From Candidatus Thalassarchaeaceae archaeon (lineage in GTDB: Archaea; Thermoplasmatota; Poseidoniia; Poseidoniales; Thalassarchaeaceae): a stretch of DNA of 48,521 nucleotides. The first letter of the stretch is position 1, and every line of letters starts with the position of its first letter. Below, piece after piece: positions 1-48,521 of this stretch. The stretch is taken from NCBI GenBank assembly GCA_030747675.1, contig JASLKH010000056.1, forward strand, positions 1 to 48,521, written 5' to 3'. Made by a program: the position numbers and the translations under genes. A model generated the notes under the pieces. That model made no database searches. It had not been told where the DNA came from and saw nothing but the letters and a program-made list of their open reading frames with translations.

Positions 1-2054
1 TCAGGTTCCTCTGGGCAAGAGCAGTTGATGGGATCTCTACTTGAGCCATCCCAACACAAATCTGTAGTACAAACAACAGGTTCAGGTTCAGGTCCAACAT
101 ATTCACCACTAACACCTCGTACAGCTAAAGAGAAACCAACCATATCACCATCGCTCCCGAGAACATCCGTGTGATTCCCCACACCAACCAATTTGGCATA
201 CACCTCAATTGTTATATTTTCAAACCCTACTAACTCAGAAGCATTAACTCTCAAATTTTCAGTCCCCTCTAAACTTTCATTTGAAGACACAACAACCCCA
301 TTAGGCAATCTTAAAATCAAATCTAAATCATCAGAAACAGAACCAAACGGTCGTTGGTTAAATGATAAAAATACATCTAAATCGTTACCTGGAACTAGTG
401 ATAAATTCCAAGAAAAAACATCACCCTGCTTGAGAAAAGGGCCTGCGGCCCCAGACCCATTCCATCGAGACCCAATCATTTGCTCAAGGGGGCGACTACC
501 ATCCCCCATCAACCATTCATTCACCAATTCCAATCGTTGAATTTCATCCATCATATAGGAGTCATGAATCCAAATGTTACGGGATGTATTATTTTGAAAG
601 TCAATTAAGTTAGCCAAATCAGGCCTCCCCCAACCCTGTAAAGAATCAGGTGCGGGACCCACATTTTCTCCCCCCTGTTGCCCCCCATACATTGATTCAG
701 AGGAAAGCGCCAACAAACTTCGAAGTAGACTTCCAGAGGGAACAAACCCCCCACTTCCATTCGTGAACCACCCATCTTGCACTGCTTGTTGGATAACTGC
801 AGTGATGGAGGCACCCAATGGTGTAGACATACTTGTGCCCGTACTTGATCTCATATCATCATTAAAAGAAGAAATATTTCCATCCGCAGCAGCAGATACA
901 ATTCCCATTGCGGGTGCGACAATAAAATTCCCCCTCAACCCTTCTTCAGAAGGACCATGTGATGAAGATGAATACAAATTTGAAGAATTATCATGCAAAG
1001 CCCCACCGACCGAAACCACGTTCCTTGCATTGGCCGGCTCGTAGAATTTAGAAGGATTGTTCCCTGGTGCAATAAACGCTAATGACCAAGGAACCTCCCG
1101 ATGCCATAAGTCAAATTCCGCACTACGCAAAGTGTAAGCCTCAGTTGCATCACCCCAACTATCTGAATGAATCACAGCCCCAACACCCAATGCTTCAGCA
1201 AGCAACCAATCTACAGTCGGCTCTGACCAACCTGACTCATTAACAACATCTTGGAACAAAACACGAGCGCCGTGTGAGGGACTGGTTCCATTTGTGATAT
1301 TTCCATCCCACATTTCACAAACCAAGGTACCTGCAATATGTGTTCCATGCCTATAATCGGCTTGTCCAGAAAGGTCACCGTCTCCAATAGAAGTGTTCAC
1401 CAAAACCACCTTTCTATGATTAATTCCAATTTCCCCAACAGTTGCCCCACTATCTCTGAAACACCCATGATCCAACTCAATTCCTGAATCAGCAACACCG
1501 ATAATAACCCCTGACCCATTCAACCCAACATCCCATGCAGGATGCCCAGTTGTAGAACCATGCTCCATTATACTGGAAGCCAACTCATTTCTTCCTGATG
1601 TTTCAAGCAAAGGCTCCACCCACCAAACTCCAGGAATTAAATCAAATATTGAAGGATCCACACCCTGTACATCGAATGATGTTGGCAAAGAACTCCCTTC
1701 ATCAGCTAATTGCAGATTTTCAAATATAAAGGAGGACAAAATATCCCATTGAATGTTTGAAGGAAGTCGCGGCTCCAACACCACCCGATAACCCTCTGCT
1801 ATTGGTCCCCGCAAAAGAACATCCTGATCTAATTGAAAATCCCCATGGGTTCCCCACACCAAAAGATCAGTCCGAGAAAGTTGCCTCAAAGGCTCTAACC
1901 CATCATTTCGTAATTCAACCCAATCTTCATAGATCCAACCATCCTGATTAACTACCACCCATTCTCCATCTCTTTCAGAGAAATTTTGGGGGACCCATTG
2001 CCCTGAAACAGGGGCTAAAAGAAGTAAAAAAAACACCACTAAACAACGGCGCAT
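1..2054 (-). CDS. Secreted subtilisin-like (S8) serine peptidase, 3' end truncated by the window edge
   Basis: Absent from the ORF track, probably because it runs off the edge. Hand translation of the minus strand gives a signal peptide MRRCLVVFFLLLLAPVSG (ATG at 2054). The catalytic motifs are in one frame: IIGVADSGI (~1500), HGTHIAGT (1349), FIAPGN oxyanion Asn (~1060) and GTSMSTP (~835). Confidence 0.92.
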   Translation of the reverse strand, partial: MRRCLVVFFLLLLAPVSGQWVPQNFSERDGEWVVVNQDGWIYEDWVELRNDGLEPLRQLSRTDLLVWGTHGDFQLDQDVLLRGPIAEGYRVVLEPRLPSNIQWDILSSFIFENLQLADEGSSLPTSFDVQGVDPSIFDLIPGVWWVEPLLETSGRNELASSIMEHGSTTGHPAWDVGLNGSGVIIGVADSGIELDHGCFRDSGATVGEIGINHRKVVLVNTSIGDGDLSGQADYRHGTHIAGTLVCEMWDGNITNGTSPSHGARVLFQDVVNESGWSEPTVDWLLAEALGVGAVIHSDSWGDATEAYTLRSAEFDLWHREVPWSLAFIAPGNNPSKFYEPANARNVVSVGGALHDNSSNLYSSSSHGPSEEGLRGNFIVAPAMGIVSAAADGNISSFNDDMRSSTGTSMSTPLGASITAVIQQAVQDGWFTNGSGGFVPSGSLLRSLLALSSESMYGGQQGGENVGPAPDSLQGWGRPDLANLIDFQNNTSRNIWIHDSYMMDEIQRLELVNEWLMGDGSRPLEQMIGSRWNGSGAAGPFLKQGDVFSWNLSLVPGNDLDVFLSFNQRPFGSVSDDLDLILRLPNGVVVSSNESLEGTENLRVNASELVGFENITIEVYAKLVGVGNHTDVLGSDGDMVGFSLAVRGVSGEYVGPEPEPVVCTTDLCWDGSSRDPINCSCPEEP

Positions 2055-2141
2055 ACCAACCGGAAATCCCCCATCCACATCAATCATCGCCCGTCGTGCA
2101 CAGACGGTGCGCTTAAACGAGAAAGGCGGGTGGCCCGCTCG

Positions 2142-2405
2142 ATGCAGGCCTTTCGAGTAACCGGGACTTTCCCAAACGGGAAGGTAAAACAGCCCTTCAC
2201 AAAAGACATAGTCGCGACCGACGATGTAGACGCACGTCACCGAATATACTCATTTTTCGGCAGCCACCACGGTATTAATCGACGTTTCGTAAACATCGAC
2301 ACATTAGCAAAGATTGAACCAACCGAATCAAAAGATCCGTATGTTATCTCTGCTTTTCGAGACACACATGACTTTTCTTCAACAACAAACACCGAAGAAG
2401 AATGA
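2142..2405 (+). CDS. rplX: 50S ribosomal protein L18Ae/LX
   Basis: MQAFRVTGTF...QPFTKDIVA...ARHRIYSFFGSHHGINRRFVNI matches the archaeal LX pattern. ATG at 2142 preferred over GTG at 2130. Confidence 0.88.
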   Translation: MQAFRVTGTFPNGKVKQPFTKDIVATDDVDARHRIYSFFGSHHGINRRFVNIDTLAKIEPTESKDPYVISAFRDTHDFSSTTNTEEE

Positions 2406-2406
2406 A

Positions 2407-3135
2407 TTACCATTCCTCCCCAAAATTAAATTTGAGATTCCCCGTTCGAATTTCAGAAGCCACTATTGAAAGTGGAGTGATTACTAACATTAGGTAAAAT
2501 GCCAAACCCCAACTCATTTCACTCATAACAATAAGAGTCCCTATACCCCAAATTATAGTGCCAAGTAGCATAGTACCCCCTCCAACACGAATCAACAGAT
2601 CAACAACATCATTTTTCTCATTAGTGAAGTGAGATTTGAAACCGAGAACAAGTGCCACCACACCAGCAACCCATCCACCCCATATCAACAACCTTGTCAC
2701 AATTGAAGCATAATAGAGGCCACACATTGAACCACCATCATCATCCCCACTATCAACTTCATCTTCGTAATCACAAAGGTCTCCAAAAGACACCGAAATC
2801 GGCCCTGCCGATAACTCACTTAGGGAGACATCTATCTCCATCATTGTACCCCAAGTTCCCCCTGCTGCAAAAATAAAAGTAAAGAAAAGAACACCAGATA
2901 GAATTACAAGAGAAACTAAATTTCGAAATTCTTCTTGCCCACCATTCACTCGAAGGCGATTGAGAAAACGTCCCCAAAGGTCACCATCATCACTTTTAGT
3001 AGAAAATTTTTCATTTACACCCACAGATAAAGCATTAATCCTAGCAATTAAATCCGATTTATTCCCTGAAACAGGCTCGCCCATTTCTCGTAACATTTGC
3101 TTTAATTCAGCAACAGTTTTTCTTTCAATATCCAT
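2407..3135 (-). CDS. SAP-domain membrane protein with four predicted TM helices (claudin/PMP22-like)
   Basis: N-terminal KTVAELKQMLREMGEPVSGNKSDLIARI is a SAP motif. Four hydrophobic segments follow, with two Cys in the first loop and a SWGLAFYL motif before the last TM. Confidence 0.7.
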   Translation of the reverse strand: MDIERKTVAELKQMLREMGEPVSGNKSDLIARINALSVGVNEKFSTKSDDGDLWGRFLNRLRVNGGQEEFRNLVSLVILSGVLFFTFIFAAGGTWGTMMEIDVSLSELSAGPISVSFGDLCDYEDEVDSGDDDGGSMCGLYYASIVTRLLIWGGWVAGVVALVLGFKSHFTNEKNDVVDLLIRVGGGTMLLGTIIWGIGTLIVMSEMSWGLAFYLMLVITPLSIVASEIRTGNLKFNFGEEW

Positions 3136-3268
3136 TCCAACACCACCTTCTCTGAAACTCTAGACTGCCCCACAGATTGGACACAATACATCCAGCATAT
3201 CAGAACTTACCTTGAACTTTTGGCCATCCATAAACCAAAAACGGCGTGAGTAGAAACCTGCATTAGAC

Positions 3269-3760
3269 TTAAGAAACACGAGTTCTAACTTTAGAAGCAA
3301 CATACCAGATTCCAATAATCCCAACGACAAGAATGGTTGCGGAACCATAACCAGGATCAGCTCCATTCCAAGAAGAAGGATCCATCAAAACCCCATCTCC
3401 TTTAGTGGAAACAGCCCAAACAAAATACGTTGAAATCGAAGTCATAAAACTAATCATAATCATGATGATAACTTTCACATGTTTAGGCAAAGATTTCCCA
3501 GTAGCATAGTAATCAAACAAAGTGTCACCAAAATATCGATTGGTCAAAGTCCATCTAAACAACCTTTCATTCGACATTGAGAATAAAAAAGCAGCTGGAA
3601 CCGCCCACGATACAGTCGGCCATCCAGGGACCCAAATGCCAATTATTGCAAAAACAACGAAAAGACAACCAAAACCGACATAGATCTTACTTTTTAGAGG
3701 GCTACTGGCCACAGAATACTGCTCGACAACCTCGTCGACAGACTGTAAACGGACACCCAT
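3269..3760 (-). CDS. YbaN/DUF454 family membrane protein
   Basis: GCLFVVFAIIGIWVPGWPTVSWAVPAAFLFSMSNERLFRWTLTNRYFG follows the DUF454 signature (G-x2-LP-x-LPT-x-PF...S-x-RL-x2-WL). Confidence 0.8.
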   Translation of the reverse strand: MGVRLQSVDEVVEQYSVASSPLKSKIYVGFGCLFVVFAIIGIWVPGWPTVSWAVPAAFLFSMSNERLFRWTLTNRYFGDTLFDYYATGKSLPKHVKVIIMIMISFMTSISTYFVWAVSTKGDGVLMDPSSWNGADPGYGSATILVVGIIGIWYVASKVRTRVS

Positions 3761-3841
3761 ATTTAATCGGTTGAAGGGGCGCCTATGAGCATACCTATTC
3801 GAGCCTAACCCTCATCAGTAAGTGACCCATGCCACAAAGAC

Positions 3842-4480
3842 ATGGGTACCCCAAAACCCCCCCGGATTGGAACCCAGGAACAACCTCTCCGCCTTGCAGT
3901 ATTCATTTCTGGATCCGGTTCTGGAATGGAAGCCCTTCTACATCACCAAAAAGCGAATGAATGCTGCCATACCACTTCACTAGTTCTCTCAAACACACCG
4001 AATATATCTGGGTTAGAGAAAGCAACGGCACACAACATATGTACTGAAGTGGTGGAAATAGACTCCAACATCCCAAACCCACAGGAACAAAGAGAGTCCC
4101 ATGAAAAAAACATCATAGACACTTTACAAAAATACAACATTGAGGCAGTGATATTATCAGGTTACATGAGAATATTATCACCATTCTTTGTTAGGAAATG
4201 GACGGGCCGCCTTTTGAACATCCACCCCTCTCTTTTACCTAAATACCCCGGTGCACATGCGCACCGCGATGCATTAGCCGATGGAGCAACAGTATCAGGG
4301 TGCACAGTCCACTTAGTCGATGAAGGAGTCGACACAGGCCAAATATTAGCTCAGAAGAAATTACAAATTGATATTTTAGAGACTGAAGAAACTCTATCTG
4401 AACGTGTTAAAAAATTGGAACACCAACTGTACCCTGAAGTCATTGATGCCTATGCAAAAGGCGAACTCTATCTAGGCTAA
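3842..4480 (+). CDS. purN: Phosphoribosylglycinamide formyltransferase
   Basis: AVFISGSGSGMEAL, LSGYMRIL, LLNIHPSLLPKYPG, GCTVHLVDEGVDTG. Confidence 0.96.
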   Translation: MGTPKPPRIGTQEQPLRLAVFISGSGSGMEALLHHQKANECCHTTSLVLSNTPNISGLEKATAHNICTEVVEIDSNIPNPQEQRESHEKNIIDTLQKYNIEAVILSGYMRILSPFFVRKWTGRLLNIHPSLLPKYPGAHAHRDALADGATVSGCTVHLVDEGVDTGQILAQKKLQIDILETEETLSERVKKLEHQLYPEVIDAYAKGELYLG

Positions 4481-5044
4481 ATCACTAGGTCGATTGATAT
4501 TTTTGAACGATAATGCCTCCAAATCCCCCATCATTATTACACGGTGCGGGACACTACACATAATATTTTGAAGTGAAGAGTTGGGTGGCCTAGATTCAAT
4601 CGCTTGCAACAATCGTTGAACATCAGTAAGAGCCAGTAAAGGCTCAAGCCGAGTTGATCGAGGGATAACTATCGGGCAATCTTTTTCTCTTTTCAATCGT
4701 TTTATAATATTGGAATCAACCCAAGGTATGTCGCACGGCGCCAATTGAATTTCATCAATTCCACGCTCCAAACACACCCTTAATGCTGACTGAAGTGCTG
4801 AAACAACCCCTCTTTCAGCACCCCTATCCAAAACAAATTCAATCTCTGTTAAATGACTCAACAACCCCCATATTTCTTGGCGTTGATACCCATTACGCAC
4901 TGCGACTATTATTGGACTACAGCCCGCCCCCCTCAATGAATGGGCAACACGCACAATCATTGGAAGTCCACCCACTATCATGGATGCCTTGTCTTGCCCC
5001 ATCCGGCTAGAAGCCCCTCCAGCCAAAATCAATGCAGGATACAT
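4472..5044 (-). CDS. mobA: Molybdenum cofactor guanylyltransferase-like NTP transferase
   Basis: LILAGGASSRMGQDKA, APCDIPW, LEPLLA, FKNINRPSDL. Confidence 0.85.
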   Translation of the reverse strand: MYPALILAGGASSRMGQDKASMIVGGLPMIVRVAHSLRGAGCSPIIVAVRNGYQRQEIWGLLSHLTEIEFVLDRGAERGVVSALQSALRVCLERGIDEIQLAPCDIPWVDSNIIKRLKREKDCPIVIPRSTRLEPLLALTDVQRLLQAIESRPPNSSLQNIMCSVPHRVIMMGDLEALSFKNINRPSDLA

Positions 5045-5052
5045 TTTGCCAC

Positions 5053-5286
5053 CTATTGCATTTTAACCAACTCATCCAAAGCCCCTTCAAGCTCTAAAAT
5101 CAGTGACTGAGCACGCCCTAACAACGCACGTTGATCTCTTCGAGAAGCAGCCACAGGCAACCATTCCATCAATTGTTTGACATCCGCAGCATCCCTTGCC
5201 ACAGTCCATTCTAGAACCCGTTCTAAAACAGGGTCATCGGCCTCAAGAAACTTTTCAACCATATCAACTCGAAACCACAGCATCAC
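5053..5286 (-). CDS. Small helical hypothetical protein
   Basis: 77-aa ORF packed between mobA and the upstream gene, with a 4-bp overlap suggesting an operon. Start uncertain. Confidence 0.6.
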   Translation of the reverse strand: MMLWFRVDMVEKFLEADDPVLERVLEWTVARDAADVKQLMEWLPVAASRRDQRALLGRAQSLILELEGALDELVKMQ

Positions 5287-5948
5287 ATGATTGCTTCGGA
5301 ACCTTCCAACAATTGCCCCCTAATTCTACCCACAAGGGAATCTTCCTCAGGACATTTAATCGTATTAAAAGCGTGAACGAGATCATTTTCAATATCCTCC
5401 CTCTGATTCCTTATCCACCAGGCGTGGTAGACAATTAATGCAAATTGGGAGTGGATCCCCCCGCTTTCACACCACTGTAAAACAACCTCAGAAGTAGGCC
5501 TCTCTCGTTTTGCACGAAACATTTCTTCAATTACTAATAACAACCCCTCCACCGCCTCAGAAGAACTCAAAACCCCATTGAATATTTCCCACGCCTTTGA
5601 ATCATCTATCGTGTGTATATTGGCGAGAATTAGTGCAAATAATGCCACATCCTCTCTACCGTGCCTTTTCCATAAATCAGAAATTAGCATTTCCAAAACA
5701 CCTTCGATTTGATTCGTGAGCAACCACGAGCAGATCCGACGTAGTATAGAATCTGGTGTGCCGAGATGGAATTGATATCTGCCAGCAATAGCAAGCCGAT
5801 CAGTATGAGATTTTAGAATTAAAGCTGGAACACCAATTGGGTAGGCCTCTCTAACCACTTTCAATAGTAATTTGGGTTTTTTATGGACATGGGCAGGTTG
5901 TACTGATAACAAATCATCAAGTGGATCAACCCCTTTGTCCATACCCAA
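5283..5948 (-). CDS. Hypothetical protein, possibly AlkD-like HEAT-repeat fold
   Basis: 221-aa ORF. HLGTPDSILRRIC...LISDLWKRHGREDVALFALIL loosely resembles the N-terminal half of DNA alkylation repair (AlkD) proteins. Weak similarity only. Confidence 0.5.
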   Translation of the reverse strand: MGMDKGVDPLDDLLSVQPAHVHKKPKLLLKVVREAYPIGVPALILKSHTDRLAIAGRYQFHLGTPDSILRRICSWLLTNQIEGVLEMLISDLWKRHGREDVALFALILANIHTIDDSKAWEIFNGVLSSSEAVEGLLLVIEEMFRAKRERPTSEVVLQWCESGGIHSQFALIVYHAWWIRNQREDIENDLVHAFNTIKCPEEDSLVGRIRGQLLEGSEAIM

Positions 5949-5998
5949 CCGAATCCCCCTGAGGTTTTGGTTCCTTCTTCCACACTACTTTACTTTCT

Positions 5999-6066
5999 GT
6001 TCATTATACGTATAAATCTGGAGAGGGAGGTCCCCCTGAAGGGGGGACTCCCTACGGATAATGAAC
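5999..6066. other. Long imperfect intergenic stem-loop
   Basis: GTTCATTAT (5999-6007) pairs with ATAATGAAC (6058-6066), CGTA pairs with TACG, and an inner GGGAG(G)TCCCCC-TGAA-GGGGGGACTCCC stem closes the structure. Confidence 0.6.
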
Positions 6067-6275
6067 ATAAAGCGAGAAATAACCTATTTATTCATGAATT
6101 TTGAATAAAAAAAAGACTTTTGAGATAAAATCTTGATTTCAGAGCCTATTACCGCCTTTTTGCACAGTTTTTCAAAAACCCCTAAAATTATCTAAAAACG
6201 AACATTTCAAGCAACTTCTACCAATGTAAGAGGATATTTAAGGAAGATTATAGAAAAATTTCTGATTCCCGAACC

Positions 6276-6350
6276 TAAAACAGTAATTATGTCTTAAAAT
6301 ATTTTTTTCCTTTTTTTCCTTTTTTCAAACTTAAAACAGTAATTACGTCT
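6276..6350 (+). repeat. 19-bp direct repeat pair flanking a T-rich tract
   Basis: TAAAACAGTAATTATGTCT (6276-6294) and TAAAACAGTAATTACGTCT (6332-6350), one mismatch, 56-bp period. Confidence 0.75.
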
Positions 6351-6372
6351 AAAGGAAATGGATATAAAACCC

Positions 6373-6894
6373 TCATCGCCCACTTTCTGGAAGTATCGAT
6401 CGGATTTTGAGGAAAAGCCCATTCACCTTTTCTAGGGCCTGATCAAATCCTTTCTCTACGAGATGGAAAACATTCTTTTCCACATGTTCTTCTAAGTTGT
6501 CAAGGAGGCTAGTTACAATTTGCTCATGCTCATCATCAGTTATTGCAAAGAAAAACCTAAGATATGCAACAACTAAGTATTCATCTTCAGAAATACTTGC
6601 ATTTAGAAAAGCAGTCTCAAAAATATCGGAATAAATACCCAAACGCTCGCTAGCATCTAATTCCCTTCCCGATATTACATCATCTCCTTTTAATATAGAA
6701 TCATAAATTTTTTTCGGCACATCATCCCCAAGATTCAACAAACCAGCTAATTTAATCACCAATCTTTTTTCTTCTCGTGTGATAACACCATCCCGCAGTA
6801 CAAGGGAAACCACGCCATGAAAGGCACCAGTATCGGTTGGAGATGCCTCAGCCACGACCCGCGAGACAACCTCATTCCTCATAGCGGTTCGCAC
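6373..6894 (-). CDS. TerB-like helical protein (two internal repeats)
   Basis: LVLRDGVITREEKRLVIKLAGLLNL and AFLNASISEDEYLVVAYLRFFFAITDDEHEQI match the TerB-like D-G-x-I-x2-EE-x2-L pattern. Confidence 0.6.
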   Translation of the reverse strand: MRTAMRNEVVSRVVAEASPTDTGAFHGVVSLVLRDGVITREEKRLVIKLAGLLNLGDDVPKKIYDSILKGDDVISGRELDASERLGIYSDIFETAFLNASISEDEYLVVAYLRFFFAITDDEHEQIVTSLLDNLEEHVEKNVFHLVEKGFDQALEKVNGLFLKIRSILPESGR

Positions 6895-6939
6895 GCTCTG
6901 GCGCGCTTACACACGTGCGCGCGCTAGAACCCCAAATTT

Positions 6940-7099
6940 AGCCACAGCCTTCATGTAGGCGACCATTGTCGGCGGAACTGCAGGAATCTCCTGTCACGCT
7001 CCAGGGCGCTTGCGCCCATCCCGTGAACCGCATGGTGAACCCCCCCTCAAAGGCGAGGCGAATGCGAGAAGAAACCTGCGAAAGCAAGGAAGTGAAAAA
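6940..7099 (+). promoter_or_regulatory. Candidate structured 5' leader or ncRNA upstream of dnaG
   Basis: GC-rich spacer with serial hairpins, a three-way-junction-like element at 7029-7066, and a GAAA-tetraloop hairpin at 7075-7089 overlapping the SD-like GGAAGTGA (7088-7095). Confidence 0.45.
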
Positions 7100-8266
7100 A
7101 TGAGTGAACATAAATCAAAATATATGATCCACGCTAAAATAAAAGCGGAAGGAACAATTCAAAGAAAGGACGTAGTCGGTGCCATTTTTGGTCAGACAGA
7201 AGGCCTCTTAGGAGAAGAACTGCAACTACGGAAACTGCAAAGAACGGGTCGAATAGGACATGTAGATGTAAATTTACAATCCAATAAAGGAAAAGTATCA
7301 GGTGAAATATTACTACCATCAAGCTTGGACCAAGTGTCTACCGCAGTTATTGGTGCAGCACTTGAGACCATTGACAGAATTGGACCATGTAAAGCAAAGA
7401 TTTCGGTGAGCCGAATAGAAAACGTACATAGCGTAAAGCGAGACACAGTTATTGACCGAGCTAAGGATCTACTACTCAACATTGTAAATCAAGGTTCAGA
7501 GGATAGTAAAAGTATTCTTGACGAAGTACGCAGTGTACTTACATCAGGTACAGAAACAGCACATGCAGGCATGACTTGTGGGCCAAACGCCCTAAAGGCC
7601 GACGCGTTGATTATTGTAGAAGGCCGTAATGATGTTAAAAATCTCCTAAAATATGGAATTAAAAATGCAATAGCCACAATGGGTGCTAATGTTAAAGATG
7701 AATTGATTGAATTAGCGAAATCAAAAACATCAGTAACAGCATTTTGTGATGGAGACAGGGGCGGTAAGTTGCTATTAATGGAAATATCAGGAGCCCTCGG
7801 TAAATCTCTAACCCATGTAGCATTAGCACCAGAATCACGAGAAGTCGAACATCTTGAAGGTAAAGTGATTACAAAATGCTTGGGCCAGAAAGAAGCCGCA
7901 ACAAAGGCCATGTCTAAGATTCGAAAAATCATGGAATCAGATGATGAATTAGTCGCTGGTGCAAAAAACGGAGCGAGAGAAGTTCCGGAAAATATACAGG
8001 GCTGGGCATCCCACATGGCTGATCTGAAGAAAAATCACGCATTACTAATTCTTGAAGATGGAACCCCAAGTGAACCAATTGCAGCAAGCAAACTGGCAAA
8101 ATATGCAGAAGACGTTGAAGGCGCCCAATGCCTTATTTTCAATGCAAAAGTATCGACCCGCATCATGGAAATTGCAGAGATGGGAGCAATACCAAATGTG
8201 CTAGGGAGCACAGTTGATGCACAGGCAGAAGGTATTGAGACATATTCAATGGCCGAAATTGAATGA
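7100..8266 (+). CDS. dnaG: Archaeal DnaG (TOPRIM primase-like protein, exosome-associated)
   Basis: KYMIHAKIKAEGTIQRKDVVGAIFGQTEGLLGEELQLRKLQRTGRIG, IIVEGRNDV, FCDGDRGG. ATG at 7100 follows the SD-like GGAAGTGA. Confidence 0.95.
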   Translation: MSEHKSKYMIHAKIKAEGTIQRKDVVGAIFGQTEGLLGEELQLRKLQRTGRIGHVDVNLQSNKGKVSGEILLPSSLDQVSTAVIGAALETIDRIGPCKAKISVSRIENVHSVKRDTVIDRAKDLLLNIVNQGSEDSKSILDEVRSVLTSGTETAHAGMTCGPNALKADALIIVEGRNDVKNLLKYGIKNAIATMGANVKDELIELAKSKTSVTAFCDGDRGGKLLLMEISGALGKSLTHVALAPESREVEHLEGKVITKCLGQKEAATKAMSKIRKIMESDDELVAGAKNGAREVPENIQGWASHMADLKKNHALLILEDGTPSEPIAASKLAKYAEDVEGAQCLIFNAKVSTRIMEIAEMGAIPNVLGSTVDAQAEGIETYSMAEIE

Positions 8267-8319
8267 TTTTGAAATCACCATAAGGGTAATCAAAAAACCC
8301 CCCTGCCTCTGCGCAGAGT

Positions 8320-9594
8320 ATGCAACCCGCTCTTACCCCTCCCTCTGATGAGCCTTCTACTACTGAGGTACTTGCAAGTGAGGTGGATAAAACCCCTCAT
8401 CCCATCCCCCCTCACAGTTCTCAGTTTGGAGAACTTCCTCTCATACTACCACCAGTTAGAGCCATACCCCATGAAGTGGATGAAGAATCAGAAGAGTTAG
8501 TAGAGCAGCCGACTGATGACGATGACGATGACGACGACGAAACAATTTGGCCCATGGATTCAAACATACAAGAATTTGTAATTCATCAGGCAAAAGATGG
8601 AAATAAAACCAAATCAATACTTTTCGGAGATCACCAAATAACCAGTGTTACAGCAATTCGCACAATAGAAGGGGATGACTTAAAAATCCATTTTTCTATT
8701 GAAAGAGATGCGGTGATAGGGTTTCAACACGATGATTATTCATGGCCAAACCCCCTCTTTGCAACCACACTTATACTGGCTGTATTTTCATTTATTGCAT
8801 TCATTGTAACATATACATCCCCACTATCAATTATTATTGGCATAATTCTTTTCCTCGGCGCCCTAATCGGTCTAACAGCCACATATCCTGCTATGCATAG
8901 AATTAGATTATTTTCTAATTGTGGTAAGCACGAAATATGGTTCCAGGAAGGGAGTGCAAACCCCCACGTAATGCATACTACTTTGGCCCACATTGATGGC
9001 GCATTACTTTCTTTAATTTCTACAGGTGGCTTAGATCTTTCTACAGTAGATTTCGACAGTCCCCCTCCAGTAGTAACCCCTCAAATCATGGTCAATTCCC
9101 AACCACCTTCTCAAGTAACATACAACACCACTCAAAACATCCAAGATAGTGTCATTCAAGGCGATACTGGAACTACAACCATAGAAACTAATACTTCTCC
9201 CCAAGTACCGATAGAAGATATTCCGGCCCCCCCAAACTTTTCTGAAAATCCGGTAATAACACCACCAGAACCGGCACCAGTAGCACCACCTGAACCGGCA
9301 CCAGTAGCACCACCTATGCCTGCACCAGCTGCACCACCTATGCCTGCACCAGCTGCACCACCTATGCCTGCACCAGCTATGCCTGCACCAGCTGCACCAC
9401 CTATGCCTGCACCAGCTATGCCTGCACCAGCTGCACCAGCTATGCCTGCACCAGCCTTTTCCCCGAACCCATTAGATACAGATTTCTTTGCCGCCCCGAA
9501 AGAGTCACCAATAGTCCCAACAGCAGCAGCCCCACGCTCAGACTCCCTAAGCGAACTTGAGAAGGAAGATATTCTGAGTGATCTTGAGGACTGA
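8320..9594 (+). CDS. Hypothetical membrane protein with acidic N-terminus, two TM helices and a Pro/Ala-rich tail
   Basis: 424-aa ORF with a TM pair ([20 protein letters not shown] / [17 protein letters not shown]) and a PAMPAP low-complexity region. Confidence 0.75.
9262..9456 (+). repeat. Coding tandem repeat (PPEPAPVA x2, then mixed 24-bp and 15-bp PPMPAPAA / MPAPA units)
   Basis: Repeated CCTATGCCTGCACCAGCT(GCACCA) units read directly from the sequence. Confidence 0.9.
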
Positions 9595-12138
9595 TTAATC
9601 TTCAATCATATCACTTCGATTTACCATTGCCGAAGGTAATCGAACTGCCATTTCCAACTTGTTTACAACCGCCGTTAAACCCTCTAAGTCATTGATAGAG
9701 GGGAGAGGAAAAACATCTTTTTCCATAGGTATGGGTGCACCCAGACTTGGAGTTTCTGCTAACTTTTTTGCCAACTCAAAAGCATCTTTAAGCATCCCCT
9801 GTCCACTTGAAAGATGTCTATTTGTCAACCGTTCAATAATCCATTTATGAAGAACCTTTGAAATTCCTTCAAGCCGTGGAAACAACACATCTTGTACAAT
9901 CTTTTCAGACCGCGCAACAATTGATGAAATCCTCAATAACCTTTGTACACGAATATCCAATGGCTTTTCTTGGTAGTATGATAGAACCGATATAAAATCC
10001 TCAATACCAAACATTTGTGAAAACCTTTCATTATCCAACTCTGGAACATCAGAACTCACTTCAATGTCAGTAACAACATTTTCTTCAAAATCTTCCCCAT
10101 TATGGTTGTAGCCTTCATCATCCTTGAAATTAGGTAACACCCCTTCAATTTCCTTTTTTGTAAGGAACTTAGATCGGGGTTCAGACTCGTTTTCTCTCCC
10201 TCCAAATCGCTCCTCAACAACCTTCGCCACAGGCCTTCGTTTTGGTAACACGTTTTCGATTTTCGGTATTAAAATAGGCAAACGGCGCTTTAGTACAGCC
10301 CTTGCAGGTGTGGGAACAAATGGTTCAAATCCACCACCATCACCCTCAGGAAGGCTAGCCAATCTATGGACAATATGGTGCAAATCTTCATCTAAACCAA
10401 TTAACGCCTCGGGCCTTTGCAAATCGAATAAAACACGTTCTGCGAGATCAGAATCTCGATTCCATGGTAGCCGCTTAAATTTCTCTACTCTAGCCGATTG
10501 CCCCTCCATCGCCTTTCGAATAAGGGGCAAATCTAAACCCAATTGAACGGGATCACTTGCAAGTAAAACCCTCAATCCATCAACAATCCACCCATCATCA
10601 CTCCATGAATCCAATTCATCCTCAAAACTCCGAGTGACTTTATCAAGCAACTGCGCTGCATCATATCCCGACCCAAACTCTAAAACCAATGCTTCGTATT
10701 TAGCTAAATTTACTTCTTCAGAATTTATCTCAGATAGCCAAAGGCCCCCGAGATCATCCCGAGCTTTATCCAAATATTCTCTATGTAAACGCACCCTTTC
10801 CGCTGCAATTTTGTACCAAGTAGTGGCACCACCAATATCCTCCACTCCCACTTGAGAACCCCTCAACACATCTAACCAATTTTGGACCTCATTAGATCCT
10901 TGAACTGAAGTATCTAACGATTCTAATTTTTCAATCAACGGAAGCACTAAATCAATTATTTTTTGATGTATTATCAATTCTTCTAAAATGCCTCGAGGCT
11001 CTTTTTCAACCAGACCAATCCATGCACTGATATCTATTCCATACTGTGTCCACACCGCTAAGCGGGAATGACATTCCGATATCGTTCCTTCAGTTTTTGA
11101 CTCTAAGCCTTGGCGAAGCACATCTAGTGATTCAATAGCATTCAGGTGCCCCTTCGTTCTTTCTGCTAATTGTCGATATTCTGGCCATTGTATGAGTTGA
11201 ACATCAATAAGGCTCCATATTGCCATAATTTTCTCAATTTTGTTGCTAATTTCTGGTAATTCCATTTCCCATTTGAGTAATTCTCCTGGTAGCAAAGGTA
11301 TGGATGCATTAATTTTGAAACCTTCTAAACCCCACTGGGCAATCCTCCCTTCAACTTTCAACAACCGCTCAGATAAACTAGTAGAGACCCTATCAATCTC
11401 ATTTTTCAAATCCAATAAACGCCCTTCATTTACATCATGTTGGGCAAGTCCAGCAGCATGCCAAAACTTCTCGGCCAATGAATGATCAAACGGTCTAATA
11501 TCAACTTCAATTTGCCGCTGTATTAATACTAGTAAAGAATCCATTTTATGTAAAAAATTAGCACGGGAAAAACGATCATGCAATGCCCCTGACTGTAATT
11601 TAGTAACATCCCATCCCCTATTTTCTAGCATTGAAATCATTCCATCAATAGCCCCCATTCTCTTTTCCAACCGCAAATCTAACTCATCTAACACAGGTCC
11701 TATTTTTCGCCATGGAGCCACATTTTCAATTAATTCTGTTATTCGGGGTGCAGATAATAGCAACACATCATCAATTAAATCCAACCGACTCATCAAGCGT
11801 TGCAATTCAACCGATCGCCCTTCATCCGACCATTTCATCCGACATTTTTCCGCCACTAGTATCCATGGGCGATTTTGTCGTAGAAATTTACGAAACTCCA
11901 AATCAACAGAATTCACATTATCGGGGTTTTTCAATTTATCAAGAAAAATATCACGTTGATCGGACCATTGAGGGGGCAATTCAAGAATTTTAACCCGCAA
12001 CTCAGCAGCACGGTCTGCCAAAGATTCTAGTTGAATCATACGCTGACTAGCAAACTCACCTTCTGGGTTTAGGACAACAAAACCCCTGTTTTTTAAAGCA
12101 TCCACACGCTTTTGAAATGACACAACTCCACCCCCCAA
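9595..12138 (-). CDS. Large all-helical / coiled-coil hypothetical protein
   Basis: 847-aa ORF rich in Leu, Glu and Trp with no catalytic motif recognised. Recurrent L..W...GF/GW.V motifs. Exact start uncertain. Confidence 0.75.
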   Translation of the reverse strand: MGGGVVSFQKRVDALKNRGFVVLNPEGEFASQRMIQLESLADRAAELRVKILELPPQWSDQRDIFLDKLKNPDNVNSVDLEFRKFLRQNRPWILVAEKCRMKWSDEGRSVELQRLMSRLDLIDDVLLLSAPRITELIENVAPWRKIGPVLDELDLRLEKRMGAIDGMISMLENRGWDVTKLQSGALHDRFSRANFLHKMDSLLVLIQRQIEVDIRPFDHSLAEKFWHAAGLAQHDVNEGRLLDLKNEIDRVSTSLSERLLKVEGRIAQWGLEGFKINASIPLLPGELLKWEMELPEISNKIEKIMAIWSLIDVQLIQWPEYRQLAERTKGHLNAIESLDVLRQGLESKTEGTISECHSRLAVWTQYGIDISAWIGLVEKEPRGILEELIIHQKIIDLVLPLIEKLESLDTSVQGSNEVQNWLDVLRGSQVGVEDIGGATTWYKIAAERVRLHREYLDKARDDLGGLWLSEINSEEVNLAKYEALVLEFGSGYDAAQLLDKVTRSFEDELDSWSDDGWIVDGLRVLLASDPVQLGLDLPLIRKAMEGQSARVEKFKRLPWNRDSDLAERVLFDLQRPEALIGLDEDLHHIVHRLASLPEGDGGGFEPFVPTPARAVLKRRLPILIPKIENVLPKRRPVAKVVEERFGGRENESEPRSKFLTKKEIEGVLPNFKDDEGYNHNGEDFEENVVTDIEVSSDVPELDNERFSQMFGIEDFISVLSYYQEKPLDIRVQRLLRISSIVARSEKIVQDVLFPRLEGISKVLHKWIIERLTNRHLSSGQGMLKDAFELAKKLAETPSLGAPIPMEKDVFPLPSINDLEGLTAVVNKLEMAVRLPSAMVNRSDMIED

Positions 12139-12281
12139 CGCCTCGCCCCACTACCCGCACAACACCTTCGGCACTTCAATCCACACATTATTAACGGCTC
12201 TTTGGAAAAGGTCTCAAAACCGTTCTTCCACCCCTTAAGGGGTGCGAACCACTCAAAAGGTACAGGAGCCGGCTGGGGCCG

Positions 12282-14996
12282 ATGGACCCCGTATTAATTG
12301 GATTGACACTATTCTTTTCAACAGCAACCGGCGCCGTAATTTGGTGGCTTGTACAAGCAGAGGTAGGTCTCCGCCGTCTTCGAGAAGATCTTGAATCGGC
12401 ACACTCTGAAACCTGTACATCCCTCAAGGTGTTAAATTCGAGAACTTCTGACCTTGCCGATAGTGCATTGGCACTTCAACGCGCATATCCCGGACTTTCG
12501 GGGGTCATTGATGCACACCGAACCCTTGACAGACTCCAATCAACTTTGTCAGGAGCAGGCGAAGCAGAAGAAGTCCGAACTGCTGCGACAGCCGCTTTAT
12601 CCACCGTTAGAAGCCTCTTGGCCTCCCGCACCGGACCTGCAGATTTAGAATCCCCAACTTCAGCAGATCAAGGCCTCTTACAATTAGTCACAAGAATAAT
12701 TCAAACATTAGATCAACTGGAACTATCTGCTGCTGATTTGGGATTATCGGGATTAGAATCTCGTAGGTTTGGTGAAGTAGCATTCTTATCAGGAGATAGA
12801 AAGTGGGCACTATCATGTTATCAAGAATCAGCAAGACTTGTTCCTAGAGACACAGCAACTCTTCGTAGCCTGTGCCGATTAGCGCGCGAATCGGGCGATG
12901 AAACCCAATTAAGAGATAGACTTGAAAACTTACTCACAGTAACACCCGACGAACCCCAATTATTGAGAGAGCACGCTAGAATATTGACAAAAATGGGAGA
13001 TCTCTCCGCTGAAAAGGATTTGCGACGTCTCGAAGCCATGGGCGTCCAAAATGCAGAAGACAAGTCAATGCTAGCTAATTTAGCAGTACGAGCTGGCGAT
13101 TCAGATGTTGCTTTAGAATCAATTGAAGCAGCAATAGCAGACAATCCAACTGGTGAAGATTGGCTACGTAAAGCCAAGATACATTTGGAAAGAAATGAGC
13201 GAGGCCTAGGTATCACCGCCGTTGATGAGGCGATTGCACTGAATCGCCAATCAGGCGAAGCATGGGCAGTTAGATCTCAACTTTTATTGGGCGAAGCAGG
13301 TAGAATTGAGGAGGCATTGAAAGCATGTATTCATGCAGTTGCACTAGGTGAACCATTAGAACTACTCAAAGCAGAACTGTTGGAGCGTTTGGACCGCACA
13401 AGTGAAGCACACGAATCTCTAACATCATCATTAACTAAAAACCCAGGAAATGCAAATGTACGGGCCCAATTGGCATTAATGCGCCACCAATCTGGAAATG
13501 TTGAGGGTGCATTTGAGTTACTTGCAGATGCCCCAGCAGAAGCATGGAAAACATCCCCATTACACATCCAAAAAGGCAGACTTATCCTTCAAGAAGCAGA
13601 TAGATGTAGGGATGGAACAGGTGAAAGAGACCAGGAATTACTATCAGAGGCAGACATCTGTTTCGATGCCGCATTGTCTATTGATAGAGAAAATGGTATT
13701 GCTTGGTTAGGAAAGGCACGCATACAACGAATGTTGGGGGATTTACCAGAAGCACAAATTTCACTTGCTAGGGCACGTAGATTATTGCCTAACGAACCAC
13801 TTATTGCTGCAGAAGAAGCACTTTTGGCTTTGGATGGGAATGATGTTGAAGCAGCGGGCCGCCTAATTTCAGAAGCCCATGTGCTTGAACGAGATTCCGA
13901 CGTGATTGACTATGTGAAAGGGGTTGTAGCTGCCCGCCGAGGCGAGTTCGAAGAAGCGAGACGCCTTTTTGATACAGTGCTGAGAGCAAACCCAAATCAT
14001 GTCAGGGCGAGATTAAATCGCTGCTCTACTCTGATGCTCCAACAAGATTACCACACTGCTCTAGATGATGTCGAAGCACTACTTACAGCTCACCCAAATT
14101 TGGACCTAGCACGACTTAAGCGTGGAGAAATAATGATGGCTTTGGGTGAATTTGTCGAAGCAGAAGGAGAATTTAGAGATATATTGTCCAGACGTAAATC
14201 TAACCCATATGCATTAACTCAATTGGGAGCCAGCCTCATCGCCCAGGAAAGACTCACTGAGGCAGAACAACCGCTCAACGAAACAATCCGACTCGATCCA
14301 ACGGGTGCAGAGGGATGGTATCAGCGGGGCCTTCTTTACCTAGAATTTGGCCAAATTGAAAGCGCCCTTTCAGACTTTGATACAGCAGCATCACGCGATA
14401 AATTTCACATGAATGCTTTATTACGAATTGCTGCAATACACCACGAAAGCAAACATTGGGAACAAGCAGAGGAGGCATGGAGAAATGTGCTTAATGTTGA
14501 ACCAGATAATCGCATTGCTAGACGCCGAATACAAGATGCATTTGATGGACAAACTGAGGTAAAAAAGGTGGCAGTACTTTCATCGATCAGTGGTACTGCC
14601 ATTGGAGAACTTGAAATGCCAACACAAGAACTTGAAATGCCAACACAAGAACTTGAAATGCCAACACAAGAACTTGAAATGCCAACACAAGAACTTGCTG
14701 ATAAGCCCAGGGGGACAGCAATGGATTGGGTGGATGAAATTGAAGCATACATTAAGAAACACGGAGGAGTTGTCAATCAGGATTTCAAACGACTGGGACT
14801 GATCCCAAACGATATTACCTCTGGAGAACGAGCCCGTTTGAATGAAGAATTAGCAGATTGCTTCACAAAACACAAAGTGAATAATTTCCGCATATTCTAC
14901 TGTTCACCTAGTATCATTGAGCCCAATGAAGTTCAAGCCCAATATGAAAAAAATGTGGAACAAGAAGATTTTGAATTTGGATTTGGCACACTTTGA
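12282..14996 (+). CDS. Membrane-anchored TPR-repeat protein
   Basis: N-terminal TM (VLIGLTLFFSTATGAVIWWLV) followed by many 34-aa TPR units, e.g. AWLGKARIQRMLGDLPEAQISLARARRLLPN and GWYQRGLLYLEFGQIESALSDFDTAASRD. Confidence 0.88.
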   Translation: MDPVLIGLTLFFSTATGAVIWWLVQAEVGLRRLREDLESAHSETCTSLKVLNSRTSDLADSALALQRAYPGLSGVIDAHRTLDRLQSTLSGAGEAEEVRTAATAALSTVRSLLASRTGPADLESPTSADQGLLQLVTRIIQTLDQLELSAADLGLSGLESRRFGEVAFLSGDRKWALSCYQESARLVPRDTATLRSLCRLARESGDETQLRDRLENLLTVTPDEPQLLREHARILTKMGDLSAEKDLRRLEAMGVQNAEDKSMLANLAVRAGDSDVALESIEAAIADNPTGEDWLRKAKIHLERNERGLGITAVDEAIALNRQSGEAWAVRSQLLLGEAGRIEEALKACIHAVALGEPLELLKAELLERLDRTSEAHESLTSSLTKNPGNANVRAQLALMRHQSGNVEGAFELLADAPAEAWKTSPLHIQKGRLILQEADRCRDGTGERDQELLSEADICFDAALSIDRENGIAWLGKARIQRMLGDLPEAQISLARARRLLPNEPLIAAEEALLALDGNDVEAAGRLISEAHVLERDSDVIDYVKGVVAARRGEFEEARRLFDTVLRANPNHVRARLNRCSTLMLQQDYHTALDDVEALLTAHPNLDLARLKRGEIMMALGEFVEAEGEFRDILSRRKSNPYALTQLGASLIAQERLTEAEQPLNETIRLDPTGAEGWYQRGLLYLEFGQIESALSDFDTAASRDKFHMNALLRIAAIHHESKHWEQAEEAWRNVLNVEPDNRIARRRIQDAFDGQTEVKKVAVLSSISGTAIGELEMPTQELEMPTQELEMPTQELEMPTQELADKPRGTAMDWVDEIEAYIKKHGGVVNQDFKRLGLIPNDITSGERARLNEELADCFTKHKVNNFRIFYCSPSIIEPNEVQAQYEKNVEQEDFEFGFGTL
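14607..14697 (+). repeat. Perfect 21-bp tandem repeat x4 plus a 7-bp partial copy (ELEMPTQ)
   Basis: GAACTTGAAATGCCAACACAA at 14607, 14628, 14649 and 14670, partial copy at 14691. No spacers. Confidence 0.95.
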
Positions 14997-15038
14997 CTTT
15001 GGGTGAAGTTCAAGCAACGTATCGCACCGCCCACACCC

Positions 15039-15584
15039 ATGAGCCGAGGATTTGAGCCCGGAGACAAAGTTTCATCATTTGAATTACCAAACGCCAACTC
15101 TCAAGTAATTCAAGCCACAATTTCGTTAGAGAGTATAGTTACAGATGTAGGGGCAATCATTGTTTTCACTTGCAACCATTGCCCGTATGTGATTGGAAAC
15201 GAATCGAGAATTGAATCCATCGCTCACAAAGCACGATTAAATGGAATCGGTTTTGTTGGAATAAACTCGAACGATCCAATCAACTACCCCACAGATAATT
15301 GGGATTCAATGACAATTAGAGCAGAGAAAATGTCGTATGCGTATTTACACGACGCAAGTCAACAAATAGCAAAAAACTGGGGGGCAGAAAGAACCCCTGA
15401 GTTTTATCTCATAGACCATAACAACATTTTACGATATAGGGGGCGACTAGACGACTCACCGAAGGACCCATCATTAGCTACAACTAATGAATTGAATGAT
15501 GCAATAGATGCCATACTAAATGGGGAAACACCCAGTGTTCAACGCACGGACAGCATCGGGTGTTCCGTGAAGTGGAAGGTGTAA
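15039..15584 (+). CDS. Thioredoxin-fold redoxin (AhpC/TSA family)
   Basis: FTCNHCPYV CxxC motif, GINSND, YLHDASQ...GAERTPEF, YRGRLDD, SIGCSVKW. ATG at 15039 preferred. Confidence 0.9.
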   Translation: MSRGFEPGDKVSSFELPNANSQVIQATISLESIVTDVGAIIVFTCNHCPYVIGNESRIESIAHKARLNGIGFVGINSNDPINYPTDNWDSMTIRAEKMSYAYLHDASQQIAKNWGAERTPEFYLIDHNNILRYRGRLDDSPKDPSLATTNELNDAIDAILNGETPSVQRTDSIGCSVKWKV

Positions 15585-16402
15585 TTTTGCGCCTGGGATT
15601 ACCCGCCCGCATCTTTGCCACCATGCTTAAATTGCTACCAGGTCGTATTGGTGACCGTATGTGGCGGTGGTGGTATCAACGTCTAGCCAAAGCCAAAGCA
15701 TGGGGTGAATTTGGCTTCATGAATTATGGCTACATCGATGACCACCCCCCATACCTTTCCTCTGAAGATGAATCCGACCGCTTATTCATTCAATTGTACC
15801 ACATGAACATCCGTGATGTTGAATTGGATGAAAAGCAAGTCCTTGAAGTCGGCTCAGGTAGGGGCGGAGGTGCACATTGGATCGCTCGAACCTACACCCC
15901 AGGATCACTGGTTGCATTGGATTATTCTGCTGCTGCTGTCAAATTGTGCTCAAGGATGTATGGGCGGCAGGAGAATCTAAGTTTCATAGAAGGAAATGCG
16001 ATGAAGTTGCCTTTTGAAGAAAATTCATTCGATGTCGTGTACAATGTAGAGTCCAGTCATTGTTACAGCGATATGGACGCATTCATCGATGAAGCCTATC
16101 GGGTATTGAAACCTGGTGGCTATTTTGCTTGGACAGATTTCCGTGACGCAAAAACAATCCAACAAATTCAAAAATCATTTTCTTCATCCAACTTTGAAGT
16201 TATCAAGGACATCAACATCACCAAAGAGGTTCTCGCAGCCTTAGATGAGATTAGTGATGATAAACAAGCACGCATTGAGAAAGGCACAGGACGCATCATA
16301 CGCCGTAGTTTTGAGACATTCGCTGGTGTACGTGGGACACCAGTTTATGACGCATTCACCAAGGGTGAATTGGGCTATTACAGATACCTTCTCAAGAAAT
16401 AA
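15560..16402 (+). CDS. Class I SAM-dependent methyltransferase (phthiotriol / fatty-acid O-methyltransferase-like)
   Basis: FMNYGY, QLYH, VLEVGSGRGGG, GNAMKLPF, NVESSHCY, RVLKPGG. Start uncertain (GTG 15560 or ATG 15623). Confidence 0.85.
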   Translation: MFREVEGVILRLGLPARIFATMLKLLPGRIGDRMWRWWYQRLAKAKAWGEFGFMNYGYIDDHPPYLSSEDESDRLFIQLYHMNIRDVELDEKQVLEVGSGRGGGAHWIARTYTPGSLVALDYSAAAVKLCSRMYGRQENLSFIEGNAMKLPFEENSFDVVYNVESSHCYSDMDAFIDEAYRVLKPGGYFAWTDFRDAKTIQQIQKSFSSSNFEVIKDINITKEVLAALDEISDDKQARIEKGTGRIIRRSFETFAGVRGTPVYDAFTKGELGYYRYLLKK

Positions 16403-16828
16403 TCAATATTGCTCAAGCACCAGTTCGGTCGTTGTACTTGCGATTTCAGCTGGTGCAGCCAACCACATTCGATCTAACAACTCCCGTAATTTTACTGTGT
16501 CATCAACATGTACAACTGCAACAAGATCTGCATCACCACTAATTTCGTAAACACATTCTACACCATCCCAATTTGAAAACTCACCCGCCAAGGAACCAAT
16601 CTCAGCACCAGGCCCAACTTTCATACGCACTAATGCAGTTAATCCAATACCAGTTTCGCGAATTGTATATCCTCTAATAATCCCAATTTCTTCTAACCGA
16701 CGAACACGATTCCGAATCGTCCGTTCGGACACACCCACTACTTTTGCTAACTCAACAAATGATTGTCTACTGTTATTTCTTAATGCTGTCAAAATTGACC
16801 GATCTGTCTCATCCACGCCCGCCATCAC
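16403..16828 (-). CDS. Lrp/AsnC family transcriptional regulator
   Basis: VDETDRSILTALRNNSRQSFVELAKVVGVSERTIRNRVRRLEEIGII HTH plus a C-terminal RAM domain (VYEISGDADL). Confidence 0.93.
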   Translation of the reverse strand: MMAGVDETDRSILTALRNNSRQSFVELAKVVGVSERTIRNRVRRLEEIGIIRGYTIRETGIGLTALVRMKVGPGAEIGSLAGEFSNWDGVECVYEISGDADLVAVVHVDDTVKLRELLDRMWLAAPAEIASTTTELVLEQY

Positions 16829-16957
16829 TACGCCCGAGGGTTATCCAGTTATGAACCTCTCTATACAAAAAAACAACCCCATCCAGGTAAATTATTTCCA
16901 GAACACGGAAATTTTTTTTTAATTTCAAAGATAATAGCAAAAGCGTTCCATTCAAAG

Positions 16958-17416
16958 GTGACGGACTTGTCGAGAGGACTGATGACTCACCCTGCAGCAG
17001 TCACAGATTTACGTTTCCAGGAATTTTTGGATAGCGTTTCATCACTTTCATTGAAGAATGGTGAGAAAGATTGGTACAATATTGAAGTCACTGCTGCAAT
17101 AGATGGTTGTAGTATTTTAGGGCATGAAGTAGATCCTCATTCTGGCTCATCTCTAATTTTTTTGAAAAATAGTTTGATGCTCTGTGTCCCATCTAAAGGT
17201 CACCTTGCACACTATCCTCGACATTTAGTCCATTGTTTCGTTGACGATTTCCGCCGAAACGGAAAGGAAGAAAACGGGATGGTAATGAGGGCTGAATTGT
17301 TTAGCATATCGCCTAGCGAAGAACAACTCGCATGGGAAAAGAAGTGTTTTTCAGAACACGAAGTCCCTACAATCCAAGCCAGCGTATCAAGATGGCTTAG
17401 ATGGCTGAATGAATAA
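16958..17416 (+). CDS. Hypothetical protein
   Basis: 152-aa ORF divergent from Lrp and upstream of eno. No motif recognised. Confidence 0.6.
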   Translation: MTDLSRGLMTHPAAVTDLRFQEFLDSVSSLSLKNGEKDWYNIEVTAAIDGCSILGHEVDPHSGSSLIFLKNSLMLCVPSKGHLAHYPRHLVHCFVDDFRRNGKEENGMVMRAELFSISPSEEQLAWEKKCFSEHEVPTIQASVSRWLRWLNE

Positions 17417-17484
17417 TTCCGACCTACCCCCTCCGTCGGCACATTGACAGACGGGCCACACTTCGAAGCAATAGAGGGTGCACA

Positions 17485-18738
17485 GTGTCACATTACATCA
17501 GTGGTCTCGAAGCTAGAATGATTCTTGACAGTCGTGGCAACCCAACAGTAGAGGTCGATTGTTACGTAGACGGCTCTCTTAGAGGCCGCGCAGCGGTACC
17601 CAGTGGAGCTAGTACAGGCAGTCACGAGGCAGTTGAACTTCGAGATGGCGACATGGCCCGTTGGATGGGTAAAGGAGTCGAGCACGCAGTAACGAATGTA
17701 GTTGAACGAATTCAGGATGCACTTGTTGGGTTACCGGTCGATAACCAAAGGGTGATCGACGAAGTCATGATAGAAATGGATGAATCCGGTAACAAGGCAA
17801 ACTTAGGAGCAAATGCAACACTAGGTACTAGCCTATCTTGTCTTCATGCCGCCTCAAATGTACATCAATTACCACTGTGGAGATACTTGGGCGGTATATC
17901 AGGAGGAAGTTTACCAGTTCCAATGATGAATATCCTCAACGGTGGTGCACACGCATCTTCAAATGTTGATGTCCAAGAATTTATGGTAATCCCCCATGGG
18001 TTCGACCATTTCCCCGAAGCTCTCCGTGCAGGTGTTGAAACATATCATTCATTAAAAGCCGTTCTCAAAGAAAAAAATCTCCTTGGTGGCGTCGGCGACG
18101 AGGGAGGATTCGCTCCAAACCTTCCTAAAAATGAGGAAGGATTGACACTACTCGTTCAAGCGATTGAACGCGCAGGATATTCACCGGGTGACCAAATGTC
18201 AATCGCTCTCGATGTTGCCGCGCAAGAATTTCATCATTCAGATGGATACCATATCGATGGCCGTATAATCAATGGTGAAGAGTTGGGTGAAATGTATTCT
18301 GGCTGGCTCGATCAATATCCGATTGTATCAATGGAAGATGCTTTTGGAGAGGATGATTGGGCTAGCTGGTCTAGATTCACAAAAACCGAAGGCCATCGAG
18401 TCCAGGTTGTTGGAGACGACCTCTTCGTGACCAACATTAATCGGTTGGCCAAAGGTATTGACATTAGTGCTGCTAACGCAATCCTGATCAAACCAAATCA
18501 AATTGGAACGGTTACAGAGACCCTTGAATGTATTGAGATGGCCAAAGAACATGGATTTGGCACAGTAATCTCTCATAGATCCGGTGAAACTAGTGATGAT
18601 ACAATTGCAGACATTGCCGTGGGAACCCGAGCGGGCCAAATCAAAACAGGAGCCCCCGCAAGAAGCGATCGTACAGCAAAGTACAATCAACTGCTTCGAA
18701 TATCAGAAGAATGTGAAGAATATGGAAGAATTTATTGA
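17485..18738 (+). CDS. eno: Enolase (phosphopyruvate hydratase)
   Basis: ILDSRGNPTVEV, VPSGASTG, GDEGGFAP, VVGDDLFVTN, LIKPNQIGT, SHRSGET, QIKTGAPARSDRTAKYNQL. Confidence 0.98.
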   Translation: MSHYISGLEARMILDSRGNPTVEVDCYVDGSLRGRAAVPSGASTGSHEAVELRDGDMARWMGKGVEHAVTNVVERIQDALVGLPVDNQRVIDEVMIEMDESGNKANLGANATLGTSLSCLHAASNVHQLPLWRYLGGISGGSLPVPMMNILNGGAHASSNVDVQEFMVIPHGFDHFPEALRAGVETYHSLKAVLKEKNLLGGVGDEGGFAPNLPKNEEGLTLLVQAIERAGYSPGDQMSIALDVAAQEFHHSDGYHIDGRIINGEELGEMYSGWLDQYPIVSMEDAFGEDDWASWSRFTKTEGHRVQVVGDDLFVTNINRLAKGIDISAANAILIKPNQIGTVTETLECIEMAKEHGFGTVISHRSGETSDDTIADIAVGTRAGQIKTGAPARSDRTAKYNQLLRISEECEEYGRIY

Positions 18739-19871
18739 TTACCCAACCATTCCCCTAACCGTTTCAAACCTTCTTCTATGACATCGTCATCAGCAGCATA
18801 TGAGAGTCGAATATACCCCTCTCCCCCTGGAATCCCCTCAAGAGGAATCACTTGAACACAAGCTTCCTCCATCGCCCGAGCAGCAAATGTAATTGCATCC
18901 ATTCCTGTATTTCGAACGTCCACCATAAGATAGAATGCCCCCTCGGGCTCACCAGCATTCAGCAAGGGAATTTGTTCAATCAAATCCATCATTCTTTTTC
19001 GTTTTTGAATATAATCTCCTCTAAATTCACCCACTGAATCCCATTCTTTAGCAGCAACCTCTGCGGCAGGCATAATGAAAGACGGAATGTGTGAACAAGT
19101 ATTCCCTTGTATTCTCCCCACCAGATTCGCCACCTCATTTGTGGCTGCTAGGACCCCCACTCTCCATCCAGTCATTGCATGTGTCTTTGAAGGCCCCATT
19201 ACAGTGAGAGTCCGCTCAAATCCACCCGGCAGAGACGCAGGTGAAATGTGGGGAGTCCCATTCCAAATTAATTCCGCGTATATTTCGTCCGAGATTATCC
19301 ACAAATCGTGCCGAATAGCAAAATCTACCATATTTTGAATTTCTTCAGGAGTATAAACTGCACCTGTTGGGTTATTTGGACTATTGATCAATAGAGCCTT
19401 TGTTCGGTGACTAATTGCATTTTCCAAGGCCACCATGTCAGGGCGAAAAGAAGGTTGTATGCAAGGTACAGAAATTGGCTTTGCTCCGACAAGAACAGCC
19501 TGCTCAGCATACGTAGGCCAAGCAGGATCTAGTAGCAATATCTCATCATCTCTGTCGAGAGCCACCATCATTGCGTAGAGAAGCGCTTGCTTCGCACCGG
19601 GCGTCATTACTATCCCTTCACCAGTCACAGGGATGTTCCAACGATGTTGTAAGTATTCAGCCCAGGTTGCACATAAAGATTCACGACCTTCTCCGCGAGT
19701 ATAATGGGTATCTCCTGATTTAACGGCGTCAATCATAGCATTAGTGACATTACTGGGTGTATCAAATCCTGGCTCCCCAACAGTGAGGCGAGTTACACCT
19801 TCGGGTGGGGGTGCAAAGAAAGCCTTGAATCCCCCTCGTAGGGCTTCAAACCTAGTTGGAATATTCGGCAT
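18732..19871 (-). CDS. PLP-dependent class I/II aminotransferase (aspartate aminotransferase-like)
   Basis: LTVGEPGF, TPGAKQAL, INSPNNPTG, SDEIY, SKTHAMTGWRVG, IRLSYA. ATG at 19871 (MPNIPTRF) preferred over the 19952 start. Confidence 0.92.
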   Translation of the reverse strand: MPNIPTRFEALRGGFKAFFAPPPEGVTRLTVGEPGFDTPSNVTNAMIDAVKSGDTHYTRGEGRESLCATWAEYLQHRWNIPVTGEGIVMTPGAKQALLYAMMVALDRDDEILLLDPAWPTYAEQAVLVGAKPISVPCIQPSFRPDMVALENAISHRTKALLINSPNNPTGAVYTPEEIQNMVDFAIRHDLWIISDEIYAELIWNGTPHISPASLPGGFERTLTVMGPSKTHAMTGWRVGVLAATNEVANLVGRIQGNTCSHIPSFIMPAAEVAAKEWDSVGEFRGDYIQKRKRMMDLIEQIPLLNAGEPEGAFYLMVDVRNTGMDAITFAARAMEEACVQVIPLEGIPGGEGYIRLSYAADDDVIEEGLKRLGEWLGNQ

Positions 19872-20018
19872 GGAACCCCTCTGAATCACCCTTACGGATA
19901 TGCCGTGCAAATGCAATTCTGACTTGAAGGTGTGGGCAAAGTTAAGATTCATTCAATCAATAATGACAATTTTGCTGTGCGTGAGACTTGAATAGCCATT
20001 GCTTGTCGGCGGGTTGCT

Positions 20019-20095
20019 GCACAGATAGCAAAGCCCGGTTACGCGATGGACTGCAAATCCATTTTACAGGGGTTCGAATCCCCTTCTGTGCTCCA
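20019..20095 (+). tRNA. tRNA-Cys (GCA), intronless, CCA encoded
   Basis: Acceptor stem GCACAGA/TCTGTGC, anticodon arm ATGGA-CTGCAAA-TCCAT (GCA at 20053-20055), T arm AGGGG-TTCGAAT-CCCCT, U73 discriminator typical of Cys, then CCA. Confidence 0.95.
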
Positions 20096-20163
20096 TTTAA
20101 TAGCTGAAAATACAACCATAGCATGCGGTGGTTTCATTTCATACCACCTCATCATAGCAATTG

Positions 20164-21573
20164 ATGGAGCCCATTGATCAAGCCACCTTACTCGAAGGTG
20201 TATTTGAACGAATACGCACTCATTTTGCTTGCAATGGTTACCGTGAAGAAAAGGTACGTGAATGGCTGACACCAGAGCAAATATCAGAATCTCTAGATAT
20301 TGCTGTGAAAGATGATGCAATTGATGCGGATGAATTATTGAAATTGGTTGATCAATATATTTCAATGTCAGTAAATACTCAACACCCCAATTTTTTGCAA
20401 CCGTTATGGGGCGGGCTATCCGCTGCAGGATTAGTTGGAGAAATTGTCACAGTGTTGACTAATACTAGCGTATACACTTGGGAATTAGCCCCAGTAGCAA
20501 CACTTGTAGAACAGGAAATGGTTGCAACACTTGGTGCAATGGCTGGTTGGGAATCGGTAGAAGGAACATTCACAACAGGGGGTTCTAATGCCAACATGCT
20601 AGCAATGATATTGGCCCGAGATCAAGCATTTCCAAACGCAATTACATCGGGTATCAATGGCTCGGAACTAGCCGTTTTCGTATCTGAAGACTCTCACTAT
20701 TCTCTCTTGATGTCGGCCCATGTTTTAGGCATTGGATCCGAAGGCGTCATCAAAATCGAAACCGATATTGATGGAAGAATGAAACCATCAGCTTTACAGC
20801 AAGCCATCACTGAATGCCGGAAAACATCCCGTACACCAGTTTGTGTTATTGCAACTAGTGGAACGACAGTTCGAGGGGCCTTCGACCCCTTGGAAGAAAT
20901 ATCATCTATTTGTAAATCTGAAAATATTTGGTTACACGTGGATGCAGCACTCGGCGGCGCTTGCCTATTTTCCTCTAAACACAGCCATTTAATGAAAGGA
21001 GTTGAAAGAGCCGACAGTCTAACTTGGGACCCTCACAAAGTAATGGGAGTTCCAATTACTTGCTCGACACTTTTAACACCCCACGCGGGGGCCCTCATGA
21101 ATACATGTTCTTATGTCGAATCGGCTCATTATTTGTTCCATGAACCTGGAATAGAATACGATTTGGGTCGCACAAGTCTTCAATGTGGAAGGCGTGTTGA
21201 TGCACTTAAATTATGGATATCATGGAAGGCTGAAGGAAATACAGGGTGGAAAAAACAAATTGAACACTATTTGGAATTGGCAGAATATCTAGAGGATGAA
21301 GTCAACAAAGATTCGATGTTGGAATTAATGTCGTCCAGAACGTTCACCAACGTTTGTTTAAGGTACCGTCCACAAAACCTTGATGTCACCGAATTAAATA
21401 ATCTCAATGAGGCAATTCGGCAAAAAATGATTTTCGATGGTAACTTTATGACAAGCCTCACTCAGATAAAAGGACAAACAATTCTACGACCTGTTATTTG
21501 CAACTCTGCGGTTGATAAGAAAAGCATTGATGACTTTTTGAGCGAAATCCACCGAATTGCAAAAGATGTCTAA
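20164..21573 (+). CDS. Group II PLP-dependent decarboxylase (GAD/CSAD/GADL1-like)
   Basis: HPNFLQ, NTSVYTWELAPV, GGSNANMLA, HYS, TSGTTVRGAFDPL, HVDAALGG, DSLTWDPHK (PLP Lys), LQCGRRVDALKLW. Confidence 0.9.
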   Translation: MEPIDQATLLEGVFERIRTHFACNGYREEKVREWLTPEQISESLDIAVKDDAIDADELLKLVDQYISMSVNTQHPNFLQPLWGGLSAAGLVGEIVTVLTNTSVYTWELAPVATLVEQEMVATLGAMAGWESVEGTFTTGGSNANMLAMILARDQAFPNAITSGINGSELAVFVSEDSHYSLLMSAHVLGIGSEGVIKIETDIDGRMKPSALQQAITECRKTSRTPVCVIATSGTTVRGAFDPLEEISSICKSENIWLHVDAALGGACLFSSKHSHLMKGVERADSLTWDPHKVMGVPITCSTLLTPHAGALMNTCSYVESAHYLFHEPGIEYDLGRTSLQCGRRVDALKLWISWKAEGNTGWKKQIEHYLELAEYLEDEVNKDSMLELMSSRTFTNVCLRYRPQNLDVTELNNLNEAIRQKMIFDGNFMTSLTQIKGQTILRPVICNSAVDKKSIDDFLSEIHRIAKDV

Positions 21574-22007
21574 CTTCTATGATAGGGAGAACCCCTTTCA
21601 ATTTCACTTGCTCTGTATAATTGTTCTAATAAAACAACAGCCGCCATTTCGTATGTCATCGTCAATGGACCCAATGATATTAAGGGGAATTTAGAAGAAA
21701 TATCCTCACAGTACCCGTCGACTGGCCCTACAGCCAAGTGGATTGATTTTGAAGACAATTTCCACCTTTTCCAATTATCCACCATCCATTCGGTGGTCCC
21801 CGCCTCCCCATTTTCATCGAGTAATATCAAAGTAGAACCCCCCACCATCCCTTTGATTTTTTCTAAGTATTCATCGTGATCTAATTTATCAGAATGAGCA
21901 ACTAAAGAGACGCCCCGGCCACCCAACCTTTCTGAATATTTTTGAATAAGGTGGGAATATCCCTTTTCCCTAGTTTTCCCATGAGTATGAACAAAGATTC
22001 TCCCCAT
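21570..22007 (-). CDS. rlmH: 23S rRNA m3-pseudouridine-1915 methyltransferase (SPOUT)
   Basis: LLDENG, LAVGPVDG, ISLGPLTMTYEMAAVVLLEQLYRA, GSPYHR. ATG at 22007 preferred. Confidence 0.85.
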   Translation of the reverse strand: MGRIFVHTHGKTREKGYSHLIQKYSERLGGRGVSLVAHSDKLDHDEYLEKIKGMVGGSTLILLDENGEAGTTEWMVDNWKRWKLSSKSIHLAVGPVDGYCEDISSKFPLISLGPLTMTYEMAAVVLLEQLYRASEIERGSPYHRS

Positions 22008-22085
22008 GAAATGTCGTAGCAGCCACGCCACCATCATAGTTGGGGCCGTGCGAAGTCTCAAGGACATTGACCGAAAGGACGAATT

Positions 22086-22418
22086 ATGGGTTGGTGGCCA
22101 TTCTCCCGTCGAAAGAAAACATTTTCTGATAATCCACACATGAAGGGCACACGCGCATGGCTCACTGAATTACGTGAATTGGCCGAGCGAAATTTCAACA
22201 ACCACATCGAAGGTCAACGATTAATTCATCAATTGAAAGTTGAATGGAAAGAAGCGTTATCGGAGAATGAAATGTCTTTGGAACTTCACGAAGGCCTCCA
22301 TAGACGAGCATTCCGGCTATTGAATGCAGACGCTCAAGACTGGCTTGCATGGCTCGACGATGATGATTTTTGGCAACCAGGATGGAAGGGAGATGACGGA
22401 GTTCCTACGAGTCATTAG
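22086..22418 (+). CDS. Hypothetical Trp-rich protein
   Basis: 110-aa ORF divergent from rlmH. Confidence 0.65.
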   Translation: MGWWPFSRRKKTFSDNPHMKGTRAWLTELRELAERNFNNHIEGQRLIHQLKVEWKEALSENEMSLELHEGLHRRAFRLLNADAQDWLAWLDDDDFWQPGWKGDDGVPTSH

Positions 22419-22453
22419 CATGGATTCAAATCTGAAAACCCAACCCCCTAATT

Positions 22454-23170
22454 ATGTGGGCATGGATTGCATTTCTGGCAACTACATCCTCAACCCTGCT
22501 CTGGATGAGCAGAGATCAACCATTTCCCGAAATTAGTGCACGTTGGGGATGGATAATTCTTCTCATTTCAGGAATATTAGCAATTGCCACTCAGTCACCA
22601 AGAGCAACAAATGAGTACCTTGCCCCCATTTTATCAGCAGCGATCGGAGGCCTAGGGGTGGTCATAGGAGTAAGGCACAGCTCGATTACAAAACGCGATG
22701 TTTTAGTGGCCCCATTTGCGGGATTATGGCTTGCCGTGGGTACAATCACCCTACTCACCAAAACATGGCCCGATTACAATCAAACCGAGCAAATTACAGG
22801 CTTCATCTTAGCAACGCTTGTTGTAGCATTAGAGACTTTTTTGTTTTGGAAAGGCCTCATCATAGGGATACAAGGTGTGACTTGGTCCCAAGCAGCCCTC
22901 CGCCAACTTGACAGAGGTTTGATAGTAGGTGATCGCGGTTCTATATCCATGTTTGAAAAGTCATGGGATGTAGAAGAATCATGGTTAGATGCGATGAGTC
23001 ACGCAGCCCTCTATCGAATACATGAACATCAAAATAACCCAAAACTAGCAGCAAAACACGCCCAGTTGCTAGAACGTTTGGGTGGAGAAGAAGTAGTTGA
23101 TTCTGCGTGGTTAGAAACAATAGATAAATGTATAAAACGACTAAAAAAACCGATTTTAGAAGAAGAGTGA
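22454..23170 (+). CDS. Hypothetical membrane protein (about 5 TM helices plus a TPR-like C-terminus)
   Basis: Multiple hydrophobic segments followed by a soluble helical tail. Confidence 0.7.
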   Translation: MWAWIAFLATTSSTLLWMSRDQPFPEISARWGWIILLISGILAIATQSPRATNEYLAPILSAAIGGLGVVIGVRHSSITKRDVLVAPFAGLWLAVGTITLLTKTWPDYNQTEQITGFILATLVVALETFLFWKGLIIGIQGVTWSQAALRQLDRGLIVGDRGSISMFEKSWDVEESWLDAMSHAALYRIHEHQNNPKLAAKHAQLLERLGGEEVVDSAWLETIDKCIKRLKKPILEEE

Positions 23171-23235
23171 AACAATCTTGGGGGATGTGGAGCATGCTCA
23201 GCAAGGGCTTAAATGATACAATGACCAATTAACTA

Positions 23236-23571
23236 ATGACTAACGTGAAAATCTACAAAGGAATAAAGATCAATAGCGCAAAAATTGGTTGGGCCATAGT
23301 TGTAATCTGGTTCAGTGCCAACCTACTCTCCCAGGCACTATACATGGGACTCCATGGCACACCCTACAATGCTTCAGCAATGCTATCGTCGGTAGGGGTG
23401 TGGTATTGGGGCCTACTCGTACTGGAATTGGTTGTATGGGTACTCTTCGGTATGTTGGTTGTTAGCCGAGTCCGTTTACGAATAGCTGTTCGTCAGCGAC
23501 ATTTAGAAAACACCATTTCATCATTACATATACCACCGATGGTTATCCCAACAATAGACCCAAAACCTTAG
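23236..23571 (+). CDS. Small two-TM hypothetical protein
   Basis: 111-aa ORF with two hydrophobic helices. Confidence 0.6.
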   Translation: MTNVKIYKGIKINSAKIGWAIVVIWFSANLLSQALYMGLHGTPYNASAMLSSVGVWYWGLLVLELVVWVLFGMLVVSRVRLRIAVRQRHLENTISSLHIPPMVIPTIDPKP

Positions 23572-23617
23572 GCGAAAGTGCCATGAAAGGAAACCATCTC
23601 CAAGGGGTGGGGCAGAG

Positions 23618-24265
23618 ATGGTACGAATCACAAAAGTTCACACTGGGGGTGGCGATAAGGGAAACACCTCATTGCTCTCAGGAAACAGAGTATCTAAATC
23701 TCATCCAAGAATAGAATTAGTTGGAACGATTGACGAGTTGAACTCGGTTGTAGGCTTAGTACGTGCTGAATTAAATCGACAGAGTGCAACACATTCAGAC
23801 GGGGGCCCCCGGGCAACAGTTCGGAAAGTGACCAACTCAATATCCTCAAAATTAGAACTAATTCAGCAGGAATTATTTGATATTGGAGCTGAATGTGCAT
23901 GCCATCCCTCAGATTTACCAGAAGCCATGGGTGTTATTGGGATGGCCCAAGCAGATCGTATTTGCGAAGAAATGAATGAGATGCTGCTTGAATTAGAGCC
24001 CCTCGAATCATTTGTTTTACCAACAGGATCTCCACTGGTTGCATCCATTCATCTTGCCCGAACTGTAACCCGTAGAACAGAAAGAACCGTGATAAAGGTC
24101 CGAGAAAGTGAGGGAAAAGACTCTGTTAGGGCTGAAACCATTGCATACCTCAACCGACTATCAGATTGGTTTTTCGTATCAAGTAGGTGGATTACAACCA
24201 CACTTGGCGATGAAGAAATTCTTTGGGTCCCAATTGGTAAAAGAGGAATGGAAGAGATTGAGTAA
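23618..24265 (+). CDS. pduO: Cob(I)alamin adenosyltransferase, PduO/MMAB type
   Basis: TKVHTGGGDKGNTSL, VGTIDELNS, IQQELFDIGAE, FVLPTG, HLARTVTRRTER, YLNRLSDWFF. Confidence 0.93.
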   Translation: MVRITKVHTGGGDKGNTSLLSGNRVSKSHPRIELVGTIDELNSVVGLVRAELNRQSATHSDGGPRATVRKVTNSISSKLELIQQELFDIGAECACHPSDLPEAMGVIGMAQADRICEEMNEMLLELEPLESFVLPTGSPLVASIHLARTVTRRTERTVIKVRESEGKDSVRAETIAYLNRLSDWFFVSSRWITTTLGDEEILWVPIGKRGMEEIE

Positions 24266-24282
24266 TTCACAATCTAAATTTC

Positions 24283-24693
24283 TTAATCCCTACCTAGGGA
24301 TTGAAGTTGAGCCCTCGCCCCTTTCAACACTCTTTTACTTTGATCAAAAGTCAATTGGGCTTCAGCTCCATCCCAATCAACCCACATGTAATTCCGATGC
24401 TCGTGGCTAAGTGAAATATCATATTCATCAGTTTCCCCGATGTACCAATAAACTTGTTTGACAACAACCTTCCCTTTACGAGTAAAATCATATTCAGTCC
24501 GCATTCGCCAATCTTCAATTAGCTCCACACTCGAAATACCCGTTTCTTCTTTTAATTCCCTTAGTGCAGTATGGTGAAAGTCTTCATCAGTTGGTTCATA
24601 GTGACCTTTTGGAAATCCCCAGTGACCTTGTGGGTATTGCAATAGTAGAACACTACCGAAATTGACCAAAACGACTCCACAGGAGGTCTCCAT
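24283..24693 (-). CDS. NUDIX hydrolase, Ap4A-hydrolase-like
   Basis: SCGVVL, GHWGFPKGH, ALRELKEETG Nudix box, LSHEH. Confidence 0.9.
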   Translation of the reverse strand: METSCGVVLVNFGSVLLLQYPQGHWGFPKGHYEPTDEDFHHTALRELKEETGISSVELIEDWRMRTEYDFTRKGKVVVKQVYWYIGETDEYDISLSHEHRNYMWVDWDGAEAQLTFDQSKRVLKGARAQLQSLGRD

Positions 24694-24799
24694 GACACGG
24701 TATCAACGCACAATACTAATTCATTTCGGATAGCCAGCATCAACATACATCAATGCTAAGAGCAAGATTCAGAGAGGAGCAACGCTAGGGGGCAATTGA

Positions 24800-25807
24800 A
24801 TGGACGCAATAGTGGATACTAAAATCACAAAAATTGTTGCTGATGGTGATTTGGACGGACTCCTTTCCGCTGCTATTTTGCATAGAATTTGGCCCGATGC
24901 AACAATACATTTCACTCACCCAGCTGAGGTGAGGAGCGGTGGAGTTGACAATCACATTGGAAGAGAAACTGCGATGGTAGATCTACCATTCCATCCTAAT
25001 TGCGGCCTTCATATAGATCATCACCTAACGAATAAACCAACTTATGAGCAGGAACAAATAGCTGCCGAACAAGGATGTAAAATTATTTGGAACGACGCTT
25101 TAAGCGCGGCAAGAGTTTGTTTTGACACATTTCGAAAACATGTTGATATTTCAGACTTTGAAATGTGGATGCCAATGGTTGACAAACTAGATGGCGGCAA
25201 GATATCAGCTACTGAATTCCTTTCTGATAACCCCATCATGTGGATTGGAAGAACAATCGACACCACAGATTTACCTTATTGTCGATTATTACTCGAACAA
25301 CTTGCATTGGGACACTCCCCAAAAGAAATAATTGAAATTGAAGAGGTGGGGGCAAAGGTTTCTGAAGCCAGAATAAATTTTGAAAACCTTCGGAAAACAC
25401 TTTCTGATCATTTATACATCGTAGACAGACTCGCAATCGTCCGTTTAGAAGAAAAGGGTTTCCGGACAAATGGATACCTCGTCACGGCACACGCCGGCAA
25501 ATCGTGTGATGCATGTATGATTATCCATGGGTACACTGATGGAGAAATTAGTGACAAATCAAAATGGCCTCTTTCCGCCTCTTTTTATTCCAACTCATTT
25601 TTGCATAAACAAAGTCCAATATTCGATTTAACCAGATTAGCTACCGCATTCGACGTTGATGGTGGTGGACATGCAGGGGCTTGCGGCTGCCGAATTCAGC
25701 CATTGTCTGAATCAGGAACCATAGAAAATAGGCCAATAACGAGTTCCGATATTGAACGAAATATCAATGCATGGCAGCGGCTGTGGAGTCAGCGGAAATC
25801 ACGTTAA
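24800..25807 (+). CDS. DHH family phosphoesterase
   Basis: DGDLDG, VDLP, IDHH and GGGHAGACG motifs. Confidence 0.88.
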   Translation: MDAIVDTKITKIVADGDLDGLLSAAILHRIWPDATIHFTHPAEVRSGGVDNHIGRETAMVDLPFHPNCGLHIDHHLTNKPTYEQEQIAAEQGCKIIWNDALSAARVCFDTFRKHVDISDFEMWMPMVDKLDGGKISATEFLSDNPIMWIGRTIDTTDLPYCRLLLEQLALGHSPKEIIEIEEVGAKVSEARINFENLRKTLSDHLYIVDRLAIVRLEEKGFRTNGYLVTAHAGKSCDACMIIHGYTDGEISDKSKWPLSASFYSNSFLHKQSPIFDLTRLATAFDVDGGGHAGACGCRIQPLSESGTIENRPITSSDIERNINAWQRLWSQRKSR

Positions 25808-26308
25808 CAATTGCATTAACCATAGAAATCCCAGAAATGCATGAATAACAATTAGGGCAATAATAACATCAGACGCCCTCCCATGTTGCAATTTTTCTCG
25901 AGCGGAAGAAACACCCTGTTCACGAAGCGATTTTACTTTCCGACCTTTGTACCACAACATAGTAACGAGTCCCAGTCCGAGAACTCCCCCTGCAGCATGA
26001 AGTGCACCTGCACTAGGTGGCAACAGGGCTTGGAAAAAGCCCACACCATCTAAATTTCGAGATTGATGTAATGCATTTCCTACAAATCCAGTAATTACAA
26101 CTAACCATGATAGCTTGTACAGCCTTTCCCCCAAACGTTCGTGCTTTGAAACTGCAACGACTCGATCATCACCTTTGAGTAATTTCCCCCTTTCCCTCCA
26201 CTGGTGCTGCTTCACCATCCATGCAATGACTGCTAAAGCGATCAAAGGATGAAGGAGAATAATAACGAGGTCAACACTCTCCATGTTAACCCGAACCCCT
26301 TCGAACAC
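25799..26308 (-). CDS. DUF4079-like membrane protein
   Basis: Four TM helices with conserved-looking His residues (LLHP, HERLG, LHAAGG, QHGR, IHAFLG). Confidence 0.6.
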   Translation of the reverse strand: MFEGVRVNMESVDLVIILLHPLIALAVIAWMVKQHQWRERGKLLKGDDRVVAVSKHERLGERLYKLSWLVVITGFVGNALHQSRNLDGVGFFQALLPPSAGALHAAGGVLGLGLVTMLWYKGRKVKSLREQGVSSAREKLQHGRASDVIIALIVIHAFLGFLWLMQLLT

Positions 26309-26385
26309 TTCAGCGCAGCGGCTCCGGCGATGTGTTCATTAGGGTCTGTTAACGGCACGACTTTGTACAGATAGGAGATAGCCCA

Positions 26386-29300
26386 TTGGAAGACAAATTA
26401 CAAGAGTGCCTCAACATGGTTACTAACAAAGCGGATTTAAGCAAATTGCGCAAATCCGCAGCATATGATTTGTTGGATAAACCATGGGTCGGTTTACTTG
26501 AATTTGTATTATCTAAAGACGCCCAACTGGAAACTTCAGGGGACAAGAAATCATCTCAACGACCCAGGGGTCCACGTGGTCGGGGGCGAAGTGGAAACCG
26601 CAATCCATTCGTTGCTTTACTTGAACCCACGAGTGCATTAATTACATCCGATGCACCACCAGGATACCGTTTAACTGCTCTACTTGTCCAACGCTCATTG
26701 TCTTCTAACCGGTGGAAACCAGAATGGGATAACGACATTGAAAAACTTCGAGATACTTGTAAATCAGGTATTCACCCCGTCTGGTCAGAAATGGCACAAA
26801 AAAGCCACATTATTTCGGAATTAATGTCATACCCAACAAAGAAACCCAAGGCGAGGCAAGGCAACATCAAAAGTTGGGTCGAAGGAGCAAAAATAGATCC
26901 CAATAACAACGAAGCGGTAATCGGTTGGTTGAATGCACCAAACCCATTCAATCTCAACTCAGAAGTAGAGCAAGCAATTCAACGGATAGCAAAAGATATT
27001 ATGAAAAATCGCGCATCGGAAAAACATCTTCTCGCCCTGGAAAAATTAGAAGGAAACCCAAGTCTAATACGAGCAATCATTCACACCAATATTTCCAAGG
27101 AAGCAGCCATTCCCGAACTTGAAAAAATCGTGGCAGAAGACAACGATGTGCAAAGCGTGGCTCAGAATATACTTGAAATAACCCAATTAAGAAATGGAAA
27201 TACTTCATACTGGAAAGCATGCTATTCAGTCAAGGGCGACGACCCTCTTTCCGTGGCCATGCGAAACCAATCATGGAAAAATATCCCTGATAATGCATCA
27301 TTATCTGTTTTAGAATTACAAGAAGGCATCGAGGCCCAAGAAGGTCCAATCGACCCGGCTCTAGAATGGGCACTTTTTGTGGCTCTAATTGGCGATAAAT
27401 TGTTTAAAGAAGCCGATGAATTGGTGTCGGGAATTTCTGTAATTGACAAATCAAGATTACCTCATATTCTCAAATTTTTATCAAATTACAACTCACCTAA
27501 ACTAGTAGAGAGGTTGACCGAAGAAATACACAAATTTAACCATGAAGAAATCATAGAAATCATGAATTCAGATGTTAGAAACACACTTCGAGTATCTGCT
27601 GCTTTAGAATTACAAAAAGAAGGAGGGGATCCATGGGTTGAACACCAAAACTTGGCTTTAGATATAGTTGGCCAAGCAGGCAATGCCTCCCAAATAGGCA
27701 CAATTTTGAGGAAAATAGACAACTCGGCAGAAAAACATCCATATCTAACTTTACTTGTTTACCATTTATTAGATGCAAGTGCCAAAGAAGATCTGCGAGA
27801 ATGGGCAACATCTTCACGTGTTATTTCAATTACAACTTTAGCAAAAGGTTCAGTAAATGACCCTAATACAGCATCTAATAATTTGATTAAAATTCTTGAA
27901 GGCGCCCCTTCGGAAATAGCACCCATACACGCATGCCTTGATCCAAGCGGAATCAAGGCGTTCAATCAATGCCGCCGGGCATTAATGGACGAAGGCGACG
28001 GACTTGTTGCTAAAAATTTACTAGACGAACTTGAAAATTCGGTGAAGAACTCGGGCATGAAACCAATTGAGGAGAATTTATTCATTGCAGTAATTACCGA
28101 CTTACGATTTAACCGAGTGCTCAACCTTCTTGAAAATGGTAAAAAAGAAGATGTAGCAGTGGCGGAAACCTCCCTAAATACGCTAATTGGTAAGACGCCC
28201 CGAATGCGAATAATGGGTGAAGCAAGACAAGCAATCCTCGAATATGGACTATCAATTCCTGCACTTTCTGATTGGCACCGCGAAAATATTCCTTCTTCAC
28301 CGTGGCACCGTCTTATTTTGGCATTTATTGATGTTAGAGATGACAAGCAACTGTCAGCTGCCCGAGGGTTGCGGGATTCGAGTCGAATAGATATTTTCAG
28401 TTACGAAGAAAGGGTTAGATTAGCCAGACGTGCACTAATATTATTTGCACACGCAGGTGAATGGCGTTTGGCTGTTGAAATGCTCGAGAATCCGCATCAA
28501 AGTGCATTAAAGTCTGCTCTAACAAATCAATTCCAATTGTACCTCCACGTTTGTAATGAACAGTCAAAAGGACGCTCCGGCCCCGCTTTAGAACACATTC
28601 TACGTTCCATCAAAAGAGAAGAGGAGTATGACTATGAAAACCCAGAAGGAGAAACAGAGAAACGGACACGTACCACTTACCCTTCTGACGAATTGGATAG
28701 CATGTTCAATTACCCTAACATCCATGGTTTGCCCAAGGAACCATGGCAAGGTCGCATTAGGGCCGCATTGAACGGATTAACAGACAACCGAAGAAGCCCA
28801 ATGAGCCTACTCCAATCTCGCTTCAGAAATATCCTTACAGATAAAGGAACAGTTTCTGAAATTGAAGCGATCGCTAAAGAAGCTGCAGAACTCGACCCAA
28901 TTACTGGGCTAATGATGTTTGAAAGAGCAATAAATTCTGGACAATACTTGAATGAAAAGAAACCATTACTTCGCAGTCAAAAAGCAGTATATTCATTGCA
29001 CCAAGAACAAATCCCAATCAAATCAAGAATGAAATTTAGACATTTACAATTGAAACCAATGGTTTTGATAGACACAAATTTACTTATTGATGCCATAAAA
29101 GAGGAAATTCATCGAGAACTAGGCAACGAAACAGGATCCATCACTTATCAAGGAGGAAGCACATTTCATAGAAAGTTGTATTCTAAAGCAACCAAAAAAG
29201 AAATTGAGTGCTACATCCCATCAATCGTCATCAGTGAATTGATTGCTAGAACCAAGTCACCTCAAAAACTCCGAGAATTATTCACTCAAGATTTGATTGA

Positions 29301-29742
29301 AGATGATAATTGGGAAAAAGCAATTTCAAACCAAGTAGTTTCTGAAAAACGAGCAAAAGTTCTTCGAAATTACAACACATGGTCCCCTGGAGATGTAGAA
29401 CAACTTTCCACTGAGGCAAGTGCTTACAATAAATGTGTAGAAGAATTTCTTGTATCCCAATCGCCTATGTACCAGCGGATCACAGATTACAAATCTAGTA
29501 TGAATAAGAATACATCCAAGAATAGAACATCTATTCAGCGGCAGAAAATATACCCTGAGAGTGGAGACAGAGAAATTATGCGGGTAGGGCGCGCACTCTC
29601 TAATCAATCTATATGGGGCATAGGGTCGATACTTGTTGCCACGCGTGATTCGGACTTCACAGTAGGTTCAAAGATGCTAGAAGATAAGCTAGGATTTGGT
29701 GTGATACGAAAACTGGATGACCTGAATCAGAGGCTTAGGTAA
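26386..29742 (+). CDS. Large helical-repeat protein with a C-terminal PIN nuclease domain
   Basis: 1118 aa. The C-terminus (~29050-29742) reads MVLIDTNLLIDA...YIPSIVISEL...GDREIM...ILVATRDSDF, i.e. the PIN acidic residues. RG-rich patch near the N-terminus. Confidence 0.8.
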   Translation: MEDKLQECLNMVTNKADLSKLRKSAAYDLLDKPWVGLLEFVLSKDAQLETSGDKKSSQRPRGPRGRGRSGNRNPFVALLEPTSALITSDAPPGYRLTALLVQRSLSSNRWKPEWDNDIEKLRDTCKSGIHPVWSEMAQKSHIISELMSYPTKKPKARQGNIKSWVEGAKIDPNNNEAVIGWLNAPNPFNLNSEVEQAIQRIAKDIMKNRASEKHLLALEKLEGNPSLIRAIIHTNISKEAAIPELEKIVAEDNDVQSVAQNILEITQLRNGNTSYWKACYSVKGDDPLSVAMRNQSWKNIPDNASLSVLELQEGIEAQEGPIDPALEWALFVALIGDKLFKEADELVSGISVIDKSRLPHILKFLSNYNSPKLVERLTEEIHKFNHEEIIEIMNSDVRNTLRVSAALELQKEGGDPWVEHQNLALDIVGQAGNASQIGTILRKIDNSAEKHPYLTLLVYHLLDASAKEDLREWATSSRVISITTLAKGSVNDPNTASNNLIKILEGAPSEIAPIHACLDPSGIKAFNQCRRALMDEGDGLVAKNLLDELENSVKNSGMKPIEENLFIAVITDLRFNRVLNLLENGKKEDVAVAETSLNTLIGKTPRMRIMGEARQAILEYGLSIPALSDWHRENIPSSPWHRLILAFIDVRDDKQLSAARGLRDSSRIDIFSYEERVRLARRALILFAHAGEWRLAVEMLENPHQSALKSALTNQFQLYLHVCNEQSKGRSGPALEHILRSIKREEEYDYENPEGETEKRTRTTYPSDELDSMFNYPNIHGLPKEPWQGRIRAALNGLTDNRRSPMSLLQSRFRNILTDKGTVSEIEAIAKEAAELDPITGLMMFERAINSGQYLNEKKPLLRSQKAVYSLHQEQIPIKSRMKFRHLQLKPMVLIDTNLLIDAIKEEIHRELGNETGSITYQGGSTFHRKLYSKATKKEIECYIPSIVISELIARTKSPQKLRELFTQDLIEDDNWEKAISNQVVSEKRAKVLRNYNTWSPGDVEQLSTEASAYNKCVEEFLVSQSPMYQRITDYKSSMNKNTSKNRTSIQRQKIYPESGDREIMRVGRALSNQSIWGIGSILVATRDSDFTVGSKMLEDKLGFGVIRKLDDLNQRLR

Positions 29743-29768
29743 GCCAATAAACTAAAACTGTTAAAATC

Positions 29769-29982
29769 AATTAATTACAGTTAATTAAAAAAAAAAGTAA
29801 TTAATTTCAATTAATTTAATTATGGTGGAATATATCTCCAAAACCCGACACCCTGGTCGACTAAGCCGAATTGATTGATTCTAGAGGGTTTTTCCAAATG
29901 GACTCTAAAAACCCGATCCAAACGAGTGGGTCAACAGCTACACCGAAACTATCTCAAAATATGTAATTAATTGAAATTAATT
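29769..29982. repeat. Five AATTAATT boxes, including an 18-bp perfect inverted repeat flanking a 148-bp core
   Basis: Boxes at 29769, 29799, 29809, 29965 and 29975. 29799-29816 is the exact reverse complement of 29965-29982. Confidence 0.8.
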
Positions 29983-30041
29983 CAATTATTCCGAATAATA
30001 TCCGAATTAAATATAAGATGTGCCTTGTACGCACACATTGT

Positions 30042-31016
30042 ATGGAGACAGCCAAACCAATCCCATCTTCATTTGTCACACGCTTGATGGATGAGGCAAA
30101 ACAAGTAGGTTTGAGCACAGACGAATACTGCAGACTCTTGTTGAACAACGAATCCTTTTACAAACAAAACACCACAACATTTGAAACCGGATCAAACCCG
30201 TTTAAACAACTCAAAGGAAAACAACTCAATCCATCAATCCTAAGCGAAACTATTGACGCCCACCCCTTTACAGAAAATGCATTGGCCGGACATATCAACC
30301 GACTCCTACCTCTCAAAGTAGGGTGCAGGATATTATGGTCAATGATTGATGATTCAGGCATAGGACCAACTCCACGCCAATTTCGTTCAACCATTGCATC
30401 AAAAGCCCATGCATTCAGAATTTTTCTGAAAGGAACGGATGAAAACCAAGCCCGCCCTAGAGGGGATCGCTTACACTCTTCATTCCCAACAAGTAGTGAT
30501 GCTGCTGTGAATAGATTCCTCAACCAATACATGCTTCGAAGAACAGGTACAGGAAACAAATACCCGACAGGAGCGTTGCACGACTTCGGACTTATTGCAA
30601 TATCAGATTCGGGAACGGTACAATTCACAGAGACAGGTCGTAAATTCACTCTTCTTCTGAACCCAGTTATTGATGAAGGAAATTTCCGAGGCGCATCATT
30701 TTCTGCTGATGAACAAGTTCTAATTTTGTCTCAAGTGCGAAGTGAAATGAATCGGGAATGGAAATTTATGCGCCATATCCTAGATGGAATACATCTTGGT
30801 TCAAACACTCCAACATCGCTTCTTTCTAGAATATCTCGCCGTTATGGCCCCGGTACAAAGGCCGATTGGAGCAACTCCGTAATGCCCCACATGCGCAGCG
30901 GTGTATTGGGTAGAATGCAAGCACTTGGTCTAATCAAACGCACATTCACAGAAAACCGAGTTGAGTACAGAGTAACACCTCTTGCACTCGTAATTCTTGA
31001 AGAGGACATGGCTTAA
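30042..31016 (+). CDS. Hypothetical putative DNA-binding protein (RHH-like N-terminus, winged-helix-like modules)
   Basis: SFVTRLMDEAKQVGLSTDEYCRLLL is RHH/CopG-like. GALHDFGLI...VQFTETGRKF and LGRMQALGLIKR...YRVTP resemble wHTH wing ends. The TATA-like TTAAATATAA at 30007-30016 favours a leaderless ATG at 30042. Confidence 0.6.
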   Translation: METAKPIPSSFVTRLMDEAKQVGLSTDEYCRLLLNNESFYKQNTTTFETGSNPFKQLKGKQLNPSILSETIDAHPFTENALAGHINRLLPLKVGCRILWSMIDDSGIGPTPRQFRSTIASKAHAFRIFLKGTDENQARPRGDRLHSSFPTSSDAAVNRFLNQYMLRRTGTGNKYPTGALHDFGLIAISDSGTVQFTETGRKFTLLLNPVIDEGNFRGASFSADEQVLILSQVRSEMNREWKFMRHILDGIHLGSNTPTSLLSRISRRYGPGTKADWSNSVMPHMRSGVLGRMQALGLIKRTFTENRVEYRVTPLALVILEEDMA

Positions 31017-31028
31017 GGGGGTGGGAAT

Positions 31029-31919
31029 TTGATTGCAATACCATGGTCCGCCGCAATATTATTTTCCATATTAGCTGCAATGATCACCTTCGGCCTCTAT
31101 GCAATTCTTTCTGCTGAATCAAATCCCGCTCATGCGGCACGCCTCACCAATGTTCGCGCCTCACCGGTTGCAGCTCCAGCATCCCGTCCTCAGCGATTTG
31201 CATTGGAGGACGAAATGGTTAGAATGAGCAAACCCAAAATTGAGACGCGAGAGTCCGACACCCTTTCTGATCACGATTCTGCTGAGTTGGTCGAAGAAGC
31301 CTCTGTCGAATATGAGGATGAAGATTCCCAACCAATCGAGGATATTCCAGAAATAGAGGAAGAAGCAGAATCCGAGGAAACCCCTGGCACCAATTCCCTT
31401 GATAGTGAATTTTTACTTGAAGAAATTGGGAAGGAATGGCAAATTAAAGCCGGAAGCGGACAATCAGCAACAACATTGGATGAGGCGACCGGAGAGGCAG
31501 TACGAGAATCCGACACATCCGAATTCGAAGAACGCCTTAACCGAGAAGGAGCTCAAACAGGAAAGGTCCAAGTGAGCCTTATTTGGGATAATACGAATGA
31601 TTTGGACCTCAGTGTAGTTTGCCCTTCAGGTGAAAGAATATCTTTTGATCACAAAACGTCACGTTGCGGAGGTAGGTTGGACATTGATATGAACGAATCC
31701 CCCACTAGTGAACAACCCGTTGAGAATATTTATTGGTCAAAGGATTCCGCTCCGAAAGGAGATTACAAGGTCTTTGTCGAACACTTTGAACATCATGCTG
31801 AAGAGGATTTAACAAATTTCCGAATTCTTGTAAACGATGGGGACAATAATAAGGAATTCAAGGGCGAAATTACTAACGACGAACCACCACAATTAGTGTG
31901 TGTTTTTTCTGTTGAATGA
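31029..31919 (+). CDS. Membrane-anchored YfaP/DUF2135-like protein
   Basis: N-terminal TM, acidic linker, then VQVSLIWDNTNDLDLSVVCPSGERI...CGGRLDIDMN...VENIYW...GDYKVFVEHF (~31521-31919). TTG start after a GGGGTGGGA RBS. Confidence 0.75.
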   Translation: MIAIPWSAAILFSILAAMITFGLYAILSAESNPAHAARLTNVRASPVAAPASRPQRFALEDEMVRMSKPKIETRESDTLSDHDSAELVEEASVEYEDEDSQPIEDIPEIEEEAESEETPGTNSLDSEFLLEEIGKEWQIKAGSGQSATTLDEATGEAVRESDTSEFEERLNREGAQTGKVQVSLIWDNTNDLDLSVVCPSGERISFDHKTSRCGGRLDIDMNESPTSEQPVENIYWSKDSAPKGDYKVFVEHFEHHAEEDLTNFRILVNDGDNNKEFKGEITNDEPPQLVCVFSVE

Positions 31920-31928
31920 GGGGTATAA

Positions 31929-32375
31929 ATGCGTTTGACTCGAAAATCACGCCGCAGACAGCGGCTAATTAATCGGGCAAAAACCATCGAGGCGTTGCAA
32001 ACAATAGCCAACGACATTCAAGCTGCATTTGATAACCGTGAAATCACTCACAACGAGGCCGTGATTTTAGGTAATCAAATTCAAAGATGCGCTGATTTGA
32101 TAGATGGCACACAACTGGTGTACGCAATTTCAGATCGCGACGCATACCGCCGATTAATTGAAGTATATCTCGATGACGGAATTCTATCAAGAACAGAACA
32201 AATATTACTTTGGGACGAACGCAGGAAACTGGGTATTTCAGAGGACGCCCACACCCGATTACTTGTGGCATTAATCGCTCGTTACCAGCGGCAAGGCCGA
32301 CCAGTTCATGTTCAAAATGCACCCCGCTCTATCCCAAAATCGGGCGCCGATGAAAATACAGGAGGGAGCAATTAG
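31929..32375 (+). CDS. Small TerB-like helical protein
   Basis: AFDNREITHNEAVIL and YLDDGILSRTEQILLWDERRKLGISEDAHTRL. Confidence 0.6.
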   Translation: MRLTRKSRRRQRLINRAKTIEALQTIANDIQAAFDNREITHNEAVILGNQIQRCADLIDGTQLVYAISDRDAYRRLIEVYLDDGILSRTEQILLWDERRKLGISEDAHTRLLVALIARYQRQGRPVHVQNAPRSIPKSGADENTGGSN

Positions 32376-35300
32376 TTGGCAATTGAAGTAGGGTATATCG
32401 TTGCAGCCTTAATTGCAGGTGTACTAATATGGCAAGCCACATCACAATTGGGGTCAAAGCGCCGCACCCGCACATCGTTATTGGAAACCTTCGCGATAGA
32501 AGACATTGCGGTTGCCGATGAACCATTCACGCCACGTAAAGATTCAAACGCATCTTTACTCACACCCCGAATTGAATATCAAGAAGAATTAATCCCATTC
32601 GGATCAACACATTCTTTGGAAAAAGCACCAGATATAAAGAACGAAAAAGAAAGTAACTTAGAGGGAGAGGTAACCACACTAAAAGAAGTCGCCATCGAAC
32701 GTTATTCAGTTAGAGAGAGATCGAATGAGAAAGTTTCTGAATGTAAGGAACTTATCCAATTAATCAAAGATTTACGAGAGCAATACAATGTAGAAATAGA
32801 TGATGAATTCTTAGAAGGGCCATTAGAAGGACTAACATTAGCAGAGTTGGACATTCGCCAATCATCTCTCTTGGAAGTTTATGATAAATTATACCAACAT
32901 TCCTTCCAAGAGCAAGTTCAAAAAGTTCGTCGGGAGCAGCTTGAATTCGAATCAAAAGTTGGTGAAAAAGAAAACCAAACAGCGGCTGGAAAACTGGCAA
33001 ACCTCGCCGATGAATTATCCAATTTACGTCGCGAAGAAGAATTGTATCGCCAAATTCAATCTTCAAAAACAACCAAAACTCTTGAATCATTAGATATGTC
33101 TAACCTCGATGTAGATACAACAAAACGCATCACGGCACACTACGACTTTTACTATTCTAGATTAAGTGAAATAGAACGACTACGCACAGAATCCGAAAGA
33201 TACGAATTCCATACCAACGCCATTCTAGATTGTGATGAAAAAGAGAAGTTACTGACAATGGTCTTTGACGGCGTCAACACTAGGATGCGAGTTGAATTGG
33301 AAGAGCGGAGAGAAAAACGGGCAATAGCACTTGATTTACGCGATAAGATGGAGCAACAAAATGCCAACGCGGCAGAACTTCGCCTAGAAATCGAAACAGC
33401 AGTAAGCACAACAGCAATCGATCAAATACAAATCACAGGAGTTAGCCCCCTGCAAGAAAATGAACTCACCGAATTACTCCATGTTACGCGTCAGCAACTG
33501 GCATATTCAGAACTTGAAACTATAATACAGAATTGCGAATATGTTTTGGAACTAGATGCAATACACTTTGAAGGGGTGAATGAAGAACAACTCACAGCCC
33601 TCATTGAGATAAGAGCCAACAAAAGAGCCGAACTGGTCGAGTTTGCTAAACTGGAGAAATTTGAGGAACAATACACTGCATATCTCGACTCAATGCCTGG
33701 GATAGATGACATTGAGGAACTTTTAGGGATAGAAATTGAAAACGTGTCAGAATCTCAAGCCCAGGAATTAGAGAATCTCCGACTTTCTAGATTGGATCAT
33801 TTAGAAGAAATTGAGAGGATACGAATTGAACAAGAACAAGCAGAAAACTTTGAAAATCTCAGGAAACAACTTGAATCAGCGAAGACCTCTAATGAGGTTG
33901 AAGCAATTGTAATCGAAGGGGTCAACGAAGATCAAGAATTAGCGCTGACCGAGATTAAATCAGAAGTATTCGAGATTCTGTTAGAAGATGAAAAGGTAAC
34001 AGAATATGTTGAAAAGGCAGAAAAAGCAAGCAAATCCCCTCCCTCTCCGGATAATTTTGATTTCGACACCGAGTCAACATTTAGGACACGCGTTAAAACA
34101 TTAGGTGCAAAGGATGGCCTCCTTCGCCTTAGTTTACTCTGGAACAATAAGAATGATTTGGACCTAATTGTTCGAACTTCAAAAGGAGAAATTATTCACA
34201 GAGGTTCTCGAAATTCATCTTGTGGTGGAATATTGGATTTAGAAATGAATGCCAAACCAGAGATGAGTTCAGCGATGGAGAACATTGTGTGGCCCAACGG
34301 AAAGATCCCCCCCGAAGGAACATACAACATTTTCATTTGGCATCGGAACCGCCACCAAAAATTGCGAAGAACAGATCCAACAGAATATACACTACGAGCA
34401 AAAGTCGGTGCAGAGTATTTCCAATATGAGGGAAAAATTAGTTATGGGGACAATTTACGATTAATCGCCTCAATTGAAGTCCCCGAATCGAATACAATGC
34501 AAAATAGAATGGTCACTGAAGGCAATTTGTATCAAGAATTACGAAGTACTGCAAAATCAGCAAAGAAGTTGAAAGAATTTCCAGAAATAGACGATGAACT
34601 CTCATCATTACACAAAGTGATGTTAGAGCGAATCATTGAGAAAAAGACATCAGAAATCAAAGAAAAAGCGGAAAGACGCCGTGCAGAAAAACAAGCAGCA
34701 GAATATTCACGCATAATACTGGAAATCGAATCATCAATGAATTTGGATGAATTATCAGCAGTTCGATATGACAAGGCTTCCGATGAAGAAATAGTCACTA
34801 TTGAAAAATTGATTACTAAGCGAAGTAAAGCAATCGAATCAGGCTTAAAGAAGCAAGAAATTATGGAGATGAAACAAAGAATCCAGGATTTCAAAACCCA
34901 AATTAATGAAGCCAAAACACTCGTTGATCTTTCATCAATAATTTTCGATGACATCGAAAAAAGAGACGCCATTACTCTACAAAGACTACGTACAGCTAGA
35001 CGAAAAACTCTCCAAAAGAAACTTTCAACAGACGATGTCGAGAAAGATAAACAAGATCGCTTACACAAGGCTTTGAATGAAGCCTACAGTCGTGGAGGCC
35101 TGCAACCATTACCTGCCGATGAGGGCCGACCATCGGCATTCAATGAGCGCCTAGAGGACGCCAATGCAGGCATCGGAGATGTCCAAATATCACTCTTGTG
35201 GGACAACAAAAATGACTTCAATGTTCTAGTGATTACCCCCTCACAAGAAATTATTCATCCTCGGAATCGAAAGTCATCAGATGGAGGATATCAGGATATT

Positions 35301-35543
35301 GAAATGAATCAGAAAGGCGAATCAAAGGAACCTATTGAGAATATTTTCTGGCCTGAAGGCAAGGCCCCAAAAGGCCTTTATTACATCTACATACATTTCT
35401 ATAAAGAGCATCAATTATTCAGAAAAATTGACATTTCTGAATGCCGAGTCCAAATCTTATATCAAGGACAACGGACAGAATATGCTGCACAGATGTCACT
35501 TTCTAATAAATTACAATTCATTACAATGCTTAAGGTGGAATAA
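32376..35543 (+). CDS. Membrane-anchored helical-repeat protein with two YfaP/DUF2135-like domains
   Basis: N-terminal TM followed by SKRRTR, a Glu-rich helical rod, YfaP-like domain 1 (~34077-34490; LSLLWNNKNDLDL...CGGILDLEMN...ENIVW) and domain 2 (~35136-35543; ISLLWDNKNDFNV...ENIFW). Confidence 0.8.
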   Translation: MAIEVGYIVAALIAGVLIWQATSQLGSKRRTRTSLLETFAIEDIAVADEPFTPRKDSNASLLTPRIEYQEELIPFGSTHSLEKAPDIKNEKESNLEGEVTTLKEVAIERYSVRERSNEKVSECKELIQLIKDLREQYNVEIDDEFLEGPLEGLTLAELDIRQSSLLEVYDKLYQHSFQEQVQKVRREQLEFESKVGEKENQTAAGKLANLADELSNLRREEELYRQIQSSKTTKTLESLDMSNLDVDTTKRITAHYDFYYSRLSEIERLRTESERYEFHTNAILDCDEKEKLLTMVFDGVNTRMRVELEERREKRAIALDLRDKMEQQNANAAELRLEIETAVSTTAIDQIQITGVSPLQENELTELLHVTRQQLAYSELETIIQNCEYVLELDAIHFEGVNEEQLTALIEIRANKRAELVEFAKLEKFEEQYTAYLDSMPGIDDIEELLGIEIENVSESQAQELENLRLSRLDHLEEIERIRIEQEQAENFENLRKQLESAKTSNEVEAIVIEGVNEDQELALTEIKSEVFEILLEDEKVTEYVEKAEKASKSPPSPDNFDFDTESTFRTRVKTLGAKDGLLRLSLLWNNKNDLDLIVRTSKGEIIHRGSRNSSCGGILDLEMNAKPEMSSAMENIVWPNGKIPPEGTYNIFIWHRNRHQKLRRTDPTEYTLRAKVGAEYFQYEGKISYGDNLRLIASIEVPESNTMQNRMVTEGNLYQELRSTAKSAKKLKEFPEIDDELSSLHKVMLERIIEKKTSEIKEKAERRRAEKQAAEYSRIILEIESSMNLDELSAVRYDKASDEEIVTIEKLITKRSKAIESGLKKQEIMEMKQRIQDFKTQINEAKTLVDLSSIIFDDIEKRDAITLQRLRTARRKTLQKKLSTDDVEKDKQDRLHKALNEAYSRGGLQPLPADEGRPSAFNERLEDANAGIGDVQISLLWDNKNDFNVLVITPSQEIIHPRNRKSSDGGYQDIEMNQKGESKEPIENIFWPEGKAPKGLYYIYIHFYKEHQLFRKIDISECRVQILYQGQRTEYAAQMSLSNKLQFITMLKVE

Positions 35544-35545
35544 CA

Positions 35546-38500
35546 ATGACAGGAAACACAGAAAAAACGTCGAAAGTGGCACCCACCCTCCTTATTTTGA
35601 TTATGCTAATCCAAATTTTATCCCCATTCCAAATCCCCAATAATTTGCAATCCGAGCAAGAAATATCAGATTCTACATTAGGGCGAACAGCCTACCCTGA
35701 CATCAATATTACAGCAATTATTTGGATTGGACCCTCATATTATTGCATTCTATGTGTTATTGATGTGCTGGCACCTGTTGAACAAGAAGTCATGATAAAA
35801 TTCCGCAACGATGGTTTACTGAAGGCTGACAGCACTCATTTCCGATTCGATGTTAATTCAGTAGAAATAGCCAATCATACATTTTTCAATGTCATGCCTG
35901 GGGAGGAACAAAACTACATTTTCACATGGACCCCAACTTTAGGTAATGGCCAAACATTCCAAGCATATGCAGCAATAACACCCGTGGGCGCAGACCCAGA
36001 TATGTCCAATAATCAAAAAATCAAGGGTTTCAACTCTTACTTTGATCAAAACGATGGAGATATTTACTCCGATACATTACCACCGGGAGGAACCAGGTTA
36101 CCAGGGGAACCATCAAGTGTTTCTGTTGGTGTTAGAAATGCAGGAAACACAGAAAGTGAAGTTACGACATTAATCTCCCTCACCCCCAGTGGGGGGGGGC
36201 CACCGACTGAATTTTTCTCACAACCGATCAATTTGTCTGCTGGAAGTGTGGCAGAACCAGCTCAAGTAACGTTATCCTCAGTGATGATTGATGGTACAAA
36301 TCTCTCAGGTAGTTATATGATGGCAGGCAATGTTTACTTCAATAGTACACTAGCCCCTCAGGCAGTCGTATCAATTGTCCCGAGAATAGTCACCTTTAGT
36401 CCATATCGGGCCACCATAGTGTCCCCAAGTGACCGTGCAGTCGAACCAGGAAACTCAGCCACCCTGACATTCATAGTTCAAAACATAGGCGAATCTGCAG
36501 ACCGATTCAATATTTCAGTACACTCAGTGCAAGGCTGGTTTGACTCTTCATCCCCGTCCGCACCCGCTTCACAAACTCCAATTATATCACCGGGCTCTTC
36601 AGCCGTAATCCTAGTCCCTGTATCAGTCCCATTAAACACAAATCGTTCAGAATCAGATCTAATTACTGTGGAAATTGAGAGTGAAGGCGCAGTACCATCG
36701 TACAATGTTTCAGGATCCTCTGCTGTTATGGCAGGAGACATATTACAAGGAACTCTAAACACATCAGCGTGGAATGTGCAAATAATTCCGGGTCAAACAG
36801 AATCGATACAATATACGTTAAACAACACAGGAACATCTCCATCATTCTTTGAACTTGATACAGGCTTTGCTCAGGTTGCACCCGGTTGGTCAGCCACAAT
36901 TGAACCTGAAACAACACCCTACATGACTGTTGGAGCATCCATTGTAGTTACAGTCACAGTATCCCCTCCTGCTCTTTCATTACCATTTGATCCAACAACG
37001 AAACTCGCTGAAGGCAATTCCTTGACATTGTGGACAACTGTCCAACCCACATTACAAGACCAAACTGCAGGCGCCCCAAATGTTCAGGAAACAATTCTTG
37101 AAGTCCAACCTGCAGTTATGATTGAATTTATCACAGATGAAACAGATCTAATAGTTGACATATCTGAATTAAATTCAGGTGCGATTGGAAAGCACATCTA
37201 TTTCGATATGGAACTTCGTCATAATTTAATGAGTAATTTAAGCTCTTTAGTTGACATAGAATTGCGAACAGCCCCTAGTGCTTTTGACCCCTCGAGAAGC
37301 GGAGTAGGCTCACAAGAAATTTTGAGATGGAATAGTTCTGTGACACCGAATAATGCAACAATGAATCCAGGTGATACACAGGCCCTCTTGGCTTCAGCAC
37401 TGGGGCCATTCGAAAGTCCCCTTGCCGGAATCATAAGCATCGATGTTATTGCCAATTTGACATTATCTGGAGCCTTAAGTGGTATTCAGGCCCCAGAAAC
37501 AACTCTAACATGGAGTATTTCCATTCCTGAATTAACTGAGGTGGAAATCGGAATCCCAGAACCCACAATAGTTGTCCCTGGAATCTCCGGCACAGCATCA
37601 GTAAACATCAACAATACAGGGAACCACAAGACAAATCTGTCATACACAGTAGAAGGTCCGGCAGGTTGGACAGTTTCAACTTCTCCAACGGAAGTTACAG
37701 GGTTGGGCTCAACATTCGATACATACCCTTCTATTGGAACCGATAATACAACTGTTTCAGTGACAGCAATAGCCCCTGCTCTTTGGCGTGCCGATGATGT
37801 ACCAGACATAACCCTGACAGTTTTGGATGAAAATGGTGAAAATGTCACCCAAGAAAATATACCTTTCTTGGTCCAAGAATTGATCGAAGCCGTACTTTTA
37901 CCCGATGAAGCAGCAGCCTATCTCCCAGTTAATGAAACAGAAATTATCCTGTTGAAAGTAACAAATTCAGGTAATAGTCATCAAGAATTTTCTATGATGG
38001 TTGAGGATACCTTAGCAGACATAAACTTACGAGTCCTCTCAAATTCAACGATGTCACTAGATCCCGGTGAAGATGCCTTCGTTGATATCGAAGTTGAATC
38101 AGGCCAATTCGCACGAGCCGATGAAAACCATAGTTCAGTTGCAACTCTATATCACAACGGTGTCGGCATCGCTCAAACCTCAATCTTTGTAGAAGTATTA
38201 CCTAATCACGACATCGTATTCGAACACCATCCTGATTACTCAGTTACGCCCGGCAAGGAAGCACCAATCGCATTCAATATTACAAACAACGGAAATCTCG
38301 ATGAGAATATCAATTTCTCAGCAATTCTTCCAGAAGGTTGGAGTGCAGAAATAAGCCCTGAAAACATGACAATATCAGCCGGCACCCAGGAAGTAAAAAC
38401 AGTCAATGTAGTCGTTAATGTACCACCAATGTCAAGTGGTTCAGGCCCTGAAGCTGACAGTACTCATGAAATGCTTTTCACTGCTACAAACGCTACCGAC

Positions 38501-40330
38501 AATGTAATTGCTGGAACTACAGTAGTGAATTTTACGACAGTCCCCATTTTCGATATTGAAGCTGAGAACTTCCCCGATTTAATTGAGATGTTACCAGGTG
38601 AGCAACGAACGTTCGAGGTCGAGATTTCAAACGCAGGAAACCAAAATGTGTCCTTAGACATTGATTGCACAGCAGGACCCCCCTTCGATCGCTGGTTAGT
38701 TTCAAATTGTGATCAAAGCAATTATTCTCTCGACATTGGCGAAACACGAAGGATCAACTTTACAGTTGAAAATTCTGCATTGGTGCCCTACAATGGCGAT
38801 GAGGCCGATTTAACTTTGACATTTTCACCACAAGACAACCAATCAGGAGATAGAACAATATCTTCAGAATTAGAAGTCAAAAGAATGTGGACGGAAGAAG
38901 AGTACATGGTCACAGGAGACGGAGATTCTGGAGGGTATCCAATAGATGTCAATTGGATGCATGTCCAATCCATCGGACAAACAGCCGACGTACGTCCGAT
39001 TGATTACGAATTAAAACTCATTAATTCAACCCGTTTGATTAACACCTCATTGTATAATGGAAACCTCAATTGGGGCTTTGAATTGATTACCAGTAATGGC
39101 GCCCAAACATTCAATCCAAATTCTATTCCAACAAATTTCTCCCTAGGTGCGGCCCAGCCATTACAATTGAACAATTTACAATTTAGGCTAGACCTCCCAC
39201 CATCGGCAATTACCCCACCTGGAGATGGCTGGGTTTTGGAATTTGAACTCATCCACGCAGAAGAAGGAAATGCCACCTCAACCACAGTATTTCTTAACGT
39301 GACAGTTGATAATTGGGCAGACCCATCTATTGTATCAATTTTAATCAATGATGAATCCTTTTTCGAAGAATCTAATTCGGGGACAATAATTGCCACGATT
39401 GAAAATAATGGCAACGCTCCAACAGTCTCCAATCTGACTGCAGAACTAACTTGCGATCCAGGGATTACAATTCTCAGCCCCCCAGTTAAATCAAACATCA
39501 ATCTAACAGCCCATCAAAGCAACTATCCATTGGAATGGAGCATCAAATCAGATGCATTAAATTGGTGGCAATCGAGTCAAAATGTGGATTGCAAAGTAAC
39601 ACTTTCTTCGAATGGGGAAATGATAGGGGATCTTGAATCAAACAATGTACTCGAATCACCAATCGAATTGAATTCATGGTCCCTTCCTCTATACATATTG
39701 GTTCCATTAATTAGCGCCCTCTTCATACTGTCTAGCCGCCTCTTAAGAAAGGCAAAAGAGGACGAAAGATCATTGATGTTGAGTGCATACTCGGGTTCAA
39801 TATTACTTGGGTGCGCAACCCAATTCGGACTGGGTTCCGGACCAAACCTTGCCCTTGCAGCAACATCGCTAATTTGGACCGCTTTGATAACTTTGCATTC
39901 AGCAGGATTTGAATTCCCTGCCGTCTTATCCGATCGGCAAAACCATCTTCGAGGAAGCGAATCAATTATTGAAGATCACGATGCTGAAATTGATCGAATC
40001 ATCAATCAACTCAGAGTAAAAATATCATTCGCCCCAATTGGTTTCATCCTCATTGCACTCTTGATGCCTTCTGACATCGCATGGACACTTGAGAATATAG
40101 GATCCAGCGCCCTATATTTGTTCATGAGTGCCTTGATTGTTGAATTGACAATTCGTAGAACATTAGCAACATGGCTTTCTATCTTCGATCAATTAACAGT
40201 AGTAGAAATTGAGTCCCAAGATCTTCTCCAGCTACTAGGAACACCATCTACAGATTTACGTAGAATTACAATAGGACAACGATGGGGACAATCCCATGAT
40301 GTCAATGTGGAGGTGGAAGGCAATGTCTGA
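35546..40330 (+). CDS. Giant surface protein with CARDB/NEW3-like Ig repeats and a polytopic C-terminal anchor
   Basis: 1594 aa. N-terminal hydrophobic signal, repeated (V/I)xNxGN...L.PGE beta-sandwich motifs (VRNAGN, VQNIGE, LNNTGT, INNTGN, VTNSGN, ITNNGN, ISNAGN, IENNGN), then about five TM segments. Confidence 0.85.
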   Translation: MTGNTEKTSKVAPTLLILIMLIQILSPFQIPNNLQSEQEISDSTLGRTAYPDINITAIIWIGPSYYCILCVIDVLAPVEQEVMIKFRNDGLLKADSTHFRFDVNSVEIANHTFFNVMPGEEQNYIFTWTPTLGNGQTFQAYAAITPVGADPDMSNNQKIKGFNSYFDQNDGDIYSDTLPPGGTRLPGEPSSVSVGVRNAGNTESEVTTLISLTPSGGGPPTEFFSQPINLSAGSVAEPAQVTLSSVMIDGTNLSGSYMMAGNVYFNSTLAPQAVVSIVPRIVTFSPYRATIVSPSDRAVEPGNSATLTFIVQNIGESADRFNISVHSVQGWFDSSSPSAPASQTPIISPGSSAVILVPVSVPLNTNRSESDLITVEIESEGAVPSYNVSGSSAVMAGDILQGTLNTSAWNVQIIPGQTESIQYTLNNTGTSPSFFELDTGFAQVAPGWSATIEPETTPYMTVGASIVVTVTVSPPALSLPFDPTTKLAEGNSLTLWTTVQPTLQDQTAGAPNVQETILEVQPAVMIEFITDETDLIVDISELNSGAIGKHIYFDMELRHNLMSNLSSLVDIELRTAPSAFDPSRSGVGSQEILRWNSSVTPNNATMNPGDTQALLASALGPFESPLAGIISIDVIANLTLSGALSGIQAPETTLTWSISIPELTEVEIGIPEPTIVVPGISGTASVNINNTGNHKTNLSYTVEGPAGWTVSTSPTEVTGLGSTFDTYPSIGTDNTTVSVTAIAPALWRADDVPDITLTVLDENGENVTQENIPFLVQELIEAVLLPDEAAAYLPVNETEIILLKVTNSGNSHQEFSMMVEDTLADINLRVLSNSTMSLDPGEDAFVDIEVESGQFARADENHSSVATLYHNGVGIAQTSIFVEVLPNHDIVFEHHPDYSVTPGKEAPIAFNITNNGNLDENINFSAILPEGWSAEISPENMTISAGTQEVKTVNVVVNVPPMSSGSGPEADSTHEMLFTATNATDNVIAGTTVVNFTTVPIFDIEAENFPDLIEMLPGEQRTFEVEISNAGNQNVSLDIDCTAGPPFDRWLVSNCDQSNYSLDIGETRRINFTVENSALVPYNGDEADLTLTFSPQDNQSGDRTISSELEVKRMWTEEEYMVTGDGDSGGYPIDVNWMHVQSIGQTADVRPIDYELKLINSTRLINTSLYNGNLNWGFELITSNGAQTFNPNSIPTNFSLGAAQPLQLNNLQFRLDLPPSAITPPGDGWVLEFELIHAEEGNATSTTVFLNVTVDNWADPSIVSILINDESFFEESNSGTIIATIENNGNAPTVSNLTAELTCDPGITILSPPVKSNINLTAHQSNYPLEWSIKSDALNWWQSSQNVDCKVTLSSNGEMIGDLESNNVLESPIELNSWSLPLYILVPLISALFILSSRLLRKAKEDERSLMLSAYSGSILLGCATQFGLGSGPNLALAATSLIWTALITLHSAGFEFPAVLSDRQNHLRGSESIIEDHDAEIDRIINQLRVKISFAPIGFILIALLMPSDIAWTLENIGSSALYLFMSALIVELTIRRTLATWLSIFDQLTVVEIESQDLLQLLGTPSTDLRRITIGQRWGQSHDVNVEVEGNV

Positions 40331-41186
40331 ACAGGTTTTACCTCCAACTCAAGAGAGTTACAGAGCCCAAGTTACGAGATTAAATTTAATTCTTGACGAG
40401 CACATTAGAATGGTCCAAGAATCAATTGTAGACAAAGATGCTAGGGATGCTAGGAAGAGTATTCAGCAAGCGCGTTTAGACATTGATAACCTACGTTTGC
40501 AAGTCGGTAGAATGCATCGGGCGATTGGAATGTTGCACACACTTATGCGAGACCGCTCAACAACTGAAACTGAATTGGTTGACATATTGTTGACAATGAA
40601 AACAGCTGAAACCCTAATCATGCGAGGTGCCTTTGATGAATCTGCATTACAACTCGAACGACTAGCAGAACATCTATTGGCAAACAGTGCTGCTTTGAAT
40701 CCCTTTATTTTCTATGAATTTTGGATGGGAGTTGAAGCAAGGTGGAGTTCAGATTCAGAAAGTGGAAATTTATTGGTGAGGATAGAAAACACAAGCGAAA
40801 ACATCATTCCTGGATTCAATATTAAAGCCCCAGTTCCTCCAAATTGGAGAGCATCCCCAGACTCTCAATTTACAGGCACATTGAATCCTGGAGACATTTC
40901 GGATTTGGCATTTGAAATAACCCCGTCTGCAATGGCAGCAATTAGAGAAGTAGGCGCCCCAGGGAGCCTCCAAAAAAGTCTAACAATACAAACAGGATAT
41001 ACACTTTCAAACCATGGACTAACCATGGATTGTAGAGTAAAAAATACATCACAAGAGACCCTATATGACACATTATTAATGCCTTGGATTCCACCTGGTT
41101 GGAAAACACCTTCATGGCCATTTATCCGTAATTTAGATCCGAGTTCCACCGAATTGGTATCAATTTCATTGGAGTTGATCAATTGA
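40323..41186 (+). CDS. Hypothetical protein: helical N-terminal half plus two Ig-like (NEW3-like) modules, no signal peptide
   Basis: ATG at 40323 overlaps the upstream stop and follows a GGAGGTGGA RBS. Modules VRIENTS...VPPNW...LNPGD and RVKNTS...IPPGW...LDPSS. Confidence 0.7.
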   Translation: MSEQVLPPTQESYRAQVTRLNLILDEHIRMVQESIVDKDARDARKSIQQARLDIDNLRLQVGRMHRAIGMLHTLMRDRSTTETELVDILLTMKTAETLIMRGAFDESALQLERLAEHLLANSAALNPFIFYEFWMGVEARWSSDSESGNLLVRIENTSENIIPGFNIKAPVPPNWRASPDSQFTGTLNPGDISDLAFEITPSAMAAIREVGAPGSLQKSLTIQTGYTLSNHGLTMDCRVKNTSQETLYDTLLMPWIPPGWKTPSWPFIRNLDPSSTELVSISLELIN

Positions 41187-41271
41187 TAATTTGGTTGGGG
41201 CAGGATAGGGCTTGTGGGACTACAATAATATACCTCATGGGACCTAATTGAAAACACAAGGAGTTGAGTAA

Positions 41272-41850
41272 ATGAGACAAAAAGAACAAGCCCTGAAAGA
41301 GAATGGAATGGCCGCGATCGGAATCGGTGCAATGATCATATTCATTGCCCTGATTTTAGTAGCCGCAGTAGCATCGACAATTATCATCAAAACAGCTGAA
41401 GAACTTCAACAGAGAGCTGAAGCAACCGGCGACGATACACGTGACGAAATTAGTGGTAAAATCCAACTGGTTGGCGCATATGTTAGTGATGATAACGCTG
41501 CAGGAAACGCTGCAGATGAAATCACACTAATCGTGCAACTCAGTGCCGGTTCAGATACAACACTTCTTTCTAATATGGATTGGTTCATCGTTTGTGATGG
41601 TGGTGCAGGTACTTCAGATGTCAACACCGATGACTTTGACGGCGTTGCAACTGATCTTGACGGTACACTACTCACGGTCGGTTCGTCAGTCAATGCCGGT
41701 GAAACATTCCTAGTTCCAATTGACACCTCAACAAACTGTCAACCCGGTGTTGGTGACGAACAAGAACTTCGTGTAATCATCGATGGTGGTGGCGAAACTT
41801 ACGCCCAACTACATTACAATAGCGTAGACAACGGCGACACAATCGTCTGA
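41272..41850 (+). CDS. arlB: Archaellin
   Basis: AIGIGAMIIFIALILVAAVASTIIIKTAEELQQRAEATG type IV pilin-like N-terminus. AAGGAG RBS and TATA-like AATAATATA at ~41224 upstream. Confidence 0.92.
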   Translation: MRQKEQALKENGMAAIGIGAMIIFIALILVAAVASTIIIKTAEELQQRAEATGDDTRDEISGKIQLVGAYVSDDNAAGNAADEITLIVQLSAGSDTTLLSNMDWFIVCDGGAGTSDVNTDDFDGVATDLDGTLLTVGSSVNAGETFLVPIDTSTNCQPGVGDEQELRVIIDGGGETYAQLHYNSVDNGDTIV

Positions 41851-41865
41851 GCACATCATTCTCCT

Positions 41866-41885
41866 CCCCCTGTTTATTCAGGGGG
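41866..41885 (+). terminator. Hairpin immediately downstream of arlB (terminator or processing/stabilising element)
   Basis: CCCCCTG-TTTATT-CAGGGGG, a 7-bp stem starting 15 nt after the arlB stop. Confidence 0.45.
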
Positions 41886-41909
41886 TGTGAGATATGTAGA
41901 GTGGATAGT

Positions 41910-42722
41910 ATGGGTATATTCAGCAAACTTTTCGGCGGGAAATCCGAAACAGAACTCGTTGAGTCTGAATCATCTCGTCGATTAGAGGCATTGTCAGGAC
42001 ATTACATAGATTCAACTTTAATTCCCGATGAAGCAGTCCCCATCGAAGAGGACGCTTGGACATTAGCACCATCTCCTACTCGTGCAAGAGTGGGTACAAC
42101 TGGCGCAGAACCAATGATTAAAGAGGAACCAGCACCCCAAGGGGTTGCTGCAATTGACACAAAAGAGATTGAACAAAAAATGGACAACCGCTTCGATAGA
42201 ATAGAAGCGACCATGGCAATGATGGATGCCAGATTAACCCAGATTCGTGAAACTACAGAAACATCCCACATATTGCCTACAGACACATTAGTTACTGCAG
42301 AAGAAGACTCAGAAGAAGACTCAGAAGGGCAACAATCTGACTCAGACGAGGGAGAATCGACATCCATCAGTCAAACAGTGAGTCTATTGGATTTGTATGA
42401 AGACCGAGTGGCAGACCTCAATCCCTTTCTTGAACGAAGACCAGGTGATCAAGATGCAGGACTATCGGTAACTACGAGCGAAATTGCCGCGTTATTATTG
42501 GATAATTTGTCTGGACCAGCCACCACTACATTTCTTGTCAAAGCGAAGGAAAGTGGAACAATTAGTGCCGCTGAAACCAAAGAATTGGGAGGCCTCATCC
42601 AACTCGCCGATCCCGCCGTTAACAACAACGGTGGTGAGCATTTACCACATAGAGAATTACTAATGTTCAATGCAATGATTGAAGCTTGGCGCGTTGCTAA
42701 AACCAATGATGAGGGGGCCTGA
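41910..42722 (+). CDS. Probable divergent ArlC/D/E-like archaellum accessory protein
   Basis: Position between arlB and arlF. MGIFSKLFGGK start, short coiled coil, acidic linker and a helical C-terminal domain loosely like FlaD/E. Confidence 0.5.
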   Translation: MGIFSKLFGGKSETELVESESSRRLEALSGHYIDSTLIPDEAVPIEEDAWTLAPSPTRARVGTTGAEPMIKEEPAPQGVAAIDTKEIEQKMDNRFDRIEATMAMMDARLTQIRETTETSHILPTDTLVTAEEDSEEDSEGQQSDSDEGESTSISQTVSLLDLYEDRVADLNPFLERRPGDQDAGLSVTTSEIAALLLDNLSGPATTTFLVKAKESGTISAAETKELGGLIQLADPAVNNNGGEHLPHRELLMFNAMIEAWRVAKTNDEGA

Positions 42723-42725
42723 AAT

Positions 42726-43127
42726 GTGGGTGGCTCCGTTAGTATCGCAGCATTGATTGTTGGAACCACTCTGCTAGGGATTTTTGCCCTAGCGTCACTA
42801 TCACTTTCAGAAAGTACAAAACAGGCAGCGGAAGCAGGAAGCGAGTCAATCCATGAACCTGAAATTAGATTGATTAATGCTTCAGAGAGTAGTGGTATTG
42901 TGAATGTAAATATCACAAACACAGGGTCTGAAACAATTTCTTTCGATCACCTTTGGCTCAGCATTGATGGGGATGCCCCCATTCGTACAAGCAGCCATTA
43001 CAACCTCACTCTGTCTTTATTCCCTGGTGAAACTCAACATCTTACACTGACTGGAACAGGAGCCAACTCCCCTTCTAGAATTTCAGCAGCTTGTTTCGGG
43101 GCCCATTCAGCGGTTGCATTCACATGA
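42726..43127 (+). CDS. arlF: Archaellum stator protein ArlF
   Basis: MGGSVSIAALIVG N-terminal TM like FlaF (MGFSVS...), plus an ITNTGSETI beta-sandwich and L(F)PGE. Synteny agrees. Confidence 0.75.
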   Translation: MGGSVSIAALIVGTTLLGIFALASLSLSESTKQAAEAGSESIHEPEIRLINASESSGIVNVNITNTGSETISFDHLWLSIDGDAPIRTSSHYNLTLSLFPGETQHLTLTGTGANSPSRISAACFGAHSAVAFT

Positions 43128-43133
43128 GGTGTT

Positions 43134-43622
43134 ATGATGGCTGATGGTGGTGCCAGTGAATTGGTGATGTTGGTAACGGGTTTACTGACGGCAGGAATTG
43201 TTGCGAGTTTACTAGTAGCATCATGGGGTAGTTTAGCAGAGATTGTTGGCGATACTCAAACCCAAATCCAAGTCGACTCCAAGACCCGGGCATCATTAGC
43301 CAGTGACCCAATGCAGATTGCATGGGATCAGGCGACATGCAATCTCACAATCCATATCCAAAATTCAGGGGAACTCCGCTTGAAGATGGATAATATTGGT
43401 GCAATCGTCAATGGGACACCAACATCTGTTTCAGGTTCCCAATTAATTGGTTCTGCAATTGCATGGACAAGTGGTGAAGTAGCAGAATTCTATCTATGCC
43501 CTACAGGTTTGAATTTGGCAACAGGACAGGAGACACCCTTGATTATCATTGTTCAAAGTGAGGAATATAGTGGAGATATTTCCGGCAAGCATTCCTTTTC
43601 AGAGGTGATTAGAATTGCCTGA
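43134..43622 (+). CDS. arlG: Archaellum stator protein ArlG
   Basis: MADGGASELVMLVTGLLTAGIVAS N-terminal TM, IQNSG, WTSGEV. Synteny agrees. Confidence 0.78.
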   Translation: MMADGGASELVMLVTGLLTAGIVASLLVASWGSLAEIVGDTQTQIQVDSKTRASLASDPMQIAWDQATCNLTIHIQNSGELRLKMDNIGAIVNGTPTSVSGSQLIGSAIAWTSGEVAEFYLCPTGLNLATGQETPLIIIVQSEEYSGDISGKHSFSEVIRIA

Positions 43623-44310
43623 AGATATTGGTTTTGATTTTGAGTTAGAAACGGATAGCCTTTCGGATAGTTTGGGAAGATATCTCCCAAGAAGATCATT
43701 GTATGTGGTATCAGGAGCAATTGGTGCCGGTAAGAGTTTAATTTCTCAGCGATTAGCTTACGGTTTAGTTGCACATGGTGCGAAGTTGGCTTTAGTTACA
43801 ACCGAACTAACAACCAGAGGATGGCTTGAACAAGTAGCCAGCCTTGGATACCCACTAAGCGACGCAGCTGAATCCGGACAATTCACATTATTATCCCGAT
43901 TTGGAGTTATTTCCGACGAAGTTGAAGAGCAAGTGGGAATCGAAGAAATACTCGAGTCAAAACCCCTTCAATCTGCGGATATTTCAATCATAGATTGCGC
44001 CTCAACAATCTTACAAAACTCAGAAGTATCAGCAGATGAATTACTGAGTAAGTTACGAAACTTTTGTTCGAAGAACCGGTCATTGATGTTACTCATAGAC
44101 CCCGATGAAATGGCCCCTGAAGTCACGCGTGCTTTGACATCATCAGCCGAAGTAGTCATTGAAATGAGAACTTCTGAAATCGGAGGGGGGTTGAATCGCA
44201 CAGTCGCAGTCACCCGATTCCTTCGTGCTGCAGGCCCAGTCCAACCTCGCATCGGCTGGAGAGTAGAACCAGGGATGGGCTTCATCGTAGACATCACTGC
44301 GGTCAGTTAG
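43615..44310 (+). CDS. arlH: Archaellum KaiC/RecA-like ATP-binding protein ArlH
   Basis: Walker A GAIGAGKS, SQRLAYG, VTTEL, Walker B IIDC, WRVEPGMGFIVDI. Confidence 0.92.
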   Translation: MPEDIGFDFELETDSLSDSLGRYLPRRSLYVVSGAIGAGKSLISQRLAYGLVAHGAKLALVTTELTTRGWLEQVASLGYPLSDAAESGQFTLLSRFGVISDEVEEQVGIEEILESKPLQSADISIIDCASTILQNSEVSADELLSKLRNFCSKNRSLMLLIDPDEMAPEVTRALTSSAEVVIEMRTSEIGGGLNRTVAVTRFLRAAGPVQPRIGWRVEPGMGFIVDITAVS

Positions 44311-44320
44311 GGTGAGATAA

Positions 44321-46048
44321 ATGGAAGTCGAGGAAGAGGGCGAAGACGGCATATTTGCCAGAGGCGATCTTGACGGAGTTATGAATCGGTATGATCACGT
44401 ACGAACATGGGTTGAGGATTTTGAAGGGAAGCATGGGGCACGCCCATTCTATTATGGAGATCTAGATAGGGATGCAAGAAAGGATCCAATCAATTTAATC
44501 TATCATCTAAGGGGCCCATTATTCGCTCATGTTTACCGGCCACCCGATGACCAAGAGGGTGCAGGAAGCACCCTTTGGTTTGCGATCGAACCACATTTGA
44601 CCGAAGAAGAGGAAAATATGAAGCAAGAAATTGTTGAAAGGTTACTGAGAGAGGCCCCTAGTGCCCCATCATTCTCCTCAGATGCCGAATTTGAATCGAT
44701 GCTTGAAGGCATGATTGCCAAACATACCATAGTTTCAAGCGAATCAGCATCACTCACGGATGCTACAACATCAGTTCGCAGATTTTTGGGTTTTGGTGAA
44801 CCAAAAATTTCTGTAAATGAAAAGCAGTTAGAGCGTCTGACTTACACAATTATCCGCGATCTTGTTCGATCAGGTCCTTTAGAGTCCCTTCTCTCAGATG
44901 AAATGCTTGAAGATATTCACGCAATCGGTTTGAGATATATCAGCATGGATCACAAAGTGTTTGGAATGGTAACATCAAATATACGATTTCGAGATAGAGA
45001 AATGCTTGAAAGATATCTCCGAGCAATGTCGGAACGAATTGGACGACCTGTGTCCGACAGTAAACCAATTATCGATGGGGCACTTTTGGATGGTAGCAGA
45101 ATCAATATTGTTTATTCCGATGACGTATCGATGTTGGGATCCTCTTTTACCATTCGTAAATTCGCAGAAGAGACAATTTCAATCACTCAATTGATTCAAT
45201 GGGGAACAATGTCTGCAGAAGTTGCTGCATATGTGTGGCTGTGCTTGGAGAACGGAATGTCCTTACTGGTGTCTGGAGAGACAGCATCTGGTAAAACAAC
45301 CACTTTGAATGCCATTCTCCCTTTCATTGACCACAATGTCAAAATTTACTCGGCTGAAGACACACCTGAAGTTAAAGTTCGACATAGATTATGGCAACGT
45401 TTAGTGACGAGAGATTCAAAAAACGAGGACTCCCGAGTAGAAATGTTCGATCTCCTGAAAGCAGCTTTGAGAAGTCGACCCAGATACATCATTATTGGTG
45501 AGATTCGAGGAGCAGAAGGCGCCACAGCATTCCAAGCGATGCAAACAGGTCACCCAGTGATAGCTACTTTCCACGCATCATCAATTGTGAAAATGATTCA
45601 ACGTTTCACTGGCGACCCCATCAATGTACCAATGAGATTCTTTGACAATCTAAACTTTGCAATTTTCCAAGAAGTGGTTGAAGCACCAGGTGGAGGAATT
45701 GCTCGTAGAATTACTGGAATTGATGAGGTGATTGGTTACAACAAGCATGCAGACGGTGTCCTAACCAGAGGCATGTTTGACTGGGACCCAGTTAGAGATA
45801 AGCACTATTTCCGTGGGATGTTCCAATCACATTTGATGGAAAATAAGATGGCTGCTTTGATGGGATTCGAGAATAAGCGTGATATTTACGAAGAGATGGC
45901 AAGAAGAAAAGAAGCCCTCCAAAGAATGGTTGATCGCAACCTTACTCACTATGATGATGTGTTCGATTTGCTTGATGTTTATTACCAGCAGGATTGGGAA
46001 GCCTTCTCCAAGGCAATCGATATTTGGACACCAATTGGAAGCGAATGA
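44321..46048 (+). CDS. arlI: Archaellum motor ATPase ArlI
   Basis: SGETASGKTTTLN, AEDTPE, AALRSRPRYIIIGEIRGAEG, QAMQTGH. Confidence 0.95.
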   Translation: MEVEEEGEDGIFARGDLDGVMNRYDHVRTWVEDFEGKHGARPFYYGDLDRDARKDPINLIYHLRGPLFAHVYRPPDDQEGAGSTLWFAIEPHLTEEEENMKQEIVERLLREAPSAPSFSSDAEFESMLEGMIAKHTIVSSESASLTDATTSVRRFLGFGEPKISVNEKQLERLTYTIIRDLVRSGPLESLLSDEMLEDIHAIGLRYISMDHKVFGMVTSNIRFRDREMLERYLRAMSERIGRPVSDSKPIIDGALLDGSRINIVYSDDVSMLGSSFTIRKFAEETISITQLIQWGTMSAEVAAYVWLCLENGMSLLVSGETASGKTTTLNAILPFIDHNVKIYSAEDTPEVKVRHRLWQRLVTRDSKNEDSRVEMFDLLKAALRSRPRYIIIGEIRGAEGATAFQAMQTGHPVIATFHASSIVKMIQRFTGDPINVPMRFFDNLNFAIFQEVVEAPGGGIARRITGIDEVIGYNKHADGVLTRGMFDWDPVRDKHYFRGMFQSHLMENKMAALMGFENKRDIYEEMARRKEALQRMVDRNLTHYDDVFDLLDVYYQQDWEAFSKAIDIWTPIGSE

Positions 46049-46056
46049 GGGATTAT

Positions 46057-47850
46057 ATGAAACGTCTCCCATTATACAAAATCGCAATTAAAAGGTTAGA
46101 AATGCCAATTAGCACATATCTACTAACTTATGTCTTGCCTGCTGGGATGACTGGCCTTCTTCTTTCCCTTTTTCTTTTCTTTACATTAGGCTCAATGTTC
46201 GTCGGGGCTTCAGGAATATTCCTGCTGGTAATGTTCCCAACACTTGCTCTTACAGCAACTTTAGTTTGGCCCCTAATTCAAGCCGCCCGGCACGCGGTTT
46301 TGATTGAGAAAGAAATGCACATGTTCATCACTCGAATGGGAATTCTGAGTATAGGCGAAGTGAACGCACAATCGATGTTCGATATTTTACGACAAATGGG
46401 CGATTATGGGGCACTTGCAGAAGAAGTAAAATCCATTGAAACTCTTGTTGAAAAATGGCACACTAGCCTTCCGGAGGCCGCCCGGATTATTGGGCGCCAG
46501 AGCGCCTCCCCAATTTGGGGTGATTTTTTGGATCGAATGGCCTTTTCAGTAGAAGCAGGCCAACCAATTGATGAATTCATGAAGGCTGAGCAAAAGACAT
46601 TTGCAAAGGAATTTGACACACTTTATGATACAAGATTAGAATCCATTGACATGCTTAAGGAAATTTATATCTCATTAACAACAACTGGAATATTTGCAAT
46701 TGTAGTTTCGGGTATTCACTTGGTATTGTTCGTTACAGATGATTACGGCTCCTCGATTATTGGTATTATGACACGGATTAGATGGGTTTTATTGGCAGCA
46801 GTAGTATTCGTCTCTATTCAAGTTGCAATGTTAGCCGCATTCAGGGCAATAGTGCCCGACGACCCAATTTTTGGGCGACATGACTTTGATACAGAATACA
46901 TCTCGACATTACGACAAATGTGGGTTGCTGCAGGGAGTGCAGCATTACCCATTCTTATTTCTGCAATAGCAGTAATTGTGCTGTATTTTGAAACAATATC
47001 GAAATCTTGGGATCAGTATGGATTAGTTCTTGCAGCCTTAATTTTCACACCATTTTTGATTCCAGGTATTACAGCATCTCGTGAAGAAAAGGGAGTAGTC
47101 CGAAGAGACGATTCTTACCCAGGTTTCATTCGTGCATTAGGGGGAACAGCACAAGCTAGGGCAGCAGAACCTTCGGCCACAATCAAGGCATTGCGAGGTA
47201 TTGATTTCGGCTCTTTGAACCAACCAATAGCAGGATTAGAAAGTCGGTTGATGCTTAGAATTGATTCGGAACGCAGTTGGGATTGGTTCTCTGCAGAAGT
47301 GAATTCTGCTATGGTTTCAAGATTCAACAGAATTTATCTTGAGGGTGCTCAGTCAAGTGGTGAACCTGCTGCAGTTGCAGATTTGGTCAGTCAAAATACG
47401 ACAAACCTCCTCTCACTTCGTCGTCGAAGATCACTATCGGCTAGTACGATGCGAGGAGTTGCGTATGGACTTTTAGTGGCAACAATAGTTTCATTCAATA
47501 TTGCAATCGCAGTAGTCTTCCGCCTTGGAACCGACGTTGCTGGTGTGGCCCAAGGAATGGGCGACATGGACTTCGGCGAAATCACATCAAATGCAGGAGG
47601 TCTTGGTTTACCAGTTCTTGAAGAATCTGGTGCAGTTGAACAAAATATTGTTTTGTTCAAAATAATTACATCGATTTTGATTATATTGATGGTTTTGATT
47701 TTATCAGCAATTGCAACAAGACTTAGAGGAGGTGGCATTTCATTAGCCTTGGGTCAAATAGCCACGATGATGTGGATTGCTGCAATTGCAAGTTGGCTTA
47801 CAGTATCCCTTTTGGATGCTACTTTAGGTGCATTTTTCGCTTCTGGATAA
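46057..47850 (+). CDS. arlJ: Archaellum platform membrane protein ArlJ
   Basis: FITRMG, YGALAEE, DFLDRMAFS, FIRALG, polytopic TM pattern, directly after arlI. Start 46045 or 46057. Confidence 0.92.
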   Translation: MKRLPLYKIAIKRLEMPISTYLLTYVLPAGMTGLLLSLFLFFTLGSMFVGASGIFLLVMFPTLALTATLVWPLIQAARHAVLIEKEMHMFITRMGILSIGEVNAQSMFDILRQMGDYGALAEEVKSIETLVEKWHTSLPEAARIIGRQSASPIWGDFLDRMAFSVEAGQPIDEFMKAEQKTFAKEFDTLYDTRLESIDMLKEIYISLTTTGIFAIVVSGIHLVLFVTDDYGSSIIGIMTRIRWVLLAAVVFVSIQVAMLAAFRAIVPDDPIFGRHDFDTEYISTLRQMWVAAGSAALPILISAIAVIVLYFETISKSWDQYGLVLAALIFTPFLIPGITASREEKGVVRRDDSYPGFIRALGGTAQARAAEPSATIKALRGIDFGSLNQPIAGLESRLMLRIDSERSWDWFSAEVNSAMVSRFNRIYLEGAQSSGEPAAVADLVSQNTTNLLSLRRRRSLSASTMRGVAYGLLVATIVSFNIAIAVVFRLGTDVAGVAQGMGDMDFGEITSNAGGLGLPVLEESGAVEQNIVLFKIITSILIILMVLILSAIATRLRGGGISLALGQIATMMWIAAIASWLTVSLLDATLGAFFASG

Positions 47851-47904
47851 AATCACAACTGATTTGAATGATTCCCTCGCCCGACAATCTAAGGAGGAGT
47901 GCCT

Positions 47905-48521
47905 ATGTCGCAAATTACCGATGAACTTTCAAGAGTGAGTGATTGGGCAAATGACCTTCCGTATTATGGAAAAATAGGCCTTTGTTTTGGCTTAAGTATC
48001 CTTGCCCTCTCTTTTACCAAATACATCGTTATCAAGAAACTAGGTGATTTAGTAAACAAAACTGAAATCGGGTGGGACAATGATTTGTTCAGACCCATAT
48101 CGATTAGAGCTCTAGCATTTGTCCTCCTTTTCTGTGTGAATGCATCACTAGCATGGATTGACCCTACAAGACTAGAATCCATCATACATTTACTGAATAT
48201 TTTGTATATTTTCATTCTAACCAGCATGCTTAGCATTACAGTGGGCGTCATAATTCACCCCATTCTAGCATACTTTCATTCTGTTGAAACTGGAGTTGCA
48301 GTTACTGGTAGGAACATATTCTTACAGGGCTTTTTGCAACTTATCATTTGGATTGTCGGATTCTTCCTCATTATGAATGAAACAAATGTCGACCTCGGCG
48401 GTTTGTTGGCATCATTTGCAGTATTCTCCCTGATTGTCGGTATAGCATTACAACAAACTCTTGGTAACATCCTTAATTCCTTCATGTTGGCTATGGATCG
48501 CCCATTCGATGTAGGGGATCG
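47905..48521 (+). CDS. mscS: Small-conductance mechanosensitive channel, 3' truncated
   Basis: Absent from the ORF track. ATG at 47905 after AAGGAGGAG. The hand-translated end ...VGIALQQTLGNILNSFMLAMDRPFDVGD is the MscS TM3/beta-domain signature, in frame. Confidence 0.9.
   Translation, partial: MSQITDELSRVSDWANDLPYYGKIGLCFGLSILALSFTKYIVIKKLGDLVNKTEIGWDNDLFRPISIRALAFVLLFCVNASLAWIDPTRLESIIHLLNILYIFILTSMLSITVGVIIHPILAYFHSVETGVAVTGRNIFLQGFLQLIIWIVGFFLIMNETNVDLGGLLASFAVFSLIVGIALQQTLGNILNSFMLAMDRPFDVGD

Follow-up and report, generated by a model that had tools for sequence, protein, structure and literature searches.

The five co-oriented genes at positions 31029 to 41186 of the window (the whole stretch of 48,521 nucleotides analysed here) are best explained as the unannotated upstream half of the archaellum locus of the Poseidoniales (Marine Group II), encoding lineage-specific accessory proteins, and we put the probability of this reading at about 0.6. 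The products of g1 to g5 are probably parts or partners of the archaellum particular to this lineage. The original prediction had described a self-contained, undescribed module; that view gave way, as g2, g4 and g5, the only genes of the five conserved across the order, always head an archaellum operon. The main functional clue, missed by the earlier reading, is the set of archaellum genes that begins 85 nt downstream.

Gene organization of the locus

The features of the locus are as follows.

29743-30017, + strand: AT-rich intergenic stretch 5' of up1, in which GAATTAATTC-type palindromes recur
30018-31016, + strand: up1, 332 aa, conserved, with its own ribosome-binding site (RBS)
31029-31919, + strand: g1, 296 aa; transmembrane (TM) segment at aa 9-27, acidic linker, one YfaP/DUF2135-like domain
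31929-32375, + strand: g2, 148 aa, basic, six helices
32376-35543, + strand: g3, 1055 aa; N-terminal TM segment, KRRTR, helical repeats, two YfaP-like domains
35546-40330, + strand: g4, 1594 aa; signal/anchor, Ig-like repeats, C-terminal multi-TM block, cytoplasmic tail
40323-41186, + strand: g5, 287 aa, without TM segment; three helices in the N-terminal part, then two Ig-like beta-sandwiches in tandem
41224-41232, + strand: TATA-like box AATAATATA, about 40 nt before the start codon of arlB
41272-47850, + strand: archaellum genes arlB, d2, d3, ArlG/F-like gene, arlH, arlI and arlJ

As originally predicted, g1 to g5 are separated by gaps of 9, 0, 2 and -8 nt, and a GGAGG/GGTGG-type Shine-Dalgarno motif was found 5' of every start. 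The longest frame of g5 opens at 40296; the start at 40323, which gives an overlap of 8 nt with the g4 stop, is favoured by the orthologues and the RBS. The unit proved longer than the five genes first proposed: upstream, the up1 stop lies 12 nt before g1, and up1 has an RBS of its own and shows synteny in 7/7 loci of the genus; downstream, the block runs into arlB-arlJ. No Pfam family was matched by up1, and in two further genera the YfaP gene has an up1-like gene beside it. We regard up1 as probably the sixth member and first gene of an up1-g5 unit, and its sequence suggests that it may have a DNA-binding role of the RHH/wHTH-like kind. A TATA-like element, AATAATAT, is located about 20 nt before the up1 ATG, and a similar element, TGAATTAATTCATTAA, is present upstream of up1 in two orthologous loci; the region from 29743 to 30017 is the probable promoter/operator of the unit.

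The archaellum genes, which match the Pfam families Arch_flagellin, KaiC-type ATPase, T2SSE and T2SSF and include d2 (273 aa) and d3 (133 aa), are colinear in all related loci. The AATAATATA box between g5 and arlB is kept in an alignment of eight orthologous loci and is probably arlB's own promoter; given this conserved box, the block may be expressed apart from the archaellum genes.

Conservation of the block and the identity of g2

The order of genes from up1 to arlJ was colinear in all seven same-genus loci that were fetched. Across the order, the conserved core is g2-g4-g5-arlB, with overlapping or abutting ORFs, in three Poseidoniales families (f1, f2 and f3), and g2, g4 and g5 are the only genes of the block conserved order-wide, each time at the head of the archaellum operon. 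The expected synteny in relatives was therefore borne out in full within the genus, but order-wide only for g2-g4-g5. g1 and g3 run in the same direction as the core here, but they are divergently oriented in four more genera and unlinked in Poseidoniaceae, and g3 is found at a different place in the sister genus; they are lineage-variable companions of a conserved core. Since g1 and g3 are unlinked in Poseidoniaceae and g2 was not found in our search of two archaellated genera, these genes are not universal parts. A YfaP-domain gene nevertheless adjoins the locus in 5/5 archaellated Thalassarchaeaceae genera, in three arrangements, and follows arlJ in one f2 genome; in the genera labelled g12, g14 and g15, the locus-adjacent YfaP-domain gene is the sole one in the genome.

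The phyletic survey covered 121 Thalassarchaeaceae genomes that were at least 80% complete. arlI, the YfaP domain, g4 and g5 were each detected only in the genera labelled g1, g2, g12, g14 and g15 (labels of genera, not of the genes described here), and in 0/74 genomes of the other eight Thalassarchaeaceae genera. Elsewhere, g5 was present in 98 of 100 Poseidoniaceae genomes and in none of the 24 genomes of two further families. The genus-level co-occurrence with arlI may represent one or two loss events only; the archaellated MGIIb clades are basal (Tully 2019, PMC6336850). Genes on one contig drop out together in incomplete MAGs.

The g2 product is highly conserved, with 51% identity between families, and its gene is translationally coupled to g4 in other lineages. 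The protein had been called TerB-like, an assignment that is not established: no match of g2 to Pfam TerB (PF05099) was obtained at E<=0.1, and none of the orthologues P0246, P0162 and P0234 matched at E<=1. The AF2 model of g2 (pLDDT 85.6, six helices) returned nothing from the PDB in Foldseek at E<=0.001, and the top rows of VIA-align (ENT/EMSY, Z 7.5-7.9; Tic110, Z 6.7) lie within the noise range of helical proteins. The proposed analogy with TerB-like membrane-stress systems is not supported.

These data bear on whether the five genes could be an autonomous trans-envelope or stress (TerB/YfaP) system that lies beside the archaellum genes by chance. Such a system would be in keeping with the tight packing of the genes and their RBS motifs, with the YfaP homology, which is real (see below), and with an unrelated 336-aa paralogue whose DG-x-I-x3-E-x3-L...LGIS motif resembles that of g2 and which just touches Pfam TerB with E 0.006, short of the cut-off. 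However, g2 itself lacks a TerB match, no PADLOC family was found beyond a 15-bit graze, the five genes do not stay together as a set (the sister genus has g3 at another place, four genera have g1 in divergent orientation, and in two g2 was missed), and every part follows the phyletic distribution of arlI. Synteny and phyletic pattern together largely refute the autonomous system, which we consider highly improbable.

The encoded proteins

A domain of about 135 aa is encoded three times, at nt 31518-31916 in g1 and at 34074-34481 and 35133-35540 in g3; the copies are 35% identical mutually and share 31 invariant columns. The claim of three YfaP/DUF2135-like copies on two membrane-anchored proteins was upheld. 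The alignment to the C-terminal domain of E. coli YfaP (residues 142-227) had an hhalign probability of 98.6% (E 9e-16), E. coli YfaP scored 24.7 bits with a 3-sequence profile and 47.7 bits with a 178-sequence profile, and the structural neighbours in the Atlas were clusters named DUF2135/YfaP (TM 0.94-0.97). The profile search reached more than 6,000 representative protein clusters (50% identity). Pfam PF09906 (DUF2135), a model of only 48 positions, matched none of the three copies in hmmscan at E<=10, and its six-frame search gave 12.2 bits (E 0.41) at 35364-35414, below the gathering score of 22 bits. The profile comparisons show that the domain is homologous to E. coli YfaP and that Pfam's short DUF2135 model misses the homology. 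The "shared helix" noted ahead of each copy is present, but it is part of the domain rather than a separate element, as profile positions 1-15 were matched in most of the best 150 relatives.

Both g1 and g3 have one N-terminal TM segment. In all Poseidoniales homologues examined, the N-tail is short and either uncharged or acidic, and a K/R cluster follows the single TM segment, except that one g3 homologue lacks a TM segment altogether. The g3 protein is K/R/E-rich and contains about nine helical repeats of about 55 aa each. The topology bears out the earlier suggestion of a cytoplasmic location for the rod and the YfaP domains, and the g1 and g3 YfaP proteins are predicted to be N-out/C-in membrane tethers.

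The 1594-aa Ig-repeat protein and its soluble partner were likewise recovered: CARDB, NPCBM_assoc, FixG_C and HYDIN-type Ig domains were found in g4, and no TM segment was found in g5. The Ig-like repeat region of g4 spans about 1,300 aa and is rich in N-x-S/T sequons (37 vs 20.5 expected); the composition is acidic and K/R-poor, and the C-terminal 5-TM anchor (about nt 39677-40165) is followed by a cytoplasmic tail. The gene is single-copy, and identity among orthologues is 25-50%, a fast evolution like that of adhesins; the length is mostly 1,560-1,720 aa despite 25-30% identity across families. The g5 model (pLDDT 78.5) points to a cytoplasmic helical and two-Ig protein. An S-layer or general cell-surface glycoprotein was also considered for g4 and rejected, because g4 was present in 40/46 genomes of archaellated genera versus 0/74 of non-archaellated ones; being confined to archaellated genera, g4 is not the general cell-wall protein.

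One could envisage that g4 is a particle or algal adhesin that is merely co-expressed with the archaellum, that g5 and g2 serve it in the cytoplasm as dedicated chaperone or as partners for its insertion or regulation, and that the YfaP proteins are unrelated and kept near by co-regulation. MGII lacks che genes, and a role of its archaellum in adhesion has been proposed (Rinke 2019, PMC6461757). The tandem Ig-like CARDB/NPCBM_assoc domains of g4, its sequon enrichment, its fast and uniform divergence and the promoter-like box of arlB's own are all in line with such a co-regulated cassette. Yet g4 keeps roughly the same length at low identity, where the number of repeats in an adhesin would usually vary; it would be unusual for an adhesin to have a 5-TM anchor and a cytoplasmic two-Ig partner whose translation is coupled to its own; g4 is strictly limited to archaellated genera as a single copy; and the same phyletic pattern of the YfaP-domain proteins is left unexplained. 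We therefore consider the cassette somewhat unlikely.

The ectodomain of g4 might also sense particles or polysaccharide and relay a signal, by way of the TM block, g5/g2 and the YfaP tethers, that acts as a switch on the archaellum motor or on its expression. A genome-wide search for CheW gave nothing over the cut-off, the Ig domains of g4 are of carbohydrate-module-associated types, the architecture crosses the membrane and has cytoplasmic partners, and the possible DNA-binding gene up1 stands at the head of the unit. None of the six proteins, however, has a recognisable signalling domain (kinase, receiver, HAMP, PAS or cyclase), and nothing separates sensing from a purely structural role; we regard surface sensing as improbable.

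Proposed role and comparison with known systems

Under the preferred reading, that of an accessory half of the archaellum locus, g4 would sit in the envelope, close to the archaellum or directly at it, and present a large glycosylated Ig-repeat ectodomain on its 5-TM anchor, serving either as an anchoring collar or as an adhesin. Its cytoplasmic loops and tail would be bound by g5 and, in most lineages, by g2, both made in fixed ratio with g4 via overlapping stop/start codons. g1 and g3 would hang YfaP-type beta-sandwiches from the inner face of the membrane, through the acidic linker in g1 and a helical-repeat rod of about 500 aa in g3, and could form a membrane-tethered cytoplasmic scaffold round the ArlH/I/J motor, filling the role held elsewhere by ArlC/D/E, ArlX or the polar cap; up1 may regulate the unit. 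It is conceivable, though we think it unlikely, that in Poseidoniales g1/g3 together with g2, g4 and g5 structurally replace ArlC/D/E, ArlX and the polar cap and form a new motor-scaffold/envelope-collar class; the YfaP/DUF2135 domain would then have its first assigned function, as a binding module or as part of a cytoplasmic lattice at a rotary machine.

Among the archaea of surface ocean water, Marine Group II is the most abundant group. Variable motor-scaffold proteins were undetected in their archaellum locus, which always carries uncharacterised block genes instead, and assigning these genes would indicate how the archaellum is anchored and organized in this group. We know of no role for the YfaP/DUF2135 domain, for which the block could provide the first functional context; g4, g5 and the YfaP proteins would also be better metagenomic markers of a motile or attached lifestyle. 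Swimming versus particle attachment is the question over the MGII archaellum (Rinke 2019, PMC6461757; Tully 2019, PMC6336850), conserved unannotated proteins were drawn in the MGII motility operon by Tully 2019 (PMC6336850), and Poseidoniales have no cultured member (PMC6336850).

The YfaP-like domain and the C-terminal domain of E. coli YfaP (PF09906) represent one and the same beta-sandwich domain of about 90-130 aa, sharing the motifs W-D/N-x-x-N-D-L-D-L-x-V, G-E, G-G-x-L-D-x-D and G-x-Y-x-V. E. coli YfaP, however, carries a signal peptide of the Sec type and is encoded in the yfaS (alpha-2-macroglobulin) cluster, whereas the g1/g3 domain is predicted to be anchored on the cytoplasmic side of the membrane, occurs in two copies on a helical rod and has arl genes as its genomic context; no macroglobulin domain was found among the neighbours of g1-g5, which are arl genes. 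The PPC/proprotein-convertase P-domain of subtilases gave weak but position-consistent matches over SLxW..NDLDLxV..PxG ... VENxF ... GxYxVxV, all below significance (P_proprotein, E 0.065; subtilase C-domains 5fax/1wmd, E ~1), and 44% of the members of one nearby Atlas cluster carry PPC. PPC/P-domains are extracellular protease appendages, in contrast to the g1-g5 locus, which is without a protease. Like archaeal and bacterial Ig-repeat surface proteins (CARDB/NPCBM_assoc "choice-of-anchor", S-layer-like), g4 has a signal/anchor at its N terminus, carries a dozen Ig-like domains and is acidic and rich in sequons; it differs in its C-terminal anchor, which has five TM segments where those proteins have a single TM or a sortase-type signal, in its coupling to a cytoplasmic partner and in its confinement to archaellated genera.

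Searches of g1-g5 against FlaC_arch (PF05377) and Arch_fla_DE (PF04659) gave no match, PF04659 (ArlD/E) found nothing over the cut-off genome-wide, and no ArlX or ArlC/D/E homologue was detected; d2 orthologues did not match FlaC or Arch_fla_DE (1/13 at E 0.079). Fold and sequence searches yielded no match of g1-g5 to a known motor component, and the block proteins are unlike ArlX, ArlC, ArlD and ArlE in both respects. The block also includes a giant extracellular Ig-repeat membrane protein that has, to our knowledge, no counterpart in described archaellum operons. The block resembles ArlX (Crenarchaeota), ArlC/D/E (Euryarchaeota) and the polar cap in that its genes are encoded inside or heading the arl cluster, co-oriented with it, and, like those of ArlX and ArlC/D/E, are found only where the archaellum occurs, and in that its products appear to be cytoplasmic or membrane-tethered, helical and coiled-coil proteins that vary between lineages, as against the constant ArlB/F/G/H/I/J.

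Gene order and predicted promoters at the head of the archaellum operon

The original prediction described five co-oriented genes, g1 to g5, spaced 9, 0 and 2 nt apart with an 8-nt overlap at the last junction and provided with RBS-like motifs, and the junctions read exactly so, with a GGAGG/GGTGG-like motif ahead of each start. The five genes are not, however, the limit of the unit, as up1 had been left out: its stop codon lies 12 nt before g1, and it has its own RBS. Pfam matches identified genes for archaellin, a KaiC-type ArlH, a T2SSE-type ArlI and a T2SSF-type ArlJ downstream of g5.

Features at the head of the archaellum operon
30018-31016, + strand: up1, ORF in the tightly packed run
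31029-31919, + strand: g1, ORF in the tightly packed run
31929-32375, + strand: g2, ORF in the tightly packed run
32376-35543, + strand: g3, ORF in the tightly packed run
35546-40330, + strand: g4, ORF in the tightly packed run
40323-41186, + strand: g5, ORF in the tightly packed run
41272-41850, + strand: arlB, 85 nt after g5, the rest of the archaellum operon lying 3' of it

The 275-nt AT-rich spacer (29743-30017) 5' of up1 carries several GAATTAATTC / GTAATTAATT palindromic repeats and a TATA-like box, and a AATAATATA box between g5 and arlB is kept in eight orthologous loci. Given the packing and RBS motifs, the spacer elements and the AATAATATA box, we infer that up1 to g5 would form one transcription unit and that arlB would have a separate strong promoter. 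Should the up1 product bind DNA, the palindromes could serve as its operator; the PDB sequence search with up1 found no match. A TGAATTAATTCATTAA element upstream of up1 recurs in two other genomes (L013:1-63; L014:1-99). The spacer is preceded by the gene for a 1118-aa helical protein (26386-29742) whose C-terminus matches PIN only faintly (E 0.073). At the other end of the operon, a conserved multi-TM protein of about 440 aa is encoded right after arlJ across the genus (55-61% identity; e.g. L013:17935-19260); its copy in the window (47899-48519) is open at the 3' end, and this truncated copy had no Pfam match.

No ArlD/E domain scored over the cut-off in the genome, and d2, a conserved 273-aa protein encoded after arlB, was not recognisable as ArlC/D/E. 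CheW was not found in the genome either. Most of 41 sampled genomes, including some where the archaellum-type arlI was not found, encode on other contigs a further ArlI/T2SSE-type ATPase with 35-36% identity to ArlI; it is probably part of a separate type IV pilus-like system.

Conservation and phyletic pattern

All seven loci fetched from the same genus (7/7) were colinear from up1 through the gene after arlJ. The sister genus and genus g15 (a genus label, like g12 and g14 below) both keep the order g2-g4-g5-arlB, and in both a divergent g1-like gene stands beside an up1-like gene; a g3-like gene, sought in the sister genus only, lay on another contig. Gene g2 was not detectable in genera g12 and g14, where a divergent protein of about 390 aa with two YfaP domains abuts g4-g5-arlB. 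The ORFs beside this YfaP gene were considered as up1 homologues and rejected, being unrelated on alignment (15% identity). The gene behind the two-domain YfaP gene in these genera (L031:2156-3286; L032:16105-17307) encodes a Cys-rich C-terminal motif, YTPHGC...RCP. One genome of a second family (f2) has a 940-aa YfaP protein after arlJ, and Poseidoniaceae keep g2-g4-g5-arlB with overlaps of 1-17 nt and carry their YfaP proteins elsewhere. This comparison of genera and families establishes g2-g4-g5 plus the arl genes as the order-wide core, with g1 and g3 as variable companions.

Among 121 Thalassarchaeaceae genomes that were at least 80% complete and represented 13 genera, arlI was found in five genera. 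The YfaP domain, g5 and g4 occurred in exactly these five and in 0/74 genomes of the other eight, and g2 was found in three of them. Genera that are related do not count as independent cases, and one or two losses could give this pattern, because the motile MGIIb clades are placed basally (Tully 2019, PMC6336850). In the class-wide sample g5 was present in 98/100 Poseidoniaceae genomes and in 0/24 genomes of two further families. Linked genes can also be lost together from incomplete MAGs. Absence of the block from 6/23 genomes of the window's genus was discarded as evidence, since MAG completeness of 63-84% explains the gap equally well.

The block is firmly tied to the archaellum. We predict, with a probability of about 60%, that the g1-g5 products are structural or assembly accessory proteins of the archaellum; a surface-sensing input is an improbable role for the block, and the autonomous five-gene system originally proposed is very unlikely.

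The YfaP-like domain and the predicted topology of g1 and g3

The three YfaP-like domain copies align with 35% identity and 31 invariant columns. Pfam DUF2135, which covers 48 positions only, stayed below its cut-off on them (best 12.2 bits), and no usable match came from scanning g1, g2, g3, g5 and up1 directly with Pfam and NCBIfam. With a profile built from the three copies, 6,062 representative clusters were matched. Escherichia coli YfaP (from NC_000913) scored 47.7 bits with a profile of 178 such domains, its residues 142-227 were aligned by hhalign (98.6% probability, E 9e-16), and the Atlas neighbours, whether chosen by features or by predicted structure, bear DUF2135 or YfaP family names. 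The assignment of the repeat to YfaP is thereby upheld: the domain is homologous to YfaP despite the Pfam miss. Weak matches at consistent positions indicate a beta-sandwich of the PPC/P-domain kind; a PDB sequence search with the three-copy profile found no match, and one with a 20-sequence profile returned subtilase C-domains (E ~1). Our literature search found no paper on DUF2135, nor on yfaP with macroglobulin. The genome's best DUF2135 match, at a sub-threshold 16.3 bits, is a very acidic surface-type ORF of more than 1,450 aa outside the window (G000:C5:3-4352, + strand).

The YfaP-like domain family is found on both sides of the membrane. Half of the 150 best domain relatives (75/150) have no N-terminal TM segment in their first 80 residues, and the other 75 comprise 34 C-in, 32 C-out or signal-like, and 9 ambiguous proteins. 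Topology was read in 20 Poseidoniales YfaP-domain proteins from the fetched loci. Those bearing a TM segment have, in the likeliest start frames, a short K/R-free N-tail, one TM segment and then a basic cluster (e.g. KKRT, GRRK, RRLRELLAARR); a TM segment is entirely missing from the sister-genus g3 homologue. The positive-inside rule thus predicts a cytoplasmic location for the YfaP domains and for the helical rod of g3, as had been suggested from the residues following the TM segment, and the g3 composition agrees (K+R 14%, D+E 19%, no sequon excess). The rod is not a plain coiled coil and contains about nine helical units of some 55 aa with the pattern '...AIxhEGVxExQxxxLxEIR...'. A MotB/ExbD-like anchor was rejected for g1 and g3, as the TM segment lacks an acidic residue and the predicted topology is opposite.

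Proteins g2, g4 and g5 and their predicted placement

The product of g2 is basic, with six helices (AF2 pLDDT 85.6), and is very well conserved, showing 51% identity between families and long invariant stretches. Its 'TerB-like' label could not be established, because TerB gave no match and the fold similarities, to ENT/EMSY and Tic110, were at noise level; Foldseek and VIA-align found no specific match, and the PDB sequence search gave short helical grazes only. A defence-system reading was set aside, PADLOC having returned one 15-bit graze (g2) and nothing else. The motif DG-x-[IL]-x3-E-x3-L...LGIS is common to g2 and a paralogue that grazes TerB and ENT. This 336-aa paralogue, encoded outside the window (G000:C40:4848-5864, + strand), has N- and C-terminal zinc ribbons and a segment resembling the g2 core, RMVLADGIITPSEDQLLWIMRQNLGIS. 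Most of 41 sampled Poseidoniales genomes have ORFs of 340-390 aa matching it, among them genomes where archaellum genes were not found.

Pfam finds CARDB, NPCBM_assoc, FixG_C and HYDIN-type Ig domains in protein g4; behind them come a multi-TM block at the C-terminus and a tail. The protein stays roughly constant in size (mostly 1,560-1,720 aa), and its divergence is even along the length, with 20-30% identity to other families. With 37 N-x-S/T sequons vs 20.5 expected and only 3.6% K+R, its composition fits an exported glycoprotein. That the block is a co-regulated adhesin cassette is a tentative second reading, to which we give clearly less weight than to an accessory role in the archaellum. 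Protein g5 has no TM segment, and its model (pLDDT 78.5) combines a three-helix part with two Ig-like sandwiches; its Foldseek and VIA-align matches were limited to three-helix bundles and to tandem Ig-like domains of a generic kind (FixG-related, pilus chaperones and transglutaminase C-terminal barrels). The motif N-P-F-[LI] is invariant in g5 ('LNPFIFYEFW', 40323-41186) and d2 ('LNPFLERR', 41901-42722), being kept in 20/20 g5 and 13/13 d2 orthologues aligned; the two proteins may have a short binding motif in common, or the resemblance may be coincidental.

In such an accessory role, g4 would act in the envelope as an anchor, collar or adhesin, with g5 and g2 placed on its cytoplasmic side, and the YfaP tethers g1 and g3 would form an inner scaffold. 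The domains of these proteins are described neither by Rinke 2019 (PMC6461757), who proposed a role in adhesion and noted the che genes as missing, nor by Tully 2019 (PMC6336850, Fig. 4 legend and text), whose putative motility operon of MGII includes 'several orthologous proteins lacking annotations'.
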